From: Clostridia bacterium
GTDB taxonomy: Bacteria; Bacillota; Clostridia; Oscillospirales; CAG-272
Direction: 5' to 3'
Length of the DNA stretch: 64,000 nucleotides
Assembly (NCBI GenBank): GCA_017451545.1
Contig: JAFTOB010000160.1
Coordinates: 3,751 to 67,750 of the forward strand
Shown: positions 1-64,000 of the stretch, piece after piece
Numbering within the stretch: position 1 is the stretch's first letter
How the letters are laid out: each line of letters starts with the position of its first letter
Notes under the pieces: model-generated
The model's database searches: none
What the model was told of the DNA's origin: nothing
Seen by the model: the letters and a program-made list of their open reading frames with translations, nothing else
Made by a program: the position numbers and the translations under genes

Positions 1-286
1 CGCAATTCAGAAAAGGACGGGCAAATTTTTGAACCGTTCCCGCACCGTAAAAGACGCATTTAAGCGACGGAAAGCACGCTTTTATTTCTTCTTCGGTAAA
101 GCTCGGCATTCCCCAAGTCGAGAAAATAAATTCCACCTCCGAGAACAGGGGCGGCTCGGATAGAACTTCGGCCTTGGTATATACTTTCTTTTCGATATTC
201 GTAAAGGTCTGCAGCTCGCAAACCGTTTTTTCACCGTAAACCTTGAATATCTTATCGTCCTTTTCACAAAGAAATATTGCTCTCAT
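1..286 (-). CDS. 2-hydroxyacid dehydrogenase-like protein, 5' part only (gene runs off the window start)
   Basis: Absent from the ORF track because there is no stop in the window. The ATG at 286-284 overlaps the TGA of the upstream gene (ATGA). My translation is MRAIFLCEKDDKIFKVYGEKTVCELQTF...IFSTWGMPSFTEEEIKACFPSLKCVFYGAGTVQKFARPFLNC, which resembles N-termini of D-isomer 2-hydroxyacid dehydrogenase family proteins. Confidence 0.5.
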   Translation of the reverse strand, partial: MRAIFLCEKDDKIFKVYGEKTVCELQTFTNIEKKVYTKAEVLSEPPLFSEVEFIFSTWGMPSFTEEEIKACFPSLKCVFYGAGTVQKFARPFLNC

Positions 287-1044
287 ATGTTTTCTCCAAT
301 AATGTTTTTCAGCGCGGCGGCCTCGCCCGCAAGCTCCTCGAGCGTTCCGTTCGGCATAAATTCAAGCAAAAGCGTGCGAGGGGCAAAAAATGCCTTTATA
401 TATTCCCGCCACTCGCAGGCGGCATCGGCAAGCGGGAGCTTTCGGTCGCCCTTCCAATTGAACACGTGAACGCACTCGGCAAAGGGTGCGATCTTTTTTG
501 CGTTTTCAACATTCTGCTCGGCGCTCTGCCACTGAAAAGGCTGCCAATACATACGGAAATTCGGAGAATTTACCGTCTCCATAAGGTGCACCGCATCGTC
601 GGGATCCTCGGTAAAGGTTCCTCTGTGGCACTCCATACAAAGTGTCACGCCGTTATTTTCTGCGATATCAGCCGCCCTTCGGCAGACCTCGAAAAAACCG
701 TTTTTCTCTGCGTCGGTCATATCCTTGCCGCTTTTTCTTCCGCACCAGAGGCGGAGAATATCCGTGCCGAGCAGCTTTGCGGCTTGGATATAGTCCTCCA
801 GTTCTTCTGCGGGCGTTTCGCCCAAGCGGAAATACGTGCCGTACGACGAGCAGGCTATGCCGTATTCCGCTTGCAGTGCGGCGATCTCACGGAGTCTTTC
901 CGCGCCGCGGCAGGGCGCGTGGATATCACTTCCCCACTCAATGCAGGAAAGCCCCGCCGCCCGTGCCGCTTCTATTATCGTTCTTGGGTCGAGCTGTCGA
1001 AATGATACCGACACCAAGCCCGGATTATATTTGCTTTCTTTCAT
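283..1044 (-). CDS. sugar phosphate isomerase/epimerase (xylose-isomerase-like TIM barrel)
   Basis: The ORF is 283-1083. I prefer the start MKESKYNPGLVSVSFRQL at 1044, which follows AGGAG with a 7-nt spacer. The sequence pattern (IEWGSDIH, LRLWCG, CMECHRGT) is typical of this fold. Confidence 0.75.
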   Translation of the reverse strand: MKESKYNPGLVSVSFRQLDPRTIIEAARAAGLSCIEWGSDIHAPCRGAERLREIAALQAEYGIACSSYGTYFRLGETPAEELEDYIQAAKLLGTDILRLWCGRKSGKDMTDAEKNGFFEVCRRAADIAENNGVTLCMECHRGTFTEDPDDAVHLMETVNSPNFRMYWQPFQWQSAEQNVENAKKIAPFAECVHVFNWKGDRKLPLADAACEWREYIKAFFAPRTLLLEFMPNGTLEELAGEAAALKNIIGENI

Positions 1045-2833
1045 TGTCCATCTCCTGCTTCTTTCTTGCCAGCAGCTTTTCAAACCATAGCTCGGGCTCG
1101 GGCATTTTTGATACCTTTTCGATATGAGAGGCTGCTCCTTTTGTGAGGGTTCGTGTCTCTCGCTTTGCCACGCAGCTTACGGGCTTTCTGTCAACGAAGG
1201 CCGAGCCGTGTGTGCCGATCTCCTCGGCCGAGCAAAGCATTGCCGACAGAGTCGAGCGTTGGGTCAATATCATATCGTAAAGCCGGAAAAGCTCTGCTGT
1301 CTGAGATTTGTCCTCGATCAGAACGGTCTCAAAGAACTCATCGTACAGACGGTCTGCCTTTCCAAGCAAAGCTCTCATACCCTCGGTGCTTCTGTCAAAG
1401 TCGGCAACTCGGCTCATCTCGGTCTGAAGCTCGTTTCTCATCCTTGCAATATTTGACTTACCGTATCTTACGGCAGGTGGCGTATAGATAGGCTTGGATG
1501 ACGAGCGATCCTGCCTTTTTGCAATATGCTCGGCCGCGCGCAGACTGCCCACCTGGGTGGAATTGAGGGCACTGCCGCCGGGGCGGTAAACGCCGAAGGT
1601 GCCTGCCGCCTCGCCGGCAACGTAGAGCCCGTCAACGTCACTTTGCCAATTTCCGTCCACCGCAACGCCGCCGTTGCAGTGCTGTGCGCAAACGGCGATC
1701 TCCAGGGGCTCTTCGTACAGGTTGATCCCGTGGTCGGCGTAAAGCTCGACAGCTCCCCTGTTCATTTTCGCAAGTCGCTCGATTGGCGTGCCGAAGAGCG
1801 CCCCCGAATTTTTAAGATATTCGTATGCTTCGTCGGGGAGAAGGAGAACGTCGAAACCGTTTTCAAGCCCCCTCGGATTTTTGTTAAAGTCGAGATATAC
1901 TTTATTGCCCCGTTTGATCTGCTCGGCAACGAGAATATCGACCGCGGATGAGCCTTCTGTTTTTCTCGTGTCAAAGGGCCACTGATAGCCCTTGAGAAAA
2001 ATGAGACCCAGCGAATCCGCGCCCAGACTGTCGTACAGAAATTCCTTTTCGTTTCCGTCCCTGTCAACCGAAATATAGCGCGGAAGCACCTGCTGATAGG
2101 TGCCCGACAGATTCCAACGGAATTTTGTGCTGGCAATTCCGTACTGCCACTCCTCCATATTTGAAAGTGTAGCTCCCGCATCGATGGCAAGCCCCGTCGC
2201 CCCGTGCTGACTTTCGGGGTAGACCGTGTTTTTGTAGACGCAGGCAGGGCCGCCCGTGCAAAGCACGATGTTTTGGCAAGCGATGACCGAGCTCTCACCC
2301 GTTACCGTGTTCGCGCAGGCCACACCAGTGACCGAGTTGTCCTCGGTTATTATTTTTATAACCCGCTCAAAATCAATGATCTCAATGCCCTTGGCGATTA
2401 CCGAGCGTTCAAGCGCCTCGGTCATATATTTTGAGGTCAAAGGACCGCAGGAGGTGGCGCGGGTGCGTGGATCGTGGTCGGTCTTATACCCCGCGTATTC
2501 GCCAAATTCGTTGGTCGGGAACGGAACTCCAAGCTCAACGAGGCGCATAAAGCAACGGGTGGAATAGGCCGCCTCGCACAGCGCGTGCTCACCCATAACT
2601 CCGCCGCCCGAATAAAGCGTTTCCGCCATCTCGCGCACACTGTCTCCGTCGCCTCCGCAGAGCGACAGCTTATAATAGGTCTGCTTGTCGCTGCCCGTGT
2701 TCCGCGACGTACCCATAAAACGCCCCTCGGTGACAATGGCAATATCACGGACTCCGAGGTCATAGAGGCGGTCGGCGGCATTAAAGCCCGCGCACCCCGT
2801 GCCGATTATCAAGGTATGGTACTGCTTTTTCAT
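1025..2833 (-). CDS. FAD-dependent oxidoreductase, fumarate reductase/succinate dehydrogenase flavoprotein-like (603 aa)
   Basis: The ORF is 1025-2947. The start MKKQYHTLIIGTGCAGFNAA (GxGxxG dinucleotide fold) at 2833 forms an ATGA overlap with the SDR gene stop. Confidence 0.75.
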   Translation of the reverse strand: MKKQYHTLIIGTGCAGFNAADRLYDLGVRDIAIVTEGRFMGTSRNTGSDKQTYYKLSLCGGDGDSVREMAETLYSGGGVMGEHALCEAAYSTRCFMRLVELGVPFPTNEFGEYAGYKTDHDPRTRATSCGPLTSKYMTEALERSVIAKGIEIIDFERVIKIITEDNSVTGVACANTVTGESSVIACQNIVLCTGGPACVYKNTVYPESQHGATGLAIDAGATLSNMEEWQYGIASTKFRWNLSGTYQQVLPRYISVDRDGNEKEFLYDSLGADSLGLIFLKGYQWPFDTRKTEGSSAVDILVAEQIKRGNKVYLDFNKNPRGLENGFDVLLLPDEAYEYLKNSGALFGTPIERLAKMNRGAVELYADHGINLYEEPLEIAVCAQHCNGGVAVDGNWQSDVDGLYVAGEAAGTFGVYRPGGSALNSTQVGSLRAAEHIAKRQDRSSSKPIYTPPAVRYGKSNIARMRNELQTEMSRVADFDRSTEGMRALLGKADRLYDEFFETVLIEDKSQTAELFRLYDMILTQRSTLSAMLCSAEEIGTHGSAFVDRKPVSCVAKRETRTLTKGAASHIEKVSKMPEPELWFEKLLARKKQEMDNERKQI

Positions 2834-3561
2834 AGCTTCCTGATGTGCATTCCGCCGTCGAGTATCAAGGACTCGCCCGTCATATAGCCGAGCGTGCCGT
2901 CGCAAAGGGCGACAACGGCTTTTGCCACGTCCTCGGGCGTTCCCCATCTGCCGAGAGGCACAAGCCCACCTGCGATAAGATCATCGTACTTTTCTTTCAC
3001 CGCTGAGGTCATTCCTGTGGCGATGATACCGGGGCAGATCTCGTTTACCGTGATCCCCTCGGCGGCAAGTCTGTCGGCAAAGAGCTTGGTGATCATAGAA
3101 ACCCCCGCCTTTGAGATGCAATACTCTCCACGGCTCGTCGAGCTGGTGTACGCCGAGCAGGAGGAAATATTGACGATTGAACCGCCATTCCCTTGCTTGA
3201 CCATCCTGTTTGCCACCGCCTGTGTCAAAAAGAGAGTTCCCTTGGTGTTGATTCCCATAACGTAGTCGTAGCTCTCCTCGGTCATCTCTAAAATGTCGTT
3301 ACGCACACGCGGAGCAACACCCGCCACGTTGACGAGAACCGCGACATCTCCCTTTTCGACGGCGGCGCAGAACAGCTTTTCCCTGTCCTCGGCCGAGGAA
3401 ATATCCCCCGAAACGTAAGTAATATCGAGTCCGTCAAAATCCGAGAGGTCGGGATGCTCGCTCCGCCCCATTCCCACGACGGCATATCCCTTTTCGGCAA
3501 GCATAAGCGCGCTCGCCTTTCCGATGCCGCCCGCAATTCCGGTTACTATCGCAATTTTCAT
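2830..3561 (-). CDS. SDR family oxidoreductase
   Basis: N-terminus is MKIAIVTGIAGGIGKA (TGxxxGIG). SSxS...YxxxK is present (YCISKAG). There is an ATGA overlap with the upstream gene. Confidence 0.85.
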   Translation of the reverse strand: MKIAIVTGIAGGIGKASALMLAEKGYAVVGMGRSEHPDLSDFDGLDITYVSGDISSAEDREKLFCAAVEKGDVAVLVNVAGVAPRVRNDILEMTEESYDYVMGINTKGTLFLTQAVANRMVKQGNGGSIVNISSCSAYTSSTSRGEYCISKAGVSMITKLFADRLAAEGITVNEICPGIIATGMTSAVKEKYDDLIAGGLVPLGRWGTPEDVAKAVVALCDGTLGYMTGESLILDGGMHIRKL

Positions 3562-4754
3562 TTTTGTATCTCCTTATAAAGCTCTCTGTAATATTCGTTG
3601 AATACCGCGCAGCCCGAGACCCGTCCCGCGCGCATCAGCTCGGTGCACCTGGAGCAGGCGAGACAGCATTTTTTCGGGTCAAACGCGCCGCGCAGGTGAT
3701 CTCTGTAAAACTCGGGATATGCCAGCCACATTCTGCCGTAACCGACCAGATCACATACACCCTCGCAAAGCTGACGCTCCGATTGCTCGATCAGCTCGTC
3801 CCGATAATATGAAAGCCCCGAGCCGACCACCGTGAGCGTCGGGAATTTTTCTTTGATATGCTTTTCTATGTATTCAAAGCGCAGAAGCCCCTCCTCCGCC
3901 GTTTCGGGAGGCAGATAGCCACCCTTTCTGTACGGGCGGTTGACGTGGGGATTGTAATAGGGGTTGCCGACGGTCACGTTCAGCATTTGCAAGCCCGCGG
4001 CTACGAGCTTTTCAATAAGCATATCGGGCTCGGTGAGATCAAGCTCATTCCGTTCGTTCGTTCCGAAGCCGTAGGGCTTTCGGACCATATCCGAAACGCT
4101 GAGGCGGGTTGTCAAAAGAATATTATCGGGAATCGCATTTTTCACCGCGCAAACACAGTCAAGATACAGCCGCGTCCGATTTTCAAAGCTACCGCCGTAC
4201 CTTCCGCCGCGATCAAACGCCGACAAAAGCTCCTGAAAAAGATAGCCGTGGCAGGATTTTACGTCAACTCCGTCAAAGCCCGCCTCCACCGCAAGACGCG
4301 CGGACGACACGTATTTTTTGGGAAGCGTGTCGAGATACTCGTCGCTTACGATATTTTCATCTGTTAAGGGCCGTCTTTCTTCGTACAGGGGATTGCGGTA
4401 GGCGATCATCGGCAGAATGCTCTGCCGCCCCGAATGTGTGAGCTGTAAAATAAAGGTCGGAGATATTCCGCATTCTTCCTTTGCGATCCTTCGCATTTGG
4501 CTCAAAAGCGCCTTGAAATGCGGAAGGTTGTCCGCCGTCAGCATCATGTGCCGAGGATTCGTTCTTCCCTCGGGACAGACCGCGTTGGCCTCAAACCAAA
4601 CCGTTCCCGCGCCGCTTCTTGCCGCCTTTAAGTATTTTTCGACGGTCAACTCGCTCGGGCTGCCGTCCGTATTGCAGTCGCAGCCCTCCATCGGCTGCAG
4701 GACCGCGCGGTTGTCTATCTTCCGTTTTCCTATGTAAATTGAGCTTTCGATCAT
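3558..4754 (-). CDS. Old Yellow Enzyme family NADH:flavin oxidoreductase with a C-terminal Cys cluster
   Basis: Motifs seen: QLTHSGRQ, AGFDGVDVKSCHGYLFQELLS, YGGSFENRTRL, GYGRMWLAYPEF. The C-terminus carries CLACSRC-x11-C, resembling the 4Fe-4S motif of dienoyl-CoA-reductase-type enzymes. Confidence 0.8.
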   Translation of the reverse strand: MIESSIYIGKRKIDNRAVLQPMEGCDCNTDGSPSELTVEKYLKAARSGAGTVWFEANAVCPEGRTNPRHMMLTADNLPHFKALLSQMRRIAKEECGISPTFILQLTHSGRQSILPMIAYRNPLYEERRPLTDENIVSDEYLDTLPKKYVSSARLAVEAGFDGVDVKSCHGYLFQELLSAFDRGGRYGGSFENRTRLYLDCVCAVKNAIPDNILLTTRLSVSDMVRKPYGFGTNERNELDLTEPDMLIEKLVAAGLQMLNVTVGNPYYNPHVNRPYRKGGYLPPETAEEGLLRFEYIEKHIKEKFPTLTVVGSGLSYYRDELIEQSERQLCEGVCDLVGYGRMWLAYPEFYRDHLRGAFDPKKCCLACSRCTELMRAGRVSGCAVFNEYYRELYKEIQK

Positions 4755-4887
4755 CCGATAATATCCCTTTCCGTATCATATGCTTTGATTATATCATTAA
4801 ATAAAAGATATGTATATTATTATTTTTGCATTTAACATTGCTTTTCTTGCAAAAATATGGTATAATATACCCGAAGGCGGTGATTTT

Positions 4888-5637
4888 GTGACTTATGAAT
4901 TTAATACAAAGGATTTTGAAATCGAATATATTGAAAGCGAGACCGCGCATTCGGTTTTGTGGGAGCGCCATTGCCACGCGAAATACGAGATGATCGCGGT
5001 GGCCGAGGGCGATATTACCGTGACGCTTGAAGGGCAAAATTATCGCCTGCAGAAAAATCAGATCATCATTATTCCTCCGCTTCTCTATCATTCGGTCAGA
5101 GCAAACGGTGAGGGAAGCTATAAAAGAATTACGGCGCTGTTCTCTGCCGATGCGATCCCCTGCGTTTTGCGCGAGGATTTTGCAAAGCAGGAAAGAAACA
5201 CGGCCGTCCATACCTCCCGCATAGAAAAGATCAAAGAGATATGTCAAAAGGAAGATGCGGCGTTTTTCGCTCCGTTGCTTCAAAGTCTGATGACAGAGAT
5301 ATTTTACGATGCCTTCATGATGCCGCAGGATCGCACGAAAGCCGAGACCGACGAGTTTTTGCGAAAGACCTTTGAGTATATCGATATGCACCTGCACGAA
5401 AAGATCCTGCTTGACGATCTTGCCAGGTATACTGCGAGATCAAAGTCCTCCTTTTGCCATCTGTTTGAGTCGAAAATGAATATTTCACCAAAGCAGTATA
5501 TACTGCAAAAAAAGCTCGCTCTGGCGAGCAAGCTGATTGACGAGGGCGTACCCCACACCGCGGCGGCAATGCAGGTGGGATACGAAAATTACAGCAATTT
5601 CTACCGACTGTACCGCAAAAATGCCGAAAAGCTCTGA
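4888..5637 (+). CDS. AraC family transcriptional regulator (cupin sensor plus HTH)
   Basis: The ORF is 4810-5637. I prefer the GTG at 4888, which follows GAAGGCGG. The C-terminus (SPKQYILQKKLALASKLI...GYENYSNFYRLYRK) is a typical AraC HTH. An extended -10 TGGTATAAT lies near 4857-4867. Confidence 0.8.
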   Translation: MTYEFNTKDFEIEYIESETAHSVLWERHCHAKYEMIAVAEGDITVTLEGQNYRLQKNQIIIIPPLLYHSVRANGEGSYKRITALFSADAIPCVLREDFAKQERNTAVHTSRIEKIKEICQKEDAAFFAPLLQSLMTEIFYDAFMMPQDRTKAETDEFLRKTFEYIDMHLHEKILLDDLARYTARSKSSFCHLFESKMNISPKQYILQKKLALASKLIDEGVPHTAAAMQVGYENYSNFYRLYRKNAEKL

Positions 5638-5698
5638 TACCAAAAATTGTTTATTAAAAGTTTTTGCTTTTCTCTATAGAATTTTTGAGTACTATAAA

Positions 5699-5732
5699 GG
5701 AAACAAGCGCCCCTGCGGGGACGCTTGTTTCC
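5699..5732 (+). terminator. hairpin downstream of the AraC gene
   Basis: ggaaacaagcg-cccctgcgggga-cgcttgtttcc followed by ttatt. Confidence 0.5.
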
Positions 5733-5734
5733 TT

Positions 5735-5882
5735 ATTGCGAAAGCAGATACAGCCTGCGGCTGATAAGATACACGCTTCGCGTGATGATATACGCCTTGC
5801 GGCGATGATATGCCATTGCTTTCGCAATGGATAAAAAATCGACAGGTCGAAACCTGTCGATTTTTGGTGCGGGTAAAAGGAC
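5735..5882. repeat. 148-bp direct repeat, copy 1
   Basis: Matches 6018-6165 with one mismatch that I can see (gataagat versus gatgagat). It contains four mini-hairpins, a terminator-like hairpin at 5838-5861 and 18 nt of tRNA-Leu 3' end at 5865-5882. Confidence 0.9.
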
Positions 5883-5943
5883 ATTTGAACTGCAGCGGCT
5901 CGCGCTGCGGCAAGAATGGTTTGGCTTTGTTTTTTTATTATCA

Positions 5944-6111
5944 ATCACGGCGAAGCCGTGTATATCATCAAGACGGAGTCTTGCATATCATCAATTCCGA
6001 AGGAATTGCATATCATCATTGCGAAAGCAGATACAGCCTGCGGCTGATGAGATACACGCTTCGCGTGATGATATACGCCTTGCGGCGATGATATGCCATT
6101 GCTTTCGCAAT
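5944..6111. repeat. array of 8 mini-hairpins separated by a conserved octamer, in two inverted groups
   Basis: Plus-strand units are cacggcGAAgccgtg, caagacGGAgtcttg, caattccGAAggaattg and cattgcGAAAgcag, each followed by YATATCAT. Next come cagccTGCggctg, cacgcTTCgcgtg, cgccTTGCggcg and ccattgcTTTCgcaatgg, separated by ATGAKATR, which is the reverse complement of that spacer. Confidence 0.75.
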
Positions 6112-6165
6112 GGATAAAAAATCGACAGGTCGAAACCTGTCGATTTTTGGTGCGGGTAAAAGGAC
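6018..6165. repeat. 148-bp direct repeat, copy 2
   Basis: See copy 1. The offset between copies is 283 bp. Confidence 0.9.
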
Positions 6166-6201
6166 TTGAACCTTCACCGAGTTGCCCCGACTAGAACCTG
6201 A
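6148..6201 (-). other. 54-nt 3' fragment of tRNA-Leu(CAG) (att-like duplicate)
   Basis: tggtgcgggtaaaaggacttgaaccttcaccgagttgccccgactagaacctga is identical to 7062-7115 of the intact gene and then diverges. Confidence 0.85.
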
Positions 6202-6226
6202 TGGTAACGTATCCTCGGTGAAAAGT

Positions 6227-6907
6227 TTAACCTTTACCGTACATATAATATGGAGTGACTATTTCTCCTGTATATTTATCTATCCAATATTCCGTGTCAT
6301 AAGCATAATAGTTATCAACAATTTTTTGAATAACTATAACATAAATATGATCGGGAGCAGGCTCACTGACATCGAGTTCACCACGATAGGCATTTTTTCC
6401 ATTATCAAGATCCGCATCTTTGCAATGATTTTCGACAATTTCTATCGCTTCCTCTACTGAAATACATTTATTCCCCGCTTCGCACGCAGGCGTTGTGATC
6501 TCCCCCGTAAAAGCATTGATCAATATCCGATCCATCGTTTGAACGTCGTAAGGCGTCGTGCCATCATCCCCATCTCTACCACCGTTTGATCTCCATTCAA
6601 TCAAAAAATCCGCTGTATAATACTCCACGTCGGAACACGGCATATCGGTCAACACGATCTTTGCGTTCCAGATTGTTCCTGCACCGTAATCTTTGCTACC
6701 ATCCTGACAGTCCCAATATGTGTTTGCCAAACTCCAAGCCTGCTCTTCCGTTACGGGATAGCAATTTGTCGACTTTAAGACATCACTTTCGTTGTTTTCC
6801 GTATCGCTATTCGTATGAGGCAATTCATTACCGTCATTTTGCACGGTGCAGGAGATCAGCGAAAGCATCATAATTAAGCAAAGCAAAATTGCAATATATT
6901 TCTTCAT
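6227..6907 (-). CDS. lipoprotein with PepSY-like C-terminal segment
   Basis: Signal peptide and lipobox: MKKYIAILLCLIMMLSLISC. The C-terminus YWIDKYTGEIVTPYY is PepSY-like. The gene is visibly more AT-rich than its surroundings. Confidence 0.75.
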   Translation of the reverse strand: MKKYIAILLCLIMMLSLISCTVQNDGNELPHTNSDTENNESDVLKSTNCYPVTEEQAWSLANTYWDCQDGSKDYGAGTIWNAKIVLTDMPCSDVEYYTADFLIEWRSNGGRDGDDGTTPYDVQTMDRILINAFTGEITTPACEAGNKCISVEEAIEIVENHCKDADLDNGKNAYRGELDVSEPAPDHIYVIVIQKIVDNYYAYDTEYWIDKYTGEIVTPYYMYGKG

Positions 6908-6938
6908 TTAAACCTCCGAATTTTTAGTCTGTAAGGTC

Positions 6939-6967
6939 AGTATAACATACCGAAAAAGGCGTGTCAA
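6939..6967 (-). promoter_or_regulatory. sigma-A-type promoter of the lipoprotein gene
   Basis: Minus strand reads TTGACA-17 nt-TATACT. Confidence 0.55.
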
Positions 6968-7036
6968 TAAGGTGGGGAAAAGTTTTTTTATTTGGCACTT
7001 TTTGAGTTCAAAGTGGTGGAAAAACCTAAAAAAACA

Positions 7037-7060
7037 AAAAGGAGCAAAAGCTCCTTTTTG
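7037..7060 (-). terminator. terminator after tRNA-Leu(CAG)
   Basis: ggagc-aaaa-gctcc flanked by A and T runs. Confidence 0.6.
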
Positions 7061-7061
7061 T

Positions 7062-7148
7062 TGGTGCGGGTAAAAGGACTTGAACCTTCACCGAGTTGCC
7101 CCGACTAGAACCTGAATCTAGCGCGTCTGCCAATTCCGCCATACCCGC
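7062..7148 (-). tRNA. tRNA-Leu(CAG), 87 nt, type II
   Basis: The reverse complement is GCGGGTATGGCGGAATTGGCAGACGCGCTAGATTCAGGTTCTAGTCGGGGCAACTCGGTGAAGGTTCAAGTCCTTTTACCCGCACCA. It shows an acceptor stem, an anticodon loop TTCAGGT, a variable arm CGGG-GCAA-CTCG, a T loop TTCAAGT and an encoded CCA. Confidence 0.93.
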
Positions 7149-7287
7149 GAACGAAGTGAAGCGAGTATGGCGGAATTTCAACTTCCGATGCTTCGCATCG
7201 GAACGTTGTCGCCATCACCCGCATCTGAAACGCGATCTCTCACGTCTCTATATAAAGCAATGCTTGATCAGGGCCATTGCTTATTTT

Positions 7288-7320
7288 CAAAAACAAAGCA
7301 GCCGCTTTTGCGACTGCTTT
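7288..7320 (-). terminator. terminator after tRNA-Leu(GAG)
   Basis: Minus strand reads aaagcagtcgc-aaaa-gcggctgcttt followed by gttttt. It contains a U.G pair that is valid only on the minus strand. Confidence 0.6.
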
Positions 7321-7324
7321 GCTT

Positions 7325-7409
7325 TGGTGCGGGAAACGGGACTTGAACCCGTACGGTGAAATCCACACGCCCCTCAAACGTGCGCGTCTGCCAGTTCCGC
7401 CACTCCCGC
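7325..7409 (-). tRNA. tRNA-Leu(GAG), 85 nt
   Basis: The reverse complement is GCGGGAGTGGCGGAACTGGCAGACGCGCACGTTTGAGGGGCGTGTGGATTTCACCGTACGGGTTCAAGTCCCGTTTCCCGCACCA. The anticodon loop is TTGAGGG. Confidence 0.92.
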
Positions 7410-7440
7410 GTGAGCCGCTGCATTTGTTTGCAACGGTGAT

Positions 7441-7469
7441 ATTATACACCAACCCGACTTAAATGTCAA
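7441..7469 (-). promoter_or_regulatory. consensus promoter for the tRNA-Leu genes
   Basis: Minus strand reads TTGACA-17 nt-TATAAT, about 32 nt upstream of the tRNA 5' end. Confidence 0.7.
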
Positions 7470-7604
7470 GCCCTTTTTTGAAATTTTTTCAAAAAAATTT
7501 TCGATTCGGGAAACCGCCCATAATATCGGTCAAATCCTGCCCTTTCTTTGGCAAAATGCCCAATACGTATGTCATAATTCCCTGCTCTTATCTGTATATG
7601 CCCT

Positions 7605-8231
7605 CTATTTCGCAAGGGTGGATTCGCTTGCGTGCTCCGGGTTGTGATATCGCACTCTCGGCTTTTTTATGTCCTCATAAAATACTGCTGTCGCCGTCTC
7701 TATATACGGAACCACCCAGAAAAGCAAAATTCCGCAGCTAAGCACGCTCAAAAGTATCCATCCTATAAAGCTGAGCTGAAGCAAAAAGTATTTGAGCTTA
7801 TACCCGTCCATAAGTCCTATGGATTCATCCCTTGCCTCGGATTGAGACATTTTAGGATTATCGGCCAGCACGTACATACTCATAGCATACGAATAGCTTT
7901 TATATATACCCGGTATTATGAGAAGCAAGCTCCACAGTATCACAAAAAGGCTGTTCAGAAAATTCAGCAATATGGCATTCAGCATATTGCTAAAACCATC
8001 GTAAAGATTTCTGACTCTCATATTCTGACCTCGCACCACTCGCAGGCTGCACATGGTCATACCCAAAACGAGGGGCGAGCCAACCACAAATCCCGGAATT
8101 TCAAGCAAGAAAATACCGACGATGGCGGCAGAAATCGTGATACCTATATTAGCCAGGGTTATAAGGCCGAAGGTCTTACGCTTCCCTTTCAGGGATGCCC
8201 AGGCCTGCTTTTTGATCTCTCTTATTGTCAT
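7605..8231 (-). CDS. DUF975-like integral membrane protein
   Basis: The start MTIREIKKQAWASLKG follows GGAGGTG. The layout is multi-TM with the typical DUF975 N-terminus. It has its own TTGATT-17-TATAAT promoter near 8250-8280. Confidence 0.65.
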   Translation of the reverse strand: MTIREIKKQAWASLKGKRKTFGLITLANIGITISAAIVGIFLLEIPGFVVGSPLVLGMTMCSLRVVRGQNMRVRNLYDGFSNMLNAILLNFLNSLFVILWSLLLIIPGIYKSYSYAMSMYVLADNPKMSQSEARDESIGLMDGYKLKYFLLQLSFIGWILLSVLSCGILLFWVVPYIETATAVFYEDIKKPRVRYHNPEHASESTLAK

Positions 8232-8337
8232 ACTAACACCTCCGTTTGGTATATTATACCACTGATTGCAGATAAAATCAAGCAATTATCTCTTGCATAT
8301 TGTCAAGTATTACTTGCTTTTTACTTTTTATTCCCTC

Positions 8338-8916
8338 TCAGCTTACGTTAAATCCTTTGAGCTCAAAAAACTTGGTATTGTAGATATATGCGGTGCCGTA
8401 GCTCTGCTTCGCCGTAACGTAATAGAAGGTATTCCCTGCCACGGAGGTGTTTTCAAGCCCCGTCGAGCTCATTCCGTAGGTCTTGCTCCAGCCGTAATGA
8501 TATCCTTCGGGCATACGCCAGCTTGCGCCGGATTCAAAGTAAAACACCGTTACCGTGCGCGTGGTTCTCACTCTTCTTCTGCCTAAATGCGGCTCGTATA
8601 TTTCCTCCTCCGCTATATGGCTTAAAACCTCCTCGGACACCGCGAGCTCGCCGTTTTTCAGCATATCGGTCATCTTGATTTTTTGGGCTTTTTCCTCCCG
8701 CTTTTCCGAAATAAACCTTACCGTATGATACACGGGCACGGTGAGTATAGCGATAGCGGGCCACGGGTTTTTCATAAGAATGCCCACAAGTATTGCCGCC
8801 AAAAGGAACGGGACAATATACACCAAGCGTTTTTCACTGCTTGTGTCTGACTTGTACTCAAAAACCGAGACAAGATCATTTCTCATATTATCGACGGTCA
8901 AAAGCTCTTTTTTCAC
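8338..8916 (-). CDS. uncharacterised 2-TM membrane protein (type B', paralog of 9591-10109)
   Basis: GTG start with a GTGA overlap on the upstream stop. It shares GNTFYYV...YNTKFFEL with GDTFYIL...YSTKMYEW. Confidence 0.6.
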   Translation of the reverse strand: MKKELLTVDNMRNDLVSVFEYKSDTSSEKRLVYIVPFLLAAILVGILMKNPWPAIAILTVPVYHTVRFISEKREEKAQKIKMTDMLKNGELAVSEEVLSHIAEEEIYEPHLGRRRVRTTRTVTVFYFESGASWRMPEGYHYGWSKTYGMSSTGLENTSVAGNTFYYVTAKQSYGTAYIYNTKFFELKGFNVS

Positions 8917-9587
8917 AGCTCTTCCCCTTCCTTCAGATATTTCAAAAAGCCCTCGTTATCGTAGATGATGACGTTTTCAAGGACTCTGTCGCCGTTACCG
9001 AGGCCGCCCTCGCGGGTGTCCTTATTACGGATCTCCATCGGCATTTTCGACAGCAGAATTATATTGACGTCGCGTGCGTCGGGAGCCTTCCACGGCATAA
9101 ACAGGCTTCTTTTCTGCCTCCACGTGCGCGTGCCGAGGGAGACGTGGGCGCTATCCTTGCCGCTGCGAACCGAGGTGACCTTGGACACGTAGCGTTCCAC
9201 CGTGTTTTCGTTCTCAAAATAGTAGCGCATATAGGTCTTGACGCCCCGCAGGATCACCAGATTATGGCGAACCTTTTTGCGGTAAAAGACCGCGTCGTAC
9301 CTGCCCTTTATGCGGAGCAGGTTCGGAAGATATGCCACCTTTACGTGCTCGCAAAAGACCCCGTTCAGTTCCCTTTTGATTCGTGACATGAAGATTACTC
9401 GCTTGACGAGCAAAAATACCGCGACGGTCAGGGCGACGGCGATGAGCGCGATAAGCAGGGGGACGTTTCTGATCGGCTTGCCTCCGTGCGGGGCGAAGAA
9501 TATGAGCCCTATTATTACGGCCAGCGCGACTGCGGCGAGGGTCTTTATGAGGTCGAGTATTTTCTTTCTGCTTTTCATTTTCTTCAC
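8913..9587 (-). CDS. uncharacterised membrane protein (type A', paralog of 10126-10995)
   Basis: The start is ambiguous: GTG at 9587, or ATG at 9578 following GGTGA. There are 2 TM segments followed by a basic linker and a soluble domain. Confidence 0.6.
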   Translation of the reverse strand: MKKMKSRKKILDLIKTLAAVALAVIIGLIFFAPHGGKPIRNVPLLIALIAVALTVAVFLLVKRVIFMSRIKRELNGVFCEHVKVAYLPNLLRIKGRYDAVFYRKKVRHNLVILRGVKTYMRYYFENENTVERYVSKVTSVRSGKDSAHVSLGTRTWRQKRSLFMPWKAPDARDVNIILLSKMPMEIRNKDTREGGLGNGDRVLENVIIYDNEGFLKYLKEGEEL

Positions 9588-9590
9588 CCG

Positions 9591-10109
9591 TTATTTGTTG
9601 TCAATCCGCCATTCGTACATTTTTGTGCTGTACACATTCAGCGGCAACTGTGCTCGCCTTGAAAAATTAAACTTTTTATCAAACCTGAGTATGTAAAACG
9701 TGTCGCCTATTTCGGTATAATCCAGAAGTTTCTTGCTGTGAAGCATATATTCTCCATTCTTTTGAAAGCACAGAAGGTCAACCACCTGAATTTTTCCGCG
9801 GCGGCCTCGGAGAATCACATCCCGTCTGATATCGCAAAGTGTATCGACTTCCACAACGTACTTCCGCTTGGCAATCTTTACGTAGCAGTATACCAAGTAA
9901 CCCGCAAAGGCAAGCAGCAGAGCCGCGGCCACGCAAATGGCAAGCTTGCGCGTTTCCCACCCGGCGATGGCGGCAGGAAGCATAATGACTGTAAGTATCG
10001 CAACGATTGCCGTCTGAATCTTCAAATCTTTTTTCAGAAAATCCGCAACAGCTTTGTGATCCAACGTTTTTTTCAGTTTGTCGGTATCGGTAAATCTGTA
10101 ATTTCCCAT
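9591..10109 (-). CDS. uncharacterised 2-TM membrane protein (type B)
   Basis: ATG start. Two TM helices precede a roughly 95-aa beta-rich tail. Confidence 0.6.
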   Translation of the reverse strand: MGNYRFTDTDKLKKTLDHKAVADFLKKDLKIQTAIVAILTVIMLPAAIAGWETRKLAICVAAALLLAFAGYLVYCYVKIAKRKYVVEVDTLCDIRRDVILRGRRGKIQVVDLLCFQKNGEYMLHSKKLLDYTEIGDTFYILRFDKKFNFSRRAQLPLNVYSTKMYEWRIDNK

Positions 10110-10125
10110 TGTTCATCCAACTTTA

Positions 10126-10995
10126 TTATGTATTGGGTTTTTCAAGCTCCCTTTCCAAAAGGTCGACAAATCCCGTGCCGCTGTATGCGGCGTAGCCGAA
10201 GAACTCGGCGCCGCTTCCGCTTTCAAGCATTTTGCCTTCCTTTTCATCGAAGGCCTGCATTGAATATGGCGCGGGGTTCATCAGCAGAACCTTCACGTGC
10301 TTTTTCGAGCTGTAACGTCCGCCCTCGAAGGCGTAGCTCACGAATTTCACTTTTTCGTGGCTGCCGAACATAAGCTTGAATCGATTTTTCAGCACGCCCG
10401 TAATGACCTGCGCCATATCGGGCTCTGTAAATCTTATGACCGCGAGGCGGCGCGGCGTGGGGAAAAACATCACGTCATAGACGGTGTTCCCTGCCTCCAC
10501 GGTGAAGTCGCAAACGCCCGACGGGCGGCGCACGTTACGGTAGAGGCTACGGTTGCGGTAGACCTTTATTTTGCGTTCCTTTGCCATTTTCTTCAGCCGC
10601 TTTACGAATTTTCGCCGTCTGAAATAAGGCTTTGAAAGAATCGAGACTATGACGATGAAGGCGGCGGACAGAACGACGAAGCTGATCAGCGGCCCGCCGT
10701 AAAAGGCGAAGGCGACAAAAGAAATAACGAGGAAGGACAGATAGAGCGCGGCAAAGAAATATCCGAGTATTGCCACCGCCACGGTGCGGTAAATAACCGA
10801 GAAAAAGGACACTCTGCGCGAGCCGTAGCTGCGGTATTTTTCGCGGGCGTGGTATTCGTTCATTATGCGCTCGCGCTTTTCCTTGGCGGTCAGCTTGCGC
10901 TTGCCGTTGAACTCATACATTCCCTGCCCGCGCCCCACCTCGATAAAGGAGGAATGCATTCTGTCCCAATTACTTCCCATGTGATGTGCCGACAT
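10126..10995 (-). CDS. uncharacterised membrane protein (type A)
   Basis: The start follows AAGGA at 7 nt. Three hydrophobic segments are followed by RRRKFVKRLKK and a soluble domain (YDVMFFPTPRRLAVIRF...HVKVLLMNPAP...GTGFVDLLERE). Confidence 0.6.
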   Translation of the reverse strand: MSAHHMGSNWDRMHSSFIEVGRGQGMYEFNGKRKLTAKEKRERIMNEYHAREKYRSYGSRRVSFFSVIYRTVAVAILGYFFAALYLSFLVISFVAFAFYGGPLISFVVLSAAFIVIVSILSKPYFRRRKFVKRLKKMAKERKIKVYRNRSLYRNVRRPSGVCDFTVEAGNTVYDVMFFPTPRRLAVIRFTEPDMAQVITGVLKNRFKLMFGSHEKVKFVSYAFEGGRYSSKKHVKVLLMNPAPYSMQAFDEKEGKMLESGSGAEFFGYAAYSGTGFVDLLERELEKPNT

Positions 10996-10997
10996 AG

Positions 10998-11588
10998 TTA
11001 TTTCCTTTCGTTAGTCAATCGGAGCGTGTGACCGCAAAGGTCGCACTTTTTGTTAGCTATGGGGTTTTCGGTGCCGCAGATGACGCAGATGATCTCCTGG
11101 CTTGCGGCGGTGGGTAGCACCTGCAGGTATTTTGTGCCCGCAAGGTGGAGGACGCGGTCGCCCTCGCGGTACTGCTCAAACTTTTGCGATCGGTTTGCGT
11201 CGCACTCGTGGACGGTACGGTTTATGACCTTGCCCGAATCGAGGCGAATATAGAGAACTACGCTTTCTTTCGTATACATATCTCCGGTTTTGCCCGGCGA
11301 TTTGCTGCGAAAGGCCGTGCTCAGCTCTCTGTCCACATTGACCACCGTGCCGATCCATGTCCTTCCCATCAGCGCAACGGGCAGGCCCGTGGCAGCGAAG
11401 GGGATCAGGAAGAGAAGGACGTATATGGTGGCCTGATTGCCCGCTCCGAAGCCGCCGAAGAGCATATCTCCCCACAGGAAGATAAAAAGCGCCACGGCAA
11501 CGAGGAGGACGGCGAAGGGGATGAGCCGTCTCGCCGCCTTTTTGTTTTTATATTCGCGGATATCTGCGGGGATCCTTATCTTTTCCAT
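10998..11588 (-). CDS. membrane protein with C-terminal zinc ribbon
   Basis: 2 TM segments. The C-terminus is CVICGTENPIANKKCDLCGH. Confidence 0.6.
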   Translation of the reverse strand: MEKIRIPADIREYKNKKAARRLIPFAVLLVAVALFIFLWGDMLFGGFGAGNQATIYVLLFLIPFAATGLPVALMGRTWIGTVVNVDRELSTAFRSKSPGKTGDMYTKESVVLYIRLDSGKVINRTVHECDANRSQKFEQYREGDRVLHLAGTKYLQVLPTAASQEIICVICGTENPIANKKCDLCGHTLRLTNERK

Positions 11589-11589
11589 A

Positions 11590-12138
11590 TCAATCCTTTT
11601 CGACGTTGCGCTTTGCGAGCAAGAGGCAAAGCAGGGTCTCGCCTATGCGGACGGCGCCCGCAAGGACGGTTCCGACGATCCAGCCGAGAAGGGGCATATT
11701 CATACCCGTAAGGAGGATCCAGCCGAGGTCGGTGAAATAGAAGGTTGCCGACATTGCCGCCAGGGGCCACACGGCGCACATAAACACTATAGGGAGCTGG
11801 AAGGCGGCGAAGATGCCTGTCTCCCAGAGATTTTGCTTGAGAAAGTTTTCTTTGTAATATCCGATGACCGTGAAGCTCTCGTCCTTCATTGCCATTCGCA
11901 GATCGCGGCGGAAATCGTTGAAGGAGAACTCGATCTTGCTTTCAATAAAGAAGATTACGGCGTAAAGGATGATTCCGAAGACCGACCAGGTCAGATAGGC
12001 CTCGGTGTAAAATTCGTATTTGACCAGCGACATGATATAGCCCGCAAGCATCATATCGAAGAGGAACATTCCCGCAACGTGGGCAAGTGCCACGATGCCG
12101 AACCATTTAACGAGCTTTCTGAAAAGTGCAGGAGTCAT
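11590..12138 (-). CDS. uncharacterised polytopic membrane protein
   Basis: 182 aa with 4-5 hydrophobic segments. Only a 1-nt gap separates it from the next gene. Confidence 0.55.
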   Translation of the reverse strand: MTPALFRKLVKWFGIVALAHVAGMFLFDMMLAGYIMSLVKYEFYTEAYLTWSVFGIILYAVIFFIESKIEFSFNDFRRDLRMAMKDESFTVIGYYKENFLKQNLWETGIFAAFQLPIVFMCAVWPLAAMSATFYFTDLGWILLTGMNMPLLGWIVGTVLAGAVRIGETLLCLLLAKRNVEKD

Positions 12139-12154
12139 AGCTGTGTCCTTTCTT

Positions 12155-12182
12155 CCCGGGCAACGGCGAGCCGTTGCCCGGG
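12155..12182 (-). promoter_or_regulatory. 12-bp GC-rich intra-operon hairpin between the flotillin gene and the downstream genes
   Basis: cccgggcaacgg-cgag-ccgttgcccggg with no U tract. On the minus strand it lies about 11 nt after the flotillin stop and 16 nt before the next ATG. Confidence 0.6.
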
Positions 12183-12193
12183 GTATACGTGTG

Positions 12194-13615
12194 TCAGTTG
12201 TTCTCGGGGTTATTTCCCTTCTCCGTGCCGAGGTACTCGGGCAGCTTCATACCTGCCATATCAAAGACCTCATTCATCGGGGGGATGGACTTCATAATAC
12301 CCGACAGGAAGTTGGCGGTGGTGCTTTTTCCGTTCTCGCCGTTGCCGTTGTCCCAGACTGTGATCTTGTCGATCTTCAGATTCTTGATGGCATCGACCTG
12401 AATTCTCTCGAGCTCCTCGAGCTTGTCGGCGATCATAAGCTTAACAGCATCGTCGGATGCGCCGCCCGATGCCTTGATGATCTCGGCAAAGCCCTCTGCC
12501 TGCTTCAACAGCACCTCGCGCATACCGTCAGCCTCTGCGCGCATCTTCATAAGAGTTGCGTCGGCCTCGCCTCGCGCCTGACGGCGGATCTCCTCGGCCT
12601 TTGCCTCGGCCTGAATCTCAAGCTCGCGCTTCTGGATCTCGGCCTTGACGATGATATCCGCCTCGTACTTTGCGCGCTCAAGGCTTGCGCGGGCCTCCTC
12701 GGCCTTCTGCTGTGCGGCGTAGGATTCTTCAAGTGCCTTTGCGGCCTGAATGTTCTCGGCGGCGGTTGCGCGCTTTAAGGATTCCGCCTCCTGCTCACGT
12801 CTGTAAGCCTCGGATGCGGCGATCTGTATCTTCGCCTGGTTCTCACCCTCGATAGCATCGGAGTTGGACTTGGAAACTCGGATACGCTGATCCATCTCTG
12901 CGGCGGCCTGACCGATGGCACCGTTTCTGTCTGCCTCGGCAACCGAAACGCGGGCATCGTTGATGGCGCGTGCGGCGGCTTCCTTACCGAGAGCGGCTAT
13001 GTAGCCCGACTCGTCGTTGATATCGGTTACGTTAACGTTGATGAGGCGCAGACCGATCTTCTTCAGCTCGGTCTCCACGTTGCTCGAAACGGCATCGAGG
13101 AACTTATCACGGTCGGTGTTGATCTCCTCGATCTCCATTGTGGCGATGACGAGACGGAGCTGACCGAAGATGATATCCTTTGCAAGATCCTGGATCTCGG
13201 TCATACGCAGGCCGAGCAGACGCTCTGCCGCGTTCTGCATTACGCCGCTCTCGGTGGAGATACCGACGGTGAAGCTGGAGGGTACGTCAATACGGATGTT
13301 CTGTCTCGACAGGGCGTTCTTCAGGTCAACGCTGATGGACATAGGTGTCAGATCCAGATACTCGTAGGACTGGACGATGGGCCAGACCAGTGCCGCGCCG
13401 CCGTGGATGCACTTTGCGGGGCGGGAGGTGCCGTCCTTGTTGTTGCCGACCTTACCGTAGATGACCATGATCTTATCGGAGGGGCATTTCTTGTAGCGCG
13501 ACACGATGGTCACGAAGAGCATGAAGACGATCAGAACGGCAACGCAGATGAGGACGATGAGTCCCACGCCGAGGCCGCTCGCATCGGCGTTGAGTAAACG
13601 TGTGAGGTTTGTCAT
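12194..13615 (-). CDS. flotillin / SPFH (band 7) family protein
   Basis: N-terminal TM segment, an SPFH core (SRYKKCPSDKIMVIYGKVG...), and a long Ala/Glu/Lys-rich coiled coil (EAESLKRATAAENIQAAKALEES...), as in FloT/YqiK. Confidence 0.85.
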   Translation of the reverse strand: MTNLTRLLNADASGLGVGLIVLICVAVLIVFMLFVTIVSRYKKCPSDKIMVIYGKVGNNKDGTSRPAKCIHGGAALVWPIVQSYEYLDLTPMSISVDLKNALSRQNIRIDVPSSFTVGISTESGVMQNAAERLLGLRMTEIQDLAKDIIFGQLRLVIATMEIEEINTDRDKFLDAVSSNVETELKKIGLRLINVNVTDINDESGYIAALGKEAAARAINDARVSVAEADRNGAIGQAAAEMDQRIRVSKSNSDAIEGENQAKIQIAASEAYRREQEAESLKRATAAENIQAAKALEESYAAQQKAEEARASLERAKYEADIIVKAEIQKRELEIQAEAKAEEIRRQARGEADATLMKMRAEADGMREVLLKQAEGFAEIIKASGGASDDAVKLMIADKLEELERIQVDAIKNLKIDKITVWDNGNGENGKSTTANFLSGIMKSIPPMNEVFDMAGMKLPEYLGTEKGNNPENN

Positions 13616-13649
13616 AGTTGTTTTCCTTTCTTATATGGTTATTTTTGGG

Positions 13650-14264
13650 TTACTTACCGAGGGGTTCGACCACCAGAGCACCGTTCTCCGAGACCGCGAC
13701 CACGCGGACGTATGCGCCCGTTGGGATGGGCTCGGCGGAGGTGGTGATGGCCGAGAGCTCCGTGAGCTGCTCCTGAACCGTGATGCTGACCTTGCCTGCC
13801 GACTTGCCTTCCGCGGGAATGGTCAGATACACCTGCGCCACCTTGCCGATGGCGTTGCCCACGTCAAGATTTCCGCTTGACTGCAGGCGGGAGATGCCGC
13901 GCATTGCAAGCGCGACGAGGAAGAGGGCGAGAACGCCCAGCGCCAGCGAAATGGCGGCGCCCACTGCCCAGTGGATATTGAGGGACGGGTCGAGAAAGAC
14001 AAGTCCGCTCCAGCCCATTATGGACAGCATTGCAACGATGCCGCGCAGAGTGAAGAAGGACAGACCCGCATCGGGCAGGTCGCCGTCCACGTCATCGGCA
14101 TCAAAATCACCGTCACCGTCGAGATCCGCATCGGCGTCGCTGTCGCCCATACCGAAAAGCATTGTCACGATAAGGACAACGAGCAGGACAGTGGCCGGCA
14201 CGGCGATGCAGAGGAAGATCTGCTGACCGAGGATCAGGCTGTTCCAAAATTCAATTAAAAACAT
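13650..14264 (-). CDS. NfeD-like membrane protein (YqiJ/YuaF type)
   Basis: TM helices, an acidic loop (DSDADADLDGDGDFDADDVDGD) and a C-terminal OB-like segment (GKVAQVYLTIPAEGKSAGKVSITVQ). It sits immediately upstream of the flotillin gene. Confidence 0.7.
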   Translation of the reverse strand: MFLIEFWNSLILGQQIFLCIAVPATVLLVVLIVTMLFGMGDSDADADLDGDGDFDADDVDGDLPDAGLSFFTLRGIVAMLSIMGWSGLVFLDPSLNIHWAVGAAISLALGVLALFLVALAMRGISRLQSSGNLDVGNAIGKVAQVYLTIPAEGKSAGKVSITVQEQLTELSAITTSAEPIPTGAYVRVVAVSENGALVVEPLGK

Positions 14265-14276
14265 AGCTTCTCTCCT

Positions 14277-14861
14277 TTAACTGTTGATGATAAGCTCGAG
14301 CTTTTCGTCCGAGTAGCGTTTGATTATGGCGGAGTAGTAGGCGACGATGATGATCTCGAGGGCGTTTGTGAGCCGCCGTCTCGCGCCGCCGATCTTTTCC
14401 TCATAATCGGCCGTTACGGTCTTGATGCAATCGCGCAGGCTCGAGACCTCGTAGCTCTTTTCGTCGCTCATTACCGTGTCAAGTATGCGGCAGATGTAAT
14501 CGTATAGCACCGAATCGCGGATGATATCGTCCGATCGGTCGTCCACGCTTCCGTTGATGTAGCGGATCAGAAACGCGATCTTCTCCAAGTGCATACATCC
14601 GCGCAGCATATTAATGATAAGTATGTGCGCCACCTGATCGATATTGTACTTTTTGAGCTTTGAGTTTTCGACCCAGCCGCGTTTTGTCCAGTTTTGCAGG
14701 GTCGAGCCGTCGATTCCCGAGATCTCTCGGATCTGCGAGAGCATTACTCCGTCCGAAATATAAAATATTTTGGACAGGAATTCCAGACCCGTTGCGTTTC
14801 CCATATCGGCTCTTTTAAGTATTGTTCCCGGTATGTATTCTTCCCGAATCTGAAGGTTCAT
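14277..14861 (-). CDS. DUF1836-like HTH protein
   Basis: The start MNLQIREE follows GGAGAGGTG. STLQNWTKRGWVENSKLKKYNIDQVAHILIINMLRGCMHLEKI fits the DUF1836 pattern (xNYVKxGLIPxPxKKKYxxxHLAxL). Confidence 0.6.
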   Translation of the reverse strand: MNLQIREEYIPGTILKRADMGNATGLEFLSKIFYISDGVMLSQIREISGIDGSTLQNWTKRGWVENSKLKKYNIDQVAHILIINMLRGCMHLEKIAFLIRYINGSVDDRSDDIIRDSVLYDYICRILDTVMSDEKSYEVSSLRDCIKTVTADYEEKIGGARRRLTNALEIIIVAYYSAIIKRYSDEKLELIINS

Positions 14862-14894
14862 ATAATCACCTCTCCTTTCTATCTTGTCACACAT

Positions 14895-14923
14895 ATTATA
14901 TCACACAGTCACTTGACCGTCAA
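14895..14923 (-). promoter_or_regulatory. promoter of the DUF1836-NfeD-flotillin operon
   Basis: Minus strand reads TTGACG-17 nt-TATAAT with an upstream TG (extended -10). The -35 lies inside the palindrome CTTGAC-C-GTCAAG (14911-14923). Confidence 0.7.
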
Positions 14924-15022
14924 GAGCAATTCGAAGATTTTGTATACATACACAATTTTGATTTACAGTTTTGTATATACTGCACAATTCTCAGCCGTGC
15001 AAGCGGAGCATAAGATTAAACT

Positions 15023-15607
15023 ATGAAAGTAAAAATCAAATTTGCCCTGCTGTTGCCGCTTTTTGCGGCCTGTCTGTTTCTGTCGGGGCAACAGGTCTAC
15101 ACCCTCCTTGCCCTCTCGGCCGCCGCGATCCATGAGCTGGGCCATATTTTTGCGGCGCGGCTTCTCAAAATAAGGCTTGAGCTTTTCTCGCTGGATCTTT
15201 TGGGCGCGAGGCTGACCACCTCGGGGCGGCTTTGCTCCTACCGTGACGAGGCTCTTCTCTGCGCGGCGGGGCCTGCTACCAACGCCCTGACGGGGGCGGC
15301 GGCGTTAGTCGTTCTTCCCCACGTCGGAGCTTTGCGCGAGTATCTTCTGTTTTTCGCCGCCGCTTCGATTTCCCTCGGTGCGCTGAATCTTCTGCCCATA
15401 CGCTCCTTCGACGGCGGGCGAATACTCCATTGCCTGCTCTGCCGCGCCATCTCGCCGAGCCTTGCCGAGCCCATAATCACTTTTCTTTCATTTATATGTT
15501 GTTTTTCGCTTTGGTGCTTTTCGGTTTATCTTATGCTCCGCGCGGGGGCTTCCCTTTCGCTCTTTATCTTCTCCGTCTCGCTTTTTGCCCGACTTTTCTT
15601 GGCTTGA
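15023..15607 (+). CDS. M50 family site-2 metalloprotease-like membrane protein (SpoIVFB-like, no CBS domain)
   Basis: HELGH and NLLPIRSFDGG motifs in a polytopic 194-aa protein. Confidence 0.7.
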   Translation: MKVKIKFALLLPLFAACLFLSGQQVYTLLALSAAAIHELGHIFAARLLKIRLELFSLDLLGARLTTSGRLCSYRDEALLCAAGPATNALTGAAALVVLPHVGALREYLLFFAAASISLGALNLLPIRSFDGGRILHCLLCRAISPSLAEPIITFLSFICCFSLWCFSVYLMLRAGASLSLFIFSVSLFARLFLA

Positions 15608-15725
15608 GAAAACGGAAGATTTTGGGAGAAAAGCCGAGATTTTCGGAGTTTTTCGGCGATTTATTCAAAATAAGCAAGAATATTTGTGATTTATCGAGAA
15701 TTTTCGCATTTTTTTGTAAAATCTA

Positions 15726-15754
15726 TTGCAATTTTGCTCAATATCTGTTACAAT
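15726..15754 (+). promoter_or_regulatory. candidate potABCD promoter
   Basis: TTGCAA-17 nt-TACAAT. Confidence 0.5.
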
Positions 15755-15852
15755 ATGCGTTGGAATTGTAGGCAGATATTTTCTGCCGAAAAAGCAAGGA
15801 TGCTCCTTGCCATTCCCCAAATATTTTTTTACTCAAGGAGTATTTATGCGGA

Positions 15853-16998
15853 ATGGAAAAGAAGAAGCTCATCGAACTGAAGAGTGTTACTAAGTCGTTT
15901 GACGGTGAGGCGGTGCTCCGCTCCATCGATCTCGACATCCACGACAGCGAATTTGTCACCCTGCTCGGTCCCTCGGGATGCGGCAAAACTACAACTCTCC
16001 GTATTATCGGCGGTTTTGAAAGCCCCGATTCCGGAGACGTTTTCTTTGGCGGCGAAAGGATCAACGATATCCCGCCCCACAAGCGCCACGTTAACACCGT
16101 GTTCCAGCGCTATGCCCTCTTCCCCCATCTCAACGTTTTTGAGAATATCGCCTTCGGCCTTCGCGTGAAAAAGCCCGATTGCCCCAAGCCCTCAAAAGAG
16201 GAGATCGTGGAAAGAGTCACCGAAATGCTTACTCTCGTCAACCTCCGGGGCTTTGAGAGGCGCAACATCTCCACCCTTTCGGGCGGTCAGCAGCAGCGTG
16301 TTGCCATTGCGCGCGCTCTCATCAATAAGCCGAAGGTCCTTCTTCTGGACGAGCCCCTCGGTGCTCTTGACCTTAAGCTCCGTAAGGATATGCAGCGCGA
16401 GCTGAAGTCCATCCAGAAACGCACGGGTATCACCTTTATTTACGTTACCCACGATCAGGAGGAGGCGCTCACCATGTCCGACGTTGTGGTGGTCATGGCT
16501 GACGGTAAGATCCAGCAGATCGGCACTCCCGTTGACATTTATAACGAGCCCGAAAACGCTTTCGTGGCCGACTTCATCGGTGAAAGTAATATTATTGACG
16601 GAGTTATGGAGAAGGACTACACCGTCCGCTTCTCCGGCCACACCTTCAACTGCCTCGATGCGGGATTTGATCCCCGCGAGCCCGTTGACGTTGTTATCCG
16701 TCCCGAGGACGTCGATATCGTTCCCTTGGAGCGCGCTATGCTGACCGGAAAGGTCACCTCCATCACCTTCAAGGGCGACTATTACGAGATCATTACTGAC
16801 GTTTACGGCTTCAAATGGATGATCGAGACCTCCGACGCCGTCGAGGACGGCGCAACCGTCGGTCTTCACATTGAGCCCGACGCCATTCACGTTATGAAAA
16901 AATCCGAGTATTCGGGAAGATACGGCGATTACTCCACATACAGCGAAGAGGCCGAGCACCTCTCCGACGTGGAGGAAGAGGAGGTCACGGCGGAATGA
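15853..16998 (+). CDS. potA: spermidine/putrescine ABC transporter ATP-binding protein
   Basis: Walker [10 protein letters not shown], signature [15 protein letters not shown], Walker B LLLDEP, and a C-terminal TOBE-like part. Confidence 0.9.
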
Positions 16999-17816
16999 AG
17001 GGCAGGTCTGTTTTTCAGCGCATGGCCGCCGCGCCCCATATCGTATGGGCTGTTATGTTCATCGTCGCTCCCATGCTCTTTGTCATTTATTTCGCGTTTA
17101 CCGATGAAAAGGGCGTTTTTTCCTGGTCTAATTTCGCATCTCTCGCGCAGTATTCAAACGTATTTATCCTCTCTATCGCCTTTGCGCTTATCGCAACGGT
17201 GATCTGCCTGCTCATCGGCTACCCGCTGGCCTACTTTATGTCAAAGGCCAAGCCAAAGACTCAGAAGGTCCTTCTGGTCCTGCTCATGCTCCCTATGTGG
17301 TGCAATCTGCTGATAAGAACCTATGCGCTGATGGCTCTGCTCGACAACGGCGGTCTGCTCAACTCCCTGCTTGAATCGCTGGGACTTGGCAAGCTCCACA
17401 TCGTCGGCACAAATTTCGGCGTTATCCTCGGTATGGTCTACGACTTTTTGCCCTATATGGTCCTGCCCATCTTCACCACTATGACAAAGCTCGACCGCCG
17501 TTATATCGAAGCGTCTGCCGATCTCGGCTGCAACAGCTTCCAGACTATGACCAAGGTGGTCTTCCCTCTCACCGTTTCGGGCATCATTTCTGGCATCACG
17601 ATGGTCTTTGTGCCCTCCATCAGCACCTTCTACATTTCGCAGAAGCTGGGCGCGGGCAAGATCGATCTTGTGGGTGATACCATCGAGCGACTCTTCCAGA
17701 ACCCCAGCACCTACAACGTGGGCGCCGCCATATCCCTCATTATGATGATCCTCATCATCGTTTCGGTGGGAATTATGAACAGGTTCTCGGACAATGACGG
17801 AGGTATCATCGTATGA
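16995..17816 (+). CDS. potB: spermidine/putrescine ABC transporter permease
   Basis: ATGA overlap with potA. EAA-type loop: [20 protein letters not shown]. Confidence 0.85.
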
Positions 17817-18616
17817 AGATCCTCTCAAAGTCCTACATATTTATCATTTTTGCCCTCCTCTATGCTCCCATCGTTCTGCTGATCGTCTTCTCCTTCAACG
17901 AGGCGGGAAGCCTGAACGAATTCACCGGCTTTTCGGGTGTGTGGTATAAGGAGCTTTTCAATGACGAGGAGGCCTTCAACGCCCTTAAAAACTCGCTCAT
18001 TCTTGCGGTATCGTCATCATTGATCGCCACAGTTATCGGCACCTTCGGTGCCCTCGGCCTGCATCATATGCGCAAAAAGTACATCAAGGGTGCGGTCAAT
18101 TCTGTGACCAATATCCCCATGATGAACCCCGATATCGTAACCGGCGTTTCCATGATGCTTCTCTTTGTTGCCGTGGCGGGCTTTTTGCACACGCAGTCCT
18201 TCCTCGGCTTCTGGACCATGCTCGTGGCGCACGTTACCTTCAACCTGCCCTACGTTCTGCTTTCGGTAATGCCCCGCTTCAATCAGCTTGACCGTTCTCT
18301 CTCCGAGGCAGCGCTTGATCTGGGCTGCACGCCCTCTCAGGCCTTCTTCAAGGTCGAGCTTCCGCAGATCGTTCCCGGCATCGTTTCGGGTCTTATGCTG
18401 GGCTTCACAATGTCGCTTGACGATTTCGTCATCAGCCACTTTGTCAGCTCCCCCGATTTTCAGACCCTTCCCCTTTACGTTTACAACCAAACGGCTCACA
18501 ACGTAAAATTCAGTATGTACGCGCTCTGCGCGCTCATCGTCGCAATAATTCTCGCGGTTCTGCTCATTGTCAATTTTGCGGGCAGTCCCAAGAAGAAGGG
18601 AGCGGCAAAAAGATGA
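17813..18616 (+). CDS. potC: spermidine/putrescine ABC transporter permease
   Basis: Overlaps potB. Loop: EAALDLGCTPSQAFFKVELP. Confidence 0.85.
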   Translation: MKILSKSYIFIIFALLYAPIVLLIVFSFNEAGSLNEFTGFSGVWYKELFNDEEAFNALKNSLILAVSSSLIATVIGTFGALGLHHMRKKYIKGAVNSVTNIPMMNPDIVTGVSMMLLFVAVAGFLHTQSFLGFWTMLVAHVTFNLPYVLLSVMPRFNQLDRSLSEAALDLGCTPSQAFFKVELPQIVPGIVSGLMLGFTMSLDDFVISHFVSSPDFQTLPLYVYNQTAHNVKFSMYALCALIVAIILAVLLIVNFAGSPKKKGAAKR

Positions 18617-19875
18617 AGAAAACACGTTTTTTGAGCCTCTCTCTGGCTATTTTGCTCGTTTCCCTGCTCGTCCTTCCCTGCCTTTCCTCCTGTGCCGAGG
18701 GCGAAGAGGACGGCGGTGTTACCACCCTTTACGTTTACAACTGGGGTGAGTACATCTCCGACGGCTCCGAGGGTACGGTAGACGTAAACGAAATGTTCGA
18801 GCAGTGGTACTACGACACCTACGGCAAGCGCGTGGTTGTCAACTATTCCACCTACTCAAGCAACGAGAGTATGTATGCCAAAATCTCTTCGGGCGCGGCA
18901 AATTATGACGTTATCGTCCCCTCCGACTATATGATCGATAGACTGATCGACGAAAAGCTCCTCGCCCCGCTGAACTATGACAACATACCGAACGCCAAGT
19001 ACATCGTTCCCGAGTTTCAGAACTCCGACTACGATCCCGACCTCGATCACGACGGCTACAACGATTATTCTGTTCCCTATATGTACGGAATGATCGGTAT
19101 TATCTACAACACCGAAATGGTTGACGAGGAGGATATCGGCTCTTGGGAGCTTATGTGGAACGAAAAGTACAAGGGCAACATTCTGCAGTTCAACAATTCC
19201 CGCGACGCCTTCGGAACCGCACAGTATTACCTCGGCAACGACGTAAACTCCGATGACGAGGCCGAATGGCGCGAGGCACTTGACCTTCTCAAGCAGCAAA
19301 AGCCCATCCTTCAGGGCTACGTTATGGACGAAATATACAATAAGATGGAAAACGGCTCGGCCGCCATTGCCGCCTACTATGCCGGAGACTTTCTTGCTAT
19401 GTATGAGAATAACGACAGCCTTGAGTTCTTCTACCCCAAGGAGGGCACCAACATATACGTTGACGCTATGTGCGTTCCCGCGTCCAGCCAAAATAAGGAG
19501 CTGGCCGAGATCTACATCAACTTTATGCTTGGCGTGGACGAGGAATACGGTGCGCCCGCTATTGCTAACGCCGAATATACTTATTATGCCTCACCCAATG
19601 TGCTGGTTTGCAACGACGAGGGATATATTGAGTATATGAACGAGATAAAGGAAGGCGGATATGACCTGATGTACGGCACGGACGGCATCGAGACCTCCTC
19701 TTACAAGAATCTTACGGGCGACAAGCTCCTGCTTCTCAACCAGCTTTGGGAGGAGCTGAAGTCCGACGTTACGGTCAGCGGCGCTATCTATATTATCTGC
19801 GGAATTATCGTGGTCGTGGTGGGCGGAGCCTTGATCTTCCTCGCCGCGCGAAAACGTTACAGAAACAATTATTAA
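18613..19875 (+). CDS. potD: polyamine-binding lipoprotein PotD-like with an extra C-terminal TM helix
   Basis: Lipobox LPCLSSC and a PotD-like core (YVYNWGEYI, VPSDYM). The C-terminal tail is VSGAIYIICGIIVVVVGGALIFLAARKRYR. Confidence 0.8.
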   Translation: MKKTRFLSLSLAILLVSLLVLPCLSSCAEGEEDGGVTTLYVYNWGEYISDGSEGTVDVNEMFEQWYYDTYGKRVVVNYSTYSSNESMYAKISSGAANYDVIVPSDYMIDRLIDEKLLAPLNYDNIPNAKYIVPEFQNSDYDPDLDHDGYNDYSVPYMYGMIGIIYNTEMVDEEDIGSWELMWNEKYKGNILQFNNSRDAFGTAQYYLGNDVNSDDEAEWREALDLLKQQKPILQGYVMDEIYNKMENGSAAIAAYYAGDFLAMYENNDSLEFFYPKEGTNIYVDAMCVPASSQNKELAEIYINFMLGVDEEYGAPAIANAEYTYYASPNVLVCNDEGYIEYMNEIKEGGYDLMYGTDGIETSSYKNLTGDKLLLLNQLWEELKSDVTVSGAIYIICGIIVVVVGGALIFLAARKRYRNNY

Positions 19876-19878
19876 GAC

Positions 19879-19918
19879 ATTATCCCCACGGATTTTCCGT
19901 GGGGATAATTTATATTTG
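19879..19918 (+). terminator. intrinsic terminator after potD
   Basis: attatccccacgg-atttt-ccgtggggataat followed by a T-rich tail. Confidence 0.8.
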
Positions 19919-19926
19919 TCGAAAAT

Positions 19927-19955
19927 TTGACAAGCGCGGAGTTTTATGCTATAAT
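19927..19955 (+). promoter_or_regulatory. consensus promoter of the DUF47-pit operon
   Basis: TTGACA-17 nt-TATAAT. Confidence 0.7.
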
Positions 19956-19984
19956 GAAAATATAATATTCAAGGAGGAATTTCA

Positions 19985-20632
19985 ATGTTCAAGAAAAACA
20001 GGACCCGTGCCCTGATCATGGATCAGATCAAGGACGTCGAAAACACTCTTGTGGCGTTCAAAAGCTTTTTGAAGGCCGCGACAGTTCCCGAAACAAGCAT
20101 CGAGACTCTGAAGGCTCTGCTGAAGGGCGTAAATGACGGAGAGGACGCCGCAGACGCTTCCCTTCGCGCTATGATCGACTCGCTCAACGGCGGCGCATAC
20201 CTGCCCTCGACCCGTGAAAATATTATTTCCATTGCCACAAGCTGCGATAAGATCGCCAACAAGTGCGAATCCGTGGCAACTATGATCGTTCTCTACCGCT
20301 TCACCTTCCCCCGCGAGTTTGCTGAGGATATAGACAAGATCTACGATGTGACCGCCGAGCAGTTCGCTCTGCTTCAGGAGGCCATCGATATGCTCTTCTC
20401 TAGGATGAACGAGCTGCAGAAGGATACTACCGTCCTCGACAAGATCCGCTCTCTGGAATCGGTGATCGACAAGATCGAGCTCAAGCTGGGAGACACGGTC
20501 TTCGGCTCGGATGCAGAGCTGGCGGCGAAAATGCAGACCTTCGGGCTTATCGAGCGCATCTGTGACATCTCGGACATTATTGAGGACATCGCGGACAAGA
20601 TCCAGATCATTCTGATCGCGAGAAAGGCCTGA
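19985..20632 (+). CDS. DUF47 (PhoU-like) phosphate-transport accessory protein
   Basis: All-helical 215-aa protein immediately upstream of a PiT gene, which is the usual pairing. Confidence 0.75.
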   Translation: MFKKNRTRALIMDQIKDVENTLVAFKSFLKAATVPETSIETLKALLKGVNDGEDAADASLRAMIDSLNGGAYLPSTRENIISIATSCDKIANKCESVATMIVLYRFTFPREFAEDIDKIYDVTAEQFALLQEAIDMLFSRMNELQKDTTVLDKIRSLESVIDKIELKLGDTVFGSDAELAAKMQTFGLIERICDISDIIEDIADKIQIILIARKA

Positions 20633-20635
20633 CAA

Positions 20636-21700
20636 ATGCCTTGGATATATTTATTGCTTTCGGCCGGCCTGTTTATGGGCTGGTCCCTCGGAACCAACGA
20701 TGCGGCTAACGCATTCGGCACCGCGGTGGCCACGCGAGTGGTCAAGTACAGAACGGCGATCATTATAATTGCCGTGATGATTCTGCTCGGCGCCGTGCTT
20801 TTCGGCCACGAGAGCATCGCGAAGCTTACAAGCATCGCCACAAACAACGGCGTGCTTGCCACCGAGGAGACGGTTGAAGCGGCCAAGGCCGCAGGTGAGC
20901 TTGAGGCTCTGAGGCTCAAATCCGCCCTCAAGGCATTTATTATTTTCGCCTGCGCGGGTCTGACCGTTTTCATTATGAGCTATCTCAAGTTCCCCGTTTC
21001 GGCCAACCAATCGGTCATAGGTGCCATTATCGGCTGGGGTATCTGCTACGCCGATTACTCGGATGCCGAGATCCTTCAGACCAACCTGGGCGAGATCGCC
21101 GAATTTGCCTCCACATGGCTCATAAACCCACTTGTGGCGGCGGTCATATCCTTTGTTTTAGTATTTCTGATCAAGAAATTCATTGAGCGTCATCTGACCT
21201 CAATGCGAAGCTACGATATCATCGTCAAGGTCGGCTACATAGCCGCGGGCGCCTTCTCGGCCTTCAGTATCGGACAGAACAGCTCGGCCAGCGTTACCGC
21301 ATTTTACTACGATGCAGGCGGTGCGAATCTTTTGTCAAACGCAAGACTGACCGCCATTATCGGCGGCGTGGCCATCGTTATCGGCGTTCTCACCTTTTCA
21401 AAGCGTGTTATGATGACGGTCGGCAGCTCCATTGCCGAGATCAGTCAGGTCGACGGCTTCGTGGTAATTCTGGCCAGCGCGCTGACCGTTCTGCTTATGA
21501 ACAAGTGGTGGGGGCTTCCCGTTTCCACCTCCCAATCGGTGGTGGGCGCCGTTATCGGTGCCGGACTCGTCAGCGGAGTTAAGAAGGTCAACTTCGGCGT
21601 TCTGCGAAACATTGCCATCGCTTGGGTCAGCTCGCCCACGGTGGCGGGATTGCTTGCCTTCCTCGTTGCTATTGCGACCAAAGGATATTTTGGTGCTTAA
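20636..21700 (+). CDS. pit: inorganic phosphate transporter, PiT family
   Basis: GTNDAANAFGTAVATR N-terminal motif and QSVVGAVIGAG in the second half. Confidence 0.85.
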   Translation: MPWIYLLLSAGLFMGWSLGTNDAANAFGTAVATRVVKYRTAIIIIAVMILLGAVLFGHESIAKLTSIATNNGVLATEETVEAAKAAGELEALRLKSALKAFIIFACAGLTVFIMSYLKFPVSANQSVIGAIIGWGICYADYSDAEILQTNLGEIAEFASTWLINPLVAAVISFVLVFLIKKFIERHLTSMRSYDIIVKVGYIAAGAFSAFSIGQNSSASVTAFYYDAGGANLLSNARLTAIIGGVAIVIGVLTFSKRVMMTVGSSIAEISQVDGFVVILASALTVLLMNKWWGLPVSTSQSVVGAVIGAGLVSGVKKVNFGVLRNIAIAWVSSPTVAGLLAFLVAIATKGYFGA

Positions 21701-21712
21701 TAAAAAATTACA

Positions 21713-21731
21713 GACCGCCCATCGGGCGGTC
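21713..21731. terminator. bidirectional terminator between convergent genes
   Basis: gaccgccc-atc-gggcggtc with T runs on both strands. Confidence 0.7.
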
Positions 21732-21741
21732 CGCTTTTTAT

Positions 21742-24700
21742 TTATTTACGACCTCTTTCGGGTGAACCTTCAACCACTATGGTCTGTCCGCCCGTGAGGA
21801 CTATCATCTTGACCGCCGCCGCGCTGAAGCTCTGGGCTACAACGGTGAGGGGCTTGTCAAGGCTTCCGCGAGCGAGGATCTTGACGAATCCCGCGCTCTT
21901 GGCAATGAGCTTCTTTTCCTTGAGGGTGTTGAGCGTTACGATCTCTCCTGCCTCAAAATGACGGCCGATGGTATCGATATTGATCTCGGCGCGCTTCTTT
22001 CCGGTGTAGATCTCGCCGGTCTCAACGTCGGTCTGCTCGCAAAGTGCGGCCTCCTCGTCGGTCATCAGCTCCTCGGCCTCCTCGACGGTGACCGATTCCT
22101 TGACCTCGGGCAGGACGATGGGCGATACCCATTCAGTTACCTTTGTGGCAGGCTCAAGCCTTGCGCGCGGTGCTCTGCCCTCAAGCTGATCGGGCTGCTT
22201 TACCGCTACGAGAACGGGTGCGGGAGCGGGCTCCTCGACGGGTTCGGGAACAGATTCTGGTTCGGGCTCGGTGATTATCTCGGGATCGAAGACCTCAAGA
22301 TCGTCGTGGACTTCCTCGACTGCAGGCTCAGGCTCGACCTCTTCAAGTCTTGCGCGCTTTCTGTTGCGCTCGATCTTGAGGATAAGCCTTACTATCAACA
22401 CGGCCATAAAGAGATCCGCCAGTGCAAGCACGATGAGAAGTATGCACGCCGCGATGGGAGAAATAACGGGCGGAGCGACGGCCGCAAGCGCCGTGACGGG
22501 CACGAAGGAGTAGGCGTGAGCCTTGGCCTTGCGGCCCACCTTGCTCAGAACGAGCAGAGCGGCTCCCTCTGCCACGGCCAGCGCGGAAAGCGCGATGATG
22601 GCGGGCATAAGTGTGTTGACGCAGGCATTGTCTTCGGCGTTCTGAGCGTTCTCGCGGTGATCGCTCAGCTTTTTCGCGCCGTCACCGTGCGCGTCCGAAA
22701 CGGCATCGATGCTTTCTGCCGCATCGATCTCGGCAAGGGCCGCGTCAAGCATTGCTTGGTTATCGGCCTTCAGCTGTATCTGATCTTCAGCCTTGAGGAA
22801 GGCGAAGTCATCCACCAGCTTATCGGTCTTATTCTTCTCGGCCTTCAGCTTTCCTGTCGCAGATTCCTTTGCGGCGGCCAGGTTGTCGGCTTTTCCTTTT
22901 GTGAGCACAGCGTCAAGCGCGCCGTAGGCATCTGCCTTGGCGGCTCTTATATCCTCCATGCTTTCAGCCTTTGCAAGCTCGCCGATAAAGTCCTCGATAG
23001 CATCGGTAGCCTCCTTTTTCAGGAGCTCCTTTTCTGCCGACGTGAGGTAATCGAGATTGCTTATCTCGTCCTCTACGTCATCGTATTTGTTACGAAGCTC
23101 GGCCTCGGCCTCGGCGGCTTGGGAGTGCTTGGCGATGGCGTTTCTGTCGTCTGCCTCCTTGCTTACGGTGTCAAGAGCAGTAAGGGCGGCATCCTTGGAT
23201 TTATTTACGGTATCGGTACTGTCTGCGGCATCAACTGCGCTCTTTGCGTCTTCAAAGGCACGGTCGGCGCTGTTCTTGAGGTCGGCCTTTTCTTCCTTCG
23301 TCAGGTAGGCAAGACCGTCGATCTTTTCCTTGAGCTCGTTCTTTTCAGTCTCAAGCTCGGACACGGCGGCATCCTTCTGCGCCTTCTCGGCATCGGAATC
23401 CTGCTTGTCCGAGTTTGTCTCAAGCTCGGTTACGGCCGCTTCAAAGTCTGAAATTGCCTTCTCGAGCTCGTCGTAGGTCTCGGCATCGGCGACCGCTTTT
23501 TTCGCGTCCTCAAGCAGGCCGTCGGCATCGGACTTCAGTCCGTCCTTGGCCGTGGCATCGAGAAAGCCCAAAGACTCTACCTTTGCCTTCAGGTTATCCA
23601 CCTTTTCGGTAGCATCGTTGACGTCAAATATTTTTGCAAGTGCGAAGACCGCATCGTCGGCCGCCTTATCTATCTCATCCGCATCGGTGAGGCCTGCGAT
23701 CTTTTCCTTTGCATCGGCGACGGTCTTGTCGGCCTCGGCCCTTGCGCTTTCGCTCAGATCGTCGCGCTCGGAGGCCTTGGCATCGACCTCGGCGCAGGCG
23801 CGGGCGCGGTTGAGCTCAACCGTGGCATCGTCTGCCGCCTTGGTAATATTGGTTTCGTCGGAGGCCTTGACTATACCGTCGGACGCGCTGTCGGCAATGC
23901 CTTCAAGCTTTGTCTTATCGGCATCGGCAAAGGACTCGTAGCCATCCTCGGCTGTGATCTCGTCGTATCTGTCGAGAACACGGTCGACCTCCTCGGCCTT
24001 GTCTTCGATCCTATCGGCATCGGTCACAACGTCTGCAAGCTTATTGCAGTCATCTTCGGCATCAAGGGCATTCACCTGCGCGGTGAGCTCACCGAGATAT
24101 TTCTCGCGAAGGGGCGTTGTATTGCCTACGATACCGCCGATCTTATCCGCGGTTATCTTCTTGTATTTTTCGGCCAGATCGTCGGGCACGCGCTCCTCGT
24201 TGAGAGCGGTCTTTGCCTCGTCGCTGAGGCCCGTGATTCCCTGCACCGCCGCAAGAATAGCCTCGCGGTCGTCCTCGGTAACTCCTGAGGGGGTCTTTTC
24301 GAGGATCTCGGCGTGGTCGGTAAGATAATCCTCTACCTCAGCCTCGACCTCAAGCTCGTAAAGCTTTTCACAGCCCTTATCATATGCCTCGGTGCAGCTA
24401 TCGGCCGCGCCGTCGGTTGCCCTGTCTATCTTTTTGACGTTGTAGTCGGCCAACTCGTACTCGTCAAGCGCATCGTCCTTGAGCGTGCTGTCACCGACGT
24501 AGCCGTCGATGGCACTGACGGTATCGAGATATTTCTTGTAAAGATCGGCGCGCAGAGCGGCGCGGGCGATCTCGAAGTCAAGCTCATCCTGAGTGTTACA
24601 GCCGTCGATAATACCGCTGTCGGCGTTATATTCCCGCTCGAGGGCGATCATAGTCTCATCGCCGCCGTAGGGACGGCTCGCTATATCCTTTGCGATAATA

Positions 24701-25731
24701 TCCTTGGCACGGGCCCTTGCAAGCTCTATGTCGTGGTCCGCAAAAATCGGTACGGGCTCGACCTCCTTTCCGCTGTTGTTGGCCTCTGCCACAGCGGCAG
24801 AAACGGCGGTCTTCTGATCCGAAATATAGCTTCCCACGTAATCTCCGCCGTCGGCAAGGGTGTCAAGAAGTGCGCAGACCGCGGTCTTCAGCAGGTTATT
24901 GGCCTTGACGGCAGAATCGGTGGAGTCATCGTCTATGCTCGCTATTGCCGAGTCATAAATACTCTGAACGTTCTCGGGACGGTTGGTTTCGTCGGGATAG
25001 AGTATTCCGTAAACGTCCCCGAGCCCAGCCATCACCTTATCCTGCATACGCTGGATGTTTATTTTATTGATCAGCGAGTTGTAAAGGTTGCGGTATTCAA
25101 TATCCGAGCTCTGAACGTTCTCCTCAGACGTAACGGCGCGACAGGCCGCAAGGCTTCCGCCCTCTTCAAGTGCCTTTTCAATGATGCCGTTTACTGCATC
25201 GGAGTCGCCCTCACGCCCAAGCGCAAGGATCATCTCCTTATATATGGCGGTGTACATACGGTCGCACATTCCGTTCTCGACTCCGAGAGTGAGCTCGTCG
25301 TGGACATTGGCATTTTCGATAGCCACACAGATATCGTTATACGCGTTATCAATGGCCGTGGCGGCATCGCCTGTGAAGTTATCCTTGAAGGTGTGGTATA
25401 TCCACGTAACCTCGCCCGCCGCTCTGCCCTTCAGGCGCAGAAGCTCGATGGTGTCTATCTGCAGAACGCTGTCAAGCTGGAGCAGGTCTATTTTGGTTCG
25501 GTATCCGATAATACTGTTTCTCACGGCCTGCTTCTTGGTGGCATTTGATTCTATCGCATCGTAAGAGTCAGCAAGATTGCCGAGGTACGAGGTCGCGCTG
25601 TTGGCGGCGGCCACGTTCTGCGAGTATATGTCATCTGCGGCCGAGGCGGCAAATGAGAACACCGTGACGGCGAGAAGCACCGCGGAGATCATTATCAAGC
25701 CGTATTTCATTGTCCTTTTTCTGTTTGTCAT
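21742..25731 (-). CDS. 1329-aa membrane protein: signal peptide, about 1000-aa acidic helical-repeat ectodomain, TM region, and a cytoplasmic tail ending in a uL15-like domain
   Basis: The signal peptide ends FAASA|AD. Repeats show LAYLTKEEKADLK, LDYLTSAEKELLK, FAFLKAEDQIQLK and LGFLDATAKDGLK. The TM region is coded at about 22378-22629. The C-terminus EINIDTIGRHFEAGEIVTLNTLKEKKLIAKSAGFVKILARGSLDKPLTVVAQSFSAAAVKMIVLTGGQ aligns by eye with the C-terminal domain of ribosomal protein uL15. Its ATG overlaps the dxs stop (ATGA). Confidence 0.8.
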   Translation of the reverse strand: MTNRKRTMKYGLIMISAVLLAVTVFSFAASAADDIYSQNVAAANSATSYLGNLADSYDAIESNATKKQAVRNSIIGYRTKIDLLQLDSVLQIDTIELLRLKGRAAGEVTWIYHTFKDNFTGDAATAIDNAYNDICVAIENANVHDELTLGVENGMCDRMYTAIYKEMILALGREGDSDAVNGIIEKALEEGGSLAACRAVTSEENVQSSDIEYRNLYNSLINKINIQRMQDKVMAGLGDVYGILYPDETNRPENVQSIYDSAIASIDDDSTDSAVKANNLLKTAVCALLDTLADGGDYVGSYISDQKTAVSAAVAEANNSGKEVEPVPIFADHDIELARARAKDIIAKDIASRPYGGDETMIALEREYNADSGIIDGCNTQDELDFEIARAALRADLYKKYLDTVSAIDGYVGDSTLKDDALDEYELADYNVKKIDRATDGAADSCTEAYDKGCEKLYELEVEAEVEDYLTDHAEILEKTPSGVTEDDREAILAAVQGITGLSDEAKTALNEERVPDDLAEKYKKITADKIGGIVGNTTPLREKYLGELTAQVNALDAEDDCNKLADVVTDADRIEDKAEEVDRVLDRYDEITAEDGYESFADADKTKLEGIADSASDGIVKASDETNITKAADDATVELNRARACAEVDAKASERDDLSESARAEADKTVADAKEKIAGLTDADEIDKAADDAVFALAKIFDVNDATEKVDNLKAKVESLGFLDATAKDGLKSDADGLLEDAKKAVADAETYDELEKAISDFEAAVTELETNSDKQDSDAEKAQKDAAVSELETEKNELKEKIDGLAYLTKEEKADLKNSADRAFEDAKSAVDAADSTDTVNKSKDAALTALDTVSKEADDRNAIAKHSQAAEAEAELRNKYDDVEDEISNLDYLTSAEKELLKKEATDAIEDFIGELAKAESMEDIRAAKADAYGALDAVLTKGKADNLAAAKESATGKLKAEKNKTDKLVDDFAFLKAEDQIQLKADNQAMLDAALAEIDAAESIDAVSDAHGDGAKKLSDHRENAQNAEDNACVNTLMPAIIALSALAVAEGAALLVLSKVGRKAKAHAYSFVPVTALAAVAPPVISPIAACILLIVLALADLFMAVLIVRLILKIERNRKRARLEEVEPEPAVEEVHDDLEVFDPEIITEPEPESVPEPVEEPAPAPVLVAVKQPDQLEGRAPRARLEPATKVTEWVSPIVLPEVKESVTVEEAEELMTDEEAALCEQTDVETGEIYTGKKRAEINIDTIGRHFEAGEIVTLNTLKEKKLIAKSAGFVKILARGSLDKPLTVVAQSFSAAAVKMIVLTGGQTIVVEGSPERGRK

Positions 25732-27608
25732 CTGTTATCTCCTGTGAGAGTTATTCTTTTTAAAATGTCATCGGCGGACAGACCTGCCGACTCGTATACC
25801 GTTTTGTCTTTTTCGCTTCTTATAAATGCGTTTTCAAGGGCCATTATCGAATACTGCTTGCCCTCAAGGGAGCCGAGCTCACGCAGAGCCTCGGACAGGA
25901 GCATTCCCATACCGCCCGTTTTGATCTCTTCCTCGAGGAAGAGTATCTGTTTTGCGGACTTGACGGCTTCGGCAAGCCCTTCTGCGAGCTCGCGGTAGGG
26001 AGACAGCTTTTCGATGAGTACGATTCCGAGGCTTGTCCGTCCCTCGAGCATCTTCTTTGCGCGGAGCGCCTCCCTGACGATAACGCCGTCGGTTATGACG
26101 AGCACCTCAGGCTTGTCCTCGGGGCCAAAATCGGTTTTGAAGCTCAGGCTGCCGACCTTTCCGTCGGGATAAAATACCTCTCCGATCTCCTCGCTCGGGC
26201 AGCCCTTGGGATAGCGGATGGCAGATGGGCCGCTGAGGGTCATTGCCTCCTCCATAGCCGCTTCAAGCGCGGCCGCCGTGGTTGGTGTGTAGATGGTCAG
26301 CCCGGGGATCTGAGAGAGGAAGGCCACGTCGAAGATGCCGTGGTGTGTGGGGCCGTCATCGGCATTTATGCCTGCTCGGTCGATACACATAATAACGGGG
26401 AGCTTTTGCAGTGCTATATCGTGAATTATGTTGTCATATGCTCTCTGGAGGAAGGTGGAATATACGGCAACCACGGGTCTCATTCCCTCGGCGGCGAGAC
26501 CTGCCGCGAAGGTGAGTGCGTGCTCCTCGGCGATTCCCACGTCGAAAAACCTATCCTTATGTGCGGCGGCGAAGATATCGAGCCCCGTACCCTGCGCCAT
26601 GGCCGCCGTGATAGCACATATGCGACCGTCCGATTCGGCCATCGCCGTCAGCTTTTCACCGAATATCTGCGAAAAGCTTCTGTTTTGAGGCTTGCTTGCT
26701 GACTTTGACATAGAGTGGTAGGAATCCGGGTGGCTCTCGGCGGGCTCGTAGCCCTTGCCCTTCACGGTCTTGACGTGGATGAGCGTGCTCTGCTTTGCCG
26801 CCTTGGCTTCCTCAAGCAGGCGCTCGAGGGCTGCGGTATCGTGACCGTTGACGGGACCGAGATAGTAAAGTCCCATATCCTCAAAGTAATTACTGCCGTA
26901 CATAGCGTTTTTCAGCGACTTTTTACGCTTTTTGATAAAGTTGAAAAGTCCCTTGCCTATGAGGGGGATCCGTTTTATAAAATTACGTGTGGCGCGCTTG
27001 GTTTTGAGATAGCTCTTGCCCGCGCGAAGCTTTGCTATGTTTTTTGCGAAATGGCCGATGTTTTTGGAGATCGACATTTCATTCTCATTGAGAATTATAA
27101 TAAGGCGCAGGTTCTGCGCGCAATTATTCAGTGCCTCGTGGATCATTCCTCCCGTGAAGGCTCCGTCACCCACCACAGCCACGGTCACGGCATCCGAGCC
27201 GCAAAGCCGATCGGCCTCGGCAAATCCGATAGCCGCTGAAAGCGAGGTGGAGCTGTGCCCTGCGCCGAAGCAATCGTACTCGCTTTCGTCTCGGCTCGTA
27301 AAGCCCGCAAGGCCGCCTCCTGCGCGAAGGGTGTGAAAATTGTCCCGTCTTCCGGTGAGTATTTTATGTACGTAGCTCTGATGCCCGACGTCCCAGATAA
27401 GGTGGTCGCGTGGCAGGTCGAGAACTCTGTGCAATGCAACGGTAAGCTCTACAACGCCGAGATTTGAAGAAAGGTGCCCGCCCGTTACACGGATGTTTTC
27501 AACCAAAAAATCGCGTATCTCATCGGTCAGCGCGGCGATCTCGGCTCTCGAGAGCCCTTTAAGATCCTCGGGGCGATCTATTCTGTTCAATATCTTATAC
27601 TCGCCCAT
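25728..27608 (-). CDS. dxs: 1-deoxy-D-xylulose-5-phosphate synthase
   Basis: GGHLSSNLGVVELTVALH and DVGHQSYVHKILTGR motifs, plus TPP-binding and transketolase-like parts. I prefer the start MGEYKILN at 27608, which follows GGAG. Confidence 0.9.
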   Translation of the reverse strand: MGEYKILNRIDRPEDLKGLSRAEIAALTDEIRDFLVENIRVTGGHLSSNLGVVELTVALHRVLDLPRDHLIWDVGHQSYVHKILTGRRDNFHTLRAGGGLAGFTSRDESEYDCFGAGHSSTSLSAAIGFAEADRLCGSDAVTVAVVGDGAFTGGMIHEALNNCAQNLRLIIILNENEMSISKNIGHFAKNIAKLRAGKSYLKTKRATRNFIKRIPLIGKGLFNFIKKRKKSLKNAMYGSNYFEDMGLYYLGPVNGHDTAALERLLEEAKAAKQSTLIHVKTVKGKGYEPAESHPDSYHSMSKSASKPQNRSFSQIFGEKLTAMAESDGRICAITAAMAQGTGLDIFAAAHKDRFFDVGIAEEHALTFAAGLAAEGMRPVVAVYSTFLQRAYDNIIHDIALQKLPVIMCIDRAGINADDGPTHHGIFDVAFLSQIPGLTIYTPTTAAALEAAMEEAMTLSGPSAIRYPKGCPSEEIGEVFYPDGKVGSLSFKTDFGPEDKPEVLVITDGVIVREALRAKKMLEGRTSLGIVLIEKLSPYRELAEGLAEAVKSAKQILFLEEEIKTGGMGMLLSEALRELGSLEGKQYSIMALENAFIRSEKDKTVYESAGLSADDILKRITLTGDNR

Positions 27609-27738
27609 AATAATCTCCATTTTATTAATAATATAATTATACCACAAAAAGGGCGCGTAAACAATAGGAAAACGTCGATTTTCCAAAAAATTCTATATGA
27701 TTTTTCGAAAATTTTTCAAAGTTTTTTTCAAAAAAGTG

Positions 27739-27767
27739 TTGACAAACGAACGGGCGCGTGATATAAT
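27739..27767 (+). promoter_or_regulatory. consensus promoter of ylxM-ffh-rpsP
   Basis: TTGACA-17 nt-TATAAT. Confidence 0.7.
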
Positions 27768-27825
27768 GTGTAAAGCATTTTGCTTTACAGCAAAAATCGC
27801 CTAAAATCATCGGACGGTGAGGCTT

Positions 27826-28167
27826 ATGTTTGAAAAAAATCTTGAGATGAGCTTCCTGCTCGATTTCTACGGCGACGTGCTGAGCGAGCGCAAAAGAAGC
27901 GTTATGACCATGTATTATAACGAGGATCTTTCCCTTTCCGAGATCGCCGACGAGATCGGCATTTCCCGTCAGGGCGTTCGCGAGCTTATCAAAAAATCCG
28001 AGGACGAGCTGACCACCCTTGAGCAAAAGCTGGGGCTGGCTCAGAAGTCTGTCATCGCGCGTGAGTGCGCCGAGCGTCTTAAGGCTCTGCTCACCGACTG
28101 CGAGATCGACTCCCCCGTCAAAAGCGAGATGCTGGCGCTGGCAGAAGCGCTTGAGAACAACACCTGA
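27826..28167 (+). CDS. ylxM: YlxM/UPF0122 HTH protein (SRP-operon associated)
   Basis: MFEKNLEMSFLLDFYGDVLSERKRSVMTMYYNEDLSLSEIADEIGISRQGV is colinear with B. subtilis YlxM. Start is the ATG at 27826; the track start at 27817 is a GTG. Confidence 0.8.
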   Translation: MFEKNLEMSFLLDFYGDVLSERKRSVMTMYYNEDLSLSEIADEIGISRQGVRELIKKSEDELTTLEQKLGLAQKSVIARECAERLKALLTDCEIDSPVKSEMLALAEALENNT

Positions 28168-28190
28168 AAAAACCGAAGGGAGGGAAAGTT

Positions 28191-29525
28191 GTGGCTTTCC
28201 AAAGCTTATCCGAAAAACTCAGCAATGCCTTTAAAAAGTTCCGTAACAAGGGCAAGCTGACCGAGGCCGACGTTAAGGAAGGTATGCGCGAGATCAAGCT
28301 GGCGCTCCTTGAGGCTGACGTTAACTTCAAGGTCGTGCGCGAGTTCGTCAAAACCGTTTCGGAGCGCGCCGTCGGCAGTGACGTGCTGGAATCCCTCGTT
28401 CCCGCTCAGCAGATAGTAAAGATAGTCAACGAGGAGCTTACCAATATTATGGGCGGCTCCCAGAGCAAGCTTACCATCTCACCCAAGCCCCCCACAGTCG
28501 TTATGATGGTCGGCCTTCAGGGTGCGGGTAAGACCACTCACGCGGGCAAGCTCGCCGGAATGTACAAGAAGCAGGGCAAGCGTCCCCTTCTCGTGGCCTG
28601 CGACGTTTACCGCCCTGCCGCTATCAAGCAGCTCGAGGTCGTGGGCGCACAGCTCGACATCCCCGTCTTCCAGATGGGCGACAAGGTCTCCCCTGTCAAG
28701 ATCGCCGAGGAGGGTCTCAAATACGCCGTATCCAAAGGATACGACATGGTATTTGTGGATACCGCGGGACGTCTTCATATCGACGAGGAGCTGATGGCCG
28801 AGCTTCAGGCCATTAAAGCCAAGGTCGAGCCCTCGGAGATCCTGCTCACCGTCGACTCCATGATCGGTCAGGACGCAGTCAACGTGGCGCAGACCTTCAA
28901 CGATCTCCTTGATATAACCGGCGTGATCCTTACAAAGCTCGACGGTGACACCCGTGGCGGTGCCGCGCTGTCGATCAAATATATCACAGGCAAGCCCATC
29001 AAGTTCGTGGGTATGGGCGAAAAGCTCGATGCGATCGAGCCCTTCCACCCCGACCGTATGGCAAGCCGAATCCTCGGAATGGGCGCCGTGCTCACCCTTA
29101 TCGAAAAGGCAGAGCAAGCCTACGACGAGAAAAAGGCGGCCGAGCTTGAGCAAAAGCTCCGTCAGTCCACCTTCACCCTTGACGATTACCTTGACCAGTT
29201 CAAGCAGCTCAAGGATATGGGCAACCTCGACCAGCTTATGGGTATGGTTCCCGGCGTTAAGCCCGGCGCACTCAAGGAAGCGAAGATCGACGAAAAGGCG
29301 CTGGCGCGCACCGAGGCGATCATCCTCTCCATGACTCCCGCCGAGCGCAACAAGCCCGAGCTTCTCAACGCATCCCGCAAAAAGAGGATCGCGGCAGGAA
29401 GCGGTACCTCGGTCGAGGAGGTCAACAAGCTGCTCAAGCAGTTTGACCAGATCAAAACTCTTATGAAACAGTTTGCCGGCGGCGGAAAGCGCGGAAAGTT
29501 CGGCAAAATGAAGCTTCCCCTTTGA
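28191..29525 (+). CDS. ffh: signal recognition particle protein Ffh
   Basis: GTG start following [21 protein letters not shown] and TKLDGD G-domain motifs, and a Met-rich M domain. Confidence 0.95.
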
Positions 29526-29566
29526 CAAAATTAAAAAAATATAAATATTTTTGGAGGAAAACAAAA

Positions 29567-29812
29567 ATGGCAGTTAAAATCAGACTCAGAAGAATGGGCG
29601 CAAAGAAGGCTCCCTTCTACCGCGTTATCGTTGCAGACAGCCGCTCGCCCAGAAACGGCAGATTCATCGAGGAGATCGGTACTTACAATCCCCTGACCGA
29701 GCCTGCACAGGTCAACATCGACGCTGAGAAGGCAAAGAAGTGGATCGCCAACGGCGCACAGCCCACCGAGACCGTCAAGTCCCTGCTCAAGAAGAACGGC
29801 ATTATTGACTAA
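29567..29812 (+). CDS. rpsP: 30S ribosomal protein bS16
   Basis: [42 protein letters not shown]. Confidence 0.95.
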
Positions 29813-29828
29813 TTTTTGGTGAACCGTA

Positions 29829-30065
29829 ATGATCGATCTGAAAGAGACGTTAACGAACATCGCCAAAGCCCTCGTTGACTCGCCCGATGAGGTGGTAGTC
29901 ACCGAGACCGTTGACGGAAAAAACGTCAACCTTGTCCTCAGCGTCGCTGCTGACGATATGGGTATGGTCATCGGACGCCACGGTAAGATCGCCAAAGCGA
30001 TCAGAACCGTTATGAAGGCGGCAGCTAACTCTGCCGACAAGAGAGTCAACGTCGAAATTAAGTAA
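29829..30065 (+). CDS. KH-domain RNA-binding protein (YlqC/UPF0109)
   Basis: VIGRHGKIAKAIRTVMKA is a GXXG KH motif. Its position after rpsP is the usual one. Confidence 0.85.
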   Translation: MIDLKETLTNIAKALVDSPDEVVVTETVDGKNVNLVLSVAADDMGMVIGRHGKIAKAIRTVMKAAANSADKRVNVEIK

Positions 30066-30071
30066 GACGGC

Positions 30072-30112
30072 AAAAAAGACGCAATACAGTATCTCTGCCT
30101 TGCGTCTTTTTT
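30072..30112. terminator. bidirectional terminator
   Basis: aagacgcaa-15 nt-ttgcgtctt flanked by A and T runs, between convergent genes. Confidence 0.6.
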
Positions 30113-30115
30113 ATT

Positions 30116-31477
30116 TTATTTTCTTCTGAGCCTGATCAGATAACAGCTAAAATTGGGCAGTATCAGCTCTGGAACAAAGCGATCGCCGTAATACGTTGCT
30201 TTGCCGACAAGCTCCAGATTATGAGTATCATCGAGCAAATAGAACTCTGCCTGTGTTCCGTTCTCGCCGCCGAATCCCGAGAGATCAACGGAAAACGTTT
30301 GAGGCTCTGTGCTGTCATCATCATTAAAATGAGTCAGTATAACCGCCGCTTCATTCTCATTCCTTGCCGCGCAGATAAATCCGTTATTCTCCGCCGTAGC
30401 CTCAACACTTTCGCCGAGGCGATAAAGCTCGTTGAACATAGTAAAAGGATAATATCCCTTGAGAACTCTGCCGATCACCGTGCAGTCAAACATTCCGTTC
30501 CAGAATTCGTTTGGACGGGCATCGTAATACATAAGCATATCAATGGAAGAATATTGACAAGCGCACATTGTGGCAAGCGAGAAGGCTGCGCCCTTTATCT
30601 TTCCGCGCTGATCGTGGCTGTAAACGATATCGTCTCCGTGCCAACCGAGCACGTAGTTCCATTCGTTTAGAATGCTCTCCGTGTCTTTAAAGCCGTATTT
30701 ATCGAGAAGCTCGCGGGTCTTTATCGCCCTGGTAGTTATTCTTTCAACGTTATGAGCATAAACGTGCCATGAGAAGAAGTCAAGCGGTGCTTTGAGCTGA
30801 GACAGGAACATCTCCGCCCACTCATAATTGCCGGCCAGTGCGGGACCGCCTATCTTCAAATGGGGGAAGCATTTTTTCAGATGCGTTGCCACAACGTGAT
30901 AAAACTCGAAAAACTGCTCGGGCGTGCCGCTCCACGTAGCGCTGACCTTATCTTCCATACCGTAATAAAGATCGGGTTCGTTCCATATTTCCCAATAATC
31001 CATTTTGAAATTGAAGCCGTCAGCCCAGCCCTCGGTGTAATGGCGGATTATATGCTCGCAGATGACCGCCCATTTATGAAAATCCTTCGGTGGATGGATG
31101 CCGTATTTTTTGATCTCGTGCTCTATTCTGTGTCCGAGGCGGTAAAACACCTCCGTGTTTGCGAGATAGCAGCCCTGAACGTACTGATCGGTGAGCGCAA
31201 AATCATAATTTTCGGGATCTGTGGGATCGGCGTCAAAATTCGGGAAAATATAATAAACGTCAACCGTATGCTCCTGACCGTAACGGTGATAGAACGACGA
31301 ATCGTGGGTTCTCGCGTACGGAATACCCGCGTTTTTGAATTCATACAAATTGTTGTTGAAGGGATGCAAGGTCCCGTTTTCAACGTCTTTGAGCTGAACC
31401 GACGGACCGTTATTTACCGCGTGCATTGGCTTGACCGCACCGAGAGTTTTTTCAAAGTTGACCTTTAAGTTTGGCAT
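30116..31477 (-). CDS. clan GH-A glycoside hydrolase (GH39-like)
   Basis: YWEIWNEPD (acid/base NEP) and ILNEWN (candidate nucleophile) in a 453-aa protein with no signal peptide. Confidence 0.55.
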   Translation of the reverse strand: MPNLKVNFEKTLGAVKPMHAVNNGPSVQLKDVENGTLHPFNNNLYEFKNAGIPYARTHDSSFYHRYGQEHTVDVYYIFPNFDADPTDPENYDFALTDQYVQGCYLANTEVFYRLGHRIEHEIKKYGIHPPKDFHKWAVICEHIIRHYTEGWADGFNFKMDYWEIWNEPDLYYGMEDKVSATWSGTPEQFFEFYHVVATHLKKCFPHLKIGGPALAGNYEWAEMFLSQLKAPLDFFSWHVYAHNVERITTRAIKTRELLDKYGFKDTESILNEWNYVLGWHGDDIVYSHDQRGKIKGAAFSLATMCACQYSSIDMLMYYDARPNEFWNGMFDCTVIGRVLKGYYPFTMFNELYRLGESVEATAENNGFICAARNENEAAVILTHFNDDDSTEPQTFSVDLSGFGGENGTQAEFYLLDDTHNLELVGKATYYGDRFVPELILPNFSCYLIRLRRK

Positions 31478-31574
31478 TTTTGTCCTCCGCTAATATTTTA
31501 TTGAAACAATTATACCCCAATCACAGCTTTGTTGTCAAGAGCTTTAAAAAAGCAGAAAATTTTTCTGTAAAAAA

Positions 31575-31601
31575 AGCTCCGAGGCATTTTGCCTCGGAGC
31601 T
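31575..31601 (-). terminator. terminator after rpmA
   Basis: agctccgaggc-atttt-gcctcggagct with a U run on the minus strand. Confidence 0.8.
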
Positions 31602-31609
31602 TTTATGAA

Positions 31610-31888
31610 TTAGTCGGCGTAAACGCTGACCTGCTTCTTGTCCTTTGTCTTGTACTCAAACTTTACCTTGCCGTCGGTGAGAGCAAAGAGAGTGTAATCC
31701 TTGCCGCAGCCAACGTTCTGACCGGCAAGTATTGCGGAACCGCGCTGTCTGACAATGATATTGCCGGCAACAACGTGTGCGCCGTCTGCCTTCTTAACGC
31801 CGAGACGCTTGGATTCGCTGTCACGACCGTTCTTGGTAGAACCGACACCCTTTTTATGTGCAAAGAACTGTAAACCGATTCTCAACAT
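31610..31888 (-). CDS. rpmA: 50S ribosomal protein bL27 with cleavable N-terminal extension
   Basis: [32 protein letters not shown]. Confidence 0.95.
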
Positions 31889-31905
31889 CGTTTTTTCCTC
31901 CGTTA

Positions 31906-32274
31906 TTATTTGTTTGCGGCATAATCGCGATCGATGACTTCGACCGACAGATTATCGTAATACTCCTCAAGCAGATCGTTCAGCTGATAATAATATCCGC
32001 AGAACAGACCGGAAACCGCGTAACGCTTTGCGTCATCGTCCTCATACTCGGCAAGTGCCGCGCGTGACATGACCTTTATGTTGGTTGCGCCTTCGTTTAC
32101 GGTGTAATCCACGTCAGAGGCGTATGCTATCTCGATCGTGTTAACGATCAGCATGGTCATTGCCGAAAGCGCCGCGCACAGGATATCCTGCCCTTCATCG
32201 GCGTAACCGGTATGGCCTTCTTCCTCAAATCCGTAGAAGCTGCCGCCGCTTCTGAAAAATGTGATTTTTGTCAT
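31906..32274 (-). CDS. prp: ribosomal-processing cysteine protease Prp
   Basis: [20 protein letters not shown] motif, located between rplU and rpmA. Confidence 0.85.
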
Positions 32275-32585
32275 TAGCCCTCGATAGCTGTGATCTGAAC
32301 CTTAGTGTAAGGCTGTCTGTGACCGATCTTCTTCTTCTCGTTCTTCTTGGGCTTGTACTTCATAACGTAGATCTTCTTAGCCTTGCCGTTCTTGAGTACG
32401 TTTGCAGTAACCTTAGCACCCTCGACAACGGGAGCGCCAAACTTAACTGCGTCGCCTGCGGAGATAGCCATTACACGGTCAAATGTAACGACGTCGCCTT
32501 CTGCAGCTTCGAGCTTTTCGATGAAGATGATATCTCCCTCGTTAACCTTGTACTGCTTTCCGCCTGTTTCGATAATAGCAAACAC
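32274..32585 (-). CDS. rplU: 50S ribosomal protein bL21
   Basis: [19 protein letters not shown] prefer the GTG at 32585, 6 nt after GAGAGGTG. The track start at 32594 lies inside the Shine-Dalgarno sequence. Confidence 0.9.
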
Positions 32586-32673
32586 GAAAAGCACCTCTCT
32601 TTCTCATAGACTCGCTTAGTGGGCGGCGCCTAAAAAAGCGCACTTAAAAAGCCGACACATCATGCGGCAGTAT

Positions 32674-32703
32674 ATTATACCACGACTTTAGTTCGTTTGT
32701 CAA
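32674..32703 (-). promoter_or_regulatory. consensus promoter of rplU-prp-rpmA
   Basis: Minus strand reads TTGACA-18 nt-TATAAT, followed by a structured leader of about 85 nt. Confidence 0.7.
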
Positions 32704-32789
32704 TACTTTTTCGAAATTTATTTCGGATTTTATTGACTTTTTTCGCGATTTTTAATATAATTATAAAAAACGCGGCAGGAGGGCAAAAA

Positions 32790-33320
32790 ATGAAGGCAGA
32801 AACGCTTATTGCGGCTTATTCCGTCATCTCAAAGCGCAAGTACACGACGCGTGCAAAGCTTGCCGAGCTCTGCTCTTTTACCGTTATGACGGCCGGCAAC
32901 GCCGCCCGTGAGCTTAAACGACTGGGGCTTATAAGCGAGCGGATTTTTCCCAGCGCGGGCAAGCTCAGTCCCCTGCCCCTTTGCTTTTCTTTGATCACGG
33001 CGGATAAAGGACGGATCTCTCTTTCAAGAATTAACGAGGCGATGAAGCCCGTGACGTCGAGAACGAAGATAAGAAATTACAGCTTCCACACGGTTGATGA
33101 CGTGGCCATCTTGCTGAACCAATGCTACGAGCCCGACGGAATCTTCCCCGTTCTTTTTTGCCGAGGAATCCCCGAGCTCGAGCTGAAGATCTTCGGCGAC
33201 CTGCTTCCGACGTATATCCCCGTGCCCGACGGCGTGACGAATCTTAAAGAATTTATGATTTCTTGCCTTATAAAGCAAAAAATCGAGGAAAAAGCCCTTG
33301 CAAAAACGGACGAGATGTGA
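32790..33320 (+). CDS. uncharacterised protein with N-terminal winged-helix-like segment
   Basis: The start MKAETLIAAY follows GGAGGG. TRAKLAELCSFTVMTAGNAARELKRLGLI looks like an HTH. Confidence 0.5.
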   Translation: MKAETLIAAYSVISKRKYTTRAKLAELCSFTVMTAGNAARELKRLGLISERIFPSAGKLSPLPLCFSLITADKGRISLSRINEAMKPVTSRTKIRNYSFHTVDDVAILLNQCYEPDGIFPVLFCRGIPELELKIFGDLLPTYIPVPDGVTNLKEFMISCLIKQKIEEKALAKTDEM

Positions 33321-33338
33321 TATAATATCTAACGGCGC

Positions 33339-33413
33339 GCCTGCATAGTTAAATGGATATAATAACCCCCTCCTAAGGGGTAGTTATGGGTTCGATTCCC
33401 GTTGCGGGTGCCA
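33339..33413 (+). tRNA. tRNA-Arg(CCT), 75 nt
   Basis: GCCTGCA-TA-GTTA-AATGGATA-TAAT-A-ACCCC-CTCCTAA-GGGGT-AGTT-ATGGG-TTCGATT-CCCGT-TGCGGGT-G-CCA. The acceptor stem has two G.U pairs, including 1:72. An extended -10 TGATATAAT lies at 33318-33326. Confidence 0.75.
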
Positions 33414-33448
33414 AAAAGCCCAAGCACCGAAAGGTGCTTGGGCTTTTT
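33414..33448 (+). terminator. terminator after tRNA-Arg
   Basis: agcccaagcacc-gaaa-ggtgcttgggct followed by ttttt. Confidence 0.85.
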
Positions 33449-33451
33449 GAT

Positions 33452-33497
33452 ACTTGCACGGCAACACATCTTTGCGCGAAGCGCAAAATTGGGTTCG
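33452..33497. repeat. 46-nt direct repeat, copy A
   Basis: acttgcacggcaacacatctttgcgcgaagcgcaaaattgggttcg, repeated at 33591-33636. Confidence 0.9.
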
Positions 33498-33590
33498 CAT
33501 TTTCGACCAAGGACGGCGGTAGCTCGCTGACCGACGGCCGGGCGAAAATATTGGCCGAAGGCCATGCTTCCCGTTGCGGGCTTTTTTGCC

Positions 33591-33636
33591 ACTTGCACGG
33601 CAACACATCTTTGCGCGAAGCGCAAAATTGGGTTCG
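33591..33636. repeat. 46-nt direct repeat, copy B
   Basis: Identical to copy A. It is preceded at 33568-33580 by ttcccgttgcggg, which equals tRNA-Arg positions 33396-33408. Confidence 0.9.
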
Positions 33637-33647
33637 TAATAACAACG

Positions 33648-33676
33648 CAAGCTCCCCGACGCTGTCGGGGAGCTTG
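33648..33676. terminator. hairpin at the 3' end of the 16.7-kb minus-strand operon
   Basis: caagctccccgac-gct-gtcggggagcttg. Confidence 0.65.
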
Positions 33677-33680
33677 TGTT

Positions 33681-35468
33681 TTAAAAGATATCGTCTATTG
33701 CGTCGTCGGAGTCGACGGCGGTGAGGGTCACTTTAAGCGAATAGGTTCCGGCATTGGAAAGGCTTGAGGTATCAAGCTTTACCGTGTAGGCCACGTTCTC
33801 GTGGAGTGTGACCTCGCCCGTACCAACTTCGCTTCCGTCCGCTCTGTAGACGGTTGCGGGGGTGTCTCCCTCAAACTTATAATCGCCTGCTACGTCAACC
33901 GTCAGCGTGTAGCTAATATAACCGGGGGTGATATCGATACTTCTGACGATGATGCTGTTGTCGCCGACAGTCAGGACTCTCTCGATAGCTTTGACAGAGA
34001 TCTTGAGAGAATAGCTGCCCTGCGCGATGATGCCGCTGAGCTTGACGGTGTACGTGCCCGCCGCCAGATCGAGCTCGCCGCTGCCGAGATTCTTGCCTGC
34101 GGCATCGTAAACAGCCAAGTTAAAGTTTGCACCGTTGAAGACATACGTATCCGGAGTATCGACCTTGAAGATATATGAAATGGTTCCCGCAGTGACGTCA
34201 ATGCTTCTGACGGTGATCGTATTAATGCCAACGTTTAACGTTCTGTTCATCTTCTTTACCGAAATGCTCAGCGGATAGCTGCCGGCCTTGGTGATACCGC
34301 TGACTTTAACGGTATAAGTTCCCGCCTCAAGGTCGAGCTCGCCGTTTCCGAGGCTATTACCCAATGCGTCGTAAACAGCGACCGTAAGTCCTGTGCAGGA
34401 GAAGATATAGGTCTCGGCGGTGGTTGCCTTGAAGGTGTAAGACAGGGTGCCGGGAGTCACGTCAATGCTACGGACAAGGATGCTGTTGGAGCCGACCTTC
34501 AGGGTTCTGTCGATCTTCTTTACCGAAATGCTGAAGGGATATTCCCCTGCCTCGGTGATGCCGCTGACCTTGACGGTGTAAGTTCCCGCGGGAAGGTCGA
34601 GCTCGCCGCTGCCGAGGCTCTTGCCTGCGGCGTCATACACGAAAAGGTTCAGACCCGTGCAGGCAAAGACGTAGGTCTCCGCGGTGTCGGCCTTAAAGGT
34701 GTAGGTCAGAACGCCGGGTGCGACAACGTCGATCTCGCGGACCTTAACTGTATTAGAGCCGACCTTCAGGGTTCTGTCCATTTCCTTTACCGAAATATTC
34801 AGAGTATAGTTCCCTGCCTCGGTAACGTTTCCGAGGATAACGGTGTAAGTACCGGCAGGGAGGTCGAGCTCGCCGCTGCCGAGGGCGTTACCGTCGGTGT
34901 CATAGACAGCAACCGTCAGGCCGTCTGCGGTGAAAACATAGGTTTCCGCGGCGGTCGCGGTGAAGGCGCATTTCACGGTTCCGTTTTCGATGTCCTTGAC
35001 TTCAACGGCAAGAGTATTCTCGCCGACGGTGGCGGTGAAGACGGTCTGCTTTTCGGACGAAAGCCCGATCCAGATATCGTAAGTACCCGCGACAACTCCG
35101 TCGTTTATATCCAGCCTTACGGTATAAATACCGTTAGCAAGATCCATGACGTTGCGTCCCTCAAGGGAGCCATCCGAGTTGTAAACGCTTGCGTTGAAGT
35201 AATTGCTGAAGAAGGTATACTCGCCTGCGGCGGTTACGGTGAACTGGAATTCAACACTTCCGCCTGCGATATTTTCATCGGTCAGGGTAATATCATTGTA
35301 GCCGCCCTCAAGGCTCGGAAGCTCGGGAAGCTCCTCGGGAGGGGTATCCGAGACCTTTGTCAGCACGTACTCGGTTCCCGCGTGAATGAAAACGTCTGCG
35401 TTTCCGTTTTCATCGAGAACCAGAACGGCATCGGAGACATAAGTCGCGACTCCGTTTATATATATCAC
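33681..35468 (-). CDS. beta-sandwich-repeat surface protein segment (595 aa from a GTG); probably the 3' continuation of 35696-40255
   Basis: No signal peptide. 93 further in-frame sense codons lie upstream (35469-35747) with no ATG, GTG or TTG. It contains six modules of about 88 aa, homologous to modules of the upstream 1519-aa protein. Confidence 0.6.
   Translation of the reverse strand: MIYINGVATYVSDAVLVLDENGNADVFIHAGTEYVLTKVSDTPPEELPELPSLEGGYNDITLTDENIAGGSVEFQFTVTAAGEYTFFSNYFNASVYNSDGSLEGRNVMDLANGIYTVRLDINDGVVAGTYDIWIGLSSEKQTVFTATVGENTLAVEVKDIENGTVKCAFTATAAETYVFTADGLTVAVYDTDGNALGSGELDLPAGTYTVILGNVTEAGNYTLNISVKEMDRTLKVGSNTVKVREIDVVAPGVLTYTFKADTAETYVFACTGLNLFVYDAAGKSLGSGELDLPAGTYTVKVSGITEAGEYPFSISVKKIDRTLKVGSNSILVRSIDVTPGTLSYTFKATTAETYIFSCTGLTVAVYDALGNSLGNGELDLEAGTYTVKVSGITKAGSYPLSISVKKMNRTLNVGINTITVRSIDVTAGTISYIFKVDTPDTYVFNGANFNLAVYDAAGKNLGSGELDLAAGTYTVKLSGIIAQGSYSLKISVKAIERVLTVGDNSIIVRSIDITPGYISYTLTVDVAGDYKFEGDTPATVYRADGSEVGTGEVTLHENVAYTVKLDTSSLSNAGTYSLKVTLTAVDSDDAIDDIF
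33714..35303 (-). repeat. six tandem repeats of about 264 bp coding for modules of about 88 aa
   Basis: Examples: DRTLKVGSNTVKVREIDVVAPGVLTYTFKADTAETYVFACTGLNLFVYDAAGKSLGSGELDLPAGTYTVKVSGITEAGEYPFSISVKKI and DRTLKVGSNSILVRSIDVTPGTLSYTFKATTAETYIFSCTGLTVAVYDALGNSLGNGELDLEAGTYTVKVSGITKAGSYPLSISVKKM. The central three copies (33984-34778) are the most similar. Confidence 0.85.
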
Positions 35469-35659
35469 CTTTTCTTCGATCTTTTGACCGTCCCTATAAA
35501 AAACAACTTTCCCATCGACTATCTCGTACTCAAATTTGCCTATTCTGCCGTTAGAATCCTCGACAGTGAGCTTGTTCTCGTATATGATGACCTCTACGCT
35601 CGTATTAAAATAGCTATTGGTTCCGTTATATTTGCCGATGAGGGAAGGTGTCTGTGATG

Positions 35660-35693
35660 GGGGGAGAGGATTATCGGGGTTATCCTCTCCCCC
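35660..35693 (-). other. 12-bp perfect GC-rich hairpin starting 2 nt after the TAG of the 1519-aa ORF
   Basis: Minus strand reads gggggagaggat-aaccccgata-atcctctccccc, with no U tract after it. Confidence 0.85.
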
Positions 35694-35695
35694 AC

Positions 35696-38600
35696 CTATT
35701 CCCCCTCCTGATCCCCGTCTCCTTCGGTAACGGTATATTCGGTACCGTTATCGGTAAGGCCGACGAGCTTGCCGTCGGTGACGGTAAGGCCCATACCGGA
35801 CATTGCGTTGCCTTCATCGTCAACTATGGTTGCAACACCGTCGATAAAGGTATATGCGTAGGAGTTGGTCATGGGGTCGCCGGTCAGGTGGTGAATAAAA
35901 GAAATCGTAACAGTAGTATCGTCGACGACAACGTTCTTCGTATTTCCACCGGAATCGGTGGCAACGTACGTGCCGGTGATGTCGATATTGGGGAGCTCGG
36001 GCTCGTCGCCACCGACGGTAACGACCCAGCCGTCCTCGCCAACCTCAAACTTGACGGCGGTGATGACGGGGGCGTTTCCGGTTGCCTCCTCATGCTCCAT
36101 AGCGGTGAGGTTGAGGATCAACGTACCGTTATTGTTATCCGTAACTGTATAGGTGTAGTATGCCTTGCAAATAACGTTCCACTCTTCGTCCATCTCGATA
36201 TAGCACACGTAATAGACATTCGTGAGCATATCCCGGGAAACTTCGATCGTAATACCGTTATCAAGCATATTGTAGGAATCAAGGATCCTTCCCCACTCTG
36301 CCTCGGTGAGTGCGCCTGCCTCAAAGGTCAAGGTAGCCTCAACGGTGGCGGGAGTCTCGGAGTAGAAATATACGATATAGGTTTTTCCTGCAACAACGGG
36401 AGCGGTTACCGTGGTCTCGCCCTCGGACAGCTCTACCTCTGCAAGAGTGACAATAACGGTTCCGTTAACGGTGAGGGTCACGTGACCGGTCTCGGTTGCG
36501 GTGAACTCATAGTAGTAAGCGGACCAATCGGATGGGAGATTGGGCTTCAAGGTTGCGGGGAAGCTTTCGATCTTATCGGGATTATCGTAGGATCCTGCGG
36601 GAGCTGCAAACTCAACGGTAATGCTGTAATCACCTGCGGTTGCTGCACTTACGGTTACGGTATAGGTGGTATAGCCGTCAAGAAGAGCGCCGTTCTCAAC
36701 GGTATTTCCATCGGCGTCGGTGATAACAAAGGTCAGACCCTCGCCCTTGACGGTGTAGTATCCCCTGTCATAAGTGAAAAGGAATACAACGGTAGATCCG
36801 TCGACCTTAACGTCTATGCTTCCGTAATTATCAAGGATCACAGGAGCGCCCACGGTGAGGGTGTACTCGCCTGCGGTCTCTGCGGTAACGGTTATCTTGT
36901 ACTGAAGATAGGACTCGAGAGTGTACTCGCCGCCTGCGGGCTCGACAACGTTGCCTTCGCCGTCAGTGACAACGACGGTCAGGCCTGTACCGGTGAAGGT
37001 ATACTTGCCGTTATTGTAGGGGGTGTATACGCAATCAATACCCTCTGCGGGTACGGTAACGGTATTCTCACCATCCTCAAGCACAACGGGTCTTTCGGCA
37101 GAGACGTTGACGACGTAGTCGCCTGCGGTCTCAGCACCGATAACCACGGTGTAAGAGCCCATATATGCGGCTTCAAGGTCAACGGTAACAGCACCGAAGC
37201 CCTGAACCATAGGCATACCCCAAGTGTCATAGATCGCAATGGATGCACCGTTTGCGGTGAAGGTGTAATTTGCGTTCTCGTAAACGTTGAGGTAGGTGGT
37301 TGTACCGTTTACGGTATCGGAAACGGTAATAGTATTCTCCCCTTCCTCGAGGTAAATGTCCTCGGGGATCTCGGGATCGTCGGGATCGTCGGGCTGATCG
37401 GATACACCCATAATGACGTAGGTGACCGTCCAGCTTCCCTTTGTTGCCGCGCTGATATGGAACTTATAGATCTCCCCTGCAGTAAGCTCGACCGCAAAGG
37501 TTCCTCCGTTCGGATCGTTGTTGAAGTCAACGTAAGGCATTGAAGAAAATTCGGTTTCATATTTTACCGCATCCCAAGCACCGAGGCCTGCAGGCACGGT
37601 GAAAATATATTTGCCCGTCACGGTTGCGCTGATCTCAATGTAGTCATCCCAAGTGTACGTCTCGGTGATAGTTCCGCTCACAGAGCCGTTGCCAATCTCT
37701 ACAAGCTCCTCGTCCTCTTCTTCCTCGGTGACTCTGGTCATATTCTGAGCCATGGGCATACCCGAGCAGAGGAAGGTGGGCGTTACGCCGTCGAGAGCCA
37801 GGCTGATAATGATATTGGCTTCACTTCCGTCGGCCTTAAGAACGGTAATGCCGCCCATAAGAGTTCCTGTGTAAGTATAGCTTCCGCTGTATGCTCCGTT
37901 ATTATTGTCAACTATGGTGAGAGCACCGTTGTTAAACTCAAGAACGAACATACCCGACAGAACGTTCCACTTACCGTTGAGCGCGGTCTCGATCTCGGGC
38001 TCCTCATCCTCGCCGCCGCTCTGGAGCGTGAGGGTATACTTGTTGCCGTTGTAATAGAAGAGCGAGGGATTGCCGTCTGCGCCAAGCTCAAGCTTTCCAA
38101 AGTACTGAGCCATGGGACCGTTGGGATCAATGGGGCCGTTGGCGTTGCTGAGAGTCACGACACCGTTATTGACGGTGAAGGTGTATTCGAATGCATACGT
38201 GCTGAATTTGAAAAGGACCGTTCCTGCAGCGGGGTTATATTCCAGCGTTCCGCTGTTTGCAGGGGAGCTTGCTGCGTAAATGTACGAGCCGTCGTCCTCC
38301 TTCATATCAGCGGCGGTAAAGGTGATCTCTGCGGGCTCGGTTCCGTTGTATACAACGGTGAAGCCGTTTCCGTTTACAGAATAGTTATTCGCAGTGGTTC
38401 CGGAAACGTACACCTGTCCCTCGGGATCGGTGACGGTGACACCGTCGACAGTCCAGGTAATAGCGTAAGTGCAGATGCTTGCGGCACCGCTGGTTCCGAA
38501 TCCGCTGAGGTGCACTGTGTACTCCTTGCCGGGCTTGAGAGTCACGGTGTTCTCACCGGGCTTGAAGGTAAGCTCGTAGGATACGGCTTTATAATCGACG

Positions 38601-40255
38601 CGAACGTTTCCGTCCTTGTCGGCCTTGAGGAGGAAGGCGCACTGGGAGTTTGCCTCAACGTAGACCTCCTGAACGGTTGCCCAAGTCTTGCCGCCGTCCA
38701 CGCTGATCTGCACGCCGTTACCGACGGATATCTCGTAGAAGCTGCCGTTCTCGGAATTGTTGACAAAGTAGTTGGTGGCACCCGTGGTACTTGCATATCC
38801 CGCGTTGCCGCCGAGAGTCTCGTCGTAAAATATCTCCTTGCCGATATTTACGACCTTGAGAGTATCCTGCAGGTCGGTCTCAGCGGATGCGCTGGTTCTG
38901 ACGAAGAACAGGAAGGTCTCGTTTGCCTCAAGAGAGATCATATAGCTGTGACCCTGGGGCATCATAAAGGTGTCTTCCCAAGTGCAGATGTTGGAATTCT
39001 CGTTTGCAAATTCAAAGAGATAATCGCTGTCCGCAGGAGCGGTGAAGCTGTATGCGGTATATTTGTTCATATCCACTGTCATTGCCGTGTCGCCGAGATT
39101 TACGACTATTCCCTCAAGGGGTTTGATGCTCCAATCGAAGTCAAAGGCTCCGACCGTAATATCGAGCAGCTTGATCTGAAGAGTGATCTCCTGATTGTCC
39201 TCGGTTGCGGTGATGTAGTGGGAGTTCTTAAGTGCATCGTCGATGGTGATGTACTCGACTGAGGTGTAGAACTCGTAAAGGCCCTTGGTGGGCAGAGTAA
39301 ACTTAACGTTTACCACGGTGTTCGAGGGGAACAGATAGCTTCCCTCGGTCTCGGTAAGCTCAACGGTGTCCTCGATCTTTACTACGTAGTAGAAATATCT
39401 GACGGTGGGATCCTCATCGTTGATAAGATCCTCGCTCATGGGGAAGATACGGCTCTTGACGGTATACTCACCGGCCTTGTCAACCTCAAATACGTATTCC
39501 TTAGCAAAGCTTCCGCCCTCTACGTTGGGACCAAAGTTGATGTCCTCGTGATCCGACGAGAAAACAAGGTACTTTCCGGCAGAAGGCAGATCGAGGGTAA
39601 GCGTGCCGTAGTAGTACTTCCACGTGGCGTACACGCCGCCGATCTCGCCCTCCTCATCCTCGAGGATGACCTCGGCATAAGCAACACGGGTGGCCTCAAC
39701 GGTAACCTCGGTATCGGCAGAAATTTTCGACACGGTGAAGCTCCAGACAAACTCGATGCCATCCTCCTCGGGCTCGCCGTCCTGCTCTGCCCCGTTTGCG
39801 GTGAGAGCAAATGCGGGTGAACCTGTAACGGTAAAGGTAACGTCCTCTCCGGGCTTTGCGGTCAGAGTACCTTCAACGGTAAAGCCCTCGGGAGCGGTGA
39901 CTGTGACCTTGTAGGTCATTCTGTACTCGCAGGTATCGCAAAGTCCGTTGGCATCGTTATCCGCATGGGGTGCGAGGTCGGAGGTCTGCTCCTTGTGCTC
40001 GCAGCTCGCGGCGTGCCAGTGATTATTTTCATCCGTTGTCCAATTATTCTCAAAAGTATGGGTGTGATCGGGGTCGATGGGTGTTGTCGTTTCGTCCCCG
40101 CCGGGTATTGTGGTGGTGTCACCGCCCGGAGTGGTAGTGGTTGAATCGGGTGCCTTCGTTGTGGAGTCACCTTCTGCCGATCCGTCTCCGCCACAGCCTA
40201 CCATAAGCAGGGCTACGATAAGAAGCGCAACCAGCAAATAGAAACTTTTCTTCAT
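35696..40255 (-). CDS. giant lipoprotein (1519 aa) with Thr-rich linker, His/Cys motif and many beta-sandwich modules
   Basis: Lipobox LLMVGC followed by TTKAPDSTTTTPGGDTTT. Repeated modules such as GENTITV...ANYTFTANGASIAIYD...GSYTVVIGAETAGDYVVNVSAE resemble pre-peptidase C-terminal (PPC) domains. Confidence 0.8.
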   Translation of the reverse strand: MKKSFYLLVALLIVALLMVGCGGDGSAEGDSTTKAPDSTTTTPGGDTTTIPGGDETTTPIDPDHTHTFENNWTTDENNHWHAASCEHKEQTSDLAPHADNDANGLCDTCEYRMTYKVTVTAPEGFTVEGTLTAKPGEDVTFTVTGSPAFALTANGAEQDGEPEEDGIEFVWSFTVSKISADTEVTVEATRVAYAEVILEDEEGEIGGVYATWKYYYGTLTLDLPSAGKYLVFSSDHEDINFGPNVEGGSFAKEYVFEVDKAGEYTVKSRIFPMSEDLINDEDPTVRYFYYVVKIEDTVELTETEGSYLFPSNTVVNVKFTLPTKGLYEFYTSVEYITIDDALKNSHYITATEDNQEITLQIKLLDITVGAFDFDWSIKPLEGIVVNLGDTAMTVDMNKYTAYSFTAPADSDYLFEFANENSNICTWEDTFMMPQGHSYMISLEANETFLFFVRTSASAETDLQDTLKVVNIGKEIFYDETLGGNAGYASTTGATNYFVNNSENGSFYEISVGNGVQISVDGGKTWATVQEVYVEANSQCAFLLKADKDGNVRVDYKAVSYELTFKPGENTVTLKPGKEYTVHLSGFGTSGAASICTYAITWTVDGVTVTDPEGQVYVSGTTANNYSVNGNGFTVVYNGTEPAEITFTAADMKEDDGSYIYAASSPANSGTLEYNPAAGTVLFKFSTYAFEYTFTVNNGVVTLSNANGPIDPNGPMAQYFGKLELGADGNPSLFYYNGNKYTLTLQSGGEDEEPEIETALNGKWNVLSGMFVLEFNNGALTIVDNNNGAYSGSYTYTGTLMGGITVLKADGSEANIIISLALDGVTPTFLCSGMPMAQNMTRVTEEEEDEELVEIGNGSVSGTITETYTWDDYIEISATVTGKYIFTVPAGLGAWDAVKYETEFSSMPYVDFNNDPNGGTFAVELTAGEIYKFHISAATKGSWTVTYVIMGVSDQPDDPDDPEIPEDIYLEEGENTITVSDTVNGTTTYLNVYENANYTFTANGASIAIYDTWGMPMVQGFGAVTVDLEAAYMGSYTVVIGAETAGDYVVNVSAERPVVLEDGENTVTVPAEGIDCVYTPYNNGKYTFTGTGLTVVVTDGEGNVVEPAGGEYTLESYLQYKITVTAETAGEYTLTVGAPVILDNYGSIDVKVDGSTVVFLFTYDRGYYTVKGEGLTFVITDADGNTVENGALLDGYTTYTVTVSAATAGDYSITVEFAAPAGSYDNPDKIESFPATLKPNLPSDWSAYYYEFTATETGHVTLTVNGTVIVTLAEVELSEGETTVTAPVVAGKTYIVYFYSETPATVEATLTFEAGALTEAEWGRILDSYNMLDNGITIEVSRDMLTNVYYVCYIEMDEEWNVICKAYYTYTVTDNNNGTLILNLTAMEHEEATGNAPVITAVKFEVGEDGWVVTVGGDEPELPNIDITGTYVATDSGGNTKNVVVDDTTVTISFIHHLTGDPMTNSYAYTFIDGVATIVDDEGNAMSGMGLTVTDGKLVGLTDNGTEYTVTEGDGDQEGE

Positions 40256-40292
40256 AAAAGTCTCCTCCTTGAAAGATTATGAACCTAAAAGA

Positions 40293-42050
40293 TCATTCAG
40301 TGTAATATGCGCAGGCGAACAGCCACTGATCGTCCTGCATTGCGTCGACGTCGATAACGTCGTTCTCCTCGACCCAGCCCGCGCCGTCATTGAAATAGCG
40401 CTGTGCCTCGCTGAGTCTTTGCAAAAAGACGCGAAGCTCCTCGGTCAGAGGAAAATATCCGTCCCGATTGGCGAAATCGGCATAGCCGGGACCGCCGATA
40501 AGCTCCTTGCGGCAGGGCGTACAATCGCTGATACAGCCCTCGCAATCGGGTGGGCAGGCCAGACCGTATTTCCCGCCGCCGTGGCAGGGGCATTTATAGC
40601 TACAATAATACGGAGGCATATCTACGCTTCCGCTCCAGGTAGCAAGATCGTCGTAGCCCTCTAGGAAATGCTTGTAATTGTGGTCAAGGTATTCCCCGTT
40701 CTCCTCCACGCGGATGGTCAGGCTCTTATTGCCCGGATCCTCGATATGGGTCAGAGAAAGCTGCAGGAATCTGCAGGGAGTGGTAATGGCGGCGTAGACC
40801 GTGGGGCCGTAGCCGTCGGTTTCCGCGTATTTTTCCTCATCGTAGAGATGATAGAAGCCGTCCTCGGGGTTCAGCTTGAACATTGAGCCGTCAAATATGT
40901 TCTTTCCTCCCACGCGGATCTCGGGGTAGGTCAGCCTTCCCTCTTCGTTGTAAAGATTTTTCAGATACAGGCGTATATGATAGTATTCGTCTTCGCCCAT
41001 GACCTTGAAAAGTCTCTCGTTGGGGTTTGTGGGATCCTCGTTTTCGTAATTTTTCAGATTCTCGTAAGTTGTCCGAAGCGGGGGATCGTTCGGTGCCGCG
41101 TAGCGGGAAAGTGCGGCCGAGTAATCCTCCCAGCTCATTGCAAGCAGCTTATCGAGCTCTCGGTTTATTGTAGCATAAAGCTCGGTGGGGATCTCCATTG
41201 CCTTTTCGGTTCGCGGTCTGACGTACGAGCCGTTTCTCGAAATGGCAAAATCCACATTGACGGGAGAAAACTCCGTCGCTTTGGTCTCGACGTGGACGGC
41301 GAAGGTATAAACGTTTCCGATCATATCGGCGTCGACGTTGATCTCGTAACGGAAATTCTTCGTGTAGCCCTTGCTTGCGCCGCCGTCATCCAGCGTGCGG
41401 TCGAAGAACTTGCTTGCGAAGGTTCCGTTGTAAAGATCGGCCTTGGGATTGATCTCGCCTGCGGTGATATCCACCCAGGATTCGACCACATAGGTTCCCT
41501 CCTCCGAGGGTACGAACTGATAATACACTACCGTATTAGCCTTTTTGATATCGGCGCGGAAGACGCCGATGTCCTCAAGCTCAAAGCAACGGTAAAGCGA
41601 TTTGCCCGTTCCCTTCGTGGGCTCGGTAATATCGTAAAGATCAATGACCACGTTCCTCTCGTCGGCGGTGGCCACGTAGATATTGGGGTTATAGATCAGG
41701 CCGTCGGGCACCGAGGAGAGAGTTACGTCATAGTTTCCGTCAAGATCGCCGACGGTAGCTATTCCCTGCTCGTTGAACTCGGCGTTGTAGAAGCTGTATC
41801 CGTCTGTCCAATGGGCGAAGACCTTATCCTTAGGAATATATGGGTCGCCGTTATATCGGAGCGACACGGTGTAGGCGTTTTCGTCGGGCACGCTGTCACT
41901 CGGCGGGGTTGCCGTGGTGCTCTCATCGGGAGCGGTGGTACCGTTCGGCTGTTTTATCGCCTCTGTATACTCACCGCAGCCGATCATTGCGCAGACCAGA
42001 AGGAGCAAAACGGTGGAGACAAATATTTTTTTCATCTTTCGGTTTTTCAC
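40293..42050 (-). CDS. lipoprotein (585 aa) with PPC-like module and Cys-rich C-terminal segment
   Basis: Lipobox VCAMIGC. The Cys-rich segment is YYCSYKCPCHGGGKYGLACPPDCEGCISDCTPC. Confidence 0.7.
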   Translation of the reverse strand: MKNRKMKKIFVSTVLLLLVCAMIGCGEYTEAIKQPNGTTAPDESTTATPPSDSVPDENAYTVSLRYNGDPYIPKDKVFAHWTDGYSFYNAEFNEQGIATVGDLDGNYDVTLSSVPDGLIYNPNIYVATADERNVVIDLYDITEPTKGTGKSLYRCFELEDIGVFRADIKKANTVVYYQFVPSEEGTYVVESWVDITAGEINPKADLYNGTFASKFFDRTLDDGGASKGYTKNFRYEINVDADMIGNVYTFAVHVETKATEFSPVNVDFAISRNGSYVRPRTEKAMEIPTELYATINRELDKLLAMSWEDYSAALSRYAAPNDPPLRTTYENLKNYENEDPTNPNERLFKVMGEDEYYHIRLYLKNLYNEEGRLTYPEIRVGGKNIFDGSMFKLNPEDGFYHLYDEEKYAETDGYGPTVYAAITTPCRFLQLSLTHIEDPGNKSLTIRVEENGEYLDHNYKHFLEGYDDLATWSGSVDMPPYYCSYKCPCHGGGKYGLACPPDCEGCISDCTPCRKELIGGPGYADFANRDGYFPLTEELRVFLQRLSEAQRYFNDGAGWVEENDVIDVDAMQDDQWLFACAYYTE

Positions 42051-42065
42051 GCCGTTTTACCTCCT

Positions 42066-45000
42066 TTATGACGTTTTGGTTTTTACAAACAGGCTCTTTA
42101 TATCGACCCATTTGAGTTTTCTTATGATAATATCGATGACGTAGAGTGCTACGGCGATGATCAGAAGCGGGACCGTGTAGTTCACCTTATAGGTCGAGAT
42201 CTCCTTTTCGTCGTTCTCTATCTTGGGGACGCCGTTCTCGGTGATGGTACCGTTGCCTCTTATTGCCTGGTTGAGATCAGAGGCGCTGAAGGTTGCAAAG
42301 CTGTCATACTCGGGGGAGTAGGACACGTTGAAGTAGGTATCCGACACGTATTCGTGATCATCGTAAGAATAAGTGAAGGTTATCTTATATTTACCGAGAT
42401 CGGGAGTCGCAAATTCGTAGTAGTAACCCGTGGAGTTAAAGAGGAGCTGATCGGCAATAGTTTCGCCGTTCGGCAGAGTGATCTCCATATGCATCGTGGC
42501 GTAAGGATTGAGAACTGCGGGGATCACCTCGATGAAGGAGGACTCACCGTCATACTCAACGCTGACAGAATAAGGATCGTTGATCTTCTCCGACGGAGTG
42601 TTGACCTCAAGCACGTTCTCGAGGAAGTCCTGACCCGTGCTGTCCACCCAATCGCGGGCCCATTCGCCCGAGATCGAGCTTGTGAAGGTCGAAACCTTAC
42701 CGTTTCCGTAGCTCCAATAGACGTATATGGGGGGCTTGGCCACGCCCTCGCCCGTTCTGGTGTACTCGGTGGTGAGAACGGTGGTGGCGCTCGCCTTGGC
42801 GCTTGAATAAACGTAACCGTAAAGGTCGGGAAGGCGTTTGATGCCCTCAAGCACGTCGTCATGCTCCTTGCTGATATTGACGGGCGACTTTTCTTCAATG
42901 ACAGTTTCCTTGAGCTGATCCATCATATCTGCCGACATTTCATACTGTACCCATGCGTTTTCGTCATCGGTGCTCAACACGTATGTTCCGACGGCGGGCG
43001 AGACGAACCAATATTCTATTCCGCCCTTATCGATATCCTCTTTGGATACGGTTATTTTATTGTCGCCGTATGCCAGATAATTCTTCGTGGGGTTTGTGGG
43101 ATCGCCTGCCGAATCCACCTGCTCGTCACCGATATAGGTGATGCTAAGCTCGATCTCGTCGGCATCCCCGTTGAACGTGGAGATATAAAGCTTGAGGATC
43201 TTTCCCTTATAAAGCTCAAGATAAACACTCTCGCCGCCACGCAGACCTGCCATGGTGTTCATATCGGTGAGGTTGCCGTCCTCCTTGATCTCATAGAACT
43301 TTCCGTTACCGTACTTGGCTATGGATTTCATCATGGACAGTCCCTCGTCGGTATTATCCGCAGGGGGACAAGGGTAAATGGCCGAAGTGTTGATCCCCTC
43401 GGCGCTCATATCCTTGACGACGTCGATGGCGTTGGGGGTCTCCTCGCCAAAGGCGCGACCGTCGGAGATCAGATAGACCTCGCGGCTGTCGAAGGGCTGA
43501 TCCTTCATAAGCTCTGCGGCCTGGAAAAGTGCCGAGCCGAGGAAGGTTCCCTGAGTTGGGCGAATGGCGTTGATTCGATCCTCGATCTCCTGTCTGTAAT
43601 CCCCTACCCTTACGGGCTTGTAGACCACCTTGACGTCTCCGGAGAAGGAAATGACCGAGACGTAATCGTCTGCGTTCAGCGTGCCGAGGAACTCCACCGC
43701 CGCTTTTTTCAGAGTTATAAGTCTGGATGCCTGATCCATACTGAGCGAGCTGTCAAGCACTATGGCGTAAAGCTTCTCCTTCTGATCCGAGTTGCCGAAT
43801 TTTACGGGAAGCATATCCTCAAGCTGCTTCAGCACCTCGTCGGTCTTATTCTGGATCTTGAGATCTCCCACCGTTACAAGGCTCTTGCCGAAGAGCGAGA
43901 CCACCTTATCCACGTTACCGATGAATGCGGTGTAGTTATCAAGCTCGCGGACGTCCTGATTCGAGATAATGATCTCATCGTACTCGCAAAGCGCCTCGAC
44001 GGTTACGGGCAGCTTATCGAGCAGGCTTTCTTCATCGTATTTTCCCTCGGGCAGCTTGACCTTGGGATCGCTGATAAATGCATCGATCTTGGCGTTTGCG
44101 CCGTAGATTCTGTGTATCGCATCAAGATCCGAGGCCAGCGGTGTCACCAACAGAACGCTGATATCGCCCGAAACACTTTGAGTGAAGCTATAGCTGTTGT
44201 TGTGGGGAGACACGTCATCCTTCGAGCTGATCTTGATCTCGTAATCAAAATCGCCCTCGTCCCCCGTTTCGAGCTCCACGTTGACCACGTTGTAGCCACG
44301 CGAGAGCTGAACCGCCTGAGTGGACACGTTGACCGAATTTCGGTAGACCGAAAGGATAGTCTGCGCGTCGTAGGTGCTCTGAAGAAGCACGTTTGCCGTG
44401 GTTTCGTGGTTGAGGTAGGTGGATTTAGTGAAGTCCACGCCTGTTATCTGCACCTCAAGATCGTCTTCCTTGAGGTTGTTGTCCAGATAAATGGTATCAA
44501 TATAAATATTCTGTGCGCGGAGGTTTTCGATGGAGGCTATAAGCTCCTTCGTGTCCTCGCTGTTCGTCTGTTTTCCGTCGGTTATAAGAACGATCCTCTT
44601 TATAACGTTGTCCTTAAAAAGACCCGCAGCGTAATCGAGAGCGGGGGCGATATGAGTGGCTCCGCTGTCGACCTTTGCGTTCTTAACACTCTCAAGCTCC
44701 TCGCCCATTTCGGTAACGAGCTCATAATCCGCGCCGAAGCAGATGAGACCCACCTTTGAGTTCATGGGAAGATTTTCCTTCACCAGGGCATCTATATATT
44801 GATCAACCGTATCGAGATTCCGATTTGCGGAATAGGACACGTCGGCCACGATATAAACGTTGGTCTCGGTTATGACCGTGGTGACCACGGTTCCCGCCAG
44901 CGCGAAGACGATGGCAACGATTATGACGAAATGGAGTATAAAGGATGCGATGACATGGCCGTTTCTGTTATCCTTTCTTATAGCGATAAGGAAAGGGATA

Positions 45001-45068
45001 AGAACCGCTAAAACGAGGGGTATTGCGACGAGAAACAGATAGGGATTATCGAAGCTGATATTTTTCAT
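42066..45068 (-). CDS. membrane protein with BatA-like N-terminal double-TM and two VWA domains (1000 aa)
   Basis: The start is MKNISFDNPYLFLVAIPLVLAVLIPF. MIDAS-like DVSYS and DSSLS motifs are present, along with a C-terminal TM helix. Confidence 0.75.
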   Translation of the reverse strand: MKNISFDNPYLFLVAIPLVLAVLIPFLIAIRKDNRNGHVIASFILHFVIIVAIVFALAGTVVTTVITETNVYIVADVSYSANRNLDTVDQYIDALVKENLPMNSKVGLICFGADYELVTEMGEELESVKNAKVDSGATHIAPALDYAAGLFKDNVIKRIVLITDGKQTNSEDTKELIASIENLRAQNIYIDTIYLDNNLKEDDLEVQITGVDFTKSTYLNHETTANVLLQSTYDAQTILSVYRNSVNVSTQAVQLSRGYNVVNVELETGDEGDFDYEIKISSKDDVSPHNNSYSFTQSVSGDISVLLVTPLASDLDAIHRIYGANAKIDAFISDPKVKLPEGKYDEESLLDKLPVTVEALCEYDEIIISNQDVRELDNYTAFIGNVDKVVSLFGKSLVTVGDLKIQNKTDEVLKQLEDMLPVKFGNSDQKEKLYAIVLDSSLSMDQASRLITLKKAAVEFLGTLNADDYVSVISFSGDVKVVYKPVRVGDYRQEIEDRINAIRPTQGTFLGSALFQAAELMKDQPFDSREVYLISDGRAFGEETPNAIDVVKDMSAEGINTSAIYPCPPADNTDEGLSMMKSIAKYGNGKFYEIKEDGNLTDMNTMAGLRGGESVYLELYKGKILKLYISTFNGDADEIELSITYIGDEQVDSAGDPTNPTKNYLAYGDNKITVSKEDIDKGGIEYWFVSPAVGTYVLSTDDENAWVQYEMSADMMDQLKETVIEEKSPVNISKEHDDVLEGIKRLPDLYGYVYSSAKASATTVLTTEYTRTGEGVAKPPIYVYWSYGNGKVSTFTSSISGEWARDWVDSTGQDFLENVLEVNTPSEKINDPYSVSVEYDGESSFIEVIPAVLNPYATMHMEITLPNGETIADQLLFNSTGYYYEFATPDLGKYKITFTYSYDDHEYVSDTYFNVSYSPEYDSFATFSASDLNQAIRGNGTITENGVPKIENDEKEISTYKVNYTVPLLIIAVALYVIDIIIRKLKWVDIKSLFVKTKTS

Positions 45069-46896
45069 AGCAATACACCGCCCAATCTGCCGCAAAAATC
45101 ACCGCCAAACAGATAAATACGATGAGCAGACTGTCATACGTACCGTCAAATCCGCCGGGCTCGGCCGTTCCCGTGAGGCTGAAATCTTCAGCAGAGGCCT
45201 GCGGCAGGCGCTCGCTCTCGGGAAGCTCTGAATAAATTTTGAAAACTCTCGGGTTATCCGACACCGTAACGGTAACGGTGTAGGTTCCCACCTCGGTAAG
45301 CGTGTAATCGCTGATTGCGCCCGCAGTATCAAGATAGGATATCTTGCCGCCGGGGCTGTCAACTCTGATGCTGTCGCAGTTTGCGATAACGTTCACGCTC
45401 AGCTCGTCTCCGCAGTAGTAGGAGGACTTTTCAATGACCTCGGGGAAAGAATATTCCATAAAGTTCTTAACAAGGGCAATGAAATCCACCAGCACGGGGA
45501 GGTTTGAATCCTGCAGGCTGAATGCGAATACCACTTCTCTGTTTCCGTAGGTATTGGTGCCCGTAAAGACCACGGGGTTACCCTGATAGGTGAACAGAGG
45601 GGTGAACTTTCGGTAAAGACCGCACTTCACGAACCGTGTGATATATATATCCTTACCGCCCACTCCCGCAGTCAGCTTTCTGACCACCGAGGAACTGTCC
45701 TTCGACATGGTGACGGTGCTCGGATCCTCAAGAGTTACGTCTCCCTGCACGCTGAAGCCCGAATTGTCCACGCTCGCAGAGGGATTGATGATCCATACGG
45801 CGCCATCCCGTGGCAGCTCCGAAGGATCGTAGGAATCGAAAATATAAAGTCCGTAGCCGCTCTGACCCGTATATTCATCGGGTAGCATTACGTCTATGTT
45901 GGAGTATCCCGTGGCCGACAGCGCGCTTCTTATAAAGAAGGGGTTGGGGCTGACCGCTAAGATCTTGTAGGAATCGTCGCCGCTCTTTACGTTGTACACG
46001 ATGACCTCGTTATCAAGAGCGAGAGAATCGTCGGATTCCAATACGACCTTTATGGACTTATAGCTCTTGCACTGGCAAGCAAGCTCAAAGGGAGTGCTCT
46101 CCCCTGCCTTTACCTCGACGGTTTCGACGGCGTTCGCCTCGGCGGCGTCATCCACGTAGAGCTTGACCGTAAAGGTGGCATCCGCGAGGTAGGAGATCGC
46201 ATTGCCGCTGACATTCAGCCTTCCCGCCGAAAGCACGGGGATGATACTGTTGATGGCTGCGTTCTTCTCCTTGCCCGCCACGTTGATGACCTCAACGTTG
46301 CCGTGTGCGGCATATGCGGTATCGGTGACAAGGTAGGTCAGGATCGATGGGCTTTCGTTGAAATACTTCTGCGCCTCGCTGATCGCCTCTGCCGTATCGG
46401 TCTCGCAATGGGAGGGCTCTATCTCATCCAGCAGAACGAGCACCTTTTCCTTGTCGGTCTCGCCCTCGAAGACCACTCTCGTGCCGTCGCCGTAATAAAC
46501 GAGCGAGAATCTGCTTCCGTCCACGGCGTCGCCGACAAGCTCGGATATTTTCTCCTTGCCCATCTCAAATCGGGTCTTCCCTTCCTCGGAGACCATATTC
46601 ATACTGCCCGTGCCGTCAAGCACGAAGCAATATTCATTGGCCGCGTTGGGGATGGTGACGATGGGATGAGCTATGGCCAGCGAGATAAAGAGAACTGCCA
46701 GAAGCTGAAGGATGAGGCTGATAAGTCCCGTCATTCGGCTGATGGGGTTCTTTCTTTTGAGAAATTTTTCGCTGAGCGTCCACAGATAGGTGGATGCCAC
46801 AAGCTGCTCCGTATATTTGCTTTTTATTATGTATATGATTATCAGGATCGGAATTCCGATAAGTCCCAACAATCCGAGTGGGTATAAGAAGGTCAC
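45046..46896 (-). CDS. BatA-like double-TM / VWA-like membrane protein (616 aa)
   Basis: N-terminus MTFLYPLGLLGLIGIPILIIIYIIKSK...STYLWTL. Also FVLDGTGSM and a C-terminal TM helix. Confidence 0.7.
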   Translation of the reverse strand: MTFLYPLGLLGLIGIPILIIIYIIKSKYTEQLVASTYLWTLSEKFLKRKNPISRMTGLISLILQLLAVLFISLAIAHPIVTIPNAANEYCFVLDGTGSMNMVSEEGKTRFEMGKEKISELVGDAVDGSRFSLVYYGDGTRVVFEGETDKEKVLVLLDEIEPSHCETDTAEAISEAQKYFNESPSILTYLVTDTAYAAHGNVEVINVAGKEKNAAINSIIPVLSAGRLNVSGNAISYLADATFTVKLYVDDAAEANAVETVEVKAGESTPFELACQCKSYKSIKVVLESDDSLALDNEVIVYNVKSGDDSYKILAVSPNPFFIRSALSATGYSNIDVMLPDEYTGQSGYGLYIFDSYDPSELPRDGAVWIINPSASVDNSGFSVQGDVTLEDPSTVTMSKDSSSVVRKLTAGVGGKDIYITRFVKCGLYRKFTPLFTYQGNPVVFTGTNTYGNREVVFAFSLQDSNLPVLVDFIALVKNFMEYSFPEVIEKSSYYCGDELSVNVIANCDSIRVDSPGGKISYLDTAGAISDYTLTEVGTYTVTVTVSDNPRVFKIYSELPESERLPQASAEDFSLTGTAEPGGFDGTYDSLLIVFICLAVIFAADWAVYCYEKYQLR

Positions 46897-47777
46897 TTCA
46901 ATACCTCCATATCGGTCAGTTTTCCGAAGAAGATCTCGGCCATGGAGTCCTCCGCGTTTGTCAGCATATAAGCTGCGCCGCGGGCTTCACAATAATTTTT
47001 GATCCTGTCAACGGTGTACTGCAGCGCATCCTTATAGGCGCGCACGATCTCGCGATCGATCTTTTTTCTGTATGACTTTCGCGTATTTTCCGAATCGAAA
47101 AGGTGCATCTTTCCGCGAAGCTGGGGGTTCATCTCTTCCCTCGACAGCACCTGAATGCAAAGAATATCCCTGCGCTTATCGGCCAGGTGGTCTATGGCGT
47201 CCTCGTAGTTGTTGTCGGTGAGGAAGTCGGAGATTATGACCGACATACCGTCGCCGTGACCCACGCGGGACTGAAGAATGGCGTCCGAAATAAAGCTGTC
47301 ACCGTCAAACTCGATCTCGTTGAGCTTGCCGATGGAGCCGATATACGCCTCTTTGCCCACTATCCCGTTCAGCACGTCGATGACCTGACTGTCGCGGATG
47401 ATAAAGATGGAAACCTTTTCCATTTCACAGATCGAGATATACGCCAACGTAGCGGCCAAGCGCAAGGCTTGCTCTGCCTTCTGTCCTCTGCCGTAATCCA
47501 TGGAGCGGCTGGCGTCGATATAGATCCTCGTGTGCATCTGACGCTCGTCGAGATAAAGCTTTTCGTAAAGCTTATCGAAGCGCGCGTATGCGTTCCAGTC
47601 GATCTTCGTCACGTCATCGCCCGGCATATAGTCGCGGTAATCCACAAATTCGCAGGACGAGCCGTAGGTCTTACTCTTACGGTTGCCCCCGAACATACCG
47701 GCTATATTGTTTTTGAGCAGGGTCTGCAGAGTTTCGATCTGCTGCAAAAGCTCCTCATTTACCGTAAATTTTGCCAT
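46893..47777 (-). CDS. DUF58 domain protein
   Basis: GSSCEFVDYRDYMPGDDVTKIDWNAYAR is the DUF58 signature. It overlaps the next gene by 4 nt. Confidence 0.85.
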   Translation of the reverse strand: MAKFTVNEELLQQIETLQTLLKNNIAGMFGGNRKSKTYGSSCEFVDYRDYMPGDDVTKIDWNAYARFDKLYEKLYLDERQMHTRIYIDASRSMDYGRGQKAEQALRLAATLAYISICEMEKVSIFIIRDSQVIDVLNGIVGKEAYIGSIGKLNEIEFDGDSFISDAILQSRVGHGDGMSVIISDFLTDNNYEDAIDHLADKRRDILCIQVLSREEMNPQLRGKMHLFDSENTRKSYRKKIDREIVRAYKDALQYTVDRIKNYCEARGAAYMLTNAEDSMAEIFFGKLTDMEVLK

Positions 47778-47783
47778 ATCAAC

Positions 47784-48773
47784 TTACTTTGAGAGCTTTT
47801 TGTTTTCTCTTACGAGCATACCGATAACGTCATCGGCGGTCAATCTCTCGTTAACTGCGGTGTAGTTTACCTTGATTCTGTGTCTGAGAACGGGGCAAGC
47901 CAGCGCGTCGATGTCGGCGTAGGAGACGTTGTAGTTGCCGTTTACAAGGGCGCGAACCTTGGCGCAGGTGATGAGGGCCTGAGCCGCACGGGGGGATGCG
48001 CCGTACTTTATGTACTTCTTTGCGGTGACAGAGGTATCGTCAAGCTCGGGGTGAGTGTTGGAGACGAGATTGATGGCGTAGTTCAGTACGTCACCAATTA
48101 CCGGGACGGTGGCCGCAAGGGCTCTCATTTCCATGATCTCCTCGCCGTTGACCGAAGCCTCGGCGGTCTCCTCCATGGTGATCTGGGTCATTCTGACGAT
48201 ATCTGCAAGCTCGGCCTTGTTCGGGAACTTCATAAGAAGCTTGAAGACGAAGCGGTCCATCTGAGCCTCGGGCAGCGGGTAGGTTCCGTCCTGCTCCACG
48301 GGGTTCTCGGTTGCGAGCACGAAGAAGGGCTCGTCGATCTTATATGTCTCGCCTGCCACGGTAACCTTGTGCTCCTGCATGACCTCAAGCATTGCGGACT
48401 GGGTCTTGGGGGTTGCACGGTTGATCTCGTCGGCAAGGACGAGGTTGGCGAAGATGGGGCCCTTGCGGAAGCTGGTGTTGAGCTTTCCGTTATCGTCCTT
48501 TTCGACGATATTGGTACCCGTAACGTCGGAAGGCATAAGGTCGGGGGTGAACTGAATACGCGAGAAGGGGAGCTGGAGGGTCTTGGCCAGCGAACGGACC
48601 AGACGGGTCTTACCTACTCCGGGAACACCCTCAAGCAGAACGTTTCCGCCTGCGATGATCGCGATAATAACGTTATCGATTATTTCCTGCTGACCGACAA
48701 CGTCGCGTGCCAGCTGCTCCTTGATTGCGGCGATCTTCTGGCTGAATGCCGCTACTCTTTCCATGTTTTCCAT
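47784..48773 (-). CDS. MoxR family AAA+ ATPase
   Basis: VVGQQEIIDNVIIAIIAGGNVLLEGVPGVGKT, RIQFTPDLMPSDVTGT and LADEINRATPKTQSAMLEVMQE. Confidence 0.9.
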   Translation of the reverse strand: MENMERVAAFSQKIAAIKEQLARDVVGQQEIIDNVIIAIIAGGNVLLEGVPGVGKTRLVRSLAKTLQLPFSRIQFTPDLMPSDVTGTNIVEKDDNGKLNTSFRKGPIFANLVLADEINRATPKTQSAMLEVMQEHKVTVAGETYKIDEPFFVLATENPVEQDGTYPLPEAQMDRFVFKLLMKFPNKAELADIVRMTQITMEETAEASVNGEEIMEMRALAATVPVIGDVLNYAINLVSNTHPELDDTSVTAKKYIKYGASPRAAQALITCAKVRALVNGNYNVSYADIDALACPVLRHRIKVNYTAVNERLTADDVIGMLVRENKKLSK

Positions 48774-48790
48774 AATATATCCTTCCTTTA

Positions 48791-50254
48791 TTATTCTTTA
48801 TCTTCTGTTCCGCTGAAGAGCACGTCGAAATACGCGTCCAGCAGATCCTTAAATTCATCGGAGATCTGACCGCTGAGGACATCCTCCAGATATTTTCCGT
48901 GGTATGCTCCGAGGGACTCGCCGTAAAGGACGGTCTCCTTCTTCTCGGGATCGTAAATATAGGACTCGTCGCTTCCGTATATGATGTTTCCGGTTCCTAT
49001 ACCGCCGTCAGAGACCACCTCGTCCTCATCGTCCTCGGGCTTGACGTTCTCGTCATTCTTGTCGCCTCCCACATTACCGTCGGAGGGCAGATTTGCGTTG
49101 AGATCGGGCAGCTCATCGGCCTTGATGCCGAAGAGCTCGGTGAGCTTTGCTATGACCTTATCCCTCATTTCAAGGTTGGTCTTCTGGTAGGACAGCGCGT
49201 CCACCAGATCGTCGCAGGCCGTGGCAAATGCGTTGTCGGTCTGCAGTCCGTCATTGCTCGAGTCGCCGTCGCTTCCCACAAGTCTCAGCGAGTCGGCAAA
49301 GTTATACAGCGCGATGTTGAGATATATCTCGTTGTCGGTCATCGCGCCCTCAAGAGCCAGCTCGATTCCCGCGGCGAAGGCTGTGGCAAGATCGGCCACG
49401 TCGCTCACCATAAAATTACTTACGTAAAGCACGTCCATTTTGTCGCGCACCGACAAAGGATCGAGCAGCTCGATGATCTTTCCGAGCTTCTGCATCGAAT
49501 CGTCCTCGCTCTCCAGCATCTTGCGGCTGATGGCAAGGTAAGTATTGGCATTGTCGGAGATCAGGTCAACGTCCACGATGGCGGCTATAACCGTCTCCTT
49601 CATTTCGCTCTCGGTCTCCACCACCTTGGTCAGCGCGTAGAGCAGATCCTCAAGGGTATCGACCGTGCTGTCCTTGGCCTCCTGCTCCATTTCGGATTCC
49701 CTGACCTCACGGATCAGATCCTCAAGAGCGACCCTTTGATATTCCGAAATTGCCCACGGGATCTCGATCTCTTCGTTTGAATCGTCGAGTGCCTCTGCCT
49801 TACCGGGGATGACGAAGGCCGTGACCAGCATTGCGGCCGCAAGCACGAAGGCAACAGTGATCGCCACGATTCCCCGCAGCCCGACGCCTCTCGTGGTAGC
49901 CGCGCTCAGGCGGTTGTCAGCATCCACTCTTTGAAGAGCGATCATAGGGCCGTTATGCTGCTTATAAGCCACCATCGTCTGTGCTCTTTCGCCGAAATTC
50001 AGGGCGCGGTCGATCTTTTTCGCCGCCCGCTTTTCGCTCGGCATAAGCACGAGGACTACGATTCCCGCAACGGCCACGGCGGGCGCAACTGATGCGATCA
50101 GCATTATTATTTTATCAATTGTCAAGATCTCAAATTTTGAAAGAGTCGTAAGCACCGCCGCGATGACGCACCCGACGGCTACGCCGAGCAGCGATCCTCT
50201 GATCCACGCTCCGACGCACATTTTTCGTTTGAATTTTTTAAATCCTTCTCCCAT
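48791..50254 (-). CDS. uncharacterised membrane protein with long acidic domain (first gene of the operon)
   Basis: Three hydrophobic segments in the first 150 aa, followed by a Glu/Asp-rich domain of about 330 aa. Confidence 0.6.
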   Translation of the reverse strand: MGEGFKKFKRKMCVGAWIRGSLLGVAVGCVIAAVLTTLSKFEILTIDKIIMLIASVAPAVAVAGIVVLVLMPSEKRAAKKIDRALNFGERAQTMVAYKQHNGPMIALQRVDADNRLSAATTRGVGLRGIVAITVAFVLAAAMLVTAFVIPGKAEALDDSNEEIEIPWAISEYQRVALEDLIREVRESEMEQEAKDSTVDTLEDLLYALTKVVETESEMKETVIAAIVDVDLISDNANTYLAISRKMLESEDDSMQKLGKIIELLDPLSVRDKMDVLYVSNFMVSDVADLATAFAAGIELALEGAMTDNEIYLNIALYNFADSLRLVGSDGDSSNDGLQTDNAFATACDDLVDALSYQKTNLEMRDKVIAKLTELFGIKADELPDLNANLPSDGNVGGDKNDENVKPEDDEDEVVSDGGIGTGNIIYGSDESYIYDPEKKETVLYGESLGAYHGKYLEDVLSGQISDEFKDLLDAYFDVLFSGTEDKE

Positions 50255-50360
50255 ATTCAGTTCCTTTCTTTGGGATTTGGGTAACAGCTTAAATCAAGTT
50301 TTCCGTGCCTTTCTTCACCCTTTGACAAAACGGCACAATACGGACATTATAATTAGAATT

Positions 50361-50389
50361 ATTATATCAAAAAATCGCCTTTTTGTCAA
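50361..50389 (-). promoter_or_regulatory. consensus promoter of the MoxR/VWA/giant-lipoprotein operon
   Basis: Minus strand reads TTGACA-17 nt-TATAAT, about 105 nt upstream of the ATG at 50254. Confidence 0.7.
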
Positions 50390-50439
50390 CAGTTTATATA
50401 TATAAAGTAGGCTTTATGGAAAAAGTTAACATATAGAAA

Positions 50440-50464
50440 AGCCTCCCGATCAGTTCGGGAGGCT
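50440..50464 (-). terminator. terminator overlapping the last pnuC codons
   Basis: agcctcccga-actga-tcgggaggct followed by uuuuc on the minus strand. Confidence 0.65.
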
Positions 50465-51148
50465 GTTTTGGTCGTGCTTCATCCTTTGCCAGCTTACAAA
50501 GCCGTAAATATCGTTGAAGAAAAACATTATAAAGCAGGCAACCATTGGAACGTAGGATATATCTGCCAGCGATGCCATGACCCAAAGGATGATAAGCACC
50601 ACGTCGTTTGCCGCGTAGCCGATGGCGTAATAGGGGCTTCTGAAGACCATCAGCATTGATGCAAGCCAGCTCGTAGCCACAGAAAGTGTGCTTACCTCAA
50701 GATTTGTGGTGCCCAGCGCGCCGAGAATAAAGTAAAATGCCACGGTGACGGCGATGCAGGTTGAAAATATTATGGCCGCCGAGCCGAGCTTGAGCTTTTT
50801 TGCCACCTCGACTTGGGAGCTCTGCTTGTACGGGTGGCGGATCCAGGAGATCAGCGCCATAACCGCCGTCGGCGTGGTCATACAAAGATATGTTATCATT
50901 TCGCCGTAATATCCGAAAAAGAAGGATACGGTGCCGTAAAAGACCGAGAAGATTATGACCAATATCTGCCCGATGACCATTCCCTTCGCGAGAAAGATCA
51001 AGGCTGTCACGCCGAAAAGAGACGAGACGAGGGTCAGATAATCATTACTGTGAAATATGAAAAATGAAGCCGCCACAACCACGACCGAGACCAGCCACAG
51101 CGCGACCTCGAATTTTGTCAGCTCCTTGAATTGCTTGAAAAATTTCAT
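50450..51148 (-). CDS. pnuC: PnuC-family nicotinamide riboside-type transporter
   Basis: 232 aa with about 7 TM segments and a two-half repeat architecture ending in GMVIGQILVIIFSVFYG...LISW and FFFNDIYGFVSWQR, typical of PnuC. Confidence 0.7.
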   Translation of the reverse strand: MKFFKQFKELTKFEVALWLVSVVVVAASFFIFHSNDYLTLVSSLFGVTALIFLAKGMVIGQILVIIFSVFYGTVSFFFGYYGEMITYLCMTTPTAVMALISWIRHPYKQSSQVEVAKKLKLGSAAIIFSTCIAVTVAFYFILGALGTTNLEVSTLSVATSWLASMLMVFRSPYYAIGYAANDVVLIILWVMASLADISYVPMVACFIMFFFNDIYGFVSWQRMKHDQNSLPN

Positions 51149-51335
51149 ACGTTCTCCTTTTGAAGATATAACTGTCGACCTTCAGCCGACGAGGGGTTTT
51201 TCGCCTTTTGTGATCGGATAAGCTCTCTCACCCACAAGACTTGCGAACGGAAAAAGCCCGTCCGCCACGCGGCATCGGTGTTCAGCCGACGAGGGCTTTT
51301 TCGCCTTTTGTGATCGGATGAGCTTCACCGTAAAA
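51149..51335 (-). promoter_or_regulatory. pnuC 5' leader built from two 44-nt modules (51181-51224 and 51281-51324)
   Basis: The modules differ at 2 of 44 positions and start exactly 100 nt apart. Module 1 is enclosed by cggtg/caccg (51276-51330). Confidence 0.6.
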
Positions 51336-51341
51336 CCTTAT

Positions 51342-51352
51342 ATTATATCACA
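51342..51352 (-). promoter_or_regulatory. extended -10 promoter element for pnuC
   Basis: Minus strand reads TGTGATATAAT. Confidence 0.55.
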
Positions 51353-51465
51353 AATGCACCCAAACCCGCATCTTCTAAGACCTAACGACGCGATTTGAGT
51401 GCATTGCACACTACCCGGTGGCAGTTTTGTTATTTTCTTAATTTTATCACAGATTCCCCGAAAAG

Positions 51466-51870
51466 TCAACCCTTGACATCAAATTTTCTCTGACACCTGG
51501 GGCAACAGGCCACGTGCGTGCCTCCTCGCTTGGGAAGGCGCAGAACGGCGTGGCAGGCGGGACATTTTCTGTAAACGTGGGTCTTTCTGTCCTTGAATTT
51601 ATTCTTTTGCAACTTGAAAAAGCCCTTGATCCTTCTGAAAATGCCGAAAACGAAATCGTTTTCCTTTCTTCTCGCCAAGCGGTTGTGCGAAAAAGCGCGG
51701 AACAGCATATATCCGACGGTCAGAATCTCCAGAATTATAAAAACGAACGAATTCACAAAAAGATTTATAATTATGAAAAGCATAGCGACGCCGAAAAGGA
51801 CGAAATAGAGCTTATCTATTCCGTACGATCCCGAAAAAGTTCTGTACAGCCATTGCTTGAATTTACCCAT
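51466..51870 (-). CDS. small membrane protein with C-terminal zinc ribbon
   Basis: The start MGKFKQWLYR follows AAAGGA. 2 TM segments. The C-terminus is CPACHAVLRLPKRGGTHVACCPRCQ. Confidence 0.6.
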   Translation of the reverse strand: MGKFKQWLYRTFSGSYGIDKLYFVLFGVAMLFIIINLFVNSFVFIILEILTVGYMLFRAFSHNRLARRKENDFVFGIFRRIKGFFKLQKNKFKDRKTHVYRKCPACHAVLRLPKRGGTHVACCPRCQRKFDVKG

Positions 51871-51994
51871 TTTAATTGATCCTTTCAAATTCTTCTGCAA
51901 TTATACTATATTTTGCCCGCTTTTGCAACAGCTTTGACCGCTTGTTTACAAAGAAGTGTAAAAAAGTTTGTTTTTGACACAAAAAACATAAAAT

Positions 51995-52212
51995 CAGGAC
52001 TGCCTAATTTGGATGTAGAAGGCGTGATCGGGTTCTCGTCGCTGTACTCGGTACTGCAGAGAGCCCGAGCGCGTCTAAAAAACGCACATAAAAAATGAAA
52101 TCCGCAAGGATTTCTACCTAAAGAACCGCTTATTCCATCGGTTTTGATAGAAAAAGCGGTTCTTTTTATTTGATTTGTGCGTTTTTGGTCTGCGCCAAAG
52201 TAGGCAGTCCTG
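51995..52212 (+). ncRNA. candidate structured RNA or MITE-like element (218 nt)
   Basis: Closing helix: 51995-52010 with 52197-52212. P1b: 52021-52029 with 52187-52196. Hairpin 52030-52066. P2: 52078-52088 with 52176-52186, enclosing hairpins 52097-52114 (GCAA loop) and 52120-52165. Three G.U pairs exist only on the plus strand. Confidence 0.4.
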
Positions 52213-52228
52213 CGAGTCAAATATTCTC

Positions 52229-52636
52229 TCAGATATACTTCTTAACGATATCCGATGCCTCTTCGCTGGGAATGGAAGAGGTGATGATCATATTGACGTT
52301 GTGGTGCTGGAGAAGCTCGTCGAGCTCAAGCAGCATCTTCTCGAAGGAAGGAACGTCGTTGTTGCAGATCTTGAGTGCCGAGTCGATGAAGAGATCGGTC
52401 ACGTCGTGATTGCTGGCCAGAATTCCCGAAACAAAGCCGTAGAGAGACTGTGCGTCGAAAATAAAGTAATCGTTTGTATTTATCAAGCGAGCCTGATACT
52501 TAATATCGAATCTGAGCTTTACACCGCGCTCAATGCAAACAACGTCGCCATGAGACTCAGCGGTTGCCTTATTGACCATTTCGATCAGAGTTTTTGTTTT
52601 GCCGGTACCTTTAACACCGATAATCAGTTTTAACAT
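52229..52636 (-). CDS. small P-loop NTPase-like protein
   Basis: MLKLIIGVKGTGKTKTLIEM is a Walker A motif. 135 aa. Confidence 0.55.
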   Translation of the reverse strand: MLKLIIGVKGTGKTKTLIEMVNKATAESHGDVVCIERGVKLRFDIKYQARLINTNDYFIFDAQSLYGFVSGILASNHDVTDLFIDSALKICNNDVPSFEKMLLELDELLQHHNVNMIITSSIPSEEASDIVKKYI

Positions 52637-52719
52637 CTTTTTCCTCCTGTAACTGAAGTAATACTATTATACACTATGTTTTCAAAAAATGCAATACTAT
52701 TTTTGTGCAAATTTTAAAA

Positions 52720-54057
52720 TTATTTCAGTCTTTTCTCAAGTTCTGCGCGTCTGTCCTCAAATCCGGGCTTTCCGAGGAGGGCAAACATATTCTTCTTGTA
52801 GGCCTCAACGCCGGGCTGGTCGAAGGGGTTAACGCCCAGCATATAACCGGAAATGGCGCAGGAGAGCCAGAAGAAGTAGATCATGTAACCGACGGAATAT
52901 GCGGAGCGATCCTTGATATCAAGGACGATATTGGGGACGCCGCCGTCGTTATGAGCGAGGACGGTTGCGGTTCTCGCGGTGCTGTTGACGTCATAAAGAG
53001 TCTTGCCCGAGAGGAAGTTCAGACCGTCGATGTTGTTCTCATCGTTGGGTATAACTATCTCGCTGTCGGGCTGACCGATGGACATAACAGTCTCAAACAG
53101 GAAGCGCTGACCCTCCTGAATGTACTGTCCGAGGGAGTGGAGATCGGTGGAGAAAATGACCGAGGAGGGGTAAATTCCGCGGTTGTCCTTACCCTCGCTC
53201 TCGCCGAAGAGCTGCTTCCACCACTCGCTGAACATCTGCAGGTAGGGCTCGTAGCCGACGAGGATCTCAACGTTCTTGCCCTTACGGAGAAGAATGTTTC
53301 TGATTGCGGCGTACTTGTAGCTGTCGTTCTTGCTGATATCGGCAGAGGTAAGCTCGGTGCGAGCGGCCTCGGCACCTGCCATCAGCTCGTCGATATCGAT
53401 GCCTGCAACGGCGATGGGAAGAAGACCGACGGCACTGAGGACGGAATATCTGCCGCCCATGTCATCCGGAACGACGAAGGTCTCGTAGCCCGACTTATCC
53501 GAGAAGCTGCGGAGAGTTCCCTTCTCCTTATCGGTGGTAACGAAGATATGCTTTGCCGCGCCATCCTTGCCGTACTTGCTCTCCAGCATATCGCGGAAGA
53601 TACGGAAGGCAACTGCGGTCTCGGTGGTGGTTCCCGACTTGGAAATAACGTTGATGCAAACGTCCTTACCCTCGCAGATCTCAAGGAGCTCCTTCATATC
53701 CGAAGAGCTGAGGTTGCAGCCCGAGAAGTAAATGTCGGGGGTGTCCTTCTTGAGGTTGTTGTAGCGAGGAGACTTGAGAAATTCGATAACTGCGCGTGCG
53801 CCGAGGTAAGAGCCGCCGATACCGGTGACGATGAACACGTCACAGCTCTTCTGAATCTTCTTTGCCGCTTCCTTTATTCTTGCGAACTCCTCTTTGTCAT
53901 AGTTGCAGGATGCGGTTCTCCAACCGAGAAAATCGTTTCCTGCGCCGGTCTTATTGACCAGCATTTCGTGTGCCGCGTTAACGAGCGGCTGAATGTTTGC
54001 ATACTCGTTGCTTCCGATAAAATCGGAGAGATGCTTGTCGTTGAGTTTGACTGCCAT
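52720..54057 (-). CDS. pgi: glucose-6-phosphate isomerase
   Basis: [21 protein letters not shown] and [14 protein letters not shown] motifs. Confidence 0.93.
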
Positions 54058-54123
54058 AGTCTTTAAAATCCCCTTTCAGGATCCGAAACGTATTTTTCGG
54101 ATCAATCCTTACTTTTTATACAT

Positions 54124-55290
54124 CTATCTCATAAACAATACGCCGAAGACGCGGCCGAGCACGTCGAAAAATCCGATCTTTCCGACGCTTTCAGCGGCCT
54201 TTATCTGCGTTTCGCCTATTGTTTTGCCGTTCAGGCTGTAGCTGATACGGCCAACGGTATCGCCCTGCTTTACGGGCGCGGTCAGGCTGTCTTGAAGCTC
54301 GACCGATATTTTGACCCCGGACGCGCCGCCCTTTTCGATGACGGAGCAAAAATCCTCGGCCGTTATTTTACATACGTTGCTCTTGCCGCCCGCAACGCCG
54401 AGGGTCTCGGGCAAGGACGGTGAGTTTTTGTAAAGCGCGTAGCCCGCAAAGCCCCAATCAAGGAGAGCCTTTGCGGCGTTATTGCGCTCATCTCTGGTGG
54501 GTGAGTTCATAATAACGGCGATGAGCGAAAGTCCGTCCCGCTCGGCGGTTGCGCTGATGCAAAAGCCCGCCTTTGCCGTGGAGCCGGTCTTGAGACCCGT
54601 CGCGCCCTTATAAAATCTTACGAGGCGGTTTGTGTTCGTCAGTCCGAACTCGCCGTTTCTCACGGTATCCATCCATTTTGAGCTGTATTCCAGCACCTTT
54701 TCGTGCTTTATCAGCTCCCTCGACATTATGGCGATATCCCTCGCCGAGGTCACGTGGTTCTCAGCGGTATCGTCGAGGCCGTTTGTGTTCTCGAAATTTG
54801 TGTTTTTCATTCCGAGCTGTCGCGCCCTCTCGTTCATCCGCGCCACGAAGACCTCCTCGCTGCCCGCTATATGCTCTGCAAGTGCCACGGCGCAATCGTT
54901 TGCGCTGGCGATGATCACGCTCTTGAGCATATCCTCAAGGGGCATCTGCTCGCCTTCCTTTAAAAAGATCTGCGAGCCGCCCATTGACGAGGCGTGGGTG
55001 CTTGCGGTAACGGTATCGTCGAGCTTCACGTTCCCTGCCTCCACCGCTTCCATAACCAGCAAAAGGGTCATGATCTTGGTGACCGAGGCGGGTGGGAGGG
55101 GCGCATCGGCGTTCTTTTCGTAAAGAACGGTGCCGGTGTTGGCCTCCATAAGTATTGCCGAGGTGCAATTAAGGTCAAGCGCGGGGGCATCCGTTTCCAC
55201 CGACACCGCCCCTGCCGTAAAGGCGGGCGACAGCGCAAGGATCAGACAGAAAAACAATGCCCCTGCCCTTTTCAGTATTCTTTTTTTCAT
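54124..55290 (-). CDS. D-alanyl-D-alanine carboxypeptidase (PBP5/S11 type)
   Basis: Signal peptide, SVTKIMT (SxxK), SANDCA-like ASANDCA (SxN) and KTGST (KTG). Confidence 0.88.
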   Translation of the reverse strand: MKKRILKRAGALFFCLILALSPAFTAGAVSVETDAPALDLNCTSAILMEANTGTVLYEKNADAPLPPASVTKIMTLLLVMEAVEAGNVKLDDTVTASTHASSMGGSQIFLKEGEQMPLEDMLKSVIIASANDCAVALAEHIAGSEEVFVARMNERARQLGMKNTNFENTNGLDDTAENHVTSARDIAIMSRELIKHEKVLEYSSKWMDTVRNGEFGLTNTNRLVRFYKGATGLKTGSTAKAGFCISATAERDGLSLIAVIMNSPTRDERNNAAKALLDWGFAGYALYKNSPSLPETLGVAGGKSNVCKITAEDFCSVIEKGGASGVKISVELQDSLTAPVKQGDTVGRISYSLNGKTIGETQIKAAESVGKIGFFDVLGRVFGVLFMR

Positions 55291-55351
55291 ACGCGCATCC
55301 TTTCATGAAATCTTCATAAAAGATATATGCGCGCGTACGTGTCTAAATGAC

Positions 55352-56416
55352 TTAAATTACGCCGAACTCGTAGATGGTGGTGTACTTATACTCCTGACCG
55401 GGACGGAGGACGCAATCTGTGAAGTTATCGTGGTTGATAGCATCGGGCATCTTCTGAGTCTCGAGGCAGAGAGCGTTCTGCAGGCCCTGAGGATAGTTGT
55501 TCTTGAAGGGGTACTTCTCGTTGTTGAGGAAGTTACCGGAGTAGAACTGTACGCAGGGCTGGTTGGTGTACATCTTCATCTGTCTGCCGCTCTTCTCGTC
55601 GGTAAGGATACCGCGGAGAACGGGCTCCTCGGTCTCGCCGCCCTTGAAGTTGAAGCAGTGATCGAAGCCGCCTGCAAGGCCGAGATCGGTGTTGGTCAGG
55701 TCAAAGTCCTGTCCGATGGTCTTCTCGGTGGTGAAATCAAAGGGAGTGCCGGTGACCGATCTGATCTCGCCCGTGGGGATGAGCTTCTCATCGGTGGGGA
55801 GATAGCTGTCGGCATCGAGCCAGAGCTTATGATCGAAGATCTTGCCGGAGTTGTAGCCGCCAAGATTGAAGTATGCGTGGTTGGTGAGGTTAAGGATGGT
55901 GGGCTTGTCGCAAACTGCGTAGTAATCGATGACTACGGAGTTATTTGCGGTAAGGGTGTAGGTTACCTTAACGTCGAGCTTACCGGGGTAGCCCTCCTCG
56001 CCGTCGGGAGAGGTGAGAGTGAGGATGAGGCGGGGCTCATCGCCGTCCACCATCTCGGCGTTCCAGATCTTGGCATTGAAGCCGCAGATACCGCCGTGAA
56101 GGCTGTTGACACCGTTATCGTTGACCGAAACCTTGTAGGTCTTGCCGTCGAGAGTGAACTTACTGCCGCCGATGCGGTTGCCGAAGCGACCGATGAGAGC
56201 GCCCTGATAGCCGTCGCCGTTGATGTAGCTGTCGAGCTGATCGTAGCCGCAGATAACGTCTGCGTTGTTGCCCTCTCTGTCGGGAACCTTGATCTGAACG
56301 AGTGCGCCGCCGAAGTCAATGATCTTGACCTTTGCGCCCGCCTCGTTGCGGAGTGTGTAAGCGGAGACCTTTCTGCCGTCCGCCAGAATTCCAAATGCTT
56401 TCTTTTCAATGCTCAT
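55352..56416 (-). CDS. galM: aldose 1-epimerase (galactose mutarotase)
   Basis: [20 protein letters not shown] and CLETQ motifs. Confidence 0.88.
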
Positions 56417-57425
56417 CTTTATATCCCTCCGGATTCATAGTTTGCCAACGATCTGCGTCGCGGCACATTTCTTCAATTCCGTATTTTGCAGACCAGCCAA
56501 GAACCTTCTGTGCCTTTGCGGGGTCTGCGTAGCACTCGGCGATATCACCGGGGCGTCTGTCGACCACCTCGTACGCGATGGTCTTGCCCGTAATAGCCTC
56601 GTATGCCTTTACCATTTCAAGGACCGAATAGCCCTTGCCTGTTCCGATGTTAAAATACTCAATACCCTGCGACTTTGCCGAATACTCAAGTGCCTTGAGG
56701 TGAGCCTGAGCGAGGTCGACCACGTGGATGTAGTCGCGGACGCCGGTGCCGTCGGGCGTGGGGTAATCGTCTCCGAAAACGCGGAGTCTCTGCAGCTTGC
56801 CCGAGCCGACCTGAGTTATGTAGGGGAAGAGATTGTTCGGGATGCCCTTGGGGTCCTCACCGATAAGTCCGCTCGAATGTGCGCCGATGGGGTTGAAGTA
56901 GCGCAGGATCACGACGCTCCACTCGGGATCGGCCTTGACGACATCAGAGAGAATCCTCTCGGTCATCAGCTTGGTCTCGCCGTAAGGATTGGAGGTCTTG
57001 AGGGGGAAATCCTCTCTGATCGGAACCTCCTTGGGCTGACCGTAAACGGTGGCCGACGAGCTGAACACGATCTTCTTGACACCGTGACGGCTCATGGAAT
57101 CGATGAGCTTGAGAGTACCCGTGATATTATTGGTATAATATCTGATGGGCTGATCGCAGGACTCGCCGACGGCCTTAAGGCCCGCGAAGTGGACGACTGC
57201 CTCAATCTCGTTCTCCTCAAAGATCTTATCGAGGGCTGCGGTATCAAGCATATCTGCCTGATAGAAGCGGAAATCCTTGCCCGTGATCTTTTTCACTCTT
57301 CTGAGGGACTCTTCCTTACTGTTTATGAAGTTGTCCATTACGACGACTTCATTTCCCTGCTCCAGAAGCTCGACAAGGGTGTGGGAACCGATAAATCCGG
57401 CACCACCGGTAACTAAAATCTTCAT
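56406..57425 (-). CDS. galE: UDP-glucose 4-epimerase
   Basis: The start [15 protein letters not shown] follows GGAGAG. YGETKLM (YxxxK). Confidence 0.9.
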
Positions 57426-57478
57426 ATTGCTCTCCATTCCGCCGCATATGCGGCGATACAAAAATTCACAAGTCTGAT

Positions 57479-58546
57479 TTATTTAAGCTTTTTAACTATT
57501 TCTTTGATCTCTTCGGCCTTGGCCTCCATATCGCGGACAAGACAGAACTGGTTTCTGGCGCGGTCCAGATTATGTCTCGCGTGCGCCACGCGGAAATACC
57601 TGTCACCGTCCAGATAGTCGGTGAGGAAGCGCATTCCCGTCTCAAAGGTGAGTATCTTTGCCGCATCTGGGAAGGCCTCAAGCTCATACTCACTGATCTC
57701 GGCACCGATACCCTCGGCAAAGCCCTCTGCGAAGGCCTCGAACATCTCGGTCTTGAAGTAGACCTTCGTAAGATCGGTCTCGTCCTCGGCCGCCGACGAT
57801 GCTCCGAAGCGGATGGCATCACCGAAATCGAAGAGGAGCGAGCCCGGCATTACCGTATCGAGGTCGAGCACGCAAATACCCTTTCCCGTCTCCTTGTCGG
57901 TGATAACGTTATTGAGCTTGGTATCATTATGGGTAACGCGGAGCGGGAATTTGCCGCTCTTTATCCCTTCGGTAATTATGCCGCAGATGTTCTTTCTCGA
58001 TCTGACGAATTCGATCTCCTCGGCAACTTCGACGGCGCGACCCACACGGTCATCGGCCACGGCGCGCTCGAAGGTCTCGAATCTCTTTTCGGTGTTATGG
58101 AAATCGGGGATGGTCTCGTAAAGCACCGAGGCATCGAAATCGGCAAGAAGCTGCTGGAAGGCACCGAAGGTGCGACCTGCCTCGCGCATTACGTCCGTCG
58201 ACTCGCAGAACTGGTGGCACTCGCCCTCAACGAAGGCGTAGCAGCGCCAATACTCTCCGTCCTCGTCGCAGAAGAAATAATTCTTTCCCGACTTGAGGAA
58301 ATCGAGGGTACAACCGTCGGCTCCCTGAGCCTGCTTTTTTCTTATATGATCGGTTACGGCAATGATATTCGCCATGACCTGCTCGGGCTTTTTGAACACG
58401 TTTTTGTTGATGCGCTGAAGGACGTATCTCTCGCTCTCCACGTCAACGAAATACGTGCCGTTTATATGTCCTATGTTACATTCGCTTATGCTTTTGATAT
58501 GCTTTCTGGGGATGAAATGATTCGCGATAGATTCTATCGTTCTCAT
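57479..58546 (-). CDS. N-acetylhexosamine 1-kinase-like (NahK/LnpB family, APH fold)
   Basis: [41 protein letters not shown] and [24 protein letters not shown] closely track Bifidobacterium NahK as I remember it. Confidence 0.75.
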
Positions 58547-58550
58547 CGGG

Positions 58551-59456
58551 TCACCTCCAAAGGTTATTCGGATATTCTCCGTTTTCTATAAGCTTTCTGA
58601 TAGCGGCGACAACGCGGGGCTTATCCTCGTGGTAGGTCACTCCGTACCACTCTGCATCCGAGCGGTAAACGCGGACGGTGCACTGCCCTGCCTCGATCAT
58701 CTCGAAGACGCTTCCGGGGAGGTAATACTCGCCCTTCTGCGAATCCTTACCGCCGCCTGCGAGGAACTTTTCGAAGCCCTTCTCTATCAGCGGGAAAACG
58801 TCGGGAGTGAAACCGAAGCAGTTCATGGAGACGGTGGTGTCGTAGGGGATGGGATGCCAGACCTCGTCCTCAAGGTACATACCCGTTCCGTCACCCTTGA
58901 CGATCTTGGTTCTCTCAATGATGCCCTCAAGAAGACCGCTCTCGCCCACGAAGCACTGTCCGCGGGAGACCGAGCCGTTCTCGGTAAGGGTCTTTGCCAG
59001 CTCATAGCCCACCATACAGCAGGGGGCGACGCCGTTCTCGCTCTTTGCGACCGAGAGGTGTGCGGCCAGCTTTTTATATGCGTCGTAGCCGTAGAAATCG
59101 TCGGCGTTGATGACTGCGAAGTTATCGGTAACCACGTTCTTTGCCGAAAGCAGGGCGTGTGCGGTTCCCCAAGGCTTTACTCTGCCTTCGGGCACGGTGT
59201 AGCCTGCGGGAAGGTCCTCAAGGCGCTGGAAAGCGTACTCGACCTTGACGTGCTTCTCGATACGGGAGCCGACGGTCTCGCGGAAAGCCTCCAGATTCTC
59301 CTCCTTGATGATGAAAACGACCTTATCAAAGCCTGCGCGTACCGCGTCAAATATAGAAAAATCAATTATGAACTCACCGTTGTCGGTAATGGGGTCGATC
59401 TGTTTCATTCCCCCGTATCTCGAGCCCATTCCGGCTGCCAAAATAACAAGTGTCAT
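58551..59456 (-). CDS. sugar-1-phosphate nucleotidyltransferase
   Basis: MTLVILAAGMGSRYGGMKQ (GxGxR nucleotide-binding loop), VINADDFYG. 301 aa. Confidence 0.7.
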   Translation of the reverse strand: MTLVILAAGMGSRYGGMKQIDPITDNGEFIIDFSIFDAVRAGFDKVVFIIKEENLEAFRETVGSRIEKHVKVEYAFQRLEDLPAGYTVPEGRVKPWGTAHALLSAKNVVTDNFAVINADDFYGYDAYKKLAAHLSVAKSENGVAPCCMVGYELAKTLTENGSVSRGQCFVGESGLLEGIIERTKIVKGDGTGMYLEDEVWHPIPYDTTVSMNCFGFTPDVFPLIEKGFEKFLAGGGKDSQKGEYYLPGSVFEMIEAGQCTVRVYRSDAEWYGVTYHEDKPRVVAAIRKLIENGEYPNNLWR

Positions 59457-59607
59457 AAGAAAATCTCCTTCTTGGTAGTGATATTACAGATAATAAAGTT
59501 CATATCAGCTTATTATATTACATTACCGGCAATTTTTTTCATTTTTTGCGCAGAATTTACATAAAATTTACACTTATAATTTTTTCAAAAAATTTTCGCG
59601 CAACCTA

Positions 59608-59636
59608 TTGACAAAGCATTTTCTGTGCTGTATACT
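59608..59636 (+). promoter_or_regulatory. promoter of the Crp/Fnr-family gene
   Basis: TTGACA-17 nt-TATACT. Confidence 0.6.
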
Positions 59637-59680
59637 GTGAGTGTCTCAAATGATACACTTTTGAAGGGTGGTGAAATTGC

Positions 59681-60352
59681 TTGACCAACTCGGAATTTGA
59701 ACGGATCGCAGAATCGAGGATCTTTTCGGGCTGTGACCGTGAGCTTTTGGCACAGGTTCTGAACGGCGAAGGGTGCGAGATAATCGACTACGCCCCGTCC
59801 GAATCGATTTGCGAGCCGCAAACTCTGCTGCGCAAGATCGGTATAATATTAAAAGGAAGCGCCATCGTGCTTTCGGCCGACAGTGACCGCAAGGTGCTTC
59901 TGCGGCGGTTTTCCCCCGGAGACATCTTCGGCGTATCGAGCGTTTTCTCGGATGAGAGCGAGTTCGTCAGCCGCATCAGCGCAAAAAGTGCCTGCACGGT
60001 CGCCTTCATCGATGCCCCTTCCCTTTCGCTGCTTCTTGAGAATGACAAAGCGGTGCTTTACAACTATATCGGCTTTCTTTCCGACCGCATCCGCTTTCTC
60101 AACCGGAAGATCAAGTTTTTCACCTCCGGCACCGCCGAGCGGCGACTTGCGCTTTACCTCGACTCCTTCCCCGAGGACAGCTTCAAGATCGACGAAAGCA
60201 TGAGCGCCGTGGCCGATATGCTGGACATCGGGCGCGCCTCACTCTACCGCGCCTTCGACCGTCTGACCGAGGACGGCTTCATCCGCCGCGAGCGAGACGA
60301 GATCACTCTTCTCAATCGGGCCGAAATGGTTATTTATTACAACGATAAATAA
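59681..60352 (+). CDS. Crp/Fnr family transcriptional regulator
   Basis: TTG start following GAAGGGTGG. A cNMP-binding-like N-terminus (IFSGCDRELL...GDIFGVSSVF) and a C-terminal HTH (SAVADMLDIGRASLYRAFDRL). Confidence 0.75.
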   Translation: MTNSEFERIAESRIFSGCDRELLAQVLNGEGCEIIDYAPSESICEPQTLLRKIGIILKGSAIVLSADSDRKVLLRRFSPGDIFGVSSVFSDESEFVSRISAKSACTVAFIDAPSLSLLLENDKAVLYNYIGFLSDRIRFLNRKIKFFTSGTAERRLALYLDSFPEDSFKIDESMSAVADMLDIGRASLYRAFDRLTEDGFIRRERDEITLLNRAEMVIYYNDK

Positions 60353-60385
60353 AAAAATCAAACATCCAAGAAAGGAAAAAACACC

Positions 60386-61402
60386 ATGAAAAAACTTCTT
60401 TGTATCCTGCTCGTCTTTGCACTTGCTATCCCCTCCCTCGCCGCCTGCAGCGAGCCCGCCGACAACAATGATAACGATAACGGCGACGGTGCGAAATACG
60501 ACGCCAACCTGCAAATAAACGTATCGGTTCTCAGCGGAACCACCGGAATGGGTATGGCCAAGCTGATCGACGATAAAAAGGACGGCAACGCCGCTCTCAA
60601 CTACAATTTCTCGGTAGTTGCCGACGCCACCGCCGTCGCTCCCCTGATCATCTCGGAGCAGACCGACATCGCCGCAGTTCCCACCAATCTCGCCTCCACT
60701 CTCTACAAGAGAACCGAGGGCGGCATCTACATTCTCGCCATCAACACTCTCGGCGTGCTCTATCTCCTTGAGAACGGCGAGACCGTCAAGACCATTGCCG
60801 ATCTCAAGGGCAAGACCGTGTACCTGCCCGGTGCCGGCACCAACCCCGAGTATATTCTCAAGCAGGTCATTGAGGCCAACGGTCTGAAGGTTGGAACCGA
60901 CGTTATCTTCGACTACACCTACGGCACTCCCGATGCGCTGGCTCAGGCCGTCACCGCCGGTCTTGCAGGCATCGCCCTGCTCCCCGAGCCCAAGGTCACC
61001 GTTGTCAAGAGCAACAACGCATCCATCCGCACCGCTCTCGACATAACCGCAGAGTGGGACAAGGTCAACCCCAAGGGCTCTCTCGCTCAGGGCTGTGTCA
61101 TCGTCCGCAAGGATTTTGCCGACAAGCACCCCGCCGAGGTTGCCAAGTTCCTTGAGGAATACAAGGCATCGGTCAACTTTGTCAACGAGTCCAAGGAGGA
61201 GGCCGCACAGCTTATCGCCGATGCGGGCATCATCCCGAAGGCTCCTCTCGCCCTCAAGGCAATCCCCAACTGCAACATCACCTACGTTGACGGCACGGCT
61301 ATGAAGACCGCTCTCACCGCCTTCTACGACATTCTCTTCAAGGTCAACCCCGCGTCCATCGGCGGAGCTGTTCCCGACGCGGCGATCTATTACGTAAAGT
61401 AA
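60386..61402 (+). CDS. ABC transporter substrate-binding lipoprotein (NMT1/SsuA-like)
   Basis: Lipobox IPSLAAC. Periplasmic-binding-protein type II pattern. Confidence 0.7.
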   Translation: MKKLLCILLVFALAIPSLAACSEPADNNDNDNGDGAKYDANLQINVSVLSGTTGMGMAKLIDDKKDGNAALNYNFSVVADATAVAPLIISEQTDIAAVPTNLASTLYKRTEGGIYILAINTLGVLYLLENGETVKTIADLKGKTVYLPGAGTNPEYILKQVIEANGLKVGTDVIFDYTYGTPDALAQAVTAGLAGIALLPEPKVTVVKSNNASIRTALDITAEWDKVNPKGSLAQGCVIVRKDFADKHPAEVAKFLEEYKASVNFVNESKEEAAQLIADAGIIPKAPLALKAIPNCNITYVDGTAMKTALTAFYDILFKVNPASIGGAVPDAAIYYVK

Positions 61403-61403
61403 T

Positions 61404-62171
61404 ATGGCAGTCTTAAAAAAGCTGCTTAAATATCTCCTTATCCTCCTTTTATGGGTGGGCGTATGGGCGGCAGCGGCTCATTTCGTGGCCAACGAATGGA
61501 TCCTGCCCTCCATCCCCACCGTGATCGAGAGCCTGGTCGAGATGGCCACGTCTCCCGAATCCGATTTCTGGGTCAGCATTGTTTTTTCGATGATCCGCGT
61601 GATTTTCGGTCTGTCGGTTGCCACCCTGTCGGCCATTGTTCTGGCCGCGCTGGCATTTAGGTTCAACATTATTCACGATATTCTCAAGCCCCCCGTTGCC
61701 ATTATCAAGGCTACACCCGTTGTGTCCTTCATCTTCATTGCGTTCATAATTTTCAGCAAGAATATGGAGGCCTTCCCGCCCTTTATCGCGGGACTTATCG
61801 TCTTTCCCGTGGTCTACGAAAGTCTTTATGCGGCTCTGAAGAAGACCCCTCGCGAGCTTATCGAGGTCTCGGAGGTCTTCGGCTGCACGTGGCTTGAGCG
61901 GCTCAGATATCTGTGGATCCCCTGCTCCCTGCCCGATTTTATCACCTCGGTGAAGACCTCAATCGGTCTTGCCTGGAAGTCGGGAATTGCCGCCGAGGCT
62001 CTCTTTGCCATCCCAAGCATGACGGGCATCGGTCAAGGTCTCTTCGATGCAAAAAGTATGCTGTACGTTGACCGTCAGTTCGCGTGGACCTTGGTCATCA
62101 TACTGCTCAGCCTCACGGTCGAGCTTATCTTCTCCTTCGCGGCGAAAAAGCTGACCGACAAAATACTGTAA
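61404..62171 (+). CDS. ABC transporter permease (NitT/TauT-like)
   Basis: Six TM segments. EAA-like loop EVSEVFGCTWLERLRYLWIP. Confidence 0.75.
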   Translation: MAVLKKLLKYLLILLLWVGVWAAAAHFVANEWILPSIPTVIESLVEMATSPESDFWVSIVFSMIRVIFGLSVATLSAIVLAALAFRFNIIHDILKPPVAIIKATPVVSFIFIAFIIFSKNMEAFPPFIAGLIVFPVVYESLYAALKKTPRELIEVSEVFGCTWLERLRYLWIPCSLPDFITSVKTSIGLAWKSGIAAEALFAIPSMTGIGQGLFDAKSMLYVDRQFAWTLVIILLSLTVELIFSFAAKKLTDKIL

Positions 62172-62176
62172 AGCAA

Positions 62177-62204
62177 AAGGCTCTCCGCTTTGGCGGAGAG
62201 CCTT
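62177..62204. terminator. bidirectional terminator
   Basis: aaggctctccgc-tttg-gcggagagcctt. Confidence 0.8.
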
Positions 62205-62213
62205 GTTTTAGTC

Positions 62214-63032
62214 TTATTTGTTTGCTTTGTCCTCTTTAGCTTCAGGGAAAGCCGACGGATATTTCTGCCAGAAATACTCAAGCCAGAAATAGAGTGCCAC
62301 ACCCGCGAGCACCATAAAGATCGACCAGAACTGGGAGGGCGAGATACCGCCGACAAGCTCACCTCTGGCGTCTGCGCGCAGATACTCGATGAGGAATCTG
62401 AAAATTCCGTAAGTCACGAGATAAAGGCTCATATTGTGTCTGAATTTAAAGCGGAAAAGGAGCCAGGTGCATACGGCGCACATAGCGAAAAGGAAGAGCG
62501 CCTCGTAGAGCTGTGTGGGGTGGCGCGTTACTCCCTCCTTGACGTACTCGTGGCCGTGCTTTACGAAGAACTCAACTCCGAAAATACTGTCGGTCTCAGC
62601 TCCGTAGCAGCAGCCTGCGAAAAGGCATCCGAGTCTGCCGAAGCCGTGACCCGCCAAAATCGCGCAAGGAAGCATGGATATGACCTGCGAAAGCGTGCCG
62701 TCGCACTTTTTTCTGAAAATAAGATAGACCAGAAGGAAGCAGATAACGCCGCCGATAAGGCCGCCGATGAAGGTTATCTTTCCGTTGAACTCAAACTTTC
62801 CTGTCGCGATATAATCGTAAAACGACTGGAACACGGCGGCAGAGCCAAAGCCGACGGCAATGGACGCGATGCCGTTGAAAAAGATAAAATCGATCATTTT
62901 TTCGCTGACGGAGAGCTTTCTGCCGTAGAAAATTATGATTGCAAAGGCCGCAAGGATGCCGACCGCGATAAGTACACCGTAAAGATGCACTTCAATGGGC
63001 CAGCCTTCGGGCAACAGATTATGTGGATACAT
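62214..63032 (-). CDS. lgt: prolipoprotein diacylglyceryl transferase
   Basis: GRLGCLFAGCCYG, HPTQLYEALF and YGIFRFLIEYLR motifs. Confidence 0.9.
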   Translation of the reverse strand: MYPHNLLPEGWPIEVHLYGVLIAVGILAAFAIIIFYGRKLSVSEKMIDFIFFNGIASIAVGFGSAAVFQSFYDYIATGKFEFNGKITFIGGLIGGVICFLLVYLIFRKKCDGTLSQVISMLPCAILAGHGFGRLGCLFAGCCYGAETDSIFGVEFFVKHGHEYVKEGVTRHPTQLYEALFLFAMCAVCTWLLFRFKFRHNMSLYLVTYGIFRFLIEYLRADARGELVGGISPSQFWSIFMVLAGVALYFWLEYFWQKYPSAFPEAKEDKANK

Positions 63033-63199
63033 ATATATCTCCTTTTCTTCTTTATCGTCTTATTATACAACATTTTTTTGGGTATGTAAAGTGGAAAACA
63101 AAAAAATTAACACATTTTATTCAACAAACTTTTTTGAAAAAGCAGAAGCCTCTCTTATTGAAAATTTCCGTCAAAAATATTTGGCCGCGAATATACGCA

Positions 63200-63236
63200 A
63201 AAATCGACTTGCCCGAATGTACGGCAAGTCGATTTT
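63200..63236 (-). terminator. terminator after the 220-aa gene
   Basis: aaaatcgacttgcc-9 nt-ggcaagtcgatttt. Confidence 0.7.
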
Positions 63237-63255
63237 ATAGTATATCCCTTTTTTC

Positions 63256-63918
63256 TTAATTTTTATAGTTCCTGTTACTTTCGTTTATTACGGTCGCTAT
63301 TGTGTTTATCTCCACTGCACGAATCAGCTCCGCCATTTGCTGTTCATGCCTGAATGCAATCTCATCCTGGCGTGCCTGCATCTCCATTTGTTCTATTTTC
63401 GCATTTAACAGTATCAATGCTTCCTGTATTGTGTTAGCAAGTTTTTTCCTGACAACTTCAATGCAATAATTGATCTCCGCGGGAGCAAAATAATCCGGAG
63501 GTATTATTTCCGTCAGCCTGTGCTGATGTATTTCTTCAATAAGCTCATCTATTGCCGCAGAGACATCGGAAATTTTTCTTTCGATATCTTTATATTGAGT
63601 ATTCCGGTTCTCAAGCATCATTTTGACAAGCTTTCCTTGCTTAAAAAGCAGCACAAAAAGCACGGCTGATACGGCAACGCACAAAACCACTGTATACATC
63701 AAGCCGCCGCTTCCACCCGAAACAGCTAAAAAAAATATACCGAGTAGCAAAGATATAATAGCTGCTTTTTGATATGTTTTCCTTTTTCTTACCGCAGTTT
63801 GATACCCGTAATCCAAGCTTACAAGCTGATTCTGACAATCCTCTCTTTTTTGCAATAACGAGTCCAAATCTTCGGCGTATTCCAAGCATTCGTGCAATTG
63901 CTCTATTATATCCATCAT
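63256..63918 (-). CDS. uncharacterised membrane protein with cytoplasmic coiled coils
   Basis: Two central TM helices (AAIISLLLGIFFLAVSGGSGGLMYTVVLCVAVSAVLFVLLF) flanked by helical Glu/Gln-rich segments. The gene is AT-rich. Confidence 0.55.
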   Translation of the reverse strand: MMDIIEQLHECLEYAEDLDSLLQKREDCQNQLVSLDYGYQTAVRKRKTYQKAAIISLLLGIFFLAVSGGSGGLMYTVVLCVAVSAVLFVLLFKQGKLVKMMLENRNTQYKDIERKISDVSAAIDELIEEIHQHRLTEIIPPDYFAPAEINYCIEVVRKKLANTIQEALILLNAKIEQMEMQARQDEIAFRHEQQMAELIRAVEINTIATVINESNRNYKN

Positions 63919-64000
63919 TTATCCTCTACTATCTGTCCCATAAAATTGGGCTTTACTTTTAACGTGATGATTTCACCTTCGCCAAAATTGACTCTTTCAC

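Follow-up and report, generated by a model that had tools for sequence, protein, structure and literature searches.

The hairpin array analysed here is real, is not a chance pattern, and belongs to a large family of repeats that is related to Gut-1 and lies outside the Gut-1 model. This family is a modular element found at tRNA ends, and both statements are well supported. The array lies in a 64,000-nucleotide stretch of contig JAFTOB010000160.1 from a Clostridia bacterium, here called the window. The window array is a solo copy, with a proximal half-copy beside it, of a mobile and modular element in the intergenic DNA of gut Clostridia. With somewhat less than an even chance in our estimate, the constant spacers are binding sites of a cognate Avd-like protein, with the hairpins serving as fold-out spacers.

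The array at the tRNA-Leu locus

The nucleotides 5946–6113 of the window contain eight mini-hairpins in two inverted groups, with YATATCAT between the units. This is what the first-pass annotation had described, except that it ended the last hairpin at 6111 instead of 6113. Read on its own strand, each group has the same unit plan: a stem starting with CA, a loop of the type C(GNA/GNNA)G, a stem end of TG, and YATATCAT. The plus-strand joiners between the four minus-strand hairpins are atgagata, atgatata, and atgatatg. Features of the locus are listed in Table 1.

Table 1. Features of the array, its half-copy, and the adjoining tRNA-Leu sequences in the window.
Feature	Positions	Strand	Basis
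Half-copy: 19 nt of tRNA-Leu 3' end, terminator, hpA, three proximal hairpins, X'	5730..5882	-	
Distal end motif gtgATTGAT; family consensus TTGATTTAT	5940..5945	-	
Distal half-array: cacggc-gaa-gccgtg TATATCAT, caagac-gga-gtcttg CATATCAT, caattcc-gaa-ggaattg CATATCAT	5946..6016	+	
Distal hairpin cacggc-gaa-gccgtg, then tatatcat	5946-5960	+	sequence
Distal hairpin caagac-gga-gtcttg, then catatcat	5969-5983	+	sequence
Distal hairpin caattcc-gaa-ggaattg, then catatcat	5992-6008	+	sequence
Partial hairpin cattgc-gaaa-gca	6017-6029	+	sequence
Centre X/X' (cattgcgaaagca) + gata, inverted copy of hpA arm and loop	6017..6033	strand-neutral	inverted repeat
Proximal half-array: CATATCAT, cgcc-gcaa-ggcg, TATATCAT, cacgc-gaa-gcgtg, TATCTCAT, cagcc-gca-ggctg	6034..6095	- (tRNA-sense)	
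Proximal hairpin, plus-strand letters cagcc-tgc-ggctg	6034-6046	unit reads on -	sequence
Proximal hairpin, plus-strand letters cacgc-ttc-gcgtg	6055-6067	unit reads on -	sequence
Proximal hairpin, plus-strand letters cgcc-ttgc-ggcg	6076-6087	unit reads on -	sequence
Outermost proximal hairpin, plus-strand letters ccattgc-tttc-gcaatgg	6096-6113	unit reads on -	sequence
hpA, outermost proximal hairpin ccattgc-gaaa-gcaatgg	6096..6113	-	sequence
Module terminator T: aaaaatcgacaggt-ttcg-acctgtcgattttt	6117..6148	-	inverted repeat I16
Displaced 55-nt 3' part of tRNA-Leu(CAG)	6147..6201	-	D3, 58 nt, 98% identity
Intact tRNA-Leu(CAG), 3' end anchors module	7062..7148	-	ARAGORN; Rfam tRNA 54 bits

YATATCAT is seen nine times in the window against 2.8 expected, a number reached in none of 100 shuffles, and seven of the nine matches fall in 5785–6095. 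Folding was compared with shuffled controls, as had been proposed with the annotation. The z-scores of the array are −5.8 (plus strand) and −9.3 (minus strand) with RNA parameters, and −5.9 and −6.7 with DNA parameters. When the 64 kb were scanned generically for mini-hairpins in chains of at least three, this locus alone gave true arrays.

Along the tRNA-sense strand, the tRNA fragment comes first, followed by the terminator (6148–6117), hpA, three hairpins, the centre, and three hairpins of opposite polarity. Beyond these lie about 60 nt, then 19 nt from a tRNA 3' end, and then a second copy of the terminator and of the proximal half (5882–5730). The array lies downstream of a tRNA terminator, as had been noted, and this terminator directly adjoins CCA in the 3' fragment of tRNA-Leu. 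It is flanked by an A-tract and, on its opposite side, by a T-tract, which indicates that it is bidirectional. Such tracts are seen only at the 6117–6148 hairpin and its copy at 5834–5865. The mini-hairpins are followed by YATATCAT and not by T runs, which rules them out as serial intrinsic terminators.

The segment X' at 6017–6029 is complementary to the 5' arm and loop of hpA (inverted repeat I18, 13 nt, 100% complementary). The centre of the array is also the edge of a duplication. The direct repeat D1 (5730–5882 versus 6013–6165) is 153 nt long with 98% identity and has its boundary at 6013; the duplication had been recognised before, with a length of 148 bp. The right-hand group is present twice, as claimed; the half-copy contains hpA and the three proximal hairpins. 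It is without the distal half and is fused directly to the terminator of an AraC-family gene (5697–5734). The array centre matches the recombination breakpoint of half-modules at other loci (L354, L361). Within the distal half, the caattcc hairpin shows the highest conservation of all units in the family. No −10 box follows the distal end motif of the window copy.

The tRNA gene is interrupted by 914 bp (6202–7115) containing its own terminator, one gene with a weak PepSY match, and no array. On the metagenome contig L001, which carries the identical AraC-family neighbour, the array is fused straight to an intact tRNA. This junction indicates that 6202–7115 is a later 914-bp insertion, behind which the 55-nt 3' part of the tRNA gene was stranded. 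Another contig, L002, suggests a single-copy state in some strains. A metagenome search with the exact tRNA-Leu/terminator junction of the window gave 0 matches; thus neither an empty site nor an intact island was found for this locus. A plasmid search matched only the tRNA part, in Monoglobus.

A family of modular elements

The family was searched with a strict pattern of two consecutive units. At least 120 genome stretches match, so the window locus is not unique. Among the matches listed, all are gut or rumen Clostridia MAGs, and the host families are Acutalibacteraceae, Oscillospiraceae, Christensenellaceae, and Ruminococcaceae. The strict pattern also matched eight viral contigs. Three ATATCAT spacers with free gaps gave at least 119 matches in viral contigs, mostly AT-rich repeats of giant viruses, of which only L032 is real. 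L032 has a one-sided array between rusA and terminase genes. Matches in L244 and most of those in L245 are due to chance.

The tRNA-adjacent copies (n = 36) can be aligned into one common plan. The proximal part consists of tRNA-CCA, an A-run, a variable GC hairpin, a T-run, ATCC, hpA, and three hairpins joined by YATATCAT. The distal part consists of the centre X', three or four hairpins joined by ATGATATR, and then TTGATTTAT. hpA has two main variants, CCATTGC-GAAA-GCAATGG and CCAAGCC-GACA-GGCTTGG. In 71 of the 93 canonical copies, hpA covaries with X', the reverse complement of its 5' arm and loop, with at least nine variants. CCA and an A-run stand immediately before the terminator in at least 50 of these 93. 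The left flank of the element is nearly invariant across the aligned copies, and TTTAT is a candidate target-site duplication.

More than 20 tRNA anticodon types, as well as tmRNA, are found next to the arrays. The terminator hairpin of the window copy recurs with identical sequence behind other tRNAs in other species. More generally, the terminator hairpins form families common to different species and different tRNAs, which indicates that the terminator is part of the element. The ATATCAT arrays are always convergent: plus-strand units come first and minus-strand units second. Of 82 copies, 29 use the distal TTGATT as the −35 box of a good outward promoter, versus 2% of shuffles, and in 16 of those 29 a Shine-Dalgarno sequence and a start codon come next.

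As direct counts over units, with variable stem lengths, 227 of 246 distinct inter-spacer segments are hairpin-like, with 120 distinct stems family-wide. The stems therefore vary while pairing is kept, in agreement with the early reading of the window array. The number of units ranges from 2 to 12, and tandem unit duplication is seen in L194 (12 units), L217, and L154. Replication slippage, one of the origins considered at the outset, fits these changes in unit number and not the origin of the element.

Relationship to Gut-1

The first-pass annotation saw no resemblance to REP/BIME, CRISPR, attC, or any Rfam family. This holds for CRISPR and attC, and a relation to one Rfam family does exist. 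The Gut-1 model (RF01706; gathering threshold 50 bits) matches the window with 29.0 bits at 6024–6099 (plus strand) and 26.0 bits at 5741–5816 (plus strand). About 22 copies of the ATATCAT type, from 20 loci, all stay below the threshold; a GTGAAAT-type copy in L248 scores 68 and 51 bits. In the model alignment, the window copy fills the three hairpins and the spacer positions, with AUGAUAU replacing GUGAAAU, and hpA/X' takes the place of the outer pairing.

The Gut-1 consensus is three unrelated hairpins with GUGAAAU between them. Present in the seed alignment are a tRNA, a terminator, an hpA-like hairpin, and three hairpins with GUGAUAU spacers, together with an X'-like segment and a further group with AUAUCAC. 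True Gut-1-type copies (ATGAAAT/ATTTCAT), whose units are divergent, share loci with ATATCAT copies (L248, L151, L152, and L123). Other spacer types are TATGTAAT (L128, L202, and L240) and CATCAT (L214 and L224). The seed content and the coexistence of spacer types indicate that the window array is a new spacer variant in the Gut-1 superfamily.

Both Gut-1 and the window array thus have mini-hairpins of unrelated stems in threes, a constant A/U-rich heptamer (GUGAAAU or GUGAUAU in Gut-1), an outer helix, a position after a tRNA and terminator in human-gut Clostridia, and a second inverted group. They differ in the spacer (AUGAUAU/YAUAUCAU here), in the score (29 versus 50 bits), and in orientation, which is convergent here and divergent in the Gut-1 type. 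The Rfam model covers one half-array only, with no function, tRNA link, or protein partner described. Gut-1 is entered in Rfam as an sRNA and was rated "certainly RNA" by its authors (Weinberg et al. 2010, PMC2864571). Our literature search on Gut-1 found nothing beyond this original listing.

Association with four-helix-bundle protein genes

When the open reading frames within 2.5 kb of the arrays were clustered, the only recurrent family was PF05635, at 14 of 120 loci among the matches listed. This neighbour is a 114-aa protein (E = 1e-18 to PF05635) whose gene starts about 90 nt past the distal end and completes the plan of a full module. PF05635 is annotated as "23S rRNA intervening sequence protein" or four-helix-bundle protein. 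To our knowledge, thousands of these proteins are distributed across bacteria, with a function known only in diversity-generating retroelements (DGRs).

The spacer type follows the clade of the adjoining gene. Clade A is linked to ATATCAT in 8 of 8 genome loci and in 55 of 55 metagenome loci (63 of 63 together), where the 55 are those of 80 metagenome clade-A loci with at least 300 nt of upstream sequence. The ATATCAT array follows a CCA end in 45 of 50 metagenome clade-A loci. Clade B, about 60% identical to clade A, is linked to TATGTAAT in 3 of 3 loci. Clade C is found with CATCAT arrays (L224 and the loci of P0233 and P0187). In the arrays of clade D, five TATTCAT/TATTCAC heptamers stand in tandem, and five more lie inverted on the other side of a centre. 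These clade-D arrays are almost hairpin-free, with one GCGAAGC mini-hairpin sometimes inserted. The apparent exception L210, a clade-B protein behind an ATATCAT array, is a rearranged locus in which a frameshifted clade-A-like gene adjoins the array.

Each element uses one spacer type throughout, several types coexist within a single genome, and proximal and distal spacers do not covary like base pairs. These facts indicate recognition by a family-specific trans factor. Base pairing between proximal and distal spacers, as drawn in the MFE fold, was rejected, as the common variant ATCTCAT lacks the corresponding ATGAGAT at the pairing position. The spacer–clade correlation rests on four clades, and co-inheritance through the physical linkage of gene and array could by itself yield it. 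Five sites per half are clear in clade D only; in the ATATCAT arrays, three sites are perfect and two are degenerate.

About 88% of the genome loci have no adjoining four-helix-bundle gene. No PF05635 open reading frame was detected by hmmsearch in the 64-kb window, so the window array is a solo copy. Its ATATCAT type is the one linked to clade A elsewhere.

PF05635 resembles Avd (PMC10053308), and the nearest solved structure, PDB 2RLD, contains 5 chains. Avd forms a pentameric barrel with positive charge, and its target is a specific segment of single-stranded RNA, about 27 nt long and adjacent to its own gene (PMC6182149). The two systems share the fold family (PF05635/cd16375), and in both a site, here a proposed one, lies beside the gene. 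They differ in that no reverse transcriptase, template repeat, or variable repeat is present near these modules, and the proposed targets here are heptamer arrays on both strands, upstream of the gene.

Strand polarity and the choice between DNA and RNA

Loops and wobbles were counted on the strand reading hairpin and then YATATCAT. Of 334 distinct units, 177 have a G..A loop and 5 a T..C loop, and in 262 the loop is closed by a C-G pair. Stem imperfections are 32 G·T wobbles versus 7 A·C mismatches. This bias is 16 to 3 in the proximal half, on the tRNA-sense strand, and 3 to 0 in the distal half, on the antisense strand. The polarity of loops and wobbles indicates that the hairpins matter as single strands and that the two halves act on opposite strands.

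The majority of the loops are triloops, with 106 of the GNA type. G..A tetraloops are GNYA in 30 cases and GNRA in 37. RNA selects GNRA loops, whereas d(cGNAg) and d(cGNNAg) are reportedly exceptionally stable loops of DNA mini-hairpins. From their sequences, the loop types would suit stable DNA mini-hairpins better than RNA GNRA loops. Perfect stems make up 70%, which fits self-correction of DNA palindromes through template switching. With the terminator cut-off, the downstream promoter, the mirror forms, and unit duplication added to triloops, GNYA loops, and perfect stems, the hairpins would form as DNA rather than RNA. The G·U-type wobbles and the RNA-binding relative Avd would also agree with RNA.

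Alternatively, the array could be REP/BIME-like, non-autonomous selfish DNA that spreads as single-stranded DNA with a transposase encoded elsewhere, as in REPIN/RAYT, and the four-helix-bundle gene would then be cargo of the element's promoter. The likenesses to the REP/BIME and REPIN-RAYT systems of Proteobacteria are several. They include short extragenic palindromes at the 3' ends of transcription units, alternating orientation of groups, conserved linkers, several families per genome, and several copies per locus. A protein gene that is always flanked by repeats, most repeats being far from it, is a further parallel. The number of units varies by tandem duplication, and the loop types and the perfect stems described above would agree with this reading as well. 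However, neither a Y1/RAYT-type nor any other transposase recurs within 2.5 kb at the 120 loci among the matches listed. REP families share one stem and GTAG, whereas here there is no GTAG, the stems are unshared (120 distinct), the hairpins are much smaller (13–17 nt), and the spacer alone is constant. The position is strictly at tRNA or tmRNA CCA ends, and the gene encodes a four-helix-bundle protein instead of an HUH Y1 transposase. The tracking of the adjoining gene's clade by the spacer type, in every clean case, would be left unexplained. A REP-like origin is regarded as unlikely.

Still less probable is a structured non-coding RNA, either a Gut-1-type sRNA or a 3' trailer, with the hairpins and the alternative pairing of hpA and X' acting in the transcript. 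Its basis is the Rfam entry of Gut-1 with the "certainly RNA" rating and the sub-threshold matches in the window, the enrichment of G·U-type wobbles on one strand, the switch-like choice between hpA and X:X', and the RNA binding of Avd-family proteins. The surroundings of the arrays argue against a simple sRNA gene. A strong terminator separates the tRNA from the array, and the element lies upstream of its associated promoter, outside that transcript. The halves have their polarity on opposite strands, and sister families show a mirror arrangement relative to terminator and promoter. No conserved inward promoter was seen in the flanks when these were read by eye. The predominance of triloops, the GNYA loops as frequent as GNRA, and the unstable number of units point in the same direction. 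The intervening terminator, the opposite-strand halves, and the mirror arrangement likewise make unlikely the RNA stabiliser or processing platform that the first-pass annotation had suggested. Of its three suggestions, protein-binding hairpins come closest to the evidence.

Mobility and chaining of modules

An identical clade-D module, with the same protein P0340, is found behind at least four different tRNAs: two distinct tRNA-Leu genes, one tRNA-Gln-like gene, and one tRNA-Pro-like fragment. In the case of L346, the sequence before it is the right end of another module, which terminates in CCA. The identity among clade-D modules ends on the left 3–4 nt before the terminator, that is, at CCA. 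Clade-A modules that are 98.8% identical are also found behind different tRNAs. These near-identical modules after different tRNAs indicate that the module moves. In L352, another terminator with a CATCAT array comes after the right end of a module, "...atttgCCA", which indicates that modules chain in tandem.

Some arrays lie within small islands bounded by direct repeats of tRNA 3' ends: 283 bp in the window, 1088 bp in L147, and 769 bp in L180. The repeats in the window are 19 nt and 55 nt long. The downstream tRNA repeat is absent in 33 of the 36 tRNA-adjacent copies. Single genes with arrays on both sides are seen, and half-modules broken at the centre are found in the window (5730–5882), L354, and L361.

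It might be considered that the array is a recombination site, symmetric like att or attC, around which small cassettes are chained at tRNA 3' ends, with the crossover at the centre or at the CCA/terminator. The tandem chains, the genes between arrays, the centre-broken half-modules, the islands with tRNA repeats, and the association with tRNA and tmRNA genes, typical of integrase targets, would all suit it. On the other hand, neither ORF clustering nor a tyrosine recombinase motif screen, over the loci and the window, found an integrase or transposase recurring near the arrays. The single integrase, in L162, is part of an unrelated island. The 914-bp insertion in the window is without an array, a direct repeat of the tRNA is missing downstream of most copies, and an invertible hpA–X' segment was rejected, as no copy with a flipped proximal group was found. 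There is only a slight chance that a recombination site is the right description. The REP-like, RNA, and recombination readings are not mutually exclusive.

Integron attC sites share with these arrays a conserved structure with variable sequence, folded single-strand sites that are strand-specific, and single-gene cassettes chained at one anchor. Here, in contrast, the R''/L''/L'/R' boxes (GTTRRRY) and IntI are absent, a motif screen of the loci and the window found a single tyrosine recombinase, an unrelated one, the cassettes have their own promoter and terminator, and the anchor is a tRNA 3' end. A CRISPR array is rejected, as the constant part is 8–12 nt, the variable parts are palindromic, and the groups are inverted; the sole CRISPR-related Rfam match has 18.6 bits versus a threshold of 45. 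A phage packaging site, which the array of L032 suggested, is rejected, as chromosomal copies lie outside prophages (L246 and L162) and no phage record matches.

Proposed mechanism and implications

The reading that we prefer, of spacers bound by the cognate protein, draws on two things: the co-variation of spacer and protein in four clades, and the operator-like position of the arrays. In it, the cognate four-helix-bundle protein would recognise the constant heptamer or octamer. The variable mini-hairpins might be fold-out spacers on the strand bearing YATATCAT, most likely as single-stranded DNA. This role is suggested by the clade-D arrays, with their tandem heptamers and almost no hairpins: once folded, the hairpins would bring successive spacers side by side, as in the clade-D arrays. 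Each strand would present one half-array. The nucleoprotein complex would abut the distal promoter, and it probably controls this promoter, takes part in module movement, or both. As for the window copy, it could be a relic, or an orphan site on which a protein encoded elsewhere acts in trans. The model leaves unexplained why some arrays (the Gut-1 type and some CATCAT arrays) are divergent and the ATATCAT arrays always convergent.

Such an arrangement resembles TRAP with its (G/U)AG repeats and the CsrA/CsrB-type RNAs, where an oligomeric protein also binds many short and regular single-stranded motifs whose register is given by hairpins or spacers. The differences are that those targets are RNA and the proteins are unrelated, and that here the target is possibly DNA with two inverted sets of sites.

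It can be speculated further, at a lower level of confidence than the protein-binding reading, that the arrays and the PF05635 genes together constitute an unrecognised mobile module. It would insert exactly at the CCA of any tRNA or tmRNA gene and form tandem chains, and an Avd-like pentamer would read the family-specific heptamers that fold-out DNA mini-hairpins present on single strands. If true, this would be the first function both for "23S rRNA intervening sequence" proteins outside DGRs and for the Gut-1 motif. Gut-1 has been in Rfam since 2010 without a function, a cultured host, or a context, and the present locus ties it to PF05635. A mobile module would also account for common contig breaks and odd intergenic repeats in the genomes of gut Clostridia, and it suggests targeting of tRNA 3' ends independent of tRNA identity.

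Apparent duplications and rearrangements at tRNA ends

The tRNA-Leu(CAG) gene beside the hairpin array is itself inserted by a 914-bp segment (Table). The segment carries a TTGACA promoter and a terminator of its own, and neither an integrase nor a hairpin array is present in it. The metagenome contig L001 does not contain this insertion. On the other side of the array, the 60-nt stretch separating the distal half-array from a 19-nt tRNA fragment includes an 18-nt sequence (window 5888-5905), an inverted copy of which, with 89% identity, is seen at 7408-7425, immediately upstream of tRNA-Leu(GAG). This inverted copy hints that a complex rearrangement took place.

At tRNA-Arg(CCT) (window 33398-33640), the tRNA is followed by a terminator and the array is absent. 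A 45-nt segment is found there in two copies, and just before the second copy 11 nt of the tRNA 3' end (cccgttgcggg) are repeated. The locus looks like a further case in which a short segment was duplicated or inserted at the end of a tRNA.

Table. Features of the inserted and repeated segments at two tRNA genes
Feature	Window position	Strand	Remarks
Insertion into tRNA-Leu(CAG), 914 bp	6202-7115		delimited by a repeat (55-58 nt) derived from the 3' half of the tRNA
ORF, 226 aa	6227-6907	minus	single ORF of the insertion; weak PepSY match
Terminator of the insertion	7033-7062		
45-nt segment, two copies	~33453-33497 and ~33592-36		after tRNA-Arg(CCT); ttgcgc-gaa-gcgcaa hairpin

Sequences and genes associated with the arrays

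In module copies lacking a tRNA (L163, L167, L186, L230, L147, and L152), a conserved stretch, TTGTTGCTATTTTRAGCTGTAAACAC (about 26 nt), lies immediately before the terminator and may represent the right end of a different type of cassette. A second conserved sequence precedes the module terminator in L165 and L233. Another conserved sequence, about 100 nt long and structured in appearance (e.g., ...cagtccggtggactgttttgccgacgcggcaacgagcaaagcgaggcgatag...), is seen in L147, L141, L230, L131, and L180. It lies upstream of the displaced tRNA 3' fragment, a 16-18-nt repeat, with which several small islands end on their far side.

One-sided arrays of ATATCAT units are also present in phage. The array on phage contig L032 (8620-8760) has five or six units, ends with TTGATTT, and is flanked by rusA on one side and by an HTH (small-terminase-like) gene and a large terminase gene on the other. 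L242 and L243 contain similar one-sided arrays. In L188, an ATATCAT array and a DUF3800-XI RNA motif (3870-3917; 54 bits, above the gathering score) are separated by about 180 nt.

In L346-L353, the four-helix-bundle gene of clade D (gene at 1054-1491) shares a 4-nt overlap with a 145-aa gene showing a weak match to WapI. Clade-C four-helix-bundle genes overlap with a 176-aa gene, which has no Pfam matches. The four-helix-bundle protein may work with a partner.

Changes in the number and identity of hairpin units

Expanded arrays of 6-12 units are seen in L194 (1-385), L217 (3014-3259), and L154 (7653-7794). One or two units were duplicated in tandem to give these arrays, and the same hairpin recurs with its loop variants. 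L129 and L216 carry orthologous arrays of related species, both 3' of tRNA-Tyr. Most hairpins are kept between the two, while single hairpins are replaced wholesale. It looks as if the constant spacers are the points at which hairpin units are exchanged.

Follow-up and report, generated by a model that had tools for sequence, protein, structure and literature searches.

The window, by which we mean the whole 64-kb stretch of DNA analysed, comes from an uncultured gut Clostridia bacterium, and all features described below lie on its minus strand. At the center of this analysis is a large lipoprotein ORF of 1519 amino acids and a TAG stop (35696..40255; IJX46_09750; P0001, 100% identity), the coding part of which runs from 40255 to 35699. 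The ORF opens with a lipoprotein signal peptide (MKKSFYLLVALLIVALLMVGC, lipobox LLMVGC) and also carries a His/Cys-rich motif (HTHTF..W..NHWH..C) and variable beta domains. Among its repeated units are three weak 88-aa modules and a domain present three times that we call module J, the third copy (35732..35965) being the last domain before the stop. The gene lies directly downstream of MoxR, DUF58, BatA/VWA and VWA genes and a lipoprotein gene of about 530 aa, and is the last member of this conserved MoxR, DUF58, BatA/VWA, VWA, lipoprotein gene cluster; the neighbors gave Pfam matches to MoxR AAA+ (PF07726), DUF58, BatA_N+VWA and VWA. Gene order matches in the related loci inspected (among 60 retrieved), the N-terminal motif is common to their large lipoprotein ORFs, and the lipobox and N-terminal HxH..W..HW Cys/His repeats place the gene in the lipoprotein family of MoxR-VWA clusters. 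The MoxR-DUF58-BatA_N+VWA-VWA arrangement, conserved in the 60 related Clostridia loci retrieved, resembles that of Bat/MoxR-VWA (BatA-like) operons. Unlike in those operons, a large hypervariable lipoprotein (His/Cys repeats, module J, 88-aa Ig-like modules) is attached here; it has no curated family, and a Foldseek comparison of the module J model with the PDB gave no significant match.

The sequence continues as protein in the -1 frame, which holds 688 codons and a stop (33681..35747, stop at 33683-33681; P0005). The first ATG, GTG or TTG of this frame is codon 94, the GTG at 35468, and only the 595 aa that follow from it (35468..33681) are annotated by NCBI, as IJX46_09745. Re-reading of the sequence confirmed what the first-pass annotation had reported of this junction, namely an upstream ORF that ends in cag gag ggg gaa TAG with its stop at 35698-35696, a G5 run at 35705-35701, and a -1 frame that is open from 35747 downward with 93 start-less codons ahead of the GTG. 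The downstream frame contains a fourth copy of module J (35436..35624), within which the annotated GTG start (35468-35466) falls, and six tandem 88-aa Ig-like modules (33726..35312), recognized by their 264-nt repeat period (Tandem Repeats Finder) and by weak Pfam matches to Big_6, Big_3 and MG2. The 88-aa modules do occur on both sides of the junction, as had been noted, with six downstream (E 1e-14 to 1e-49) and three weaker ones upstream at aa 969-1214; neither a signal peptide nor a lipobox was found in the downstream frame, again in line with the earlier description. Directly after the downstream stop stands an intrinsic terminator with a 13-bp stem and a T-rich tail (33648..33676), where the transcription unit really ends.

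The net -1 change is confined to 49 nt (35699..35747), an interval bounded by the last upstream stop of the -1 frame and by the 0-frame TAG. This TAG (35696..35698) overlaps an ATA codon of the downstream frame (35699-35697), and an AGGAGG sits 4 nt before that in-frame ATA. The most parsimonious site for a 1-nt deletion is the G5 run (35701..35705), formally a G_GGG tetramer of the Z_ZZN type (motif definition in PMC4066793 and PMC5009743); the G4 run at 35717-35714 is another candidate, as is a tandem near-repeat of 12 nt, AGGAGGGGGAAT / AGGTGGGGGAGA (35686..35709, 9/12 identical), read from the sequence. The near-repeat reaches from the SD-like AGGAGG (35709-35704) across the G run and the stop into the beginning of the hairpin's 5' arm, and is low-complexity, slippage-prone linker DNA. 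One added G fuses the two ORFs into 2191 aa, close to the figure of about 2190 aa given previously, and the trans-frame peptide expected across the junction is ...GDQEG-GIGGGEDNPDNP... (also given as ...TEGDGDQEGGIGGGEDNPDNPLPPSQTPSLIGK). The junction heptamer, G_GGG_GAA, is indeed not a canonical X_XXY_YYZ site. No sign of a recent duplication or recombination boundary was seen in the DNA repeats around the junction.

Immediately beyond the new stop, in the linker coding for GGGEDNPDNPLPP, lies a G+C-rich hairpin (35660..35693) whose 12-bp stem is perfect, whose loop measures 10 nt and which lacks a U tract. Its arms, GGGGGAGAGGAT and ATCCTCTCCCCC, occupy 35693-35682 and 35671-35660, and our reading of it agrees with that of the first-pass annotation. 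The stem is separated from the heptamer by 5 nt and from the run by 7 nt. Both distances fall among the spacers of 5-9 nt reviewed for 3' structures that stimulate frameshifting (PMC5009743). When the codons of the peptide EGGIGGGEDNPDNPLPPSQTPS were resampled synonymously with local codon usage, a perfect stem of at least 12 bp arose in 10 of 200,000 trials, and the hairpin is therefore more than chance would give (P about 5e-5 given the peptide and codon usage). Furthermore, perfect stems in 22 kb of the window's other coding DNA reach 9 bp at most, the 131-nt hairpin region folds with z = -3.65, and the hairpin is unique in the 64-kb window. It was not present in any related locus examined. 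Rfam returned nothing relevant at the junction beyond one sub-threshold chance miRNA match. A search of metagenome contigs for the hairpin pattern gave 10 matching stretches only, all on different contigs, which are too few to suggest a repeated or mobile element. A palindromic mobile element was also rejected because the hairpin is unique and the in-frame TAG would survive its excision.

Several results demonstrate that both parts once formed a single gene. A module J profile drawn from relatives only matched on both sides of the junction, at 35965-35732 in frame 0 (E 5.6e-15, full-length) and at 35624-35436 in frame -1 (E 3.1e-5), bearing out the homology across the junction that had been proposed. 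AlphaFold2 modeled the sequence downstream of the junction as a single ten-strand domain (residues 8-105, pLDDT 81.9), in which the Val encoded by the GTG is residue 66, with five full strands upstream of it and a sixth that spans it; according to this model the annotated GTG start cuts a beta domain in two. The linker motif (E)IGGG(D/E)(E/D)P is found in frame inside the distant homologues P0014 and P0028, and in relatives the 88-aa modules sit within the big lipoprotein ORF. The first-pass annotation had proposed asking whether orthologues are fused or split. The closest homologue, L073, is not split at this place: it is 41-45% identical and colinear (module J3, linker, J4, 88-aa modules), and its equivalent linker, ...FENEDEPEDPEDPELPPVDSSSMVGKYNG..., is read in a single frame. 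In related MAGs, 36 complete family genes were found beside the VWA gene; not one of them is split, and their downstream neighbors have their own lipobox or are unrelated. The locus thus has the form of a frameshift-split gene, in which consecutive parts of what is a single gene in relatives are separated and the downstream ORF lacks its own start and targeting signal. The domain profile, structure model, linker motif, L073 and family architecture all uphold the earlier proposal of a single gene split by a -1 change; the programmed or transcriptional slippage that had been offered as one of its causes is not supported, as detailed below.

We then considered whether the lesion is real and whether the gene is decaying. 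The NCBI MAG contig, the ENA scaffold and the Logan contig all carry G5 with 0 mismatches, and the Logan contig passes the site without a break; the three assemblies apparently derive from one sample and probably have the same reads underneath. Because the three agree on G5, an assembly error, which had been listed among the options, is unlikely, although the reads that they probably share limit the weight of this agreement. The lesion is thus likely to exist, and the homologues show that it is not conserved. The window's own copy has no lesion beyond the frame change, and all 688 downstream codons are open, so that either the lesion is very young or the frame is still used. In L074, a second assembly of the same species whose short contig ends before the junction, there is a 1-nt deletion in a GGG run (corresponding to 34186-34184 of the window), which could itself be an assembly error. 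Across 743 coding nt of the downstream part, L074 differs at three positions, two of them non-synonymous and one synonymous, compared to 1 mismatch in 1201 nt next door, although these numbers are small. In L073, single-nucleotide changes have turned two conserved positions of J3 and J4, a Tyr and a Gly, into stop codons. The changes in L074 and the stops in L073 may be signs of relaxed constraint. The TGA of L073 aligns with Gly, as in code 25; an alternative genetic code was rejected for the L073 stops, because this Gly-rich protein has only a single TGA and a single TAG among its 1371 codons. A conserved recoding signal was not found: the L073 linker is without RNA structure (z = -0.19), and the hairpin is missing in related loci.

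We consider it probable that the junction reflects an ordinary, recent frameshift that truncates the gene, the 3' third of which has started to decay, and not programmed recoding. The ancestral state would have been a single surface lipoprotein gene of about 2190 aa, in which a G-rich linker of low complexity, set between two beta domains, underwent a genuine net -1 change. The simplest event would be the loss of one G from a G6 run to give G5; changes of 3n-1 or 3n+1 nt within 35747-35699 would serve as well. Translation would now stop one codon past the run and yield the 1519-aa lipoprotein with its signal peptide and the N-terminal two thirds, and the 3' third, with its one module J and its six Ig-like modules of 88 aa, would no longer be translated by design and would have begun to decay. 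Any full-length protein would come from low-level unprogrammed -1 slippage only. Which mutation took place, how recent it is and that function was lost are points that we infer. Of the two kinds of indel put forward earlier, a recent inactivating one is best supported, and a phase-variable one is unlikely with a run of only 5 G. This reading matters mostly for annotation: IJX46_09750 and IJX46_09745 would be two pieces of one frameshifted gene, the GTG-started 595-aa "protein" would not be a real product, and large variable surface lipoproteins attached to MoxR-VWA clusters of gut Clostridia would be repeatedly lost or truncated.

Like other frameshift-split genes and young pseudogenes of bacterial genomes and MAGs, the locus has adjacent same-strand ORFs in different frames that both match one gene in relatives, a downstream ORF without a start codon, SD-start pair or signal peptide, a lesion in a short homopolymer, and more lesions in a second assembly (L074) and in the closest homologue (L073). 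It differs from them in that the 688 downstream codons are fully open and an unusually strong hairpin follows right after the new stop. The hairpin speaks against the truncating-frameshift reading, which has to take it for a coincidence or, at the most, for a trigger of replication slippage. In quasipalindrome or hairpin template-switch mutagenesis (PMC7202029) a frameshift likewise adjoins an inverted repeat able to form a hairpin in replication, but here the frame change (35747-35699) lies upstream of the perfect stem and not inside it. Because the change must lie 5' of the stem, a classical arm-perfecting template switch alone cannot explain the shift and was rejected as its sole cause. A further parallel is the "savior" indel of herpesvirus thymidine kinase (PMC5009743), where an indel within a run of G shortens the product, some of which could be brought back to full length by low-level slippage in that run; the run there is 7-8 G versus 5 here, and no selective agent or measured frameshifting is known for our locus.

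Programmed or compensatory -1 ribosomal frameshifting, which would produce a short 1519-aa and a long isoform of about 2190 aa, we regard as unlikely. In this scheme the 12-bp hairpin would stall the ribosome while GGG occupies the P site and GAA the A site; tRNA-Gly would slip back on G_GGG, and a fraction of the ribosomes would read on in the -1 frame. The non-random, stable hairpin (z = -3.65), its spacing from the heptamer and the run inside the 5-9 nt range (PMC5009743), the agreement of G_GGG with the minimal Z_ZZN definition (PMC5009743, PMC4066793), and a -1 frame intact over 688 codons with an overlap window of 49 nt only are all consistent with it. Unprogrammed suppression of 1-bp deletions also has a precedent, reaching 1-10% in E. 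coli test cases (PMC10861913). However, the heptamer is not X_XXY_YYZ, and re-pairing of tRNA-Glu on GGA would give a central mismatch. Tests in E. coli did not class the G_GG.G tetramer as shift-prone, even when a pseudoknot was present, and ascribed its signal to SD-like initiation at a -1 frame AUA (PMC4066793). Moreover, neither the frame change, the shift site nor the stimulator is conserved in homologues, L073 included, none of the 36 complete family genes is split, and the second frameshift in L074 falls inside the supposed long-isoform region. Known bacterial -1 cassettes (dnaX, IS3/IS911-type transposases, phage tail chaperone G/GT) share with the locus a shift-capable run, a stem-loop 5-7 nt downstream, a nearby SD-like sequence and a short overlap window. 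They differ in that here there is no X_XXY_YYZ and the run consists of G, which does poorly when tested in E. coli. In addition, the SD-like element of the locus directly adjoins the site, where the cassettes have theirs about 10 nt upstream, homologues do not conserve the site, and the gene belongs to neither a mobile element nor a phage. If recoding were true, it would be a rare case of -1 recoding in a chromosomal, non-mobile-element bacterial surface-protein gene with an unconventional G-based shift site. Transcriptional slippage, which calls for a long A/T run (about 7-9 nt or more) or a run with a hairpin of the nascent RNA ahead of it, is not supported: the run is G5 and the hairpin lies on its wrong side, 3' and not 5', and the nascent-RNA hairpin mechanism, as cited in PMC5009743 (Penno et al. 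2015), needs a hairpin 5' of the run.

Somewhat more doubtful is a sequencing, assembly or consensus artefact, in which the true sequence would be an intact G6 gene or a G5/G6 mixture from which G5 was picked. The source is a metagenome-assembled genome, the lesion is in a homopolymer adjoining a strong hairpin, the downstream frame is perfectly intact, and the other 1-nt G-run deletion in L074 may point to a technical G-run problem in such assemblies. Yet the three assemblies, apparently made independently, are identical across the site with the Logan contig unbroken, no other gene in the 64-kb window is broken, and consensus indels in 5-base runs are rare in short-read data.

It is decidedly improbable, in our view, that the J3/J4 boundary is a regulated translational interruption, with a short lipoprotein made mostly and a minor long isoform carrying the six Ig-like modules, the latter arising through hairpin-stimulated -1 slippage on G_GGG here and through stop-codon read-through in L073. 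The strongly non-random hairpin and the occurrence of all three lesions in two lineages within about 160 aa are in keeping with this joint reading. Phase variation, in which slipped-strand mispairing at the G run would toggle the C-terminal third, is very improbable. The product is a surface protein, the lesion falls in a G run inside a G-rich tandem near-repeat, truncating lesions recur in the same region of L073, and L074 has its extra G-run deletion. However, useful switching rates at contingency loci usually need tracts of about 7-8 nt or more, so that five G are far under the usual length; the L073 lesions are nonsense substitutions and not tract-length changes, and the G5 is identical in the three assemblies, with no length polymorphism among them.

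Finally, two genes by design, with the downstream part started at the ATA (35699-35697) or at the annotated GTG at 35468, is hardly credible: a perfect AGGAGG does stand ahead of the ATA, a comparable construct was proposed to initiate at a -1 frame AUA through its SD (PMC4066793), in NCBI's annotation the GTG ORF is a protein of its own and module J is the C-terminal domain in 14 of its 41 occurrences in relatives, but extracellular-type Ig-like modules would lack a signal peptide, the GTG start would halve a domain, the SD-to-start distance is smaller than the window's other genes show, ATA starts translation very poorly, and L073 is continuous across the site.

The homologues used above came from searches of differing reach. 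Searching with the junction protein found no relative in genome contigs and nothing in metagenome contigs. The neighboring VWA protein retrieved the 60 loci from genome contigs, at family level only (at most 53% identity) and with no direct junction orthologue among them. Word-indexed protein searches returned the window's own two proteins and distant homologues only, and the informative fragments P0011 and P0010 were found by exhaustive HMMER search.

The split reported by the first-pass annotation was reproduced base for base on the minus strand. The upstream ORF (1519 aa, 40255..35699) ends GAT CAG GAG GGG GAA TAG, with its stop at 35698-35696 and a G5 run at 35705-35701, and the -1 frame, which at the junction reads GGG GGA ATA GGT GGG GGA GAG GAT AAC CCC..., is open for 688 codons from 35747 to a stop at 33683-33681. 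The first ATG, GTG or TTG of this downstream frame is the GTG at 35468, codon 94, so its first 93 codons indeed hold no start; among the remaining real genes of the 64-kb window, none begins with a long start-less leader. Adding one G in silico fused the ORFs, as had been predicted, into a 2191-aa protein with the junction ...TEGDGDQEGGIGGGEDNPDNPLPPSQTPSLIGKYNG... P0001, [quoted passage not shown], matches the upstream protein at 100% identity, and the 595 aa begun by the GTG are annotated separately as IJX46_09745 (P0005).

The two ORFs are parts of one real gene. A profile of module J, the beta domain flanking the junction, was built from relatives only (41 domains: 14 C-terminal, 27 internal) and matched the window in frame 0 at 35965-35732 (E 5.6e-15) and in the -1 frame at 35624-35436 (E 3.1e-5), with the annotated GTG inside the second match. 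AlphaFold2, given a small alignment, confidently (pLDDT 81.9) modelled this fourth, -1 frame copy (J4) as one all-beta domain whose ten strands occupy residues 8-105; because the GTG-encoded Val is residue 66, the annotated start would halve the domain. The 88-aa modules noted earlier on both sides comprise six downstream copies, to which the upstream ORF adds three weaker relatives, and in related loci such modules sit within the large lipoprotein ORF. The linker motif IGGGEDNP has an in-frame counterpart, EIGGGDEPE, in the distant homologues P0014 and P0028.

The closest homologue emerged when the downstream frame served as query in an exhaustive HMMER search: P0011, a 132-aa fragment (52% identical), is encoded on L073, a 4.1-kb contig whose study and sample differ from the window's. 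In frame 3, L073 aligns colinearly with fused-protein residues 256-966 and 1346-1964 (41-45% identity), shares the identical stretch KVSDTPPEELP, and reads the junction equivalent (...GVEFSAFENEDEPEDPEDPELPPVDSSSMVGKYNG...) in a single frame without a stop, so that this comparison of fused and split forms supports the single-gene reading. L073 has two in-frame stops, each a single-nucleotide change at a conserved position, namely a TAG where the YTY motif of J3, the last upstream copy of module J, has its conserved Tyr (L073:2649-2651), and a TGA for a conserved Gly in J4 (L073:3075-3077); apart from these its frame is intact and conserved over 1371 codons. These stops and the window frameshift make three lesions within ~160 aligned residues.

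The split gene closes a cluster of MoxR AAA+, DUF58, BatA_N/VWA, VWA and a 585-aa protein. A scan of species-representative genomes, queried with the VWA protein, yielded 60 related loci, all in Clostridia MAGs, and those inspected show the same order followed by a lipoprotein of ~530 aa and a large lipoprotein of 552-1919 aa. By motif scan, 36 large-lipoprotein genes were complete within their contigs, and none of them was split. Candidate downstream frames, in the relatives checked, proved to be unrelated genes or antisense shadows; a further gene after the large lipoprotein, where present, carries its own lipobox. The cluster (40293-50254), conserved in these 60 loci of gut Clostridia MAGs (L003-L062), is made up of a membrane protein of ~480 aa, MoxR AAA+, DUF58, BatA_N-VWA, a VWA protein of ~900-1000 aa and the ~530-aa lipoprotein; the large lipoprotein closing it is hypervariable, and the ~350-aa lipoprotein that often comes next in relatives is missing in the window. 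Near its N-terminus (aa 62-110, ~40060-39920) the upstream ORF has one copy of a His/Cys-rich ~50-aa repeat, H-T-H-T-[FY]..W....NHW[HY]...C.H.......H.D.D.NG.CD.C.Y, present in up to ~10 tandem copies in the homologues P0002, P0004 and P0014. This uncharacterised repeat matched no Pfam family and looks like a putative metal-binding module.

We consider it probable that this real single gene carries a recent truncating frameshift, a phenomenon that is itself ordinary. Any net -1 change must lie within 35747-35699, and since frame-0 homology to module J runs up to ...GTEYTVTEG, the lesion is confined to the linker. Of the candidate sites the G5 run is the simplest, but a plausible Gly-rich linker would also result from a change in the G4 run at 35717-35714. 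The region also contains a 12-nt tandem near-repeat (AGGAGGGGGAAT / AGGTGGGGGAGA), and the window lineage has about seven more linker residues than L073, which places a 3n-1 insertion among the possible events. A classical quasipalindrome template switch (PMC7202029) cannot account for the shift, whose position has to be 5' of the perfect stem described below. The upstream ORF contains another slippage-prone linker, acidic and of the PDDPDDP type, which is encoded by a 9-nt tandem repeat (GGGATCGTC, 3.3 copies, 37365-37393) and keeps its frame.

The first-pass annotation had likened a hairpin after the stop to a -1 frameshift stimulator. The inverted repeat, GGGGGAGAGGAT-N10-ATCCTCTCCCCC at 35693-35660 on the minus strand, is indeed perfect over 12 bp and lacks a U tract, and its stem begins 5 nt past the formal heptamer G_GGG_GAA, inside the 5-9 nt spacer range reviewed for such stimulators (PMC5009743). 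The stem is far from random: folding of the 131-nt region around it gave z = -3.65, resampling of synonymous codons for the same peptide produced perfect stems of 12 bp or more in 5e-5 of trials, and across 22 kb of other coding DNA in the window perfect stems reach 9 bp at most. The geometry fits, but other evidence speaks against recoding. The heptamer, as had been conceded, is not X_XXY_YYZ, and a systematic E. coli study judged the G_GG.G tetramer not shift-prone even with a pseudoknot (PMC4066793). That study attributed the G_GG.G signal to SD-like initiation at a -1 frame AUA, an arrangement blamed for a spurious "-1 frame" signal in its reporter constructs and resembling 35697-35709 in the window, where a perfect AGGAGG (35709-35704) is followed after 4 nt by the downstream-frame ATA (35699-35697) overlapping the TAG stop (ATAG). 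Neither L073 nor the wider family conserves a recoding site, and the hairpin, too, lacks conservation, since the L073 linker does not fold into significant RNA structure (z = -0.19). Hairpin-assisted -1 frameshifting is thus unlikely, and the improbable hairpin immediately 3' of the new stop is the sole unexplained element of the case. Unprogrammed suppression of 1-bp deletions reaches the percent level in E. coli (PMC10861913), which would make some leaky full-length product plausible without any programme. Elsewhere, two identical 14-bp perfect hairpins (AAAAATCGACAGGT / ACCTGTCGATTTTT, 5834-5865 and 6117-6148, 283 nt apart) resemble a terminator-like element that has been duplicated.

An artefact at read level, or a mixture of strains, is quite unlikely. 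The locus is present in three assemblies: the NCBI MAG contig, an ENA scaffold from sample SAMN15829954, and, for run SRR12529366, a Logan contig that continues unbroken across the site to 467 nt beyond the stop. The two that were compared match the window exactly, also in the G5 run. Sample names indicate that all three most likely share one read set; a consensus or assembler error is unlikely, though the reads themselves may be heterogeneous. Phase variation is very improbable, a five-G tract being short for it, and two genes by design is scarcely credible. Transcriptional slippage, also raised earlier, depends on long A/T runs or on a hairpin located 5' of the run (PMC5009743), and the site offers neither.

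Returning to a recent truncation, P0010 pointed to the 2-kb contig L074, which belongs to another assembly of the window's species (ENA ERZ27256817, contig k141_135828). Against the coding stretch 34423-33681, L074 shows one synonymous change, two non-synonymous changes (A-to-S and T-to-P, near the deletion) and a 1-nt deletion (GG at L074:237-238 versus GGG at 34186-34184) that puts the downstream ORF out of frame once more; in the adjoining 1201 nt (33497-32297) there is a single mismatch. Such a pattern is what a 3' part no longer translated would show, from few changes on a contig that stops short of the junction. Between tRNA-Arg(CCT) (33339-33413) and the lipoprotein-operon terminator, the window carries a 54-nt direct repeat (33444-33497 and 33583-33636, 96% identical, 139-nt spacing) of which L074 has one copy, indicating a 139-nt indel polymorphism beside the tRNA gene.

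Follow-up and report, generated by a model that had tools for sequence, protein, structure and literature searches.

Heterogeneous structured intergenic repeats, also referred to as 'SLS' repeats or atypical bacterial MITEs, are the nearest described kind to the element reported here. One of them, YPAL/RU-2 of Yersinia, is 168 bp long, has internal instead of terminal repeats, is not A+T-rich, and inserts beside or across sites of dyad symmetry (PMC2229807). Many families of such structured intergenic repeats have been found only through systematic screens (PMC2267715). The element also shares traits with intrinsic terminators and with REP sequences, for which roles in termination and mRNA stabilisation have been proposed (PMC3733652).

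The element occupies an intergenic region of the window, which is the whole 64-kb stretch of DNA that was analysed. Like the structured intergenic repeats, it is non-coding, falls within 150-220 bp, has a strong predicted fold, lies in intergenic DNA downstream of genes, and its site is found both filled and empty in close relatives. Unlike YPAL, whose target-site duplications measure 3-26 bp, it has no target-site duplication. It further differs from the structured repeats in its apparently low copy number per genome, in its topology, a three-way junction whose closing stem varies in sequence, and in its tandem 216-nt arrays; no sequence similarity to any described family was found. In common with REP/BIME/REPIN sequences, it is extragenic and palindromic, lies at a gene 3' end, and may form tandem clusters. 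The mobility of REP/BIME/REPIN sequences probably proceeds through single-stranded DNA that folds on one specific strand. REPs consist of 20-40 bp units with GTAG/CGTC-type tags, reach high copy numbers, and are linked to a RAYT gene. The element, in contrast, has a unit of 216-218 nt with no GTAG/CGTC tag at its ends, and neither a RAYT nor any other transposase gene is present among its Pfam-annotated neighbours. The likeness to intrinsic terminators lies in its position, at the exact site of an ancestral terminator, and in its sense-strand hairpin with a U-tract (in the window, one on the antisense strand too); its A-tract/U-tract stem P2 resembles that of bidirectional terminators. However, its length is seven times that of the displaced terminator, it includes both a conserved 57-nt hairpin and a junction without a terminator role, and it has a homologue at an unrelated locus.

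As stated in the original prediction, the element lies between two minus-strand genes, so that the minus strand is the sense strand of both. The features of this region are the following (plus-strand numbering):

52229-52636, minus strand: upstream gene, encoding a 135-aa P-loop protein without a Pfam family, with its stop codon 16 nt ahead of the element
51995-52212: whole structured element of 218 nt, in which P1 encloses P1b, P1b encloses H1 and P2, and P2 encloses H3 and H4, as drawn from the folds and from the homologue L050
51995-52012: 5' arm of P1, whose outer 11-12 nt differ among family members and whose inner TTTGG is kept
52195-52212: 3' arm of P1, complementary to 51995-52012 (18-nt arms, 94% complementarity)
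52014-52019: 5' strand of P1b, UGUAGA, pairing with 52189-52194, with two U.G pairs on the plus strand
52189-52194: 3' strand of P1b, UCUGCG
52020-52076: H1, a 57-nt G+C-rich hairpin, the best-conserved part of the family, folding far better on the plus strand
52078-52088: 5' strand of P2, AAAAACGCACA, forming 11 perfect pairs with 52176-52186
52176-52186: 3' strand of P2, UGUGCGUUUUU
52097-52114: H3 hairpin, with a 7-bp stem and a GCAA loop on the plus strand
52120-52165: H4 hairpin, with 12 perfect pairs and an imperfect inner stem
52088-52114, minus strand: H3', GAAAUCC-UUGC-GGAUUUC followed by the tail AUUUUUUAU, called as intrinsic-terminator-like (dG -8.5)
52120-52177, plus strand: H4 with the U-rich tail UUUUUAUUUGAUUUG, terminator-like, variable in the family and not conserved in L050
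51981-51994, minus strand: U-rich tail right after P1, AUUUUAUG UUUUUU, whose U6 (51981-51986) is homologous in the alignment to the U-tract of the sister terminator
51988-52234, minus strand: segment without a counterpart in the sister lineages, in place of a 36-nt stop-codon-plus-terminator stretch, CTGTAATTTTAAAAACCTCCTGCCGATCGGCAGGAGG
51900-51928, minus strand: predicted promoter of the 134-aa gene, TTGCAA-17-TATAAT, downstream of the element and kept in element-free relatives
51466-51870, minus strand: downstream gene, encoding a 134-aa Zn-ribbon membrane protein

The fold of the element is real and far beyond chance. The plus-strand RNA has a minimum free energy (MFE) of -111.1 kcal/mol, against -55.5 +/- 4.3 in dinucleotide shuffles (z -13.1), and the minus-strand RNA reaches -96.0 kcal/mol (z -10.6 against shuffles). 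H1 has an energy of -33.8 on the plus strand (z -5.2) versus -22.5 on the minus strand (z -2.2), and for H4 the preference is reversed (-26.2 on the minus strand versus -21.1 on the plus strand). The closed three-way junction put forward in the original prediction is a real architecture, which recurs in the independent homologue L050 with some compensatory changes. The P1, P2, H3 and H4 helices proposed there agree with the MFE fold, in which the P1 arms are 18 nt long. The proposed P1b (52021-52029 with 52187-52196) does not occur in that fold, where 52014-52019 pairs with 52189-52194 and the base of H1 is made up of 52020-52026 paired with 52070-52076. The junction of P1b, H1 and P2 is tight, as had been described, with 0, 1 and 2 bases unpaired in the plus-strand MFE fold. 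Among the three wobble pairs named earlier, U52033.G52063 was recovered, while U52025 pairs with G52071 rather than G52092, and U52028 forms a Watson-Crick pair with A52068. Support from plus-only wobble pairs does exist (five to six in the window), but there are also two minus-only pairs, C52040.A52058 and C52136.A52149.

The element was gained in the window lineage after the split from the sister lineages, and its gain displaced the canonical Rho-independent terminator of the 135-aa gene. The relatives compared were contigs sharing the PGI / 135-aa / 134-aa / PnuC synteny. Both in the sister lineages, which are about 94% identical in nucleotides upstream, and in the outgroups, a 31-nt canonical terminator stands alone at the site of the element. 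According to BLAST, the sister contigs L042 and L041 are 93-94.5% identical to the window through PBP, PGI and the 135-aa gene up to position 52235, and homology returns at 51987 with 85-87% identity. The sister terminator, TTTTAAAAACCTCCTGCCGATCGGCAGGAGG (dG -23.3), has given way in the window to GAGAATATTTGACTCG, the element and ATTTTATG, which are followed by the homologous U-tract, spacer and promoter; the comparison of the filled with the empty site gives a 247-nt segment in place of 36 nt. No target-site duplication was found, and the flanks, ending in ACATAAAAT on one side and beginning with CGAGTCAAAT on the other, share no direct repeat. The element is absent and a simple terminator is present in L040-L043 and L047-L049 (148-nt intergenic region, fully read), in L017 and L018 (140-nt intergenic region), in L006 and L007 (43-nt intergenic region), and in L009 and L012. 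The same terminator sequence without the element was found in L044-L046, contigs that end within or just past the terminator, and L016 agrees with the empty form as far as its sequence reads. As a simple terminator is found in the outgroups too, it is the window lineage that has gained the element, whose absence from every syntenic relative indicates an insertion or replacement and not a conserved sRNA locus. Insertion of a core into the loop of the ancestral terminator was considered and rejected: the 5 bp nearest the loop, CTGCC/GGCAG, also occur in the sister terminator, which makes the idea attractive, but the remaining ancestral stem, CCTC/GAGG, is missing.

Within the window lineage, the element is carried by 7/7 contigs, all of which assemble straight across it. 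Its copies are identical in L001-L005, the contigs that encode exactly the same 135-aa protein; the copy in L039 agrees at 217/218 positions, its single substitution (A52173C) affecting a base that is unpaired. By BLAST and by a covariance model with filters off, the 64-kb window contains one copy only.

Relatives at other loci were detected with a chance 104-codon minus-strand ORF that runs through the whole element and served as a probe. A word-indexed protein search with this ORF returned the same locus only (P0121), and a HMMER search of 1.84 billion representative proteins returned P0165 (E 4.5e-5), P0166 (3.6e-4) and P0167 (8e-4). P0167 consists of two tandem units of 72 aa (216 nt), both of which correspond to the element from the P1 5' arm through to the P1 3' arm; P0165 and P0168 contain at least two copies of the element in different reading frames; P0166 and P0169 match the part comprising P2, H4 and H3. 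Three further family copies, beyond those of the window and L050, are visible as spurious ORFs only. A protein-coding role for the ORF was rejected, as its only significant relatives are spurious ORFs that cross further copies of the element, the frame differs between copies while the nucleotides are kept, and the sequence is palindromic and spans a promoter.

The DNA behind P0167, named L050, comes from another genome. Its tandem units (1001-1434) start 3 nt past the stop codon of an ABC-transporter permease gene, and a strong predicted promoter, TTGACA-17-TAAAAT (11/12 match), and a GH31 gene follow downstream. The locus is different from that of the window, but both copies face their flanking genes in the same orientation. 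The two sequences are 81.5% identical over 92 nt (E 9e-20), and L050 unit A (1001-1218) has the same length of 218 nt and the same topology as the window element. Conserved between them are inner P1, P1b (UGYAGA/UCUGCG, with UGCAGAA/UUCUGCG as the helix in L050), H1 (bulges and internal loop included), P2, and the base of H3, together with a sense-strand tail, CAUUUUU(U/C)AUGUG; conservation does not extend to the H4 region. Both copies pair along the outer 11-12 bp of P1 even though the sequences there are unrelated (CAGGACUGCCUA versus GGGGGCU...). The outer P1 arms (CAGGACTGCCTA in the window versus GGGGGCTTCGC in L050) have no sequence in common, and conservation runs from the inner ACTT..GCAGA inward. 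In this outer closing stem it is the pairing, and not the sequence, that is kept. Paired changes between the window and L050 were seen in inner P1 (U-A to C-G), in H1 (G-C to C-G, and UxU to C-G), in P2 (A-U to G-C, with one base pair deleted on both strands in L050) and in H3 (U-A to C-G). In a covariation analysis of the two independent sequences, 93% of cells were paired and one pair was changed on both sides, a result that is not significant (168/500 shuffles as high).

As the original prediction supposed, the element is none of 6S, SRP, tmRNA and RNase P RNA, and no Rfam family was matched; the Rfam scan proposed there returned only three tRNAs for the whole window at gathering thresholds, and only sub-threshold alignments for the region at permissive E-values. 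One of these is a full-length plus-strand alignment to rliE (RF01459), a Listeria sRNA, with 26.9 bits against a gathering threshold of 90 (E 0.02-0.04). The alignment shows the same helix topology, in which one helix closes the structure around a hairpin and a second helix, and this second helix holds two hairpins; kinship was rejected, because L050 has no rliE match and instead gives equally weak matches, on the other strand, to other A+T-rich Listeria models, which points to chance or architectural resemblance. Distant-mode BLASTN with both copies and tblastn with P0165 gave no match in the plasmid and phage collections. Of two conserved-core patterns searched in IMG/VR, one had no match and the other a single chance match in a G+C-rich phage gene, and a covariance model built on the H1 region detected no additional copy, either in the window (with filters off) or among 44 loci retrieved for comparison.

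Two further kinds of structured DNA were compared and rejected. Similar to integron attC sites, the element stands right after a gene, keeps structure over sequence, and has the bottom (antisense) strand as the folded one; the arms in the window contain GCCTAAT / ATTAGGC-like words, which agree with the RYYYAAC / GTTRRRY boxes at 5-6/7 positions. These words are only GCCTAAT / AGTAGGC, lie 7 nt inside the ends, and are both missing from L050. Typical attC sites measure 57-141 bp and the element is longer; neither an integrase nor a cassette array was found among the neighbours, and only the element, with no gene cassette, was gained. The sense-strand topology also resembles that of a retron msr-msd, with a1/a2 and hairpins. 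However, no reverse transcriptase gene lies beside either copy (a P-loop and a Zn-ribbon gene here, an ABC permease and a GH31 gene in L050), and the internal terminator would truncate the RNA.

Several sense-strand signals point to transcription termination. A G+C-containing hairpin with a U-tract shortly after the stop codon, the usual form of a Rho-independent terminator, is present on the sense strand in the window (H3') and in both L050 units, where a homologous 12-bp hairpin followed by UUCAUUUUUC was called as terminator-like. The L050 hairpin is strong (12 bp, 7 G-C pairs), and H3' in the window is weak, at -8.5 kcal/mol versus -23.3 for the ancestral terminator. At both loci, no terminator-like site outside the element was called in the stretch that runs from the stop codon of the upstream gene to the following promoter, and a U-rich tract comes after P1 on the sense strand. 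The U-tracts described in the original prediction, AUUUUUU after H3 on the minus strand and UUUUUAUUUG after H4 on the plus strand, were both confirmed. With the ancestral terminator lost, a substitute for it is required, and a sense-strand terminator role is the best-supported function, as judged from these signals and from the position of the element.

Considering the above, our preferred reading is that the element is a mobile or duplicative structured element acting as a compound terminator. We hold it with moderate confidence, and the same joint estimate covers the replacement and the view that the element is one member of an undescribed family of intergenic elements in rumen or gut Clostridia, which are non-coding, strongly folded and about 216-218 nt long. 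Transcripts of the minus (sense) strand would be terminated by a nested series of signals in the element, of which the first would be H3' with U6, the second the closing stem P2 with U6, and the third the closing stem P1 with AUUUUAUGUUUUUU, re-using the ancestral U-tract. The core of P1b, H1 and P2, which lies downstream of the first sense terminator, may serve the element's own propagation or duplication rather than a host RNA function, probably in the form of single-stranded nucleic acid of antisense-strand sequence. Against the preferred reading stand the lack of a transposase, a target-site duplication and conserved terminal repeats, which would have pointed to a mechanism of mobility, as well as the single copy in the window, the non-significant covariation of the two independent copies and the weak H3'.

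The two strands of the element differ in ways that bear on this core. The plus-like (antisense) strand folds better in both copies (-111.1 versus -96.0 in the window, -107.1 versus -93.2 in L050 unit A), and wobble-only pairs favour it by 6:2 in the window and 9:3 in L050 unit A, or 13:4 when counted as distinct pairs. Both substitutions between the tandem L050 units give U.G on the antisense strand, which brings the total of wobble-only pairs and recent substitutions to 15:4 (nominal two-sided p ~0.02). Composition accounts for some of this energy gap, as the means of the shuffles lie 7-8 kcal/mol apart, and the z values in L050 are nearly equal (-7.7 versus -7.3). The plus-strand G excess in the element is opposite to the local skew; as the local mutational skew predicts the opposite bias, the strand asymmetry is not explained away. 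A pure sense-terminator role leaves the better antisense fold and the 15:4 wobble bias unexplained.

A further-reaching version of the preferred reading, which we put forward tentatively and with clearly less confidence, is that of a new strand-specific mobile 'terminator cassette', in which a core of about 195 nt, as antisense-strand ssDNA or RNA, would fold into the conserved three-way junction and enter or replace intrinsic-terminator hairpins; as an alternative under the same estimate, this junction would be a new class of structured ncRNA. Such a cassette would have no terminal repeats or target duplication, its closing stem and U-tract would keep the host gene terminated, and tandem amplification would be possible.

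The rival that survives best places a functional RNA element in the sense-strand 3'-UTR, where transcripts would read through past H3' and have their 3' end closed by P1 and the U-tract; it could protect the mRNA from 3' exonucleases, as in REP/BIME, or yield a 3'-UTR-derived sRNA. The element does start 16 nt past the stop codon in the window and 3 nt past it in L050, its orientation is the same at both loci, P1 is followed by a U-rich tract on the sense strand in each, and the weak H3' of the window makes read-through plausible. On the sense strand, however, the fold is worse and H1' barely beats shuffles (z -2.2), the one-sided changes (G-C <-> G.U on the antisense strand) are disruptive, and the strong H3' of L050 leaves little read-through to be expected there. 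We regard this reading as doubtful.

An antisense small-RNA gene, the reading favoured in the original prediction, is the less likely explanation when set against the preferred one, and we consider it unlikely. It holds that a plus-strand transcript folds into the closed junction and acts as a regulatory or protein-binding RNA. The strand asymmetries described above speak for it, namely the better fold of the plus-like strand in both independent copies, the strongly plus-specific H1, the wobble-only pairs together with the U.G substitutions between the L050 units, and the G excess contrary to the local skew, as does the GNRA tetraloop which H3 forms on the plus strand. Against it, the consensus scans predicted no promoter on the plus-like strand in L050 and found only a 9/12 match in the window (51884-51912, 83 nt upstream), and at neither locus does the plus-like strand have a terminator or U-tract after the P1 3' arm. 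In the window, H4 with its U-tract would end the RNA too early for P2 and P1 to form, the element is conserved at the syntenic locus in none of the relatives compared, the strand difference in L050 almost disappears after correction for composition, and the GCAA loop is not conserved, being AUGC in L050.

A classical MITE, which the original prediction gave as an alternative, would be a non-autonomous cut-and-paste transposon with TIRs of about 18 bp bound by a transposase encoded elsewhere. Consistent with it are the size, the lack of coding sequence and the terminal inverted repeats, as well as the existence of both filled and empty sites and of relatives at other loci, and the TIR CAGGACTGCC..AA.TT may be loosely similar to IS5/ISAs1/IS1595-type ends. 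What holds of this alternative is that the element is dispersed and recently gained; what does not is the pair of TIRs, since the outer arms are completely different in L050 and hence not a conserved transposase-binding site, and there is no target-site duplication, the target being replaced and not just interrupted. The TIR pair and single arm were not above chance in GTDB representative genomes, JGI metagenome contigs and IMG/VR. The TIR-pair pattern had 0 matches in the GTDB representative genomes, a collection without the element's own locus and host genome; the single-arm 18-mer had 6 matches in genomes, 14 in JGI metagenome contigs and 0 in IMG/VR, again collections without the host genome, and all were isolated chance matches without further similarity. 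No related autonomous IS with matching ends was found in these single-arm scans of genome, metagenome and viral collections, which lack the host genome. All 7/7 contigs assembling straight through the element also argues against this reading, which we judge quite improbable.

Terminator hairpins that piled up by chance or by local growth, with neither a family nor a function past termination, would fit the minus-strand U-tract at the end of every nested level and the alike tails after H3' and P1 (ATTTTTTATGTGCGTTTTTT versus ATTTTATGTTTTTTGTG), but this reading is largely refuted and hardly credible given the clear homologue at the unrelated L050 locus, with its conserved non-terminator parts H1 and P1b, and the significant spurious-ORF matches elsewhere. 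The related idea of back-to-back terminators, also raised in the original prediction, captures the likely use by the host but not the conserved non-terminator core. A type I toxin-antitoxin system was rejected, its only small ORFs being 8 and 19 codons long and not conserved, and so was a riboswitch or leader of the downstream gene, whose promoter lies downstream of the element at both loci.

For genome annotation, such elements are a source of spurious ORFs, of 104 codons here and 55-191 codons in the relatives. The locus offers a test case for terminator turnover and for the movement of non-autonomous elements without TIRs or target-site duplications. If the preferred reading holds, it would be a clean natural case of a structured element replacing a terminator, between lineages about 6% apart in which both filled and empty sites are known. 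It would also represent an undescribed family in uncultured rumen Clostridia, characterised by a conserved three-way junction, a variable closing stem and a repeatable strand asymmetry.

The element lies between minus-strand genes for 135-aa and 134-aa proteins. The 135-aa P-loop protein (window 52229-52636) matched no Pfam family, and more than 5000 metagenome-derived proteins are related to it at E <= 0.001; in all relatives fetched, its gene stands immediately after that for glucose-6-phosphate isomerase. The terminus of this gene (window 52229-52240) is unlike that of every relative, the change being from TAT CTG TAA (..YL-stop) to TAT ATC TGA (..YI-stop), a 2-nt register shift situated exactly at the left-hand boundary of the replacement (window 51988-52234).

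The element is also traversed by an open reading frame:

51906-52220, minus strand: 104-codon ORF with a TTG start, extending through the -35 box and all of the palindromic element

An open stretch of this length arose in only 11 of 2000 shuffles. The ORF was ruled out as a coding sequence, because its frame is not kept from one copy of the element to another. It is sometimes annotated as a gene, as in the protein call at this locus (P0121), and relatives of the element yield spurious "proteins" of 55-191 aa. One of these, P0169, found in ENA on a 797-nt contig, is a spurious ORF that opens with the peptide GAISSVGQSSRLITGRSKVRILDGPP and continues into one copy of the element. The opening peptide, judged by its pattern, resembles a translated tRNA gene, and this member of the family is therefore a candidate for one that may adjoin a tRNA gene.

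Another intergenic region rich in structure, flanked by convergent genes, is present at window 5690-6165. It features a directly duplicated unit of ~283 nt, in which short hairpins follow in series with GATGATATAC-like spacers between them, and each unit is closed by a 32-nt palindrome:

5834-5865: palindrome AAAAATCGACAGGTCGAAACCTGTCGATTTTT, closing one unit
6117-6148: the same palindrome, closing the other unit

In the sister lineage, which has a simple terminator in place of the element, two MEGAHIT contigs (L044 and L045) end in a fold-back of that terminator (..GGCAGGAGGTTTTTAAAATTACAGATAC), which is an assembly artefact at a palindrome. Window 49100-55200 was compared at the nucleotide level with two other sister-lineage contigs, L041 and L042. 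Upstream of the element (PBP, glucose-6-phosphate isomerase and the 135-aa gene) identity is 93-94.5%; for the 134-aa gene it is 85-87%, and from PnuC onwards 77-80%, with the sharp fall coming at the element. Contig L039 carries the element, yet the 3' part of its 134-aa gene is far more divergent. Together, the fall in identity and the divergence in L039 suggest that the element may lie at or near a recombination boundary.
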